This document shows positions 1-41,093 of a stretch of DNA of 41,093 bases, piece by piece. The notes under the pieces were generated by a model. The model did not search any database and was not told the DNA's origin. It worked only from the letters and a program-made list of their open reading frames with translations. Source of the DNA: a bacterium (GTDB lineage: Bacteria; SZUA-182; DTGQ01). Every line of letters starts with the position of its first letter. Position 1 is the stretch's first letter. The stretch spans positions 1-41,093 of the forward strand of contig JBFMGO010000042.1 in assembly GCA_040752695.1 (NCBI GenBank), written 5' to 3'. The translations under genes were made by a program, and so were the position numbers.

Positions 1-350
1 TCCCTCAAAAAATTGTTCCCCTCAATAAAACAATAAGTTTCAACTACTGTAAAACCAAAAACCTATCCTGATTTCATCACCAAAATTTTTCGAAAATGTG
101 TAGCGATGTTTTTACTATCAGTACGATAAGTCCATAACCGACATTGAGCAGATCTGCTGAACAAAAAATGAATTACCTTTAAGCAGTGCCCTTCTGTCGG
201 GGACTTCTAACTGTCGTATGGCATCAATCGAACGTTGAGTAGATTCAACGTGTGACACGCTCTATCCAATGTCAGGAGTCGGTCCCTTTACAAATGCCAT
301 TAGCATCTTGTGGATCAAATTTTCTTATAAAAAGTATAAAATAGATCAAA

Positions 351-440
351 CTAGTAACTAATTAATTAATTAATTATTTATTTATTTATTTATTTATTTA
401 ATTATCTATTTATTTATTTAAATAATTAATGAATTAAGTA
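351..440. repeat. AT-rich tetranucleotide microsatellite, (TAAT)n grading into (TATT)n
   Basis: Read directly: taattaattaattaattatttatttatttatttatttattta...; lies ~200 bp upstream of the 641 start. Confidence 0.9.
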
Positions 441-640
441 CTCGCTTAAACAATTAGGTAAATTTAAATTGCAGTTCCTTGCCTGTCACTGGGAAAAATG
501 GTTGCTGCTGTCCTCTTTCATCATCTGAACGCAAAAAGGAGGGCTCATACAAAAAAACATATAATACAAAAAAATCTATAAATCATCAATACCGCTGGCG
601 AAACAACAGGATATATCACAAACAACAAAAGGAGAATGAA

Positions 641-1114
641 ATGGCACGAAAAAGGTTAAATAGATGGTTCACGATAGGGGCTGTGATATTTTTCCTCGCT
701 GTCGGCAGTAGACCTGTCTATGCTGAGGATAACAACCCTTCTCCGTTGTTTGAAGAATCGTTGGAGGCAACACTTAAAGAATTTGCCCTCGGGACCAGGA
801 GAATTCAAAGCAGATCAGAAATCCGCAGAGACACTTCAAAGATGTATTCGGGATCCAGAACGAATGCCTTTTTTAGACCGACCTTTATGAGTTCAACTAC
901 CTGCTATAGATCCGTTACCTGCAGAGGCGCACGATGTGTCTGCATGCCTCGACTGCCTACGCTGGTTGGAAACACCTGTAGTGTTACTTGTGGGGTTCGC
1001 TCGACCTGCGCCGGTATTATTTGCCGGTATATATCACCTTGTGCCAAGGCAGATAGCCCTTCCCGTTATCTGGTGAACAATAATAAAGAACCATATTCTT
1101 TAAATGTCTTTTAA
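641..1114 (+). CDS. Exported small protein (157 aa) with Thr-Cys-repeat, Cys-rich C-terminal region; precursor-like
   Basis: AAGGAG RBS at 629-634, ATG at 641; Sec-type signal MARKRLNRWFTIGAVIFFLAVGSRPVYA; 9 Cys in ~50 aa, five as TC dyads; the ORF track's 479 start is a TTG followed by low-complexity AT-rich sequence. Confidence 0.8.
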   Translation: MARKRLNRWFTIGAVIFFLAVGSRPVYAEDNNPSPLFEESLEATLKEFALGTRRIQSRSEIRRDTSKMYSGSRTNAFFRPTFMSSTTCYRSVTCRGARCVCMPRLPTLVGNTCSVTCGVRSTCAGIICRYISPCAKADSPSRYLVNNNKEPYSLNVF

Positions 1115-1130
1115 TAAACATAATATGGCT

Positions 1131-1161
1131 GAATCTCCCCCTTAATAAAAGGGGGAGATTC
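1131..1161 (+). terminator. Perfect 13-bp stem hairpin after the Cys-rich gene (mRNA stabiliser, leaky terminator or REP-like)
   Basis: gaatctccccctt-aataa-aagggggagattc; no U-tract follows. Confidence 0.65.
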
Positions 1162-1266
1162 GTCGGGTTTCCAGCTTCTTGACCCTATCCCCATTCAGGA
1201 ATCAGGAATAATGTTGAAGTGGGGTATATTCCCTGATAGAAATCCTTTCCTTCCAATAAAAAAGAT

Positions 1267-3975
1267 ATGTCACTGATAGATCGATTTCAACCACGGGCTC
1301 TTGGAGCCGCGAAAATATCAAAATCTTCTTCGAGCAGGGTATCTTTGAGCAGGGTAATTATATTCCTTGCCTTATTGAATATCAATCTTGGCAACCTGTT
1401 TTATTTTGGAGATTCGGCGAATAGAATCACCTCCTTCTTTTTGGGTATCCTTCTGCTTACCTGCTTCCTGAAGGAAAACGGTCTGGGAACAAAAAGAACG
1501 GCCTTTCGAGGTTACCTCCCGGCTGTGGTAAGTTGTACCTGTTTGCTGCTCTGCTTCATTTCTCAAGAGGCAGGACTCGTCGGGTTAGTAATTGCTCTGG
1601 GATGTATGCTCGTTTTAGGTTTGAAAGATACCGACAGGGACCAAATTTCCGTTTTTCTCACTACCACCGGGTTCATTGTCCTCTTTGATTATGGTTATGG
1701 GCATGACACCCGGGTCTGGTACGGAGTAAAGAAGATAAACCACCTGCTCATGACCTTCATCGGAATATTCACGAGAGAAAAGATGGCATTCGGGCCTCAT
1801 CCTTCCGGATTTTTTATCCTGTTAACCATAGTTGTTTACTCCTTCGCCTTTATCCTCTGCAACAGAGGAAAAAAAAGAAAGGCTTTTAGCATTATTGCCG
1901 GTTTTTGCGTTTTTTTATTTTTCGTTTTTATGAGTCAGGCACTTTACTTATTTCTCCAACAGAGGATTTTCTCGCGCATCCAGGTAAATATTTATCAAAC
2001 CCAATTAAAACTCACTCCTTTCGGAACGCACTGGGTTGCGTTTATTCTCTTTTTAATTCCGCTTTATCTTGAGTATAAAGGCTTTTTCCCCTTACTGTCA
2101 GCTCATCAGTTCTTCATCGAAGAAACTGAAAATCAAAGCCTCGGCCTCGGCCAAGACCAATACCAAGATCAAGATCAAAGACAAAACTACAGCCACAGCC
2201 AAAACTACAGTAAAAACCAAAACCAGGATCAAAACCAAGACCAGGATCAAAGCCGGGATCAAAACCAAAATAGAAAAGAAAATAAATCCTGCCTTGCACC
2301 GAGCTTTTTGCCAGCTAAACGACAAGGAGGGATTCAAAATTATCTCATCTGGTCCATGGCAATTGCTCTTTGTTTTATTTTGCTGATTACCTGGCAAAGA
2401 AGAAAAAGTATTCCACTTTCATCCTCTCATTGTGACAGAGCCATTCTCATCTATGATAATCTGGATTGGTCTAAACCTGTCTTCGGATTTTATGGGGAAA
2501 CCAGCGGTGGAATGTTTGGCAATCTCCCTGATTTTTTAAGCTCCTTAGGCTATAGGGTTCAGGTTGCCAGCAGGATCACTGAAGAGAAGCTTCGATCGGT
2601 CGGCTGTCTGGTTTTGATAAATCTTGCCGAAAAACTCGATAAACCGGCCCAAGCTGCTATCCGCCGCTATGTAGAGAAAGGCGGAAGTCTTCTGATCATG
2701 GGAGATCATACCGGTTTTGGCTTTATCCGTGAACCATTTAACGAGCTTCTCGAACCCGTGCACATATCTTTCCAGTTTGACAGTGCCTGTTCCCTGGTTC
2801 CTTCCTGGCAAAATTGTATGGAAATAAGGCATCATCCGATCACCGCTCACGCCTGCACTGAGAATGATGTGCAAATCTGGACCGGCGCCTCATTAAAAGT
2901 AGGGTATCCTGCCGTTCCCATTATAGTCGGAAAGAGAGCTTTCTCGGATGCCGGCAATCTGGATAACAAGGAGAACGGCTACCTGGGAGATCTTCTCTAC
3001 CAGCAGTCTGAGTGGCTGGGGGATATTGTCCTGGCGGCAGAGGGAAGGTTAGGGAAAGGGAAAGTTCTCGTGTTCGGTGATACTTCCAGCGTACAAAATG
3101 GAGCCCTGCCCTACAGCCACCAATTCGTGCAAGATATCTTTCATTGGCTAATGGAAGAAAAAAAAGGTACAGTTCAGCAGCGATTCAGGTTTCTTTCCTT
3201 CTTTCTGTGGGCCTTATTGTTGCTTTCGGTGGCTGCCGTATGGGCAAGCGCTCCGTTTACAGGTGTACTTTGCCTGGTTTTAGGCTTGTATTTTGCCCAA
3301 TTGCCGGGCTATTACCCTCTCCTGCCGGGTCCCGCGCCTGGCTGTGGGGAGATCCGAAGCGTGGCCGGCATGGATAATTCTGTGGCCTGCATTGATAATT
3401 CTCATGGCGAGTCTTTCGATACTACCGGCTGGCATAAAAATTCTATCGATGGTTTACTCTATAATTTGATACGAAACGATTACATGCCTTTTATTATCAA
3501 AACCTTAGATTCTCCATCTATAAATACCGCCGGTATGTTGGTTTTTGTCAATCCTACCAAGACATTCTCGAAAGAAGAAAAAGAAAGACTGCATCATTTT
3601 CTTAAACAGGGAGGCATTATTCTTTGGACTACTGACTGGCCAATGCGCGAAGCCAGCCTGTCCTTTTTAGCTGACTTCGGATTGGCCTTCGTCAACCTTC
3701 CCTTGGGGCCGGTCAAAGGAAAATTGCGGAATTATGAAGTTCAATTTAGTAATGCCTGGCCAATCTCGATTGAGGATTGGGCAGCAGGGGAAACCACAAC
3801 GTTTTTTCAAAAAAGCCGCTACCCCCTGGTGGTTTTCCGAAAATATGGCAGGGGTGGTATTCTTTTAATTTCAGATGCTTGCTTTTTACTCAATCACAAC
3901 CTGGAACATATCGATTTTTTTCAAGAAGGCAATATTTTATTTTTCCGGGACATACTAAATGAGGTTAAGTCTTAA
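1267..3975 (+). CDS. Polytopic membrane protein with two GATase-like/DUF4350 (GIFT-like) soluble domains; paralog of 3985..6600
   Basis: Many hydrophobic helices in the N-terminal ~380 aa; motifs YVEKGGSLLIMGDHT, GKGKVLVFGDTS, IDNSHGE, FLKQGG, GRGGILLISD; Q/N/D low-complexity insert. Confidence 0.75.
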   Translation: MSLIDRFQPRALGAAKISKSSSSRVSLSRVIIFLALLNINLGNLFYFGDSANRITSFFLGILLLTCFLKENGLGTKRTAFRGYLPAVVSCTCLLLCFISQEAGLVGLVIALGCMLVLGLKDTDRDQISVFLTTTGFIVLFDYGYGHDTRVWYGVKKINHLLMTFIGIFTREKMAFGPHPSGFFILLTIVVYSFAFILCNRGKKRKAFSIIAGFCVFLFFVFMSQALYLFLQQRIFSRIQVNIYQTQLKLTPFGTHWVAFILFLIPLYLEYKGFFPLLSAHQFFIEETENQSLGLGQDQYQDQDQRQNYSHSQNYSKNQNQDQNQDQDQSRDQNQNRKENKSCLAPSFLPAKRQGGIQNYLIWSMAIALCFILLITWQRRKSIPLSSSHCDRAILIYDNLDWSKPVFGFYGETSGGMFGNLPDFLSSLGYRVQVASRITEEKLRSVGCLVLINLAEKLDKPAQAAIRRYVEKGGSLLIMGDHTGFGFIREPFNELLEPVHISFQFDSACSLVPSWQNCMEIRHHPITAHACTENDVQIWTGASLKVGYPAVPIIVGKRAFSDAGNLDNKENGYLGDLLYQQSEWLGDIVLAAEGRLGKGKVLVFGDTSSVQNGALPYSHQFVQDIFHWLMEEKKGTVQQRFRFLSFFLWALLLLSVAAVWASAPFTGVLCLVLGLYFAQLPGYYPLLPGPAPGCGEIRSVAGMDNSVACIDNSHGESFDTTGWHKNSIDGLLYNLIRNDYMPFIIKTLDSPSINTAGMLVFVNPTKTFSKEEKERLHHFLKQGGIILWTTDWPMREASLSFLADFGLAFVNLPLGPVKGKLRNYEVQFSNAWPISIEDWAAGETTTFFQKSRYPLVVFRKYGRGGILLISDACFLLNHNLEHIDFFQEGNILFFRDILNEVKS

Positions 3976-3984
3976 AAAAATAAA

Positions 3985-6600
3985 ATGAATCTGCTCTGGT
4001 TTGTGTTATGGCTTCTTTCATCGAGTATGGTATTCTTATCCCCGGTTTATGTATCACCTTCAATTCCCTGGGGCTCCAGGATAATTGTGATCGCCGTTAT
4101 CCTCTGTTTTTGGGGGCTGCGTACCATAAAGCCCGAAAAAGCAAGTCCGGTTTTTACGCTTCATGAGCGCCTTTTTTATCGAAGCCTCTTTATCGTTTCA
4201 CTTGGCCTGATCATTATCTTACCCCGGTTTTATATCATTGCTCCGATTTTATGGTCCTCAGGGATACTCCTTCAGCCCGTACGAAAAAGATTCCCGGTAT
4301 TTTCTTCCCTGGCTGATGCTTTGTGGCTGTGTAGCCTGGTTTTGCTCTTTCAGGTGGCTGCCATGCCCCTGGTTTACTTTTTCGGAGCCAGATATCATCA
4401 GATTTCATTCCTGCATCCTTTGGTCTGTTCCCTTCTCAGGATCGCGGGTTTGCGAATAACCTCAAGTAACGGTTCTCTCTTCGTCCAGACCATAAGTACT
4501 ACTTCGAAAATTACCATTACACTCGAGCGATTGGGATTTTTCCCTTTTCTTCTCTATCTATTCGGTGGTCTGGCGCTTCTTTTTTTAACCAGCCACGGAT
4601 GGAAACGGATTACCCGGTTTATTCTCATCCTCACCGGCTATTGTACCTTCCGTTTTCTTCTCCTCCTTCTCATAAGTATTGAATGGAATAATCCGGTCGT
4701 ATTTTGGTCTTCCATAATCACCTCCCTGAGCTTTCTTCCCCTCCCCTTCCTGTTGACCGAACTTCTCCCTTTTTCCCCTTACTCTTCACCGGGAGATTTT
4801 TCAAATGAAAATATCCCGGAAAACAAAATTATCCACGCAAATGAAATCATCCACGCAAACAAAATCATTCACCTTGAATTTATCCCGAAGAGAGAAACTT
4901 TTCAATTCGGCGGCGCACTGTTTATCTGTATTGTCTCTATCATTTTCGCTCTTGGTTTCCATGACCCGGGGATGAGAAAACAGGGAAGGATCCTGATCGA
5001 CGAACAGCACAGCAACTGGGAATGGACGGATATCGAGTTTAACACTCAAATTTTTGGGAAAAAAACAGATTACAATTTTTACTGCATGAGTAAATACTTA
5101 AGCTATTTTTATTCAGTAAAAAGAAACCACCGACCTCTTACTCCCCATATCCTGGAAGATACTGATGTCCTGATTCTGAAAACACCCACGCAAGAGTATA
5201 CTGACGAGGAAAGAGAAGCTATCGTGAATTTTGTAGGCCGCGGCGGAGGGCTTTTCCTTATCGGCGATCATACCAATGTATTCGGTATGAGCACCTATCT
5301 CAATAAAATAGCCAGGAGATTCAACTTATGCTTTCGGTATGATGTCACCTATGACCTGCCTACGTATAACCTGTCCCTCTATCGAAAACCCGATCTCTTT
5401 GCCCATCCGGCAGTAGAACGGGTTCCGGTCTTTTTATTCGGTTCATCATGTACGCTTTCGATACCCCTGAAAGCAGATTCTGTTATCACAGGGTATGGCC
5501 TTCGGAATCATTATCTGGACTATTCACAAAAAAATTTTTTCCCCATTCCGGAAGAGGATTCTGATTATGAATTCGGGCTCTTTATCCAAAGTGCTGCTGT
5601 AACCTACAAGAAAGGGAGAGTCTTGGCCTTTACCGACAGCACATGCTTCTCCAATTTTTTCGTGTTTATTCCAGGCAAACCCGAATTGCTCCTCGGATCG
5701 GTTGAGTGGTTAAACCGGAAAAATAAGTTCGGTTTTATCAAGCTCATTTTTTTCTTCCTGGGTGTTGGGGGGCTGATCTATCTGCTCATTTCCTGGCAGA
5801 CGAAAAAGGAATACTTCCTGCCGGGGACGAAAAAAGAATATTTCCTGGGAATAGCGCTGTTATTCGGGCTTGCTGCGATCTTGACAGGAATTGTAGCCGT
5901 GCGTTTTATCAATCAAAAGAATTATGAACCTCCCGCAGCCCAAAAGGATTTTTTTCGCCTGGCCGTGGATTCTGAATACTCTTCGCTTTTCCTTCCCGTT
6001 ACCAGACTGGCTGAAACATCTGATAAAAGCTTTCTCACCTTTTTTGTCTGGTCACAGCGTCTGGGATTCGTACCCAATTTGGCACCAACTCTGAATTCAG
6101 CAATGACAACGGGAAATGCAGTTATCTTGATTGATCCTGCAAGAGATTTTCCCCCTGACCAAACAGCAGCCTTAAAAAATTACCTTCTCAAAGGGGGGGC
6201 GGTACTGCTCCTGGATACACCACAGAATCAACAGTCAAAGGCCAATCAAATCCTGCGGGAATTCGATATGACCATTGATTACCACAATTCCGTTAAGGGA
6301 GCGTTGTTTGACAATAATGCTCAACCTGTTGGAGAAATAGATCAGGCTCATAAAATTGAAGGAGGGGATTCTCTGCTGGCAGACCAGGGAGGCAATTCCG
6401 TTCTCTCCGTTAAAAAATTCGGAGCCGGACTTATCACGGTATTTACTGCATCTCATCTCTTTCGCGATGAGTCTATAGGATATACTAATTCAGTTCCCGA
6501 TGAATATCAACATTGGTTAAGCAAAATGGAATTCTGGCTGCTGAGCAGTCTGGCCAAAAAAACCTTCATCCCCTTTTCAGCTTACTCTTCCATGAAATAA
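3985..6600 (+). CDS. Polytopic membrane protein with exosortase-like N-terminal segment and two GATase-like/DUF4350 domains
   Basis: Starts 9 bp after the previous stop; ILIDEQHSNWE, FVGRGGGLFLIGDHTN, KGRVLAFTDST, YLLKGG; ITITLERLG...YCTFRF spacing resembles the exosortase C-x-G...N-x-x-R region. Confidence 0.72.
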   Translation: MNLLWFVLWLLSSSMVFLSPVYVSPSIPWGSRIIVIAVILCFWGLRTIKPEKASPVFTLHERLFYRSLFIVSLGLIIILPRFYIIAPILWSSGILLQPVRKRFPVFSSLADALWLCSLVLLFQVAAMPLVYFFGARYHQISFLHPLVCSLLRIAGLRITSSNGSLFVQTISTTSKITITLERLGFFPFLLYLFGGLALLFLTSHGWKRITRFILILTGYCTFRFLLLLLISIEWNNPVVFWSSIITSLSFLPLPFLLTELLPFSPYSSPGDFSNENIPENKIIHANEIIHANKIIHLEFIPKRETFQFGGALFICIVSIIFALGFHDPGMRKQGRILIDEQHSNWEWTDIEFNTQIFGKKTDYNFYCMSKYLSYFYSVKRNHRPLTPHILEDTDVLILKTPTQEYTDEEREAIVNFVGRGGGLFLIGDHTNVFGMSTYLNKIARRFNLCFRYDVTYDLPTYNLSLYRKPDLFAHPAVERVPVFLFGSSCTLSIPLKADSVITGYGLRNHYLDYSQKNFFPIPEEDSDYEFGLFIQSAAVTYKKGRVLAFTDSTCFSNFFVFIPGKPELLLGSVEWLNRKNKFGFIKLIFFFLGVGGLIYLLISWQTKKEYFLPGTKKEYFLGIALLFGLAAILTGIVAVRFINQKNYEPPAAQKDFFRLAVDSEYSSLFLPVTRLAETSDKSFLTFFVWSQRLGFVPNLAPTLNSAMTTGNAVILIDPARDFPPDQTAALKNYLLKGGAVLLLDTPQNQQSKANQILREFDMTIDYHNSVKGALFDNNAQPVGEIDQAHKIEGGDSLLADQGGNSVLSVKKFGAGLITVFTASHLFRDESIGYTNSVPDEYQHWLSKMEFWLLSSLAKKTFIPFSAYSSMK

Positions 6601-7040
6601 AGATAGCGAGTTTTCAATAACTTTGCCTCCAAACACAAGGCCAATCAGCGAAGATATTTTACCCTATGCTCTCGTGTTCTTAAGCAACTGATTGGCTCAT
6701 ACCATCCTTCATCTGAAACAAGGCAAAAGCCATCCGGTGAAACAAGGCCAAAAGTCATCCGGCTGCAATATTTACCATGGCTCGTACTGAGGCAATTGAA
6801 GATACCTTCCACCCGGCACCATTCCCAAGATATGCGACAGGCAGGAACCTTTCTCTGTATTAAAATTCTCCATATTATTTTCGATAAAAGATAAACCTTA
6901 TTTAAAATAAATAAAAAGTATCGTATCTATACGCCATATTTCCCAAAGTAATAATAATTGCCCGGAGGGGAAATGATCTTTTACTTTACCGATTTTGGTA
7001 GGGACCTATTACGATAAAAACGATAATAGTATGAACAAAA

Positions 7041-7165
7041 GGACGCTCATGTCTATCGAGGGTGTAAAATCGAGAAGGGTTTAAGGGGCTGGTATTTGAT
7101 CCCTTTATTTCTATTCATCGATAACCACTCTTTTGGCAAAACACGGAATCTGGACATGAGCGTTT
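7041..7165. mobile_element. Possible ~125-bp MITE/IS remnant bounded by inverted repeats
   Basis: acgctcatgtc (7043-7053) is the exact reverse complement of gacatgagcgt (7153-7163); no ORF inside and no clear target duplication. Confidence 0.35.
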
Positions 7166-7380
7166 GCCCCATATGCTTTTGGGCTTCTTTGGAATAAAGA
7201 CGATGATGTCAACATATCTCTGACAGCTTTTTACGTTCATAATGTTGCACATCCATCGTATGACTTTATACTTATTTTATTGAATTATAGTGTATTGTAA
7301 ATGAAATTTTTCGCATTTCCAATCAATCTCTAAAATAGTTGGTATTTTAATATAACAAATATAAATAGTTATACTGGCCT

Positions 7381-7432
7381 ATACATACACATATATATAT
7401 GTATATGTGTATGTATGTATGTATGTATGTAT
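7381..7432. repeat. (TA)n/(TATG)n microsatellite upstream of the giant fibre gene
   Basis: atacatacacatatatatatgtatatgtgtatgtatgtatgtatgtatgtat read directly. Confidence 0.9.
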
Positions 7433-7586
7433 CTTATCTATATTTCTATTCATTATGGTCTCGAGTGCAATGCAGCTAGATATAGGTCGGTCAAGTCCGT
7501 AATTAAAATACCAGGAATTATGAGCAGATCAATCAAGAAACCATACCAAACACACGATGATCTCACCTCAACTAAAGGAGATGGAA

Positions 7587-10500
7587 ATGCGCAAGTTACT
7601 CCCCCTGCTGTCTGTATTGCTTATCTGTGGTTTGCTCGTTCCCCACTTGTTTGCAGCCTCAGCAGCCTCGGCAGCCTCAGCACCCGCAACTATCAACTAT
7701 CAGGGATACTTGACCGACAGCAATGGAATACCGTTAGCTGACGGTAGGTATGGGATGAAATTTTCCCTTTACGATGTTCCCGAAGGTGGTACGGCAATCT
7801 GGGAGGAAATTTACCAGAGTGAACATGAGGTTTCGGTCGTATATGGCCGTTTCAGTGTTCGGCTCGGTTCACTCAATCCGTTTACAGAATACGGAGTGGA
7901 TTTTCAAAAGCAATATTACCTGGAGATTCAAGTCGGGGATGATGCACCCTATGCACCACGGCTTGTTTTCGATGCGGTACCCTATGCATTGATAGCGCAT
8001 GGAGTCGTCGATAAGGGAATAACCGAGGCAATGCTCGATCCTAATCTGAAGGCCATGCTCAGCAGCATAGATCCCCTAAACCCGCCAATTACGCCCTCCA
8101 CCAGGACAAAGATAACCTACGATGCCAAAGGACTGGTAGTGGGCGGGGCTGACCTTGAGGAAAGCGACATTCCTGCACTCTCCGCAGAAAAGATCACGCA
8201 CGGCACTTTCGATGAGAGCAGAATTCCTGGCCTTTCAGCATCGAAGATTACACAGGGAGAGTTGGATGCGGATCGAATTCCCTCTCTCGATCAGGGCAAG
8301 ATAGCTCATTTAACTGAAGATCTGGCAGGCAAAGTCACACAAAACCAGACAATTACGCCCTCCACCAGGACAAAGATAACCTATGATGCCAAAGGACTGG
8401 TAGTGGGGGGAGCCGATCTTGCGGAAAGCGACATTCCTGCACTGTCGGCGGAAAAGATCACCCAAGGCACTCTTGATGAGGGTCGAATACCGGACCTTCC
8501 GGCATCGAAACTATCAAGCGGTACGGTAATGCATGAGAGAGGTGGCCTGGAAGCGGATGTCTCCGGTTATGATGGATTGGTCAAGATATCTCAAGGCGCA
8601 ACGAGCCAGGTAAATACGGATGAGGCTACGCTTGAGATAACTGAAAATCTGCTGAAGGTCAAGGATGGCGGCATTACATCGGCAAAAATTGCAGACGGTG
8701 CCATTGAGACCCAGGATTTGAAAGATGGGTCTGTGACCAGCGCCAAGTTAAGCACGGCTGTAGTTTCGAGAAATTCTCATTATACCATCCAGGAAACGGA
8801 TGATATCGTACTGGTCGACAGCTCGGGCAGTGCGGTAGAAATAACCCTGCTCTCCGCATCAGGCATAAAGGGCCGGCAATACACGATCAAGCTGGCAAAG
8901 GCAGGCAATAACCTGACCATCACCCCGGATGGCGCCGAGACCATCGATGGCAAGGCAAGCAAAGTGATGAGCGCGGCGGGTCATGCGGTAACCCTGGTGA
9001 GTGATGGATCGAACTGGGTGTTGAAAGATGAGGGTGGCACAGAAACTGCCTTGGCAAATGATGCTGTGACATCGATGCATATTCAAGATGGATCGATCAG
9101 CGGTGCTGATTTGGCAGATGGTGCAATTACCGGTCAAAAAATTTCCAGCAGCGCCATAACCTCCTCTAAAATAGCCAATGGTACAATCATAGCCGAGAAT
9201 TTAGCCACCGATTCAGTCACAACCGCCAAGATCGCAGATAATGCAGTTACTACCTCAAAGATAGACGATAATGCCATTACCGCTTCCAAGATTATAGCCA
9301 ACGCCATTACCTCTGTAAATATTACTGATGGCACTGTTATGACTGATGACTTGGCCAGCAGTGCAGTAACCGCTGGTAAAATCGCCGACAGTGCCGTAAC
9401 CGCTGATAAAATCGCTGACGGTGCCGTATCATCGTCCAAGATAGCCGCAGATGCCATAACCTCTGCCAAAATCGCAGACGGAACGATAGTCACACAGAAT
9501 CTGGCTGATAATTCAGTAACTACAGCTAAAATAGCTCCTGATGCAGTAACCTCTGCCAAAATCGCAGACGGCAGCATTGCCGAAGCCGATCTGGCCGACA
9601 GCGCGGTTACGAGTGCTAAAGTTGCAGACAATGCGGTCACAACGGCCAAAGTAGCCGACAGTGCCGTAACTTCGGCCAAGATTGCCAATGGCGCAATTGC
9701 TACAGACAAGATAACCGACAGCGCGGTCACTTGGGCCAAAATCGCCGACAGCGCCGTGACTTCGGCTAAAATCGCTGATGGCGCAATTACGACAGATAAG
9801 ATATCCGACAGCGCGGCTACTTCAGCCAAAATCGCTGACCACGCTGTGACCACGGCAAAGATCCTGGATGGTGCAGTCACCAGCGCCAAGCTGAGCACAT
9901 CGGTAGTATCGAAGACTGCCGATTACACGGTCCTTCCAACAGACGATATCGTCCTGGTTGACACCTCATCCGGTGCAGTGTCCCTGACCCTGCCCACAGC
10001 CTCAGGCATTACAGGCAGGCAGTACACCATCAAGCTGGCCACGGCAGGCAATGATTTGACCATCACACCGAATGGCGCCGAGACCATTGATAGAAACGCG
10101 AGCAAGGTGATGAGCATGGCAGGCCATGTGGTGGTCCTGGTCAGTGACGGCACCAACTGGCAGACCAAGGCCGAGAGCGGCTCAGGGCTGGACATGGGTG
10201 ATAGTGCCATCACCTCGGCCAAGATTGCCGATGGTGCCATTACTGCGCAAGACCTGGCAGACGGCGCGGTCACTACAGCCAAAGTGGCAGACAGTGCGGT
10301 CACAACGGCCAAAGTAGCCGACAGTGCCGTAACTTCAGCCAAGATTGCTGATAATGCAATTACTACAACCAAAATTGCCGACAGTGCAGTGACTTCAGGA
10401 AAAATTTCTGACGGCACTATTGCTACAGCAGACCTGGCTGATGGATCAGTCACCACTCCCAAACTGACAGACAGTGCCGTAACAGAAGCCAAGATCGGTG

Positions 10501-13500
10501 CGGGTGCCGTCACCTCAACTAAAATCGGGGTGGATGCCGTAACATCGGCCAAGGTGGCAGACGGCACCATAACAGCCAGTGATTTGGCTGACAATGCAGT
10601 GACAGAAGGCAAGATCGCAGACAGCGCAGTAACTACAGCCCAAATTGCAGACGGTGCCGTAACTTCAGCCAAGATTGCCGATGGTGCGATTAGCGCAGAG
10701 AATCTGGCGGATGGATCACTCACATCCGCCAAGCTGGCCAACAATGCGGTAGGAGCAGCGCAGTTGAGCTCTACGGTAGCCGGAGATGGATTGACTGGTG
10801 GCAGTGGCAGCACCCTGTCCGTGAATGTGGATAACTCCAGCATCGAGATTGCTGCCGACACCCTGAGGGTAAAGGATGGCAGCATCAGCTCGGCCAAGAT
10901 TACCGATGCAGCAGTCACTACCGCCAAGATCCAAGACAGTGCCATGACTTCAGCCAAGATTGCCGATGGTGCCGTAACTTCAGCCAAGATTGCCGATGGT
11001 GCGATTAGCGCAGAGAATCTGGCGGATGGATCAATTACCCTCGCCAAGCTGGCCGATGGCACTATTTCCGCTGCCAAACTGGCCGATAGTGCCGTAACCG
11101 AAGCCAAACTGGCCGATAGTGCCGTAACTTCAGCTAAAATCGCTGATAGTGCTATGATTTCAGCTAAAATCAGTGATAGTGCGGTGACCACAGCCAAGAT
11201 AACCGACAGTGCCGTGACCACAGCCAAGATAACCGACAGTGCCGTGACCACAGCCAAGATAGCCGATAGTACCGTGACCACGGCCAAGATCCAAGACGGT
11301 GCAATCACCAGCGCCAAGCTGAGCACATCGGTGGTATCAAAAGCCGTAGACTACACTCTCCAGTCAACAGACGACATCGTATTGGTTGACACCTCATCAG
11401 GTGCAGTGTCTCTGACCCTGCCTACAGCCTCAGGCATTGCAGGCAGGCAGTACACGATTAAATTATCCACGGCAGGCAATAATCTGACCATCACCCCCGA
11501 TGGCACAGAGACCATCGATGGCACCGTAGGCAAGGTGATGAGCATGGCAGGCCATGTAGTGGTTCTGGTCAGTGACGGCACCAACTGGCAGACCAAGGTC
11601 GAGAGCGGCACAGGGCTTGATGTGGGTGACAGTGTTATCACATCGGCTAAGATTTTAGATGGTGCCATTGCTGCCCAAGACCTGGCCGACAGTGCCGTGA
11701 CATCTGCAAAGATTACGGGGTACGCGGTCATAACAGAAAAAGTAGCCGACGGTGCGGTCACTGTGGCAAAGCTTGCGGACAATGCCGTGACTTCCGCCAA
11801 GCTTTCAGCCGATGCGGTGACTTCCGTGAAGATTGCGGATAATGCCGTGACTTCCGCCAAGATTGTGGCAAATGCCGTGACTTCCGCTAAAATTTCTGAT
11901 GGGGAAATTGTCGATGCTGATATCTCTGCAATAGCGGGCATTAACCCGGCTAAACTGGCGACAATGTCAAACGGTCAGATTCTGGTGGGCGATGGAATAG
12001 CAGGTCCCTCGGCCGTTTCAGTAGGCGGAGACGCCACTTTGGCCGCGGATGGTACCTTAACGGTTGCAGCCAATGCCATCAGCGCGACCAAACTGAATGT
12101 TGCAGATAACGGCATCAGCGGCCAGGTATTAACATCCGATGGTGACGGAAGCTTTTCCTGGTCTACGATCAACGAGTCGGTTTTTACCTCAACGAGTGCC
12201 GGGCGCAACTACGAAGCCACTATCGGAAAAAACACAGAGGAGGGTTCGGACAATGAGCATTTTTATTTTACGACTGGCGTTACCGTAGATAGTTTGGGCA
12301 ATATCTATGTGTTGGATTACGGGAACAACCGGGTTCAGATATTCGACCAAAGCCGCACCTACCTGGCTACTATCGGGACAAGCGGTTTGCCCGGATCGGA
12401 CAACGGTCACTTTTCTTCTCCCTATGGACTTGCGGTCGATAGTTCAGGCAATATCTACATCGCGGATACATCTAATCACCGCGTTCAGATATTCGACCAA
12501 AGCCGCACCTACCTGGCCACCATCGGGATTACCGGTGAGATCGGATCGGACAATGGTCATTTTTATTATCCAGTCGGAGTTACTGTAGATAGTTCAGGCA
12601 CTATCTATGTAGTGGATCAGGGCAATGAACGGGTTCAGATATTCGATCAAAGCCGCACCTACCTGGCCACCATAGGGATCACCGGTTCCGCTGGATCAGA
12701 CAATGATCATTTTTCTTGCCCGTATAAAGTTTCGGTCGATAGTTTGGGAAATATCTATGTGGTGGATTATGGGAACAATCGGATTCAGATATTCGACCAA
12801 AGCTTCACCTACCTGGCTACCCTCGGAACAAGCGGTGAGAGTGGATCGGACAATGAGCATTTTTCTTCTCCAGTTGGAGTGGCAATAGATAATTCAGGCA
12901 ATATCTTTGTGGTGGATCAGGGTAATGATCGGATTCAGATATTCGACCAAAGCCGCACATATCTGGCCACCATCGGGACTACCGGCTCTGCTGGATCAAG
13001 CAACGATCAATTCAATCAGCCGTACGACATCTTCACGGATATATCAGGGGAAGCGATATATGTTGCCGATACTTTTAACCACCGCGTGCAGATTTTTCAG
13101 AATATCCCGATTACACGTATCGTGGCTGACGGTGCCATGGTCGGCATTGGCACCAGCAGTCCGAATCCATCAGCAGCGCTTCAGGTCGATTCCACCTCAG
13201 CCGGGTTCCTGGCTCCTCGAATGACCCGTGCACAAAGGGATGCCATCGGTGCTCCTGCTACCGGCCTGATGGTCTATCAGACAGACAATTCACCTGGCTA
13301 CTATGTATATGACGGGAGCGTCTGGAATGCGGTAAGTACCAGCGCAGCTACCTCCATCACCGACACGACCGAGAGCACCAGTACAACCACCGGCGCACTC
13401 AAGGTTTCTGGTGGTGCAGGTATAGCCAAAAATGTAAATGTCGGAGGCGATATTTCGGTTGATGGCACCAAAGCCTTCTATTTTGGTGACTCAAACACGG

Positions 13501-13601
13501 ACGGCACATGGAGGATCATCAGAAGCGGCAATAATCTGGTATTCCAATACCGTGAAAGTTCAGTCTGGGTAACGATACAGACACTTACTCCAACTCCGTA
13601 A
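7587..13601 (+). CDS. Giant secreted fibre-like adhesin (~2004 aa): YQG..PYA N-domain, phage tail-fibre repeats, AVTSAKIADG decapeptide stalks, three repeated fibre beta-domains, NHL beta-propeller, VGIGT C-terminal module
   Basis: AAGGAG at 7575-7580, signal MRKLLPLLSVLLICGLLVPHLFA; INYQGYLTD...GRFSVRLG...VPYA; TKITYDAKGLVVGG..DIPALSAEKIT x2; DDIVLVD...LVSDG[ST]NW x3; 60-aa NHL repeats (VDSSGNIY..D..NHRVQIFD). Confidence 0.9.
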   Translation: MRKLLPLLSVLLICGLLVPHLFAASAASAASAPATINYQGYLTDSNGIPLADGRYGMKFSLYDVPEGGTAIWEEIYQSEHEVSVVYGRFSVRLGSLNPFTEYGVDFQKQYYLEIQVGDDAPYAPRLVFDAVPYALIAHGVVDKGITEAMLDPNLKAMLSSIDPLNPPITPSTRTKITYDAKGLVVGGADLEESDIPALSAEKITHGTFDESRIPGLSASKITQGELDADRIPSLDQGKIAHLTEDLAGKVTQNQTITPSTRTKITYDAKGLVVGGADLAESDIPALSAEKITQGTLDEGRIPDLPASKLSSGTVMHERGGLEADVSGYDGLVKISQGATSQVNTDEATLEITENLLKVKDGGITSAKIADGAIETQDLKDGSVTSAKLSTAVVSRNSHYTIQETDDIVLVDSSGSAVEITLLSASGIKGRQYTIKLAKAGNNLTITPDGAETIDGKASKVMSAAGHAVTLVSDGSNWVLKDEGGTETALANDAVTSMHIQDGSISGADLADGAITGQKISSSAITSSKIANGTIIAENLATDSVTTAKIADNAVTTSKIDDNAITASKIIANAITSVNITDGTVMTDDLASSAVTAGKIADSAVTADKIADGAVSSSKIAADAITSAKIADGTIVTQNLADNSVTTAKIAPDAVTSAKIADGSIAEADLADSAVTSAKVADNAVTTAKVADSAVTSAKIANGAIATDKITDSAVTWAKIADSAVTSAKIADGAITTDKISDSAATSAKIADHAVTTAKILDGAVTSAKLSTSVVSKTADYTVLPTDDIVLVDTSSGAVSLTLPTASGITGRQYTIKLATAGNDLTITPNGAETIDRNASKVMSMAGHVVVLVSDGTNWQTKAESGSGLDMGDSAITSAKIADGAITAQDLADGAVTTAKVADSAVTTAKVADSAVTSAKIADNAITTTKIADSAVTSGKISDGTIATADLADGSVTTPKLTDSAVTEAKIGAGAVTSTKIGVDAVTSAKVADGTITASDLADNAVTEGKIADSAVTTAQIADGAVTSAKIADGAISAENLADGSLTSAKLANNAVGAAQLSSTVAGDGLTGGSGSTLSVNVDNSSIEIAADTLRVKDGSISSAKITDAAVTTAKIQDSAMTSAKIADGAVTSAKIADGAISAENLADGSITLAKLADGTISAAKLADSAVTEAKLADSAVTSAKIADSAMISAKISDSAVTTAKITDSAVTTAKITDSAVTTAKIADSTVTTAKIQDGAITSAKLSTSVVSKAVDYTLQSTDDIVLVDTSSGAVSLTLPTASGIAGRQYTIKLSTAGNNLTITPDGTETIDGTVGKVMSMAGHVVVLVSDGTNWQTKVESGTGLDVGDSVITSAKILDGAIAAQDLADSAVTSAKITGYAVITEKVADGAVTVAKLADNAVTSAKLSADAVTSVKIADNAVTSAKIVANAVTSAKISDGEIVDADISAIAGINPAKLATMSNGQILVGDGIAGPSAVSVGGDATLAADGTLTVAANAISATKLNVADNGISGQVLTSDGDGSFSWSTINESVFTSTSAGRNYEATIGKNTEEGSDNEHFYFTTGVTVDSLGNIYVLDYGNNRVQIFDQSRTYLATIGTSGLPGSDNGHFSSPYGLAVDSSGNIYIADTSNHRVQIFDQSRTYLATIGITGEIGSDNGHFYYPVGVTVDSSGTIYVVDQGNERVQIFDQSRTYLATIGITGSAGSDNDHFSCPYKVSVDSLGNIYVVDYGNNRIQIFDQSFTYLATLGTSGESGSDNEHFSSPVGVAIDNSGNIFVVDQGNDRIQIFDQSRTYLATIGTTGSAGSSNDQFNQPYDIFTDISGEAIYVADTFNHRVQIFQNIPITRIVADGAMVGIGTSSPNPSAALQVDSTSAGFLAPRMTRAQRDAIGAPATGLMVYQTDNSPGYYVYDGSVWNAVSTSAATSITDTTESTSTTTGALKVSGGAGIAKNVNVGGDISVDGTKAFYFGDSNTDGTWRIIRSGNNLVFQYRESSVWVTIQTLTPTP

Positions 13602-13610
13602 CGAGGAGAG

Positions 13611-13660
13611 AACAGGACTGATTACACCAGCGCACTGGTATTGTACGATCGGCCCTGTTT
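13611..13660 (+). terminator. Imperfect long hairpin ending in a T-run after the fibre gene
   Basis: aacagg...accag-cgca-ctggt...cctgtttt. Confidence 0.5.
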
Positions 13661-13760
13661 TATGAGACGGTATGAGACGTTATTGGATGGTATTAGACGC
13701 TACTGGATGGTATTGGATGGTATTACAGTATATTAAAAGATATTACAAGATATTACAACA
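13661..13760. repeat. Array of ten degenerate 10-bp units
   Basis: tatgagacgg tatgagacgt tattggatgg tattagacgc tactggatgg tattggatgg tattacagta tattaaaaga tattacaaga tattacaaca. Confidence 0.85.
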
Positions 13761-13829
13761 CATTCCGTGCTGGATATTACACGACACTACATTATGCATA
13801 AAACGAATCGCAAAACTGGGGATGAAACC

Positions 13830-16800
13830 ATGATAAAATCCAGCCAATCGAGATGGCCGACAATGGCTCTGCGGTTTATACTTCTTCTGTGCATGGTGGT
13901 GCATGCGGCTCCTGCACCCGCCGTACTTGCCGCCCATGATCTACCTTCTGATGCTCCACCTGCTTATGATCTGCCTTATTTCACTCCTCTTTCCAGGGAG
14001 AGGGGAAGGGTGAACATCTATCCGGCCAAAGTGAATGGGCTCATTCTCTCCGCTGCCGGGTCCTCGGCCAGTTCCGGCAGCGGCAACTGGCTTTACAGTG
14101 TCGCAGGTCAGCCCTCGCCTCTCGGTTCGGTTTCGCCGTCATCGTCGTCATCATCATCTTCTTCAGGTAACCGCACCCTAGCCTCAGGGTATCAGATACC
14201 GGAAAACCTTTTTTATACGGTCACCTTTTCTTCCAGCTCTTCCGGTTCTTCCGGATCTCCCGGTGATCACGGCACATTGGATGGCGAGACCCTCCAGACG
14301 GTGCTCTACGATGCCAACTGCACGGCCGTAACAGCGGTTGCCGGTGAACATCATCATTTCGTCGGCTGGAGCGGTGACTATACCGGCACACATAACCCCC
14401 TGGTAATTGGGCACGTCACCAAGAACATGAATATTGTCGCCAGTTTCGACATCGACAGGTATACAGTTTCTTTTTCCGCAGGCGAGCATGGCAGCATCAG
14501 CGGTCAGGCACTCCAGACGGTGCCCTATGGCGACGACTGCACGCAAGTGACTGCCACAGCCGCACAAGGGTATCACTTCACCGGCTGGAGCGGTGATTAT
14601 GCGGGCGGCGATTACACGAGCGTCGAAAATCCGCTGATCATGAGCGGTGTTACCGCCGACAGCCGGATCACGGCCAATTTTGCCATCAATACCTATACGG
14701 TCACCTTTGCGGTGGAGGGTCATGGGGGCCTGCAAGGCAGCATTGTCCAGAGCGTGACCCACGGCAGCGGCTGCACCCTGGTTTGGGCCGTACCTGACGA
14801 GGGCTTTCACTTTGCCGGCTGGAGAGGCGGTTACGCGGGGAGCCAGAACCCGCTTGTTATCAGCAACGTAACGTCTGATCTTACGGTAACGGCAGCCTTT
14901 GCCCTTGACGTTTGCACCCTGACCATAGCACAATCCGGCACGGGAGATGGAAACATCGATCCTGCATTCGGACAGTACACCTATGGCAGGGGCGCTGCGG
15001 TCACGCTGACTGCCACGGCACTGACCGGTTCTGCCTTCAGCGGGTGGAGCGGTGCAGCCGTGGGGATTCAAAACCCGGTAACCATCACTCTTGACAGCGA
15101 CAAGACGATTTTTGTCCATTTTACCGCCGCCGACGAGGAGGGCGCTGCCGCCACCTTGAAGAATGCGCCCAGCGGCATCACCAAAGCCAGGGACTATACA
15201 GTGAGGGTCGGCGGCATCGGGGTCGTCTCCTACATGTGGAAGATAGATAACGGCACATGGAGCCACGAAACCGAAGTTTCGAAACCATTCAGTTTCTCGA
15301 TCGCATCGAAAGAGGAGCGGTACCTCTATGAAAGCCACTGCCTGTATGTCATAGGCAAGGATGCCCAGGGCAGTTGGCAGCCGGAAGACGAAGCCACTTC
15401 TTGCGCCTGGACGGTCGACACGACACCGCCGACGGCTACGATAGGAAACTGTCCCGCGTACACCGTAGGGATAAACTGGATAGATGTTTTCATCGGTGGT
15501 GCGGATGTTCAGTTCTACAAATTCATGCTCGATGACAACCCCTGGAGCGCGGCCCGACCGGTCAAAACTCCCATCAGTATAGCCGGTTTGATGCCCGCCA
15601 CCCACACCCTGGCCGTTATCGGCGCAGACAGTGCCGGAAACTGGCAGGCAACGGCCAATGCTACGCGCGCAGTCTGGTCCGTGGATACAACGGTGCCTAC
15701 GGCTGTCCTGGATGACCTGCCAGCCAGTGTAACCCGCGAAAAATCGGCATCCATCAGGGTAGGCGGTTCCGATGTCGGCAACTATAAATATAAGCTGGAT
15801 AACGGTTACTGGACGTACCGCACGGTAGACGAGCCCATCGAACTAACCGGGCTGACCGAGGGACTCCATACCCTGTATGTAAATGCTCAGCATGCCGAAA
15901 ACGGCCTGTGGCAGGATAGCGAAACGGGAGAGAAAACGGACAGTGCCACCACCTTTAAATGGACGGTGGATACAACCCCGCCTTCAGCCCCGGCCCTGAC
16001 CGCCAGGGCAGGAGTTCCCTCCTCGACAGCTATCGAATTGACCTGGACCGCTTCCGAGGATACACTGAAGAGTTACCGCGTGTGGTATTCAAAAACGCAC
16101 ATTGATCCCAATAACCTGAGTACGGCACATGAACTGTACTGTAACCTCATTCCGGGGGCGAGCGGACTTACCGAGCGGTTTATGGTCAAGGGACTTTCCC
16201 AGAACACCACCTACTACTTTGCCGCTGCTGCCCGCGATGCAGCAGGCAATGTGTCCGGTCCGGGTGCAGTTGCCTCCCTGACTACGGCCAGTGCCCTGCC
16301 CACCATAACCGGCTTTGCCCTGACCGCTGGAGGCACCGAGGCGGACAACAGCAAGGCCAGGGAATTCCGGGTGGAAGGCACGAACTTTATCGGAGCTGCC
16401 GGGGATAACAGGGTCAGGTTTATCAACGAAAGCCACGTGTTCGATGTGCCCTCCAAAGCAGGCACCAGAACCGAACTGTGGGCCGATGTGCCTCAAGGGT
16501 CGCCGGTGGGTGTCTACCGTTTGCGGGTCGTAAACAAAAACGGCCTGACGCCCCTGAGCAGCCAGACCTACACAGTCACCGAAGCACCGGTACCCTATCC
16601 TGAAGTAACGGATATATTCCCGCCCGTGGGACGCAATGACCAGGATACAGCCATAACCGTTACGGGCGCTCATTTCACCGAACCTTTAACAGCCAGACTC
16701 GCCTCGGAAGATGGCAGCATCATCTGGGATCTGACCGAAGTAACCGCTGAGGACCAAAGGAACAGTAACAGTAGTACCAGCGATGGCAACAACAGCAGTA

Positions 16801-17744
16801 CCAGGAGCAGCCGCATCACGGCTACGGTTCCGTCCGGTGCCGTTGCGGGCACTTATCATTTGCTTGTCGAGACTGCGAGCGGCACCAACATGGTCAGCGC
16901 TATCAGGTTCGAAGTATACGAACCATTCGATATCACCAGGGCCACCGGTGCGATCACAAGTACCGAAGGAGTAGACATGCCCGATGACGGTACGGTTCCG
17001 GTGAAACTGACTCTTGCCACCGACGACCGGCTGGAAATGACCCCGGTCAGTGAAAAAAATGCCCGGATCGAGGTTTCCCTGAATCCAGGGACTGCAATCA
17101 CCCGTGGCGACGGCCAACCCTATACCGGCACTATCGATCCGCCTCGACAGATTCCTTTGACAAAGGAAATGACCAGCAAGCTCGGCCACAAAGCCTTCGC
17201 CTTCAGCATGGGAAGCACCAGGGATAAACTGAATCTCGGCTTCGGGCAAACCATGTTCGCCAAGATAGAGGTTACCTTGCCCGCCAGCGATCCGGTGCCC
17301 TATATCTATTATGTCGATTCCAACGGAACGTTTTCCCTGGCTGGTGTCGAGGGTGAAAAGGACGGACAACTCATCGAGCGGGGCGGCACGGTTCTGACCA
17401 CCCAACCCGATGTCCCGGAGCCAGGCTCTGTAACCTATATCTTTGGCCTTTTGCTGGATCATATGTCCACCTATGTGGCCGGATCAAAGATCGCGTATGA
17501 GGAAAACGGCGGATCATTGAAACAATCCGAAGCAGCCCATTGGTACCAATGCTTTATTTCCGCTGTTTCCCCAGGAAACAGATCAGGAAATACCTTAGGA
17601 AACAGCTTAGGAGACAGCTTAGGAAACACCATGGGAAACAGCCTGATGCGCATCTACGATGCCTGCTCGCAGTATCTTGACGTGTGGATCAGTAAATGTT
17701 TTAATAAACCTTCTGGTAAATGTTCTCCTTCTGATCATCAGTAA
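13830..17744 (+). CDS. Cell-surface protein with InlB B-type repeats, Ig-like (VDTT-P) repeats, FN3 and IPT/TIG-like domains, and a CFI-box-like C-terminal motif
   Basis: Hydrophobic signal ALRFILLLCMVVHAAPA; four F-x-GW-x-G...NP repeats; TYYFAAAARDAAGNVS (FN3); HWYQCFISAVS near the C-terminus; start codon uncertain. Confidence 0.85.
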   Translation: MIKSSQSRWPTMALRFILLLCMVVHAAPAPAVLAAHDLPSDAPPAYDLPYFTPLSRERGRVNIYPAKVNGLILSAAGSSASSGSGNWLYSVAGQPSPLGSVSPSSSSSSSSSGNRTLASGYQIPENLFYTVTFSSSSSGSSGSPGDHGTLDGETLQTVLYDANCTAVTAVAGEHHHFVGWSGDYTGTHNPLVIGHVTKNMNIVASFDIDRYTVSFSAGEHGSISGQALQTVPYGDDCTQVTATAAQGYHFTGWSGDYAGGDYTSVENPLIMSGVTADSRITANFAINTYTVTFAVEGHGGLQGSIVQSVTHGSGCTLVWAVPDEGFHFAGWRGGYAGSQNPLVISNVTSDLTVTAAFALDVCTLTIAQSGTGDGNIDPAFGQYTYGRGAAVTLTATALTGSAFSGWSGAAVGIQNPVTITLDSDKTIFVHFTAADEEGAAATLKNAPSGITKARDYTVRVGGIGVVSYMWKIDNGTWSHETEVSKPFSFSIASKEERYLYESHCLYVIGKDAQGSWQPEDEATSCAWTVDTTPPTATIGNCPAYTVGINWIDVFIGGADVQFYKFMLDDNPWSAARPVKTPISIAGLMPATHTLAVIGADSAGNWQATANATRAVWSVDTTVPTAVLDDLPASVTREKSASIRVGGSDVGNYKYKLDNGYWTYRTVDEPIELTGLTEGLHTLYVNAQHAENGLWQDSETGEKTDSATTFKWTVDTTPPSAPALTARAGVPSSTAIELTWTASEDTLKSYRVWYSKTHIDPNNLSTAHELYCNLIPGASGLTERFMVKGLSQNTTYYFAAAARDAAGNVSGPGAVASLTTASALPTITGFALTAGGTEADNSKAREFRVEGTNFIGAAGDNRVRFINESHVFDVPSKAGTRTELWADVPQGSPVGVYRLRVVNKNGLTPLSSQTYTVTEAPVPYPEVTDIFPPVGRNDQDTAITVTGAHFTEPLTARLASEDGSIIWDLTEVTAEDQRNSNSSTSDGNNSSTRSSRITATVPSGAVAGTYHLLVETASGTNMVSAIRFEVYEPFDITRATGAITSTEGVDMPDDGTVPVKLTLATDDRLEMTPVSEKNARIEVSLNPGTAITRGDGQPYTGTIDPPRQIPLTKEMTSKLGHKAFAFSMGSTRDKLNLGFGQTMFAKIEVTLPASDPVPYIYYVDSNGTFSLAGVEGEKDGQLIERGGTVLTTQPDVPEPGSVTYIFGLLLDHMSTYVAGSKIAYEENGGSLKQSEAAHWYQCFISAVSPGNRSGNTLGNSLGDSLGNTMGNSLMRIYDACSQYLDVWISKCFNKPSGKCSPSDHQ

Positions 17745-17778
17745 CTCCTCTGATCATCGATAACCCCGGTGGGGGGTA

Positions 17779-17824
17779 AGGGGGGCAGCCTTGATATTCA
17801 TGTCAGATGTCAAAGCTGCCCCCT
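17779..17824. terminator. GC-rich long hairpin between genes (terminator or REP-like)
   Basis: aggggggcagccttgatat...atgtcaaagctgccccct. Confidence 0.5.
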
Positions 17825-17924
17825 CCCCAAAACTGCTGGAAGTAGCGTATAGAGAAACAAACAATACCATATGAGAAAACACGATATCATAAAGAAAGCA
17901 ATGTATCATAAGGAAGACACGATC

Positions 17925-19352
17925 ATGACGATTTTTCCCCGTTATATCCCGCAAGTCCTTATAGCTCTACTCATAGCCATCATCCTCTCAGGCCAATGGT
18001 CGGCTGGTGGATCGGCGTATGGTGGATTGGCATACGGTGCAACGGTATATGATGGATCGGTATATGGCGCAACGGCATATGGAAAGGGGCCACCTGTTCC
18101 GGCTGCATCTTCGAAAAAAACAGGCCAACCCTCGAAAGAGGCAGGTGTTAAAGGTGCTAAAGGTGCTACAAGTGCCACAAGTGCTAAAGGTACTAAAGGT
18201 GCTACAAGTGCCATAGGTGCCATAGGTGCTAAAGGTGCCACAGGTGCCACAGGTGCCAAGGATACTACAGAAGCCAGGGTGGCAGCTATTCGCCATCGTC
18301 TGCTCATTCAGTTTGACAATTATCTGCAGAATCCAAAAGGGTACGCCGATCGCCTTGAGCAGGAGTGCCAGGGCTTCCCCCGAAAGGACGTGCTGGCTAC
18401 CATTTTTCCCAGCCTGGCTTATACGAATCTGGCGATCGGGGATCAAAAATCAAGAGCACACGCCCGGCTTCAGGCAGCAAAACTGATCGATCTGGCAATT
18501 CTCCAGGTAACGGCCCAGGTAGAGCCTCCCAATGGCAGATTGGAAAACCTTCGAACTTATCAAAAGCAGGCCGCCTATCTGGGTATGCTCAACCTTGCCC
18601 TCGGCTGCTATCGGATGATCGGAGGAGATAACCGCTTTGAGGCTATTCATCAGCGGATTACCGAAAGTTTGGGTAAGGCACTGGCAGAAGAGAATGGCAG
18701 GGTACTCTATTCTTTTCCTGACTTGCAGCGGCCCCTGGACACCATCGTCTGTCTGGTCTCGCTCAGGCTGCATGACCAATGGGCCGGGGAGTCACGTTTC
18801 GATAAGGTCATCCGGCAGCATTTGTCCTGGATTCGGCAAAACACGCTCGACAAAAGATTGCAGTTGCCATACAGTATCATTGACCCTGTGACCGGACGAG
18901 GACGCGATCTGGCCCGCGGATCTGATCTGTCTTTTCAGCTCTGCCTCCTGCCCCACCTCGACTATGACTATGCGGTGCAAGATTATAAGCATTATGTGCA
19001 GGCTTTCTGGCTCGACTATGGAGCGGACTCTCTGGCCGGCTTCAGGGAGTGGCCGATGGGAGCTGACAGAGGCCACGACGCGGACTCCGGCCCCATATAC
19101 CAGAGAATCGGCCTCTGCGCCACCGGTTTCGGCCTTGGTGCTGCCACAGCCCTGAAGGATAAGAAGCGCTTTGAACGATTATGCGAACAGTTTCCTCTCC
19201 TTGAGGCTATCGTGGCCGGCCTGGGAGGCCAAAAAAGAAGAGCAGCCGGCATACCGCTTGATCCCCGCTGCTACACCGGCTCTCTCCTTGGCGATGCCGC
19301 GCTCTTTTATGTCATTACCTGGCAACCCTGGATTAATCATGCTCCAAAGTAG
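17925..19352 (+). CDS. Exported/membrane-anchored linalool dehydratase/isomerase-like (alpha/alpha barrel) protein with low-complexity N-terminal linker
   Basis: N-terminal hydrophobic helix; motifs SFP..QRPLD, ARGS, GFREWP.G....DADSGP, ATGFGLGAA typical of LDI-like hypothetical proteins; substrate unknown. Confidence 0.55.
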   Translation: MTIFPRYIPQVLIALLIAIILSGQWSAGGSAYGGLAYGATVYDGSVYGATAYGKGPPVPAASSKKTGQPSKEAGVKGAKGATSATSAKGTKGATSAIGAIGAKGATGATGAKDTTEARVAAIRHRLLIQFDNYLQNPKGYADRLEQECQGFPRKDVLATIFPSLAYTNLAIGDQKSRAHARLQAAKLIDLAILQVTAQVEPPNGRLENLRTYQKQAAYLGMLNLALGCYRMIGGDNRFEAIHQRITESLGKALAEENGRVLYSFPDLQRPLDTIVCLVSLRLHDQWAGESRFDKVIRQHLSWIRQNTLDKRLQLPYSIIDPVTGRGRDLARGSDLSFQLCLLPHLDYDYAVQDYKHYVQAFWLDYGADSLAGFREWPMGADRGHDADSGPIYQRIGLCATGFGLGAATALKDKKRFERLCEQFPLLEAIVAGLGGQKRRAAGIPLDPRCYTGSLLGDAALFYVITWQPWINHAPK

Positions 19353-19822
19353 TACCCCTTCACACCTTCATCAAGCTCGATGCCGATTTGTGTATTACTC
19401 GGTCATTTCTCTCAATAGCTGGCTCTCTGTTCCAGCAACATGGCATCAATTGATCTCCAACAATTGATCCCGTTTGCTCTGTGCTCTGACTCAGATCTTT
19501 CTCGGCCATGACACCATCCTCCATCGTGGTAAGTTAAGAAGAATGAATACAAAATAGTGAGAATGCTGTCTTATCGTCAACCTTTCATAATGTTATTTGG
19601 CTAAGGATTAAAATACCTACACTTCTGGACTTATGCGGCTATTTCATAGTTGACAGGGAGGATTCCAACTTAGTATCTTTTTAATATATCTTCCTTTTAT
19701 ACTGATTACTAACGTCATTCTAAAGTAGTTGTGTTGCCATTATCGCATTAGTTTAGTTGAACTTAGGCAAGTGACCGGATTATTTTAAACACATAATGGG
19801 AGCGTATGAGTACACTTCTATA

Positions 19823-19985
19823 CCCGGTGATCTGGACGGAGGTGGGATATCGACCACGATGCCGCCTTTCTTGCTGCTTATTGATCATGTACAGGTGGTG
19901 GCAATTCTAACTCTTACGGCAAGACCTGGATGAGGATAACTGAATAATTATCAGAGACTATAAGATATTACGAAGTTTACGATAA
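19823..19985 (+). pseudogene. Decayed dockerin/EF-hand-like C-terminal domain remnant
   Basis: Manual translation across two frameshifts and two stops: PGDLDGGG/IDHD AAFLAAY*SCTGGGNSNSYG/DLDEDN*IIIRDYKILRSLR*. Confidence 0.6.
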
Positions 19986-20022
19986 TCCGTGCCAAAGAAA
20001 GAGAGGGTAGCGTGTGGAGAAG

Positions 20023-22995
20023 ATGATGAAAATAAAAACCATGTTATTTTTTATTGTGTGTCTGGCGGCCCTTTCTCAGATGTCGGCACTTGCCCAGGAG
20101 ATGTCAAGCCCCTCATTCAGGATTGCAGCCCAGGTCCTGGACGGCGGAGGCTCACAGAGCAGTTCAGCACAATTTACCCTCATTGGAGCCCTTGGACAGC
20201 CTACGGCTATTGGCTCTTCTCAGAGTACGTCCTTTATCGATAAGGCCGGCTTCATTCCCGTAATAGCATGTTTTGCCGCAAATACTACCTATTATACCCT
20301 CGGCCTGACTAAGGCAGGCACGGGAACAGGAACGATAACCAGTTCACCATCGGGTATAGACTGCGGCGCTGACTGCACGGAAGGTTACGCCCAGGGCACC
20401 GTGGTTACCCTTTCAGCCGCGGCTGCTGCTGGTTCAACCTTTACCGGCTGGTCAGGCGGCGGTTGCAGCGGTACAGCCGATTGCATACTGACCATGAACG
20501 AAGACACCGATGTAACTGCCGCATTCACCCTGCAGACCTACACCATAGAGGCCAGTGCAGGCAGTAATGGCAGCATTTCTCCTTCTGGTATCGTGACGGT
20601 GGATCATGGATCTGATCAGCTCTTCACCATAACACCCAATCCGGACTACCAGGTAGCGGATGTTCTGGTGGATGGTGGCCTATCAGTGGGGGCAGTAACT
20701 ACCTATACATTTACCAATATAACAGACAATCATACCATAGAGGCACTATTCTGCCCATCTTCCCCTGCTCAGAATTGTCAAGACTGCCATGGCAGCGTGA
20801 CCGGCTCTCCCAGCCACGCCACCCACATTGGGGCAGATCCAAAGGGTACATCGATGAGCTGTACGGACTGCCACACTGAGGGAAAACTGGTCGATCCGTG
20901 CCCGCCCTGTACCGGAATGTTTGCCGACGGCGAGTCCCTGGCCCAGACTGCGGTTTGTGACGCCTGCCACAGTCCGGGTGGGATTTTTGACGGTGTGGAT
21001 GATCCTGTGATCGGAGCCAAGGCCAATTGGCCAGGCGGAGTCTATCAGCAGCCGGCCGGTCTGGGGCCTGGCCTCGAGAACTGGTGTGCAGGCTGTCACG
21101 ATAACGGCTCATCGGTCTGTTATGGCGTATCCGCTCCCAATGTTATGGGCAATAACGCCACCTATGGCTACAATATTACCGGCCACAAAATCACCTGCGC
21201 TGCCTGTCATGACCCGGCCAAGGCTCATGTCGATGGTCAGTCCCGCACCTATTCGCACGACTCCGATCCCTTCAATCCGGATGATCAAAACAATTACCAG
21301 AACGGCTACCGGCTGGTCAATTCCATGACCATCCCCTTGGGCGCAGGGCCTCTGGGCGGGAGCAGCCAGGCGCGGTTTGCCCTCTGCTTTACCTGTCATG
21401 ACTACGATCAGCTCATGGATGATACGGCTCCTTTTGCCACCAACTTTCAGGATGACGGAATCAACCGGCACAGGTCCCATCTCCTCTCAGGACGATATGC
21501 CTGGGATTCAGACTGGGATTATCTGCTGGTGCCGGATGAAATCATCGTCGATAATCCCCAGGCCGGCTTTGCAGGCGACTGGCCATCCTCCACGGCCGTA
21601 GGCGGGTATTACGGAACGGATTATCAGTGGCATGCAGCCGCAGACGGCACGAGCTCCGTCACATGGACTCCGCTTCTTCCCCAAAGCAGAGACTACAAAG
21701 TCTACGCACGCTGGACCGCGGACACTGACCGGGCCAGCAATGCCGCATATGCAATCGCCTATGATGGCGGCACCTTCATCGCCACAGTGGATCAAAGGAC
21801 GGATGGAGGAAACTGGACGCTTTTGGGAACCTTCATCTTTATTGAGGGAATTTCAGGCTATGTCCAGCTTACCGATCTGGCCGATGGTGTGGTTGTGGCC
21901 GATGCGGTCAAATTCGGTGACCCTCTGATCGACTCCCGCATCAGTTGCCCTGCCTGCCATAATGTGCACGGCTCGCCCAATCCGGCCATGATTCGCCACG
22001 GAGAACTGATCAGCACACCCGGAGCTTCCGATAAGGTTCCGGCCCTGAATTTCCGCTGGTACAAAGCGGATGGCTACACTCCCACTATCTTTGGTGAGGA
22101 AAGCGCTTATGGAGATATGCCGGTGCTGGGTGGTCCGGGAGGCGGAGCCCTGGAGGAGAGCATGGTGTGCGTTGCCTGTCATGGCGGCTCATCACTCATC
22201 AAATACGACCGGACCTATCAGGCACTGGGTGTGCCCACAGGCTCCTGGGCAAGACCATCGCTTCCACCTTCGGTACGACTTTTAAACCCTCAGCCGCAAA
22301 GCCGGGAGATTGCCGTAGACCGCACCTTGAGCTTTCTGCTTCTCTCCAATGGCCAGGATGCTCTTGACTGGACCACCTTCACCATTTCTCTTCAGGGCGA
22401 TATCTCTTATTCACAAACCTATACGGATGAAGACACCGGTGTGGTTTCGGTAACAGGAACATCGGCCTGTTATCAGGTGACGATTGATCCTGTTTTTGAT
22501 TTCAGCGACCAGGAGCAGATTACGGTTACAGTATCGATTCAGGATACGGCCGGCCACAGCCTGACCTCGCCTGCCTGGGCTTTTACCACAGGGGGTTCCT
22601 CTCCGGTCATCTGGAGAACTCCCCAGGCGGTTCATTCCGAGGATCTTTTCTGGCAGCCCGAATGCCTGATCGACGATCATCCTGAGACAGGGAATAAGTA
22701 CACTCCCTTTGCCGGTCACTGGGTAATCTTTGATTTGGGACAAAGCTACGAGGTAACCCAAATCCGCCTTCTTCTTTCCTCTGACTACAGCGGCCGGTCC
22801 TGGAACATCTTTGTCAGCGACGATCCAGACGACTTCGGCACTGCGGTGAAAACCGGATGGCTGGCTCAGCCGGACCCTGCCGGAACGAGTACTGCCATTA
22901 CTCCGAAACAGGGAAGATATCTCAAACTCTCTACGGCAATGGGACCTGTGTCCCCCAACACCCTCCTGGAAGTGGACTTTGCCACAGGAAATTAA
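20023..22995 (+). CDS. Secreted multiheme (8 CxxCH) cytochrome c with InlB-B repeats, inserted golvesin-like/CBM-like domain, Ig-like domain and discoidin-like C-terminus
   Basis: Signal peptide; CQDCH, CTDCH, CDACH, CAGCH, CAACH, CFTCH, CPACH, CVACH; IIVDN...YKVYARW...VDQR..GG.W..LGTF...VVADAVKF; WVIFDLGQSYEVTQIRL...GRYLKL. Confidence 0.9.
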   Translation: MMKIKTMLFFIVCLAALSQMSALAQEMSSPSFRIAAQVLDGGGSQSSSAQFTLIGALGQPTAIGSSQSTSFIDKAGFIPVIACFAANTTYYTLGLTKAGTGTGTITSSPSGIDCGADCTEGYAQGTVVTLSAAAAAGSTFTGWSGGGCSGTADCILTMNEDTDVTAAFTLQTYTIEASAGSNGSISPSGIVTVDHGSDQLFTITPNPDYQVADVLVDGGLSVGAVTTYTFTNITDNHTIEALFCPSSPAQNCQDCHGSVTGSPSHATHIGADPKGTSMSCTDCHTEGKLVDPCPPCTGMFADGESLAQTAVCDACHSPGGIFDGVDDPVIGAKANWPGGVYQQPAGLGPGLENWCAGCHDNGSSVCYGVSAPNVMGNNATYGYNITGHKITCAACHDPAKAHVDGQSRTYSHDSDPFNPDDQNNYQNGYRLVNSMTIPLGAGPLGGSSQARFALCFTCHDYDQLMDDTAPFATNFQDDGINRHRSHLLSGRYAWDSDWDYLLVPDEIIVDNPQAGFAGDWPSSTAVGGYYGTDYQWHAAADGTSSVTWTPLLPQSRDYKVYARWTADTDRASNAAYAIAYDGGTFIATVDQRTDGGNWTLLGTFIFIEGISGYVQLTDLADGVVVADAVKFGDPLIDSRISCPACHNVHGSPNPAMIRHGELISTPGASDKVPALNFRWYKADGYTPTIFGEESAYGDMPVLGGPGGGALEESMVCVACHGGSSLIKYDRTYQALGVPTGSWARPSLPPSVRLLNPQPQSREIAVDRTLSFLLLSNGQDALDWTTFTISLQGDISYSQTYTDEDTGVVSVTGTSACYQVTIDPVFDFSDQEQITVTVSIQDTAGHSLTSPAWAFTTGGSSPVIWRTPQAVHSEDLFWQPECLIDDHPETGNKYTPFAGHWVIFDLGQSYEVTQIRLLLSSDYSGRSWNIFVSDDPDDFGTAVKTGWLAQPDPAGTSTAITPKQGRYLKLSTAMGPVSPNTLLEVDFATGN

Positions 22996-23067
22996 TCCGG
23001 GGGCAGGTGTTGTCTGGATAAAACGAAGATAATGAATAACCTGAAACTATATAAGGAGAAACATATT

Positions 23068-23769
23068 ATGAAAAGAACGGCCTGGAGTATCGTTCTGGTA
23101 AGTGTCTGGCTGCTGGCGCTCTCTCATACCCTGGAGGCTGCTACCCTGGTTGTGCCTTCCCTGGATCATCCTACCATTCAGCAGGCAGTTTCAAGCGCCC
23201 GGGAAGGAGATACGGTTTTCATTACCCCCGGTATCTATCGAGAAAACCTGACCATTGAGGGAAAATTCATAAACCTTCAGGGCTCAAAGCGAGAAGCGAC
23301 CATCCTCGATGGAGGCAATAAAGCTCCGTGTCTTATCCTGAAAAACGGCAGCAACGGCCAGATTCAAAACCTGACCATCCGGCATGGCAACGCCAAAAGC
23401 AACGGAGGCGAGGGTGGAGGCATCGCCTGCTATCAGTCCAACCCTGTGATTCACAACAATATTTTTCAAAACAATGTGGCCGATCGGGGGATGGGAGGGG
23501 CGATATTCTGCTTTCAGTCCTCTCCCGTCATCAAAAACAACGAATTTTACTGCAACAGTGCTGCTTACGGCGAGGGAGGTGCTATCTATGTCTTTCGATC
23601 AAATCCGACCCTCTCCCATAATACCTTTACGGAAAACCTGGCCCTGAAGGGAGAAGGCGGGGCAGTGTCCCTGATCGAGTCAAAAGGAAAAATGACGGGT
23701 AATGTTCTCACTGGTAACAAGGATGCTGAAGGAAAGCACATTCATATGAGTAACTCTAAGGCTCAGTGA
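23068..23769 (+). CDS. Secreted right-handed beta-helix protein (DUF1565/pectin-lyase-like)
   Basis: AAGGAG RBS; signal peptide; VPSLDHPTIQQAV...GDTVFITPGIYREN; GGGI/GGAI repeats. Confidence 0.85.
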   Translation: MKRTAWSIVLVSVWLLALSHTLEAATLVVPSLDHPTIQQAVSSAREGDTVFITPGIYRENLTIEGKFINLQGSKREATILDGGNKAPCLILKNGSNGQIQNLTIRHGNAKSNGGEGGGIACYQSNPVIHNNIFQNNVADRGMGGAIFCFQSSPVIKNNEFYCNSAAYGEGGAIYVFRSNPTLSHNTFTENLALKGEGGAVSLIESKGKMTGNVLTGNKDAEGKHIHMSNSKAQ

Positions 23770-23898
23770 GTAATCCTCAGTAAGGCTAAGGGCGGGAGAC
23801 TATGAAGGATGCGTTTTTCCCCAATGCGTGAAGATGGCTGTGCAACGATGCCTACGGTATAGAACTTTAAGAAAGTATTACAGAGAGAGGGAAGAAAG

Positions 23899-25050
23899 AT
23901 GGTGATGATAAAGAGGTTTTTAAGAGCTTTTGTCGTAACGGCAGCATGTTTGGTAAGCGTTGCAGCCTGGGCAGTTCCCGGACTGATCAATTACCAGGGT
24001 AAATTAACTGATCCAGGTAATAGCGCCTTAACCGGCACCTATCAGATGGTTTTTTCTCTGTATGCTGCCCAAACCGGCGGAACGGCTCTTTGGACTGAAG
24101 AGCAAAGCGTAACCGTTGCCGATGGGATATTTCATGTTCAATTAGGTACAGCCACTTCCCTGCCTGTGAATGTGTTCGACCACGATGAGCTGTATCTTGA
24201 GATAGTCATCGACAGCGAAACCCTCACCCCGCGGCAGCGCATCACTTCTACCGCCTTTGCCATGAAGGCAGCCGATGGCGGGCCGGCCGTTGGCGACGGG
24301 CATTCACTGAACGCGGCGGACGGTGATCCTGTGGATGTGGTGTATGTGGATGATGGGGGCAACGTCGGCATCGGCACGACGAGCCCGACCCATAAGCTCC
24401 ATGTCGATGGTGACATGAAACTGAGCGGCGGTATCAATATGACCACAGTTGATAAGGAAATCAGGCTGAGCACCGGACGCATCATCTCACAGTCTGTTCC
24501 CAACAGGTTGACGGTTGAGAGCTTCGTTGCAGGCCAACCCTTGTTTCTAAGAGGCCCCGGAGGGATACAGTTCTATGCACACCTTGCGGAGAGTATGCGG
24601 ATCACGGACACAGGCAATGTCGGTATCGGTACGACGAGTCCATCTCAAAAGTTGGATGTGGCAGGTAACGTGATCGCTAATGCCTATTCGTATCACAGTG
24701 ATGCCAGACTGAAAAAAAATGTCACTCCCATTGATCATGCACTTGATAAGGTTACTGCTCTGCAAGGTGTAGAGTTTGAATGGCGCACGGAAGAATTTCC
24801 TGAAAAAGGTTTCGCTGAGGGCAGAAAAATTGGTCTTATTGCTCAGGGGGTTGAGAAGGTTTTACCAGAGGTCGTTTCCACTGATAGCGAGGGATATAGG
24901 ACAGTAGAGTATGCCAATATCGTTGGGGTCCTCGTGGAGGGAATGAAGGAGCTGAAAGCGCAAAATGACGATCTAAAGGCACAGAATGAAGGCTTGAGAA
25001 TACTCCTCGGCCAGGTGTTAAAACGCATCGAGGCTTTAGAAAACAAGTAA
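23899..25050 (+). CDS. Secreted tail-fibre-domain protein with YQG N-domain and C-terminal peptidase S74-type intramolecular chaperone
   Basis: Signal ending AAWA; INYQGKLTD...GIFHVQLG...PRQRITSTAFA; GNVGIGTTSP x2; HSDARLKKN...GLIAQGVEKVLPEVV...coiled coil. Confidence 0.9.
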   Translation: MVMIKRFLRAFVVTAACLVSVAAWAVPGLINYQGKLTDPGNSALTGTYQMVFSLYAAQTGGTALWTEEQSVTVADGIFHVQLGTATSLPVNVFDHDELYLEIVIDSETLTPRQRITSTAFAMKAADGGPAVGDGHSLNAADGDPVDVVYVDDGGNVGIGTTSPTHKLHVDGDMKLSGGINMTTVDKEIRLSTGRIISQSVPNRLTVESFVAGQPLFLRGPGGIQFYAHLAESMRITDTGNVGIGTTSPSQKLDVAGNVIANAYSYHSDARLKKNVTPIDHALDKVTALQGVEFEWRTEEFPEKGFAEGRKIGLIAQGVEKVLPEVVSTDSEGYRTVEYANIVGVLVEGMKELKAQNDDLKAQNEGLRILLGQVLKRIEALENK

Positions 25051-25117
25051 GCGCTCAATGAACCGCATCTCCCCAAGGAGAGAATACGCTCTTTCAGGGG
25101 AGCCCATTCTTTGAGAT

Positions 25118-25151
25118 GGGGGGCAGACTCGACTGAATCTGCCCTCCTTTT
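25118..25151 (+). terminator. Rho-independent terminator between convergent genes, preceded by two further hairpins (25068-25120)
   Basis: ggggggcaga...tctgccctcc-tttt. Confidence 0.6.
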
Positions 25152-25229
25152 CAAGCAGTGACTGGCACAACACAAGCACGAAACCGCCAAGAAACCTCTG
25201 GATCGATTGGATCGATGGGGGGATCGATC

Positions 25230-28200
25230 TTACGTCCTGATCTGGGCAGCGTATTCCCTGGCTCCCACATCCGGGCCTGTACCGGTGTAGTTGTCATTCA
25301 CTCCTGGTATCGGTATAGCCGTATCAAGGCATGGGGAATCCGGCATGAGAGTATAGCAAGAGGTCAGTTTTGGATCTTCGAGAATTGGCTCATCACCCCA
25401 AATCCCCTTATCAGCTCCGGTTAATTGGTAGAAGCAGTTTCTCTCGGCTATTACGGTAGCGCCATCTTCCATTCCAATTCCTCTTGGCAGCGCCATGAAG
25501 ATATTGTTCAGTATATATGCCGTGCTCGTCGCATCAACATGTACCCCATCTCCTGGACCCTGGTTGATAGCACCCGCTCTGCCAAACGATCGGCCAACAA
25601 TAGTATTGTGGTAGATCTTACATGACGATCCTGCCTTGACCTCTATCTGGTATTGGAACCCTACAGGATGATGAATTATATTGCCAATGAGGTCTAGGGT
25701 GCTATTCGAAATGGTTATGTGACCACCACTGGCAAGGGCATTTTCGAAAAACTCACATCCTACGATCCTTCCGGTGCAGTTGCTTGCTGCCAGGGCGTGA
25801 TGAGCGCTATTGCACACAATGATTCGCTCAAGATCTATCATGCAGTCATCGAGCTGCAAGCCACGAGTATCATTCACTATCTCCCCTGCCAGGGACTTAC
25901 CGTCAATAAGGGTATCCCGGATAATAACTGTTGCTCCGGCACTGGCCACCAGCCCTGGTTTGGTGCTTCCGGTGAGACTATTGCCGGACTGAGTCAAGAC
26001 AGTGTCACTGCCGCTTACCATGATATTCGGGGATCCTTGAACGGGAACATCGAAGAGACAATTTCTCGCCACGGCACTGGCACCTGACTGAACTGTAAGG
26101 TTTGCACCATAACCGCACTGGCCGTTGTTGGAGATCTGACAGTTTTCAAGTGTTACTGAGGTGTTCTGATGGAAAATGCTGATCCCCGTAGTACCGCTAT
26201 GCGAAATGCTTATATTCCTCAAAAAGGCGCAGGAGCCATTGAGCACAGACAGCCCGGTTGCACGGTTAGCGATTCCGTTGTAATCGAGGGTTGTGTCGGC
26301 AATCAGTCTGGCCAAAGATCCACTGATAACGGTAATTCCCGGTCCCGCATTGTTCATGATGGTGTTACCACGAATTTCGTTTATTTCTGAAGCTACTATG
26401 CCGATACCGGCAGTTCCGTTGTCTGTTATGGTATTATAGGCCTCAAACGTTACCAGTATTTTCCCTTTTGTCCCATCATGACCGATGCCGGCAGCCTTGT
26501 TTTCATAGATAGTATTTTGGCTGATTTCACCGACTGTGGCTCCATCGGTCAAACCGATGCCGGCTGCCCCATTGTGGTGAGAGACATTGAAACTGATCAG
26601 ATCGCATATCCCCCCATTACAGATACCGATGCCGGCATCATGATTGCCGTAGGTGCAATTGCAGCTGATCTCGGCCGCATGGGCTCCATCGATTCCAATA
26701 CCGGCGCCGAATCCGCGGCGGCCACCCTCAGTCACTTCATTATTGATGATTCTGACATAGCCGTCATCCTGACCATCCGATCGGCAACCGATGGCTGCGT
26801 TGGCTGCACCTTTTACGTAATTGCCCTCAATGATGGTATAAACAAAAGTTCCTGTCTTGGGATCAGATCCACCTGTCCCATCCGTCCCTATGCCTGCTCC
26901 GCACCTGAACGTTCCTGAAGTATCATGCACTCCTGAGTCATAGACCCGATTGTATCTGATGATAGGATGAGTAGGTCGATCGACCGGATATTTTCCCTGA
27001 TCGACTCCCTTTCGGCTGCCAATACCAACCCAGGCGCATTGATAAATCAGGTTTTTCACAATCAGTGCATGAGAGCCGTGCTGGTTTACGATGCCGGAAG
27101 CATGAAGGCGGCCAACCGGAGAAAGAGACTCGAAGCATTCATTATTGAGGCAAATGGCATAGGAGTAGCGATGATTCTCCACATTGCTTCCCTCGCTACG
27201 GCAGATCACGTTGTTGGTCAGGATCGGGTGAGAATCGTATTTGATGTTGGTGTAGCGAAAATCAAACTGCTGGTAATCCCCTACCGCAGCCTCTTGTTCA
27301 TGAAATAGTGCAGAGCTGCAAATTCCGCTGCTGCCGTTGTCACTGATAATGCAATTGATGATCGTGCCCGAAGCACCCCATAACTGTACAGTAGGTATAT
27401 GGTCAGACTTGGACTTGGCGTGGTCAACTCTGGGCATATGGGTGATGGTAAAACCGTCTACCAGCGTACTCACGGTAGCCCCTTTGGGAAAATCGATCAT
27501 TGGCCTGGCATTGACCGTGCCGGAAAATCCGGTTCCGTCGATGATGGTGTCCAAGGTTCTCGCCTGTACCCTCTTTGACTGCACATCATAGAGGGAATCT
27601 GCATAGCCTGGCCCCGCATGGAACTCATGACCGCCATTATCCGCGTCACTGATGAGCTTTACTCCCCGCTTGAGAATGAGCCGCTCATGGTAAGTACCAG
27701 CTCTCACCAGAACTGTATCCCGCGGATTCGCTGCATCTATGGCTTCCTGAATAGTCGGGTATTGGTCCGGAACAATCAGGGTTCTGCAGGGGAGAGCTAC
27801 CCAGTTGTTGAGTACCTGACTTATGACCTTCATCCTGGCCTGGTTGAAACCAGGCAGGCAGTAAAACTGCCCATAGCGGCCATTGGCGATATTGACCAAT
27901 ACGATATCGTCCGACTGATACCGTTCGCTGTCCTCAGCAAAGATCTCCTCGACCCGCCAATAGGGTACGGCAGAAGAGACTAGAGCGGCCCCAGGGGAGG
28001 AGGCCACGGAAGGGGCTGCATCGGCCAAAGGGCAGGAAGTCGTAGTGAAGAAAGGGGCAGTGGTCGCATCAATCAGCAGTTGATCATATTTAAGTGCATA
28101 TTGGGCCTCATATCCGACAAAGGAGTCGATATTATAATCTCCATCAGCATCGTTATAGTCCCAGACCGCAGTGGTCGGCTCCTGCCTTCCCCCACCCCGG

Positions 28201-28826
28201 CAAAGGCCCGAAGATGCCACACCCAAAACCTTGCCCACCCCTTCCGGGCCAGCACCTTGATCGCCCCTTGTCCCTGAAACATCCATATAGCTGGAAAATG
28301 GCTCAGATCCAGTCCAAATCAGCATGTTGCCGTTTCTCATCCATTCCTCAGCCAAAGATCCACTCTCCTCCCCATGGAAAAGTGCAGCCGGGCACATATC
28401 GATAATCAACAGTACATCCGACTTCCCATCGTTCATTCGTGCATTTATCCAAAGAAGGAGAGAATCTACCACCTCCTGGCTGTATCCGATAAATTTAGTT
28501 TTCGATCTAAAGCCGATCTCTAATTCTGTTTGAAAGTTTAGATATATATAGGCAGCGCATTCCATCTGTTCCCCTGGAGTCATTTCCCCCTGTACCCCAG
28601 GACAGTAGAGTGCTGCATCGCCTCCTCTACCTGTCTGGCACAGGGGAGTAATTTCCTGGGTGATCAACACCCCTTGAACCTCTGACTCGAAGAGATCACC
28701 ATCACCTTTATCGGCACAAACCAACCATGCATTACTCAAACATAAGATCACAAAACAACAGAGAACACATATACTTGAAAAACTTATTCCTGTCTCCACT
28801 ACCTCTTTTATTTTTGTCCTGAACAT
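25230..28826 (-). CDS. Large exported right-handed parallel beta-helix protein with uncharacterised N-terminal domain
   Basis: N-terminal hydrophobic segment; VPDQYPTIQEAIDAA...GTYHE; many N-x-x-x-x-N-x-x-AGIG coils; C-terminal SPCLDTA...GPDVGARE. Confidence 0.85.
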   Translation of the reverse strand: MFRTKIKEVVETGISFSSICVLCCFVILCLSNAWLVCADKGDGDLFESEVQGVLITQEITPLCQTGRGGDAALYCPGVQGEMTPGEQMECAAYIYLNFQTELEIGFRSKTKFIGYSQEVVDSLLLWINARMNDGKSDVLLIIDMCPAALFHGEESGSLAEEWMRNGNMLIWTGSEPFSSYMDVSGTRGDQGAGPEGVGKVLGVASSGLCRGGGRQEPTTAVWDYNDADGDYNIDSFVGYEAQYALKYDQLLIDATTAPFFTTTSCPLADAAPSVASSPGAALVSSAVPYWRVEEIFAEDSERYQSDDIVLVNIANGRYGQFYCLPGFNQARMKVISQVLNNWVALPCRTLIVPDQYPTIQEAIDAANPRDTVLVRAGTYHERLILKRGVKLISDADNGGHEFHAGPGYADSLYDVQSKRVQARTLDTIIDGTGFSGTVNARPMIDFPKGATVSTLVDGFTITHMPRVDHAKSKSDHIPTVQLWGASGTIINCIISDNGSSGICSSALFHEQEAAVGDYQQFDFRYTNIKYDSHPILTNNVICRSEGSNVENHRYSYAICLNNECFESLSPVGRLHASGIVNQHGSHALIVKNLIYQCAWVGIGSRKGVDQGKYPVDRPTHPIIRYNRVYDSGVHDTSGTFRCGAGIGTDGTGGSDPKTGTFVYTIIEGNYVKGAANAAIGCRSDGQDDGYVRIINNEVTEGGRRGFGAGIGIDGAHAAEISCNCTYGNHDAGIGICNGGICDLISFNVSHHNGAAGIGLTDGATVGEISQNTIYENKAAGIGHDGTKGKILVTFEAYNTITDNGTAGIGIVASEINEIRGNTIMNNAGPGITVISGSLARLIADTTLDYNGIANRATGLSVLNGSCAFLRNISISHSGTTGISIFHQNTSVTLENCQISNNGQCGYGANLTVQSGASAVARNCLFDVPVQGSPNIMVSGSDTVLTQSGNSLTGSTKPGLVASAGATVIIRDTLIDGKSLAGEIVNDTRGLQLDDCMIDLERIIVCNSAHHALAASNCTGRIVGCEFFENALASGGHITISNSTLDLIGNIIHHPVGFQYQIEVKAGSSCKIYHNTIVGRSFGRAGAINQGPGDGVHVDATSTAYILNNIFMALPRGIGMEDGATVIAERNCFYQLTGADKGIWGDEPILEDPKLTSCYTLMPDSPCLDTAIPIPGVNDNYTGTGPDVGAREYAAQIRT

Positions 28827-28923
28827 GATTCTCTTCCCCCAATATTTTCATTCTTATATCTTTTGCAGTTTATTTTAATTTTTCCGCTCATACTGGACAG
28901 CTACTACACCCATTCCATTCTTT

Positions 28924-28949
28924 GTCATTCCCGCGAAGGCGGGAATGAC
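28924..28949. repeat. REP-like palindrome
   Basis: gtcattcccgc-gaag-gcgggaatgac, perfect 11-bp stem resembling the widespread GTCATTCCCGCGAA.GCGGGAATC extragenic palindrome. Confidence 0.7.
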
Positions 28950-29594
28950 CGAATCTGTGGTCTTTTAAAAGTGATATTGTCTGACACATATGAGCGAATA
29001 TTTCCCTATTCTTAACAGGTTATGATAAAACTGCAAAAATATAGTTGTATTTTCATACTAAACTTATCATTACTTATGTACAAGTATTCAAATTATGTAC
29101 AAGTACTCAGAAAAATACCTCATCATAAAATACTCAGAAAAATATCTCCTCATATTGATTCATTTACTTACGAATATAGTTGCTGGGTGGCATAAAACTA
29201 TCCTCCTTACTAAAAATGATTTATATTATAATGCGTTAAAACCTTCAGACCTCCCAAATGTTGATTCAACGATTCAGAATGTTGGAAGCCTTGCAGGAAT
29301 GGAGAAAAATATATTTTTTCAAGTCATTAATCCTTAGTCCAGGTTTTGTTTTCTCCCAATATTTCCTATACTTCCATTTCAAATATCTCTATCTTATTCT
29401 CTGCTTATAAGTAGTAGACGAAATTTAGTTCAAGTTTTGGGAAAAATAAATTTAAAATATAATATAAATGGATATCCACCAAAGGACATTTATCTATAAG
29501 TGTGAAATCTACTGGCAAGAGACTTTCAAATGGGAGCTTACTCTGATGCTTTACTCCACCTGGTTATCACATCAACGGCCGAAAGGAGTTGTTC

Positions 29595-29748
29595 ATGAGA
29601 GTTCCTCGTAACAATCAAAATAACGAGCTACCTTTGTCATCGCCTGACAAAAAATCTCTTCATGTGAGGGGGGGAGATTTCCCTTGGGAAGAGGATCAAT
29701 TTGGCAGAGATTGGCCATAAGAGAGTAGAGCTTGATTTTGAAGGGGGA
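29595..29748 (+). pseudogene. 5' fragment of an IS1380-family transposase, frameshifted at a G7 run
   Basis: GAAAGGAG RBS then ATG; removing one G gives ...HVRGEISLGKRINLAEIGHKRVELDFEGG, resembling the IS1380 N-terminal V-x-x-D-F-x-G-G motif; breaks off before the expected SD-x-G. Confidence 0.5.
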
Positions 29749-29834
29749 TCGCGACACGAGGTCGCATAAGTAGCTGTTATGACTGAGAGATCAGGACATA
29801 ACCTAATGTTCTGCCATTAGTACCCTACCGGGAC

Positions 29835-30951
29835 GTGCGGTTGGGGTAACCCGATGGTGCGAAGCTCTCGGAACAATGTAGCCTCAACTGTAGCTGAGTT
29901 GGCAGCCGAACCGTGAGGAGAAGCTGCGACTGCCAGCCCTCTGGTGGTCGGGAACTAGGGTTGAGTGGTATGGTCAACATAAGTGAATCGCCGTAAGCGT
30001 CGTAACGAAAGGCAAGCCAAAAGGGCTGACAGGCCTGGACCAAAAGGTAAGTGGCCAGGTACGGAGGTTTCTTCCTCCTCCGTCGCAGATGTTGAGCCAC
30101 CGGCGTACAGGCGGGACCTAACCATTCGTGGTACTTATGCGGAACGTGGTAACCCCGTATCTCTCCTCTGAATGAGGAAGGCAGTACCGCAAGGACGGCT
30201 GATAGAGATGCGGGAGAACGAGGACTGAAGAAGCGAAAGCCGTCCGGTAATAGGAATGGATACAGGCTGAAAACATTGCCTGGCTCGAAAGAGAGCTGAC
30301 GTCAGTCTGGTGCTTTATTGCGAGAGAGTTTGAAGAACCTTTGAATGAGGGAACGCAAATGGTGATTGTACAAACAATCGGTGCCCCCGATGACAGAGCA
30401 GCAGCGGAATGGAAATGGATCATATGGGATAAAGTTCACCGCTCTGTGAAAAGGCTGCAAATGCGTATCGCAAAGGCAATCAGGGAAGGAAAACGCAGTA
30501 AAGCGAAAGCCTTACAGTGGCTTCTTACCCACTCGTATTGTGCCAGATTACTGGCAGTCAAGCGAGTCACAGAAAACGAAGGAAGGAAAACCCCTGGTGT
30601 AGACGGAGAAATCTGGAACACACCACAGAAGAAAGTGCAGGCCATACAATCACTCCAACGACATGGATACCGCCCTAAGCCGTTAAGACGCATTTATATT
30701 CCCAAGAATAATGGCAAACTGCGCCCTTTAAGTATTCCAGTGTTAAACCTGAAGTCATGATTGGACAGCTCAACTCGAAAATTCGCGGATGGGCTAACTA
30801 TCACAGGTACATTGGCGCGGCCAAGACCTTCAGACATGTGGACATGCACATCTTTAAAGGTATTTGGAGTTGGGCGAAGAAAAGACATCCAAACAAAGGG
30901 GCGGACTGGATCAGAAGAAAATACTTCTCTAAGGGGGCTGGTAATAGCAAC
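29835..30951 (+). mobile_element. Group II intron remnant: 5' ribozyme domains present, ORF internally deleted, domains V-VI missing
   Basis: GTGCG 5' end at 29835; ~520 nt structured leader (gaacgtggtaaccccg..., gaagaagcgaaagcc...); RT ORF follows; no GAGCCG...GAAA...CGGTTC domain V downstream. Confidence 0.85.
30359..30951 (+). pseudogene. ltrA: Group II intron RT/maturase pseudogene: RVT_N plus start of RT joined out of frame to domain X
   Basis: W..I.W.KV..SVKRLQMRIAKA...NEGRKTPGVDG...RRIYIPKNNGKLRPLSIP, then at ~30740 jumps to LNSKIRGWANYH...WAKKRHPNK...KYF; no YADD. Confidence 0.9.
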
Positions 30952-31165
30952 CGAAAATTGACAGTATGAAGCTCCAACTTCATACAAGAGGGAGCGGTAT
31001 GTCTAAAAATGACTTAATCTTGGTAAAAACGCTTTGAAAACAAAGGGAAATTGGCAAACAGAAGAGAAAAACTCCTCCTCAAAAGGGATCTTCCTCATTC
31101 TTGGCAAGATTCCTGCTAAAAAAGGGGAGTTTTTGTTGACCATGGGAACTTATGAATAATTCGGG
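30952..31165 (+). mobile_element. Probable IS1380-family right end
   Basis: Ends acttatgaataattcggg (reverse complement CCCGAATTATTCATAAG, resembling IS1380-family IRs as I recall them); abuts a 5'-truncated gene. Confidence 0.5.
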
Positions 31166-31384
31166 TCAGGTTACGAGAATAGACGTAATGTTGAAAAAGT
31201 TGCAGGCACCCCGAAAGAGGTGGAGAAAGCCTTTGGTTTGGATGCTGGAACTTTGGCTAATCTGAGGACTGAATGCAAGGGGCCGAAATATAGGAAAGTG
31301 GGCCGCCGGATAATTTATATGTTCAAGGATATCCAAGAGTGGCTTGACCAGCATATAGTCCTTACGAAAGATTCCCTCTTGTAA
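31166..31384 (+). pseudogene. 5'-truncated excisionase-like helix-turn-helix (HTH_17/MerR-like) gene, absent from the ORF track
   Basis: SGYENRRNVEKVAGTPKEVEKAFGLDAGTLANLRTECKGPKYRKVGRRIIYMFKDIQEWLDQHIVLTKDSLL*; no N-terminal start, and an in-frame stop lies in the putative IS end. Confidence 0.7.
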
Positions 31385-31455
31385 GTCATACCAAAGGTGT
31401 TATCTGCTTCATCTCTGATAATCTAACAGGGGGCCAATAGGGGGCCAAGAAATGA

Positions 31456-31490
31456 GAAAGGGGTTAGATCGTATGACCTAACCCCTTGAT
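31456..31490 (-). terminator. Terminator downstream of the tRNA 3' end
   Basis: aaggggttag...ctaacccctt stem, followed on the minus strand by tttctcattt. Confidence 0.75.
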
Positions 31491-31495
31491 TTTCA

Positions 31496-31544
31496 TGGTG
31501 GAGCTGATGGGATTCGAACCCACGGCCTTTTGACTGCCAGTCAA
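31496..31544 (-). tRNA. 3' half of tRNA-Ala(GGC), the prophage att-site duplication; not a full tRNA
   Basis: Minus strand TTGACTGGCAGTCAAAAGGCCGTGGGTTCGAATCCCATCAGCTCCACCA: anticodon arm, T-arm, acceptor 3' strand and CCA; no D-arm or 5' acceptor strand upstream. Confidence 0.85.
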
Positions 31545-31658
31545 TTCCTCTGAATTTCCTACACTCCTCAAATTAAACTAACTAACTGAAATTACTAGAT
31601 ATTACCTTGGTAAACTTTTTCTGAATTTTACCTGCTCTGGCAGGGTTTGGAACATTTT

Positions 31659-31694
31659 TCACTCACAGATTCACTCACGGAATCACTCATAGGC
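31659..31694. repeat. Three 12-bp-phased direct repeats, candidate integrase arm-type sites
   Basis: tcactcacagat tcactcacggaa tcactcataggc, ~115 bp inside the att core. Confidence 0.6.
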
Positions 31695-31710
31695 GCTTAC
31701 CGCGTTCACA

Positions 31711-31971
31711 TTAGGTACTTTCGGCTAAACTGTTTTGTTTGATTACCTGCACTGCAATTTCTGCCAGGAGGTTCAAGACGGATTCCTTGACCTTTGGCAT
31801 CTGGGACTTTAGCTGGTGAATGAGTGCTTTTCTGCGTTCCGCATTCGTGATTATCGCAGGATCGTCCGCGATTTTCTGGGCCGCCACAATGGCAATGGCT
31901 AATGCCTCGTTTGCAAATTCTCCTACCAAACGAAAGAGTAACATAAGTACCAATTCCTTGAAGTCCATCAT
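31711..31971 (-). CDS. Small phage lysis-region protein (86 aa), possible holin or accessory lysis protein
   Basis: GGAGGT RBS then Met-Met at 31971; hydrophobic N-terminus; directly downstream of the endolysin. Confidence 0.55.
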   Translation of the reverse strand: MMDFKELVLMLLFRLVGEFANEALAIAIVAAQKIADDPAIITNAERRKALIHQLKSQMPKVKESVLNLLAEIAVQVIKQNSLAEST

Positions 31972-32017
31972 AACAGGGACACCTCCGTAAGAATGGGACA
32001 ATTGATACGATTTAGTA

Positions 32018-32614
32018 TTAGGCCCAACCATGGTTCTGGAACCATCCGGCGCGGTCGAGCACGTTTTCAGAGTAATTTTTGCCGGTGGTATAGAAGTCGA
32101 TACCTTCACCTGTCTGGATCGCTTTTAACATTCTTGATGGGCCGCAGTTGTAAGCGGCCAGTGCCATCTGAAGAAAATCCTGATCTTCGAATCCCCGCTC
32201 ATTCGCGGCACTTATGTTTTTCCTGATATAGGCAAGGCAGTCCGTTAAGACCTTGCACCCGTAGAAGATATTTTCGCGGGGATCTCGCCAATTCCCTGTT
32301 CTGGCAAAGAGGTGAGCATCCCAATCGATCTGCATCAGGCCCCGTCCGAACCCCATCCCGTCAGGAGGCAAGGGGCCTTTCCTTAATTTGGTGGGGAATT
32401 TTCTCTCCGCACAATCTCCCGTTCCCGCAGGCCCAGGTGGCTTTAATGCCAGTCCCCACTTGGATTCCCGGGAACCTAACCCGGCGATAATCGATGGTTG
32501 GAGATTGTACCGTTGGCTGGCCTCCAGGATGATGTCCCAATACAGGCCAGCTTCTGTCTTGTGCGAGAGCAGGTATGGATTATTAATGGTATATTTTGTG
32601 TCGAGTTTAACCAT
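32018..32614 (-). CDS. Endolysin, GH23 lytic transglycosylase / goose-type lysozyme-like
   Basis: IIAGLGSRES (catalytic Glu), GRGLMQID, ALAAYNCG, TTGKNYS. Confidence 0.9.
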   Translation of the reverse strand: MVKLDTKYTINNPYLLSHKTEAGLYWDIILEASQRYNLQPSIIAGLGSRESKWGLALKPPGPAGTGDCAERKFPTKLRKGPLPPDGMGFGRGLMQIDWDAHLFARTGNWRDPRENIFYGCKVLTDCLAYIRKNISAANERGFEDQDFLQMALAAYNCGPSRMLKAIQTGEGIDFYTTGKNYSENVLDRAGWFQNHGWA

Positions 32615-32634
32615 TGGGTATTTCCTATGATTTT

Positions 32635-32871
32635 TTATCTCTTGGTTTTGCGATCTTCTTTTTTGCTGAGAGCATCCTTAATGGCATCCAACTTATCATT
32701 TATCCTCTGATGGTCTTCCCGATTTTCCCTTAAGATTTCGTGTAAATCCTCTTTCAGAACATATTTTTCAGACATCGTGCGACGGGTTTTTACATTATCC
32801 AGTATCAACGCCCCGGTGATCATCCCAAAGAGAGCCAGCAGCCATTCTGTACCTTTATCAACCCATTGCAT
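32635..32871 (-). CDS. Holin-like single-TM protein with coiled-coil tail
   Basis: WLLALFGMITGALIL, then a charged heptad-like region; immediately upstream of the endolysin. Confidence 0.55.
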   Translation of the reverse strand: MQWVDKGTEWLLALFGMITGALILDNVKTRRTMSEKYVLKEDLHEILRENREDHQRINDKLDAIKDALSKKEDRKTKR

Positions 32872-32926
32872 GTGTAAGCTCCGCCCCTGTTGAACATGAA
32901 GATGAACATATATGCAGATATGTATA

Positions 32927-34204
32927 TTAACAGGTATAGAATAATATATATATTTTCACAAGTTTATCGAGTGCAAGAGTAGTGAGATCCAAAGCGACTC
33001 CGGATGTGTTTGTTAATGAAATAGCGACTCCGTTATTTACTACGGCTGAGGCTATATAATAAAGTCCCGTATTATTAAAGGTAATACTGCACATTAAGAC
33101 CCGTGCTACATCGACATCTGTGTTGACCGTTAAAACTGTCCCATCTGCATTTAATGACATGACAACATTACTGCCATTTTTGCCTATGGTATACTGGCCA
33201 AAACCTGCATTGGTGAGATTATCCGCCCAAACATCGATGTCCGATCCCCCATTGCCTCGGATATTGACCGCTTCTGCACGCATAACGCAAAAGGCAGTTT
33301 GATCGCCCAGCACCAGGTGGTAAGGAATCCCATGTATCCATGTAAAGCCATCCTCACAGATAGCGTTAATTCCACCTGCTGTAGCCCGGATTCCATCACA
33401 GGCCCGATTGATTTCCGCTGCTGTGGCCGCCAAGCCCAGATTGACAAGAGCTCCTTCTGGGGTGCTCGATCCTGTGCCGCCTCCGGAAACCGGCAGAACC
33501 GCCGCTGTGTGGAGAAGGTTCGATACGCCATCCCTGATGCTGATCAGGTTGGTGGCAAATCCCGATGCATCGGTGAGAGGGGTGGCGATTCCCCCAGGGC
33601 CTGTTTGTATAATCTGGCCATCAACGATGTTGCATTTTTTCCCTGCACGAACGGTGAATGCGGTGGTTACCGTGCCAGATCCGGTATTTTTCACGATGAG
33701 GTTGTCGTGGCTGTTATTGTCACCGTTAAAGGCGATGGCCTCAGCAATCGTGCCAGTATGGGAGAGTTCAAGGAGAAAGTCCCCTTCGGTCTCGACATCA
33801 TTGCCAAACGAGATCACGGTGGCCAAAGCGGTCGAGCAGGTAATCTTTACCCCTTTTTTCATCTTCAATTTGATGCCTGACGGGATAGTTAAGATAGAGG
33901 TAATCGCCTGGTCTGTGTTAATGAGGACACGATCCCCTGCTGCCGGAGAATCAGCCAGGTAGGCTGCCAGGGTGGCATAATCGCCCTCGTGATCCGGGGT
34001 GTCGATGATGGTGTTATACTCCATCGTCACCCGGCCAAAGTACTGGAGCCATTTCGAGACCAGGTTCCAAAACCAGTTGAAGTGCTGAAAGGCAGGCTTT
34101 TCTCCGGATAACCAGCCCGTGGCCTGCTTCGATGCACTCGGTGCGATGATCTTTGACGGGTCGTTATCCGGAATCCAGTCCGGGGTTTCTGCTGGACGTG
34201 ACAT
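32927..34204 (-). CDS. Phage tail fibre/spike-like protein
   Basis: AAGGAGG RBS; GWLSGEKPAFQHFNWFWN fibre N-terminal motif; LPVSGGGTGSSTPEGALVNLGL fibre motif. Confidence 0.7.
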   Translation of the reverse strand: MSRPAETPDWIPDNDPSKIIAPSASKQATGWLSGEKPAFQHFNWFWNLVSKWLQYFGRVTMEYNTIIDTPDHEGDYATLAAYLADSPAAGDRVLINTDQAITSILTIPSGIKLKMKKGVKITCSTALATVISFGNDVETEGDFLLELSHTGTIAEAIAFNGDNNSHDNLIVKNTGSGTVTTAFTVRAGKKCNIVDGQIIQTGPGGIATPLTDASGFATNLISIRDGVSNLLHTAAVLPVSGGGTGSSTPEGALVNLGLAATAAEINRACDGIRATAGGINAICEDGFTWIHGIPYHLVLGDQTAFCVMRAEAVNIRGNGGSDIDVWADNLTNAGFGQYTIGKNGSNVVMSLNADGTVLTVNTDVDVARVLMCSITFNNTGLYYIASAVVNNGVAISLTNTSGVALDLTTLALDKLVKIYILFYTC

Positions 34205-34233
34205 AAGTTAATCGCCTCCTTATCTTCAGTTTA

Positions 34234-34289
34234 AAGGTACCCAGTTATTTCAAGGCTGCCCTGTTAGTTCAAGGCTACCCAGTTAGTAT
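34234..34289. repeat. Three ~19-bp tandem repeats upstream of the fibre gene
   Basis: aaggtacccagttatttc aaggctgccctgttagttc aaggctacccagttagtat. Confidence 0.75.
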
Positions 34290-34459
34290 TTCCGGTTCCC
34301 GTCGATTTATACCACTGGGTATTACTCGTATCCAGCAGCTCTTTGGACAATCTCAAAGTTGCTGAGAGAAACTTCTCATTTTATTGAGAGAAAAATTATA
34401 GCATGAAAAATGAGAAGTTAAAGATATTGATTATTATGGTGGTAAAATATGCGGCAAAT

Positions 34460-35497
34460 TTAAGTAATATTTATGGAGTCACATAAGTAGCGAGCAGATA
34501 TTGAAGCACTTGAGCTGTTAGGTTGAAAATATAAATTGCAGGTCCTGGTGCCACAATATACAGTTGAATTCCACTTTCCACCAAAATGAGCGCTAATAAA
34601 AGAAAAGTATCCCTGGCAATAAACATGCCCAGCATAATAGTTTACCCACTCGAATGGGGCAGAAGCATCTGCCGAACCGGTAGTTGCGTTCTGGGTATAA
34701 ACAGCCCCAGCGTTCTCTTGATGAGAGTGGTTAAAGCTAGCAGCGCGAAAATTATAACTTATTCCAAATTGTTCGAATACACCGGTACAATCTTCAACCC
34801 CAATCGTAGATTTTATACGAGCAAGATTAGTAGCTACATGCCCGCCAGTCGTTACAGGGTTAGCAGATCCTTGTATATTCACCCCTTCAGGAGATCCTGA
34901 TGCGAAGGTGGAGAATTGTTCATAAGTACACAATTGCTTCCCAACATTAGCACCTTTCCTAACAAAATCAAGCTGATTAACTGTGTTTAAAACAGTGCCA
35001 TGATATGCGCTAGAGACGCCATTTGAGCCATTATCTGATGGTAAATATATGTCAACCCATTTGTTAATACCAGAGCAATACACCATCCCCCTGGGGTCAG
35101 GGCACGAGGGCCGAAAATCCAAGTCCCAAATTGAGTATTGTAAGATTGATCCATCAGGGTTATTATGGAACCCGCCTATCTTCCTGCTATTAGACGAATC
35201 ATAGCCTTGTGGGTATGTGGAATTTATGCTTATTTTAAAGACCGGAGTAACACCGCTTGCAGGTATGCAGGCATAGACGAAATAGTCTTTGCCGTTTTCC
35301 TCAGCGCCTGTGTCGAGATCAGACCATCCGAGTTGAATATCGGTATCGACAACTATAATAGAACTGCCAACGCGAAGATATTGCTCGGCACATACCTTTA
35401 TGTTAGCAACACCAATATAATCTAACACCCTGCTAGTACCAAACTTTTCACGATTTAAGGCCATCAATGTATCGACCTGTAATATGCGATTAGACAT
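34460..35497 (-). CDS. Major tropism determinant (Mtd)-like receptor-binding protein, copy 2
   Basis: DLDTG...GKDYFVYAC...NSRKIGGFH, SIWDL.FRP..PDPRGMV, WVDIYL, GVEDCTG, C-terminal FGGKWN..YCGTR.CN...PNSSSASISARYLCD (C-type lectin fold end). Confidence 0.8.
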   Translation of the reverse strand: MSNRILQVDTLMALNREKFGTSRVLDYIGVANIKVCAEQYLRVGSSIIVVDTDIQLGWSDLDTGAEENGKDYFVYACIPASGVTPVFKISINSTYPQGYDSSNSRKIGGFHNNPDGSILQYSIWDLDFRPSCPDPRGMVYCSGINKWVDIYLPSDNGSNGVSSAYHGTVLNTVNQLDFVRKGANVGKQLCTYEQFSTFASGSPEGVNIQGSANPVTTGGHVATNLARIKSTIGVEDCTGVFEQFGISYNFRAASFNHSHQENAGAVYTQNATTGSADASAPFEWVNYYAGHVYCQGYFSFISAHFGGKWNSTVYCGTRTCNLYFQPNSSSASISARYLCDSINIT

Positions 35498-35536
35498 GAT
35501 TAATCCCCTTATATAATACGTTACCTCAGGCAGTGC

Positions 35537-36583
35537 CTACCTCTGAATTGCCGCACACACGAAACGGGCGGAGATTCCGGCATCTGATTGATACGGAGCG
35601 TAAAATAGATTCTGGCATAATGGTCCACAGTTCACACCAACGTCCCATTTACCTCCAAATACAGGCTCAATCAACCCTTTTGCCCCCTGTTGATATATCT
35701 GCCCTTTTCCGCTTGGGAGGGCATAATAACTAAAAGCAGGAGTTAAAGTCGGGGTATTGGTATTGGCATTCTGAGTATACTCAGGATCCTGATTCTCGGT
35801 GTGTGTATGGTCAAATCCTTGTGCCGCATGATTCATGCCCATTCCCCATTGGTATATAACTCCGACGCAATCCTCTACCCCAATGGTGCTAACGATGCGA
35901 GACGCATCCGTGGCTGTATGGCCGCCTGTAGCGACAGGGTCTGCCGATCCTTCTATATTCACCTCGATTGGTGATCCGTCAGCGTACACCTGGAATTCAT
36001 CATACCTGGTGAGCCTCTTTCCTACTTTTGCCCCTCTATCGACGAAATCATAATGGGAAAGAGTGTCGAGGATCGTACCTCCAAATACGCTTTGTACTCC
36101 CCCTGCTCCGTCGTCTGAGGGTAGGTAAATATCCACCCACCTGTTAATACCGAAACAATACACCATGCCCCTGGGATCAGGGCAGGAGGGGTGAAAATCG
36201 AGATCCCAGATGGAGTATTGCAGGATGTCTCCATCAGGATTATTGTGGAACCCTCCGATTTTCCTGCTATTAGTGGAATTATACCCCTGAGGGTATGTGG
36301 AATTGAGGCTGATTTTAAATACAGGGGTATCACCACTTGCAGGAAGACATGCGTAAACAAAATAATCTTTGCCGATTTCCTCTTCTCCTGTATCAAGGTC
36401 TGACCAGCCAAGCTGAATATCGGTAGCAATAGCCACGATTGAATCAGCAATCCTGATAAATTGTTCGGCACATACCTTTATGTTGGCAGCATCGATAAAT
36501 TCCAGTATTCTGGTAGTACCGACTTTTTTGTGGTTAATTCCAACCAAAATCGATACTCCGGCACGACACAATGTAATGCTCAT
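35537..36583 (-). CDS. Major tropism determinant (Mtd)-like receptor-binding protein, copy 1
   Basis: Same motifs as 34460..35497; C-terminus FGGKWD.GVNCG..CQN...APYQSDAGISARFVC. Confidence 0.8.
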   Translation of the reverse strand: MSITLCRAGVSILVGINHKKVGTTRILEFIDAANIKVCAEQFIRIADSIVAIATDIQLGWSDLDTGEEEIGKDYFVYACLPASGDTPVFKISLNSTYPQGYNSTNSRKIGGFHNNPDGDILQYSIWDLDFHPSCPDPRGMVYCFGINRWVDIYLPSDDGAGGVQSVFGGTILDTLSHYDFVDRGAKVGKRLTRYDEFQVYADGSPIEVNIEGSADPVATGGHTATDASRIVSTIGVEDCVGVIYQWGMGMNHAAQGFDHTHTENQDPEYTQNANTNTPTLTPAFSYYALPSGKGQIYQQGAKGLIEPVFGGKWDVGVNCGPLCQNLFYAPYQSDAGISARFVCAAIQR

Positions 36584-36607
36584 TGCCTCACCTGCTTTCG
36601 CCCTTAA

Positions 36608-37195
36608 TCAAACATTCAATCTGGAGTCAATAATGCCTTGTACTTGAGATATCAAGGCATTTAAAATTTCTCCGGCAGTATCCTGAGCGATATCACGATT
36701 GGGATTAACCAAAGCTGAAACCAGGGATTCAGTCCCTGAACCGATCAGGCCAAAAAAGATTTCATCTGGCATCCAATCGGGATGATTATCGAGATCGAGG
36801 GATAAGTTGACGGATAAGTTATGCAGGGAATCTTCTATCTCCTCGATCTCATCGTTTTGAACCATCTCAGACATTGCAACGAGCTGCTTGAGAAATGGTT
36901 GAATGGCATCTACCGTCTCAATAAGACTATTGACTTTTGTAACATCCAAACCAATGAGGAAAATGGATCCCCCTGGATTATCAACCTCGGTCCAATCGAT
37001 TGGCTGGACAGGTTGACCGTCAACCAGTGTCTCAGGATTCTCAGGATCACATCCTTCAGGCCAGACGGGCTCACGTCTTTTAGCAGTATTTAAAAGAGCC
37101 TGTAAGGCAGATTTTGTCATCTCCGGATCAAGGTCAGCTCTTATAACATTAATGATGTCCTGCTTTGAGTTAAAATATTTTGGATATCCCTTCAT
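36608..37195 (-). CDS. Phage tail-region hypothetical protein
   Basis: GGAG RBS; MKGYPKYFNSKQD start; co-oriented between fibre-like and Mtd-like genes. Confidence 0.7.
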   Translation of the reverse strand: MKGYPKYFNSKQDIINVIRADLDPEMTKSALQALLNTAKRREPVWPEGCDPENPETLVDGQPVQPIDWTEVDNPGGSIFLIGLDVTKVNSLIETVDAIQPFLKQLVAMSEMVQNDEIEEIEDSLHNLSVNLSLDLDNHPDWMPDEIFFGLIGSGTESLVSALVNPNRDIAQDTAGEILNALISQVQGIIDSRLNV

Positions 37196-37258
37196 GCTCC
37201 ACTCCTTCCTGATGTAAATAACCTATTTAAGTCTACTCAATTCTTTTGTCTGGTCTCG

Positions 37259-38191
37259 TTAAATCTGGCTTAAGTTTTTCCTGATAAAGAGCCTTTTATC
37301 ATGGTCATAGTCGTAATCCCTTAAAAGAGAAGCAAAATTCTTCCTTTCTCCTCTTGCTCTTTGCCTCAACTCTTTAATATTTTGCATAGGATAATTAAAT
37401 AAAACGATTTCCTGGGCTTCTTCGAGATTTATTCCGCTACTACTTATTGGAGGAATAAAATCCGCTGGCTTTTCGGATAGTCCCCAATAGCCTGGTGGAG
37501 GATCATCGCATTCCCAAACATGTAAAATGACTCCATCCTTTTGAATCGCATAAATAAATGGCTTGTCTGAAGAAGTTATATACTGATATACAACCCCATA
37601 AAGATATACATGCGGGGTATATATTGGTTTTAAGCAAAACCTAGCTGTAGTGCTCCAATCAAAATATTGATAATAACAAGATAAATATATATCTACCTCC
37701 TCACCATCAGCATAAATATTTGGGGAAAAACAGTAATCTTGCAATTGGAAATAGGTTTCATTGTTTCCAATTCCGCTGATACTTCCAGTACTTGTTTTTA
37801 ATCCATTTCTTGTGATTAAACCACCTCCGGTAATATCAGACAGATGCTTCCCATCCAGTTTATCAGCATCGAATCCATTTCCGCTTCCCTGTCTGGCTCC
37901 ATGCACAGTTGTGGTAGCCGTACTCTGGGCGTAATGCCCAGCAGGTACTCCGCTTGATGTTAACTCCCATAGATCTATCCAGCCATTATTGTCCTTATTT
38001 CGTTGCCTCAAGACCCAGTTCCCTGTGGCCGGAGTGTATAACCAAAACATGCCTGCGCTGTGTGTAGAATCTATGATGGGAGCAGCGCTGCCGCGATGAC
38101 ATTTGATCAACTGTAAAAAATTCTCTCTGATCTGCTCTATATCTACCAGTGCTTCATTGGAAATAGCCGGTGAATTATAATTGAAAGCCAT
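37259..38191 (-). CDS. Phage tail fibre-like protein
   Basis: GAGG RBS before MAFNYNSP; GMFWLYT...W.LRQRN..NNGWI and GSGNGFDADKLDGKH fibre motifs. Confidence 0.65.
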   Translation of the reverse strand: MAFNYNSPAISNEALVDIEQIRENFLQLIKCHRGSAAPIIDSTHSAGMFWLYTPATGNWVLRQRNKDNNGWIDLWELTSSGVPAGHYAQSTATTTVHGARQGSGNGFDADKLDGKHLSDITGGGLITRNGLKTSTGSISGIGNNETYFQLQDYCFSPNIYADGEEVDIYLSCYYQYFDWSTTARFCLKPIYTPHVYLYGVVYQYITSSDKPFIYAIQKDGVILHVWECDDPPPGYWGLSEKPADFIPPISSSGINLEEAQEIVLFNYPMQNIKELRQRARGERKNFASLLRDYDYDHDKRLFIRKNLSQI

Positions 38192-38225
38192 AATTATCCT
38201 CTCTTTACCCTCTCTTTGCCGTTTA

Positions 38226-40778
38226 TTATTGCCAATAGTAGGCATTTAAGGCAGCGTTGTTATCTGCCGTAATAGCCTTGACATAGATGTATGAATAAGT
38301 TGACAGATCTTCAATAAAAATCTGATATTTGAAATATTTGGCCTGAACTTCACAGCACAGGATTTGAAAGTTATCCAGCTCATAGAAAATGATATTATCC
38401 TGGCTGTAAAAAAATTTAATTGATAATTTCCCTGCCTGTGCGTGTAAAAACTCTACCCATGTTTTCCCGGACGAAATCCTATTGGTCCAGTGTTCTCCGG
38501 CAGAAAAGTAACTCGTCCAGGTAATAGAAGTCAAAGCGATTACAACTTGAAAATCGAGCCAGAATCTTGCTATCTGAGCTGACGAAAAATTATAGACTGG
38601 AGATGTGTAATCCCCTGATAGTCCACCAGCATGGATTACCCTCAAAACCGTGCCATAAGTAGGGTGATTGTAAGCTTCTGTATTATTGAAGCTTCCTGAT
38701 GAAAAATCATTATATTGAGAGGGATTGATACTTCTCTGAATGGTATATCCGGGCGGCGTAAATACCTGAATAGTAGACGATCCGGCATTTTCCGAATACT
38801 CACCGAGGGTATTCTTTGCCTTGATCAGAAAGGTATGGGTTCCAGGTTTTACACCGACCAGGCTCCAGAGCTGAGTTTTGGTAAATCCAAGAAACAGGGC
38901 CGAATCCCATTCTGCTCCCGTCCTGATCTCGTATCCTGACAGATCATTGGCAAAGCGGTCACGTTCTTCACCTGTATTGGGAAGAAGCCACCGCAACCCG
39001 ACAGAATCCCCCGTAGCAGATCCCATAAAACCAGATACGTCATCCGGCTTGACGCCGCTTTTGCCGATGATAGAATATGACCAGCTATTGGCATCAGTCA
39101 GGGACATCTTAACCCCATACGTGCTGACGGACAACAGCTTGAAATACCACTGATCGCCTTCTTTTGCTGACGACTCAATGGTAAAACTTCCCCATGCCTT
39201 ACCATAGCAGATGTAATCGTCATCATCCGGTTGAGGCTGGCCGGCCCCACGGGCCGCTCCCCAGACTTCGACATGATCAAGGAACAGGTAATTTACCGGT
39301 GGCTGCCAGGTTATCTTCAACCTGGTGAAGGTATTGTCCTTAATGGCATACACCTCCTCACTGAACTGAATATTGCTCACCGATACTGGCACGGCAAGGG
39401 GATCCGGCAAGGTACTTGCCCATTGGGTATGTGACACTACATTGACCACATCATCATAGAGAGTTTCAATCTCAAGCAGAACGGTCAGTGCTACATTGTT
39501 GTCTTCGAGAGGCTGGTATCTTTGCACCCTGACAATTTGATCAATCCACCCTGGCAAGCTATGGGTAACCGTGATGAAATCACCAGGCTCCACAGGGAAG
39601 GCTTTTGGTCCTGCCACAAAGGAAAACGGAATATTCAACCGTTGCCGCTCCAGTTGATAGGCACCTATTTTTGTAGCCTGGTCCTGGCTTGTAATCAAAA
39701 GACTGAGCTCTTGCTCTCTGATTTCGCCATCGGCAGCGATGGCCTCTGGATCGTGTAAGACAAGGTCCTCGAGGATAAAGCCGTTTTCGGCGTTGGTATA
39801 TTTTATCCTGATCGTATTGGGCAAAGACTGAAGACTTGGTAAATCAAAGGAGAAAGAATCAGCCACAATATCATCTTCGGTCAGGGAAAGAACGGGAGCC
39901 TCCCAGTCTAATTTGTGCAAAATAAATTTTTCTTCCGACCAGAAGATAGTTGACCTGAACGTAGTCAATATCTGAAAGGCCGTATCGAGGCCAGGCTCTC
40001 TTTCAGCAAGGATGCAGTTCAGCAGGTAATTTTTCTCTTCACACCAGGTAGCGACAGATGCGATGTTGCCATCGATGCCGGCATCCCAGAAACTGGAATC
40101 CATTCCGACGCCATAGCGGTCGTTGGTAACAAAGTCGTAAAAGCAGAGGGCAGCATTGTCCGACCAGGAAACAATACCAGTCCTGGGGTCGAGGACTTTT
40201 TTCCCTTTCACCAGCAGGGTAATAGTGGGGATGCTGGTGAAAAGTTCACGGTCATATTCAAGGCGAATATAGAGATAGGCGGTATCTTTCATCAGATCAG
40301 TCCAATTTGGATCGTAGGCTTCAAAGGAAGGATCGCCAAGGGAACAAATCGTCTGGTTATCATTGCCACCGTTCTTGAACTCCCAGTAAACCTTCGGTCC
40401 AAAATCTCCAATAAGACTGTCATCCAGCCATATCTGGGATACCCCGCCAATTTCAACAATGCCCTCTATCTCTCCTTCAGAGATAGTTTGAATAATATTC
40501 AGATATTTATTCTCTTCACCGGAAACACTGATATAGGGCTGATTTCCACCGATTTTTATCTCCCCATAGACAATGGGGACAGGACTCTGGCTGTCCCTGA
40601 AATTGATCTGCTGGCCTGGGTCCTTATCGTTTGTTAATAAAGCACGTCGTGGTTTGGATGGTTTTGTCAGCTCAGCGCTCACATATGAGGCAGCAGTTAC
40701 TATTACTGCTGTAGCTATGGCGCTGGCTCCAAAATAATTAGCAGCCACATACGCTATATAAGGCAGAGCCTGGGGCAT
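38226..40778 (-). CDS. Phage tail-tip / host-specificity (J-like) protein with FN3-like domains
   Basis: PVPIVYG..KIGG, ISEGEIEGI, KGKKVLDPR....WSDNAALC.YDF.TN.RYG.G, EPGDFITVTH, YEIRTG..W. Confidence 0.85.
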   Translation of the reverse strand: MPQALPYIAYVAANYFGASAIATAVIVTAASYVSAELTKPSKPRRALLTNDKDPGQQINFRDSQSPVPIVYGEIKIGGNQPYISVSGEENKYLNIIQTISEGEIEGIVEIGGVSQIWLDDSLIGDFGPKVYWEFKNGGNDNQTICSLGDPSFEAYDPNWTDLMKDTAYLYIRLEYDRELFTSIPTITLLVKGKKVLDPRTGIVSWSDNAALCFYDFVTNDRYGVGMDSSFWDAGIDGNIASVATWCEEKNYLLNCILAEREPGLDTAFQILTTFRSTIFWSEEKFILHKLDWEAPVLSLTEDDIVADSFSFDLPSLQSLPNTIRIKYTNAENGFILEDLVLHDPEAIAADGEIREQELSLLITSQDQATKIGAYQLERQRLNIPFSFVAGPKAFPVEPGDFITVTHSLPGWIDQIVRVQRYQPLEDNNVALTVLLEIETLYDDVVNVVSHTQWASTLPDPLAVPVSVSNIQFSEEVYAIKDNTFTRLKITWQPPVNYLFLDHVEVWGAARGAGQPQPDDDDYICYGKAWGSFTIESSAKEGDQWYFKLLSVSTYGVKMSLTDANSWSYSIIGKSGVKPDDVSGFMGSATGDSVGLRWLLPNTGEERDRFANDLSGYEIRTGAEWDSALFLGFTKTQLWSLVGVKPGTHTFLIKAKNTLGEYSENAGSSTIQVFTPPGYTIQRSINPSQYNDFSSGSFNNTEAYNHPTYGTVLRVIHAGGLSGDYTSPVYNFSSAQIARFWLDFQVVIALTSITWTSYFSAGEHWTNRISSGKTWVEFLHAQAGKLSIKFFYSQDNIIFYELDNFQILCCEVQAKYFKYQIFIEDLSTYSYIYVKAITADNNAALNAYYWQ

Positions 40779-40978
40779 AGCCTTCTCACCTCCAAAATCT
40801 TTGATGCAAGCCGGGATTTAGGGAAAATCATTACACCTCCTCTGACATCACACGAAAGGAAGTTCCCCGATCCTACATAAATGGCTGTATTGATATCGTC
40901 CTGGTTGCGAATTAAACAAAAGTCGGCTGGACGCAGGTAGCAGGGGTTTATTTTTTCTCCAAGTGATCGTGTGCTTCC
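40754..40978 (-). pseudogene. C-terminal half of an NlpC/P60-like tail-assembly gene, cut at 40980
   Basis: Manual translation GSTRSLGEKINPCYLRPADFCLIRNQDDINTAIYVGSGNFLSCDVRGGVMIFPKSRLASKILEVRRLCPRLCLI*; overlaps the start of the J-like gene; no upstream start codon in frame. Confidence 0.6.
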
Positions 40979-40979
40979 G

Positions 40980-41093
40980 GTAAGCGTGCATGAAAATTAG
41001 ATAAGAAAGCATTATCATAGGTTATCCAAGAGAATAAGATAAGGGAGGATAATCTATGAATCAAGAAAGCCTACCAGTAGTTAAGCCAACCAT
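40980..41093 (+). mobile_element. Probable IS66-family left end with the start of its first ORF (41056, MNQESLPVVKPT...)
   Basis: Begins GTAAGCGT, the typical IS66 terminus; AAGGGAGG RBS and ATG on the strand opposite to the phage genes; coincides with truncation of the tail gene. Confidence 0.6.

Follow-up and report, generated by a model that had tools for sequence, protein, structure and literature searches.

Exosortase/PEP-CTERM and archaeosortase/PGF-CTERM systems (PF09721), which are widely spread in bacteria and archaea, pair a polytopic membrane protein with an exported protein family carrying a short sorting-type motif by a hydrophobic segment. A membrane-anchored, extracytoplasmic GIFT-type domain with a GATase1-like fold is found in GldG (PF09822), part of the GldAFG gliding-motility ABC transporter, and OST48/Wbp1 likewise holds a non-cytoplasmic, membrane-tethered GIFT-type domain within a multi-subunit membrane complex. 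In RiPP systems, such as those of class I lanthipeptides, a small gene comes first and is then followed by a hairpin, as is common for RiPP precursor genes, and its product joins an N-terminal recognition motif to a hypervariable, Thr/Cys-rich C-terminus. In the S1P-SPRING complex (8uw8, 9csd), which lies on the non-cytoplasmic side of a membrane, a GIFT-type domain likewise touches a small protein rich in Cys, the GIFT subdomain of S1P contacting its partner SPRING (PMC11231238).

Points of likeness to these systems are seen in a three-gene locus within the 41,093-nucleotide stretch of bacterial DNA analysed here (the window). The locus comprises pep, which encodes a Cys-repeat protein of the kind referred to below as cargo, and two genes for large membrane proteins, A and B. 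No paper describing the pep-A-B module or its function was found in full-text searches of the literature.

A recurring three-gene module

The pep gene (positions 641–1114; like all features below, on the forward strand) is identified from its open reading frame, homologs and syntenic copies, and is preceded by a Shine-Dalgarno sequence, GGAG (631–634), 6 nt upstream of the ATG at 641. As read by eye from the translation, its 157-aa product begins with a signal peptide (residues 1–28; 641–724) in which a basic n-region and a hydrophobic core lead to an AxA-like site, with cleavage predicted between VYA and ED. Pep and its counterparts in other lineages would be exported via Sec. Residues S34–G51 (740–793; SPLFEESLEATLKEFALG) constitute the SPLF handle, which scores 23.7 bits with a 28-position profile. 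The Cys-rich core, R79–C134 (875–1042), contains nine Cys and five Thr-Cys dyads when counted on the translation and includes one PT[LF]VG.TC..TCG.R..C unit, which is kept in the syntenic copies at locus L005 and on contig C55 and occurs three times in a paralog on C11. The conserved C-terminal tail, KEPYSLNVF (1085–1111), has its pattern repeated at the ends of homologs (EKPLLFDLF, EKPFIFSIF, RKMFIFNMF, and EKPYTLTIF). A protein search returned the homolog P0001 with an E value of 4e-18, no Pfam family was matched by Pep, and NCBIfam yielded a single chance-level row (LanL, 11.7 bits vs. a cut-off of 650).

Downstream of pep lies a hairpin (1131–1161) with a perfect 13-bp stem (1131–1143 paired with 1149–1161) closed by a loop of 5 nt; GUCGGGUUUCC comes next, and there is no U-tract. 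Folding of the 161-nt region that contains it gave −47.3 kcal/mol (z −2.84), and a terminator scan did not call it. Hairpins of similar strength are present in the pep-A gap on C55 and at L005; that of L004 has none. The A gene (1267–3975) encodes 902 aa and is separated by 9 nt from B (3985–6600), which encodes 871 aa. Across 80 loci A is followed by B in 61, with A intact in 58 and split in three, and the median distance from the A stop to the B start is −4 nt; the other 19 loci hold B only, many of them at contig ends, and the order B-then-A was never seen. An exported 157-aa protein with this count of Cys and Thr-Cys, a hairpin without a U-tract, and tight coupling of A to B had all been described in the first-pass annotation of this DNA, and they hold up, with the conserved pair being translationally coupled. 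The two proteins would be produced in constant proportion and probably pair as a heterodimer within the cytoplasmic membrane.

The arrangement of pep beside A and B exceeds chance, since a pep homolog with 38% identity occupies the equivalent position in another assembly and a second pep-A-B set is found on C55 of the same genome. Handle matches were detected in 43 of the 80 loci, a figure that includes 10 from outside the seed alignment, seed sequences matching the profile by construction. Nor are the loci independent of each other (L028 and L029 share an assembly; L043/L046 and L018/L019 are near-identical). In 32 of the 43, the closest handle ORF is no more than 400 bp away and has the same orientation, 18 being upstream, 13 downstream, and one overlapping. 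Where at least 1.5 kb of flank was available on both sides of an A-B pair (n = 34), a handle ORF was found nearby in 27 cases and, in two more, a Cys-repeat ORF whose handle is truncated or divergent; five pairs (L020, L039, L050, L056, and L071) have no adjacent cargo gene. According to record titles, loci with both a Cys-repeat ORF and A-B represent at least 10 bacterial phyla and Thermoplasmatota, and conservation of a signal-peptide Cys-repeat ORF next to A-B homologs, which had been put forward as a point to check, is thereby borne out. Among 134 flanking proteins of relatives no further conserved neighbor or enzyme was seen. Together, pep, A, and B form one self-contained module, whose occurrence extends over many bacterial phyla and into the archaea.

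The handle and the Cys-repeat proteins

Cargo proteins consist of a signal peptide, a handle made up of a conserved S-P-[LA]-F and a helix, and a variable Cys-repeat region, usually with Thr-Cys spaced at 4 or 6. Located just past the signal peptide and spanning ∼20 residues, the handle is the sole part of the cargo conserved across phyla and therefore is probably the site recognized by A/B; in its alignment (A4, 45 sequences), S9, P10, and F12 are each kept by 90% or more. No Pfam or NCBIfam model matched the handle or the Cys-repeat parts.

The handle profile is specific. In the 6.05-Mb source genome only three of 111,936 six-frame ORFs reach 15 bits, two of which directly precede the only two A-B pairs of the genome, and all six matches in five other genomes (∼13.9 Mb) fall inside pair loci. 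Five genomes with a pair but no adjacent handle gene were also searched; three have exactly one handle ORF elsewhere, each encoding a Cys-repeat protein, and two (G029 and G030) have no handle anywhere in the genome. Across 11 whole genomes, the profile matched solely proteins with a signal peptide, handle, and Cys repeats. In the phylum of the window (20 genomes), a handle was detected in five of the 13 genomes that have B-like genes and in none of the seven that lack them; most of the eight B-like-positive genomes that gave no match have only distant B-like paralogs (220–300 bits). In G001, G002 (twice), and G004 the handle is located 3–6 kb from B on the same contig. One handle protein, on C11, is encoded away from any A-B pair, within a polysaccharide gene cluster that includes GT4/GT2 glycosyltransferases, methyltransferases, and Wzz- and Wza-type genes.

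Handle-bearing proteins range from ∼100 to 1404 aa. The residue before Cys is Thr in 613 instances, the next most frequent being Glu (83), and successive Cys most often lie 6 apart (238 cases) or 4 apart (213 cases), with spacings of 13 and 15 also seen. Cys rather than Thr is the feature common to all cargo, classes from Desulfobacterales and Chloroflexota being devoid of Thr-Cys. The C-termini vary between lineages, and some carry choline-binding repeats or a FlgD-Ig domain, or, as judged by eye, SLH-like and dockerin-like tails.

Architecture and fold of A and B

Relatives of A number 1667 at E ≤ 1e-3 in a representative protein set and those of B at least 262 in a set of 5.8 billion proteins; their source names are only "hypothetical," "Gldg family," or "DUF4350 domain-containing." A matches Pfam PF09822, PF23355, and PF14258 and is laid out as a polytopic N-domain, a Q/D/N-rich linker, a GIFT-type domain, a hydrophobic, presumably transmembrane segment, and a second GIFT/DUF4350 domain. 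In B, the N-domain (residues 1–324; 3985–4956) was modeled with AF2 (pLDDT 85) as ∼9 helices and a three-stranded sheet at 157–176; it contains an invariant R223 and a conserved T-x-E-[KR]-x-G motif, has no Pfam family, and gave no convincing PDB match in fold searches. The N-domain is followed by a first GIFT-type domain (residues 327–583; 4963–5733), a transmembrane hairpin (residues 584–646; 5734–5922) with helices at 584–609 and 616–646 in the full-length model (pLDDT 90, pTM 0.90), and a second GIFT/DUF4350 domain (residues 647–871 plus the stop codon; 5923–6600), which has an alpha/beta layout in the model and matches PF14258 over residues 701–833 (E 4e-14). Each protein supplies one polytopic N-domain, which in neither case belongs to a known family, and two GIFT-type domains.

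The first-pass annotation had regarded A and B as paralogs, a relationship that is upheld for their soluble parts (21% identity over 439 aa, E 2e-11) but not for the N-terminal membrane domains, which do not align. It had also recognized in both a GG-x-L-x-x-x-GDHT and an F-[GT]-D-[TS] motif, and these were found again as GGSLLIMGDHT and VFGDTS in A and GGGLFLIGDHT and AFTDST in B. Alignment of the first GIFT domain of B revealed invariant GGG420-422, H429-T430-N431, and D551-S552-T553; the strictly invariant polar residues are H429, T430, N431, H474, Y513, R545, D551, S552, and T553. The Cys-His-Glu triad of catalytic class I glutamine amidotransferases is absent, as B has no conserved Cys in either the invariant or the ≥90% columns of 57 sequences.

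Structural matches bear out the label GATase-like given earlier to the soluble domains, those of B having a GATase1-like fold. The first GIFT domain resembles protein- or glycan-binding scaffold domains (Z 18–24), the best match being IFT52 (Z 23.7, rmsd 2.4 over 209 residues), followed by S1P (Z 19.7) and OST48 (Z 18.1–19.3); a ThuA-like structure also matches the GIFT-type domain (Z 16.3). Residues 329–586 superpose on 6s7t_G, 6s7o_G, 8b6l_N, and 6ezn_G, presumably OST48/Wbp1 subunits, with an rmsd of 3.2–3.3 over 216–221 residues and 11–16% identity. Although IFT52 (5fmr, 5fms) is both the top structural match and the subject of the Pfam hit PF23355, it is a cytoplasmic scaffold of eukaryotic intraflagellar transport, an unrelated context, and unlike OST48/Wbp1, A/B have an unrelated membrane part and no STT3-like catalytic subunit nearby, STT3/AglB/PglB genes being absent from the neighbors scanned (the window and 134 flanking proteins). 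The S1P-SPRING likeness is an analogy only; SPRING possesses neither an SPLF handle nor repeats and A/B lack the subtilase domain of S1P.

Lys plus Arg content alternates across the loops of B in 57 sequences (3.0, 1.0, 1.0, and 2.4 vs. 0.2, 0.1, and 0.6), a pattern that assigns the small sheet and the two GIFT domains to the outside. In this predicted topology the GIFT domains of B face outward, on the side of the exported partner, in agreement with the extracytoplasmic placement suggested previously; those of A are assumed from homology to B to do the same.

Possible functions of the module

The preferred explanation, which is given an about even chance of being correct, is that surface proteins bearing a handle and Cys repeats are docked or processed outside the membrane by a heterodimer of A and B. 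Just past its signal peptide, each cargo would present S-P-[LA]-[FY] and then an amphipathic helix to the A/B platform, which probably recognizes this handle, and behind it would extend an array of Cys at regular intervals that differs by lineage and consists mostly of Thr-Cys at 4 or 6. Most likely, the handle is captured by A/B, and the Cys-repeat protein is retained, positioned, or processed on the outer side of the membrane; on this view A/B would be a device for surface display or assembly and not a modification enzyme of the cytoplasmic type.

Alternatively, the handle may act as a RiPP-like leader that guides modification outside the membrane, with the GIFT polar cluster or the Arg/Glu of the N-domain cross-linking or cyclizing the exported Thr/Cys array or loading it with a metal or cofactor. 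Such a role is unlikely, though it has several points in its favor: cargo that joins a conserved motif at the N-terminus to a hypervariable C-terminal part rich in Thr and Cys, the strong hairpin after the small gene in three of four close relatives, and the strict invariance in B of H429/T430/N431, D551/S552/T553, H474, and R223, since the polar set of the GIFT domain, if catalytic, would favor a modifying enzyme over a passive dock. However, the GIFT domain has non-catalytic proteins as its nearest solved relatives, nothing points to an energy source outside the membrane, and, unlike a RiPP precursor, Pep would be Sec-exported before any modification. No class-defining RiPP enzyme (LanB/C/M/KC/L, YcaO, or radical SAM) is adjacent in the window, as the first-pass annotation had stated for LanB/C/M, YcaO, and radical SAM, nor is a radical SAM enzyme consistently placed elsewhere, such genes lying beside only three of the sampled loci. 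The term RiPP-like used in that annotation fits poorly with partners of 100–1404 aa, the largest reaching 1010–1404 aa and some having C-terminal wall-binding or other domains, and with no conserved enzyme nearby; because cargo proteins reach 1404 aa, a RiPP identity of the module is unlikely. The GIFT domains also lack a conserved Cys and have non-catalytic scaffold domains as solved kin.

A glycan-linked function, in which A/B would handle a lipid-linked or polymeric glycan and either O-glycosylate the Thr-rich repeats or couple cargo to an exopolysaccharide or wall polymer, seems rather improbable. The GIFT fold is common to OST48/Wbp1 of oligosaccharyltransferase and also matches the GATase1-like middle domains of several glycoside hydrolases, and sugar genes accompany the C11 orphan, the triad at L004 and L005 (an adjoining Bac_transf sugar transferase, with GT2 as well at L005), and, by eye, unpaired B-like genes (L052, L057, L070, L073, and L081) beside Wzx-like, GT1, and GT2 clusters. 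Among the 134 neighbors, however, sugar genes are sporadic (L004, L005, and L015 only), the universal residue of cargo is Cys and not Thr, and the N-domain of B has no GT-C, Wzy_C, or O-antigen-ligase match in Pfam and fold searches, where a missing fold match proves nothing.

That the N-domains are divergent exosortase homologs, cleaving at the handle and attaching cargo covalently, is very doubtful. The exosortase-like label in the first-pass annotation finds support in weak leads: the Atlas clusters closest to the B N-domain bear the name exosortase (score 0.79, a lead only), hhalign sets "GPHPSGFFIL" of A and the strand-rich region of B against "DACSGLRSL" of exosortase, and the 42 residues from the conserved E181 to R223 in B compare with 45 between Cys and Arg in the exosortase alignment. 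Yet the hhalign probability is 2.5% (A2 vs. A3), falling with deeper alignments to 1.6% for A and 1.1% for B, and PF09721, which finds four exosortases genome-wide, none of them on C42 and neither A nor B among them, has no match to any of 27 B N-domains, not even at E ≤ 10. Whereas C166 and R170 are invariant and R211 near-invariant in the exosortase alignment, B N-domains have the invariant R223 but no conserved Cys, nor is there one in alignments A2 or A5. PDB searches with the B N-domain returned no exosortase entry among the matches and hence gave no fold comparison with exosortase. The cargo also lacks an exosortase-type C-terminal motif, transmembrane segment, and basic tail; its shared motif is N-terminal, after a normal signal peptide, so that an acyl-enzyme would be expected to capture the signal-peptide side and not the cargo. 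The homology is not significant, and exosortase homology of A/B is not established.

It is scarcely credible that A and B are ordinary GldG-type ABC transporter auxiliary subunits beside an unrelated Cys-rich gene: the link to the Gld-type family considered earlier holds at the level of the Pfam domain (PF09822, 44 and 49 bits for A and B vs. a gathering threshold of 34.7; one relative called "Gldg family protein" by its source), but that match spans only ∼60 of 288 profile positions, GldG identity is rejected at 12.5 (A) and 14.5 bits (B) against the TIGR03521 cut-off of 389.85, no ABC partner recurs (no ABC ATPase or ABC-2 permease beside A/B in the window; ABC_tran only at L004, L021, and L023 and no ABC-2 permease among the 134 neighbors), GldG lacks the ∼320-aa polytopic N-domain, the two GIFT domains per chain, the pairing, and the dedicated Cys-repeat partner of A/B, and adjacency by chance is at odds with how specific the handle is.

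Returning to docking by A/B, a broader and more tentative proposal is that the module represents a hitherto unrecognized bacterial and archaeal system for sorting proteins or assembling them on the surface, in which an N-terminal handle behind the signal peptide is read outside the membrane by a GIFT-domain heterodimer and the clients are Cys-repeat rods or fibers. If so, it would stand beside sortase, exosortase, archaeosortase, and T9SS-CTD sorting as a counterpart whose signal lies at the other protein end. Were the handle a sorting or docking signal, a new route of surface placement common to diderms, monoderms, and Thermoplasmatota archaea would be implied, and a large class of proteins with Cys repeats, up to 1404 aa long, would gain an assigned function.

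The Thr-Cys ladders could then be thiol- or metal-binding, or could form disulfide- or thioether-stapled surface structures. In the beetle antifreeze protein TmAFP, the repeat TCTxSxNCxxAx builds a disulfide-laddered beta-helix (PMC8038014), and many cargo repeats similarly have Thr-Cys with Cys every six residues, a likeness for which no homology is claimed. Unlike TmAFP, cargo also has spacings of 4, 13, and 15, and disulfides are doubtful in its hosts, which, judging from taxon labels, are apparently mostly anaerobes.

Organization of the pep-A-B unit and its close relatives

The unit consists of pep (positions 641-1114), A (1267-3975; 902 aa) and B (3985-6600; 871 aa), all on the plus strand. 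The 157-aa frame of pep opens with an ATG 6 nt after a GGAG sequence, and its product contains, in order, a basic n-region, a hydrophobic stretch, the sequence VYA|ED, a charged segment and a core (R79-C134) with nine Cys, five of which lie within Thr-Cys dyads. Immediately 3′ of pep is a hairpin with a perfect 13-bp stem (1131-1161, plus strand), which was rejected as an intrinsic terminator because it is not followed by a U-tract and a terminator scan gave no call. A and B are separated by 9 nt, both contain the motifs GG-x-L-x-x-x-GDHT and F-[GT]-D-[TS], and they share 21% identity across 439 aa (E 2e-11), the paralogy being confined to their soluble halves. The elements reported in the first-pass annotation, namely pep, its nine-Cys core, the hairpin lacking a U-tract, the adjacent A and B genes and their shared motifs, were all found in the region. 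The window starts 640 nt before pep, leaving any gene further upstream outside view; an AT-only tract of TTAA/TTTA repeats (355-430), located ~210 nt ahead of the start of pep, may represent a curved-DNA or UP-like promoter region.

A single homolog of pep was detectable by sequence (P0001, 38% identity) and occupies the same position in another assembly. No Pfam family matched pep, a PDB sequence search gave no match below E 0.65, and an Atlas search returned unnamed clusters only (best score 0.81), a recognition under the tool's threshold. In a third relative, the closest one (MAG CSMAG_150; L001/L004, 2188-2860), a frameshift interrupts the pep homolog: one reading frame encodes the signal and the handle, a short S-P-[LA]-[FY] and helix segment after the signal peptide, and a different frame the Cys core and tail, with the break running across a Pro-rich repeat; this split may reflect an assembly error or a pseudogene.

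The unit PT[LF]VG.TC..TCG.R..C and a Phe-ending C-terminal tail are kept in the window's clade. The C-terminus of pep (1085-1111) and those of its homologs in L005, L004, C55 and C11 conform, five out of five, to the pattern hydrophobic-x-hydrophobic-[NSDT]-hydrophobic-Phe (tails of the five close homologs: KEPYSLNVF, EKPLLFDLF, EKPYTLTIF, EKPFIFSIF and RKMFIFNMF), and such tails recall outer-membrane-protein C-terminal signals or PDZ ligands. Contig C55 of the same genome carries a second complete pep-A-B copy (L095; pep at 6902-7552, minus strand, with A′ and B′ downstream), in which A′ and B′ share ~57% identity with A and B; upstream of this copy, in divergent orientation, is a gene for a Peptidase_S8 protein that has a fervidolysin-type prodomain. 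A third handle paralog in this genome, of 241 aa and with three copies of the PT[LF]VG.TC..TCG.R..C unit, is encoded on contig C11 (L096:5412-6137) with no A-B pair nearby.

Genes for handle-bearing proteins are specifically linked to the A-B pair

At least 262 relatives of B were present among the candidates scored, B was placed at 279 positions in species-representative genomes, and A had 1667 relatives at E≤1e-3. ORFs were called and clustered in the best 80 loci. Of the records in the set, all but that of L050, a Clostridiales isolate, are labelled as MAGs. A precedes B in 58 of 80 loci and in three more with a split A, B stands alone in the other 19, many of them at contig ends, and the order B then A was seen in none of the 80. 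This fixed order, together with a median gap of -4 nt between the A stop and the B start, suggests that the two proteins are co-translated in a constant ratio and form a heterodimer. Unpaired B-like genes without a handle neighbour occur at L052, L057, L064, L070, L073 and L081; most adjoin genes resembling, by eye, a Wzx-type flippase, GT1 and GT2 (L064 is without these), and they may constitute a subfamily of their own whose role is related to glycans.

The only recurrent neighbours in the 80 loci are Cys-rich proteins of several families that cannot be aligned with one another, all of which start with a signal peptide followed by 6-18 residues, S-P-[LA]-[FY] and an amphipathic helix, as in PSPLFEESLEATLKEF (window), ETPLFKESLENS (Desulfatirhabdium), ASPLFDASLRKTLREF (Fusobacterium MAG) and DSPLFKTRTKQS (Thermoplasmatota). 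Seven representatives of these handle-bearing Cys-repeat proteins, hereafter cargo, gave no Pfam or NCBIfam match in the handle or Cys-repeat part (0/7). All six-frame ORFs were scored with a 28-position handle profile at a match threshold of 15 bits. Matches were obtained in 43 of 80 loci (79 fetched loci and the window, after removal of two duplicates), a count that includes some near-duplicates and seed sequences that match by construction; ten loci were recovered from outside the seed. Of the 34 A-B pairs flanked on either side by 1.5 kb or more, 27 had a handle, two a Cys-repeat ORF whose handle is cut or divergent and five neither, and Cys-repeat ORFs truncated or masked N-terminally were present at six further loci (five short-flank pairs and one unpaired B). 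The nearest handle ORF was on the same strand and within 400 bp in 32 of the 43 loci (18 upstream, 13 downstream and 1 overlapping).

Specificity extends to whole genomes. In that of the window (6.05 Mb), three of 111,936 ORFs reached 15 bits, two of them directly 5′ of its only two A-B pairs (window and C55), and in five other genomes (~13.9 Mb in total) all six handle matches fell inside pair loci. Three of five genomes with a pair but no adjacent cargo gene carry exactly one handle ORF at another place in the genome, in each case encoding a Cys-repeat protein. Among 20 genomes of the window's phylum, a handle was found in 5 of the 13 genomes with a B-like gene versus none of the 7 without; it lies 3-6 kb from B in G001, G002 and G004.

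Behind the handle, Cys spacing is regular, most commonly 6 (238 cases) or 4 (213 cases); the Desulfobacterales class also shows 13 and 15, and the Chloroflexota class 14-17. Thr precedes Cys in 613 instances and the next commonest residue in 83, so that the TC dyad first remarked upon in pep generalises beyond the window, though not to every lineage. By analogy, a Thr-preceded Cys at every sixth residue is reminiscent of the beetle antifreeze repeat TCTxSxNCxxAx, which forms a disulfide-laddered beta-helix (PMC8038014); eukaryotic Cys-rich repeat/attP papers (PMC7379824) were judged unrelated.

Cargo proteins range from ~100 to 1404 aa, some having choline-binding repeats or a FlgD-Ig domain at the C-terminus and others tails that appear by eye SLH-like or dockerin-like; on these features they resemble surface proteins more than peptides. 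A PDB sequence search with the L012 cargo (9994-12252), which carries a C-terminal FlgD-Ig-like domain, returned a FlgD-Ig match there, a low-complexity LIM-protein match and nothing else. One cargo class (L024, L033, L078 and L099) has a conserved C-terminal T-[ST]-W-G-x-[LV]-K tail. In Thermoplasmatota (L028:7198-8742, L040:6474-7955, L035 and L041) the pair is flanked by several handle proteins of ~105-160 aa with few Cys, and nearby is a ~500-aa protein matching BPL_N, a family that is presumably also GATase-like.

Structure, topology and possible role of A and B

PF09822 (ABC_transp_aux), PF23355 (IFT52_GIFT) and PF14258 (DUF4350) match both A and B. A full-length AlphaFold2 model of B (57 sequences; pLDDT 90, pTM 0.90) comprises a membrane N-domain of about nine helices and a three-strand sheet (157-176), an alpha/beta domain (~327-583), a two-helix membrane hairpin (584-646) and a second alpha/beta domain. 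In structural superposition, soluble domain 1 matches the GIFT domain of IFT52 (Z 23.7, rmsd 2.4 over 209 residues), a GATase-like subdomain in site-1 protease (Z 19.7), the oligosaccharyltransferase subunits OST48/Wbp1 (Z 18.1-19.3) and ThuA-like proteins (Z 14-16). The closest solved relatives of this GIFT fold are scaffolds, among them the site-1 protease subdomain, which contacts a Cys-rich partner (PMC11231238). K+R counts in the loops of B alternate (3.0, 1.0, 1.0 and 2.4 vs 0.2, 0.1 and 0.6), which under the positive-inside rule puts the small sheet, the conserved T-x-E-[KR]-x-G motif and the two soluble domains on the outer side of the membrane.

The analysis demonstrates linkage, handle specificity, folds and a predicted outward-facing topology; beyond these, the chances are about even that A and B act as a heterodimeric platform at the outer face of the cytoplasmic membrane. 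The platform would recognise the handle, the sole cargo segment that is conserved across phyla, and the Cys-repeat protein so bound would be retained, positioned or processed there. Prediction of a complex between B (871 aa) and a 42-aa handle scored 0.01, 0.62 and 0.01 in three runs, which counts neither for nor against such recognition. A Pfam scan of the 134 nearest neighbours, from which 14 ORFs of at least 715 aa and about 45 further neighbours were left out, revealed mixed housekeeping genes, with no further conserved partner and no recurrent ABC transporter or RiPP enzyme, indicating that the module is self-contained.

Leader-guided modification outside the cell is a considerably less likely role. 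What speaks for it is a polar cluster in B: H429, T430, N431, H474, Y513, R545, D551, S552 and T553 are unchanged across the 57 aligned sequences. R223 of the N-domain is likewise invariant, and no Cys is conserved among the 57. A glycan-coupling role seems slightly less probable still. A sugar transferase adjoins the pep-A-B triad in both close relatives, in L005 together with GT2, and the C11 handle protein is encoded inside an exopolysaccharide cluster (methyltransferases, GT4, GT2, Wzz+AAA_31 and Poly_export (Wza)); across loci, the link of the module to glycan genes is sporadic.

That A and B are exosortase-type enzymes is improbable. The Atlas neighbours nearest to the B N-domain are exosortase-named clusters (score 0.79), which is a lead only, the weak profile alignments between A/B and exosortases land on the exosortase catalytic segment, and the E181-to-R223 spacing in B resembles the exosortase Cys-to-Arg spacing. 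PF09721 identified four exosortases in the window's genome, neither A nor B among them, and matched none of 27 B N-domains even at E≤10; hhalign against an alignment of 12 exosortases gave a probability of 2.5%, with 1.6% for A and 1.1% for B, and the exosortase-defining Cys is absent. The homology implied by the earlier description of both proteins as exosortase-like, not significant by Atlas, PF09721 or profile-profile comparison, is therefore not established. Modelled alone (pLDDT 85), the B N-domain matched nothing in the PDB at E≤1e-3 (Foldseek), and a wide VIA search reached at best Z 8.1 (dynamin stalk, 111 residues), other rows being helical bundles that included ArnT (Z 7.4 over 71 residues), a level that the tool itself regards as noise. 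The N-domains of A and B gave an hhalign probability of 1.1% with each other, so homology of the membrane domains is not demonstrated. Least credible of all is a plain GldG-type ABC accessory with the Cys-rich gene a chance neighbour: PF09822 matches both proteins, and GldG identity was rejected because the NCBIfam GldG model, whose cut-off is 389.85 bits, gives A 12.5 and B 14.5.

The handle, the Cys repeats and the N-domains lie outside every Pfam and NCBIfam model, and database names of the relatives are 'hypothetical'. DUF4350 as treated by Makarova et al. 2015 has a different architecture (arCOG01314, with a signal peptide and one C-terminal TM; PMC5898192), and a DUF4350 gene appears only as a table entry in a Geobacter cobalt study (PMC7726332). 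No description of the module was found in the full-text papers searched, and its defining features are not known from any other system.

Other features of the window

A run of giant exported proteins is encoded at 7557-28826, including one of 2014 aa that contains NHL repeats as well as long 'ITSAKIADGAVT'-type repeats, one of 1325 aa with InlB B-repeats/fn3, one of 993 aa with multihaem cytochrome motifs, Golvesin_C and an F5/8 type C domain, and, on the minus strand, a beta-helix/NosD protein of 1198 aa. The block at 29000-41093 is prophage-like and includes some components of a diversity-generating retroelement; detected in it were an RVT_N ORF of only 139 aa (30341-30760), an SLT lysozyme (32018-32614), two Mtd-like genes (34460-35497 and 35537-36583, minus strand) and a phage tail protein (38226-40778).
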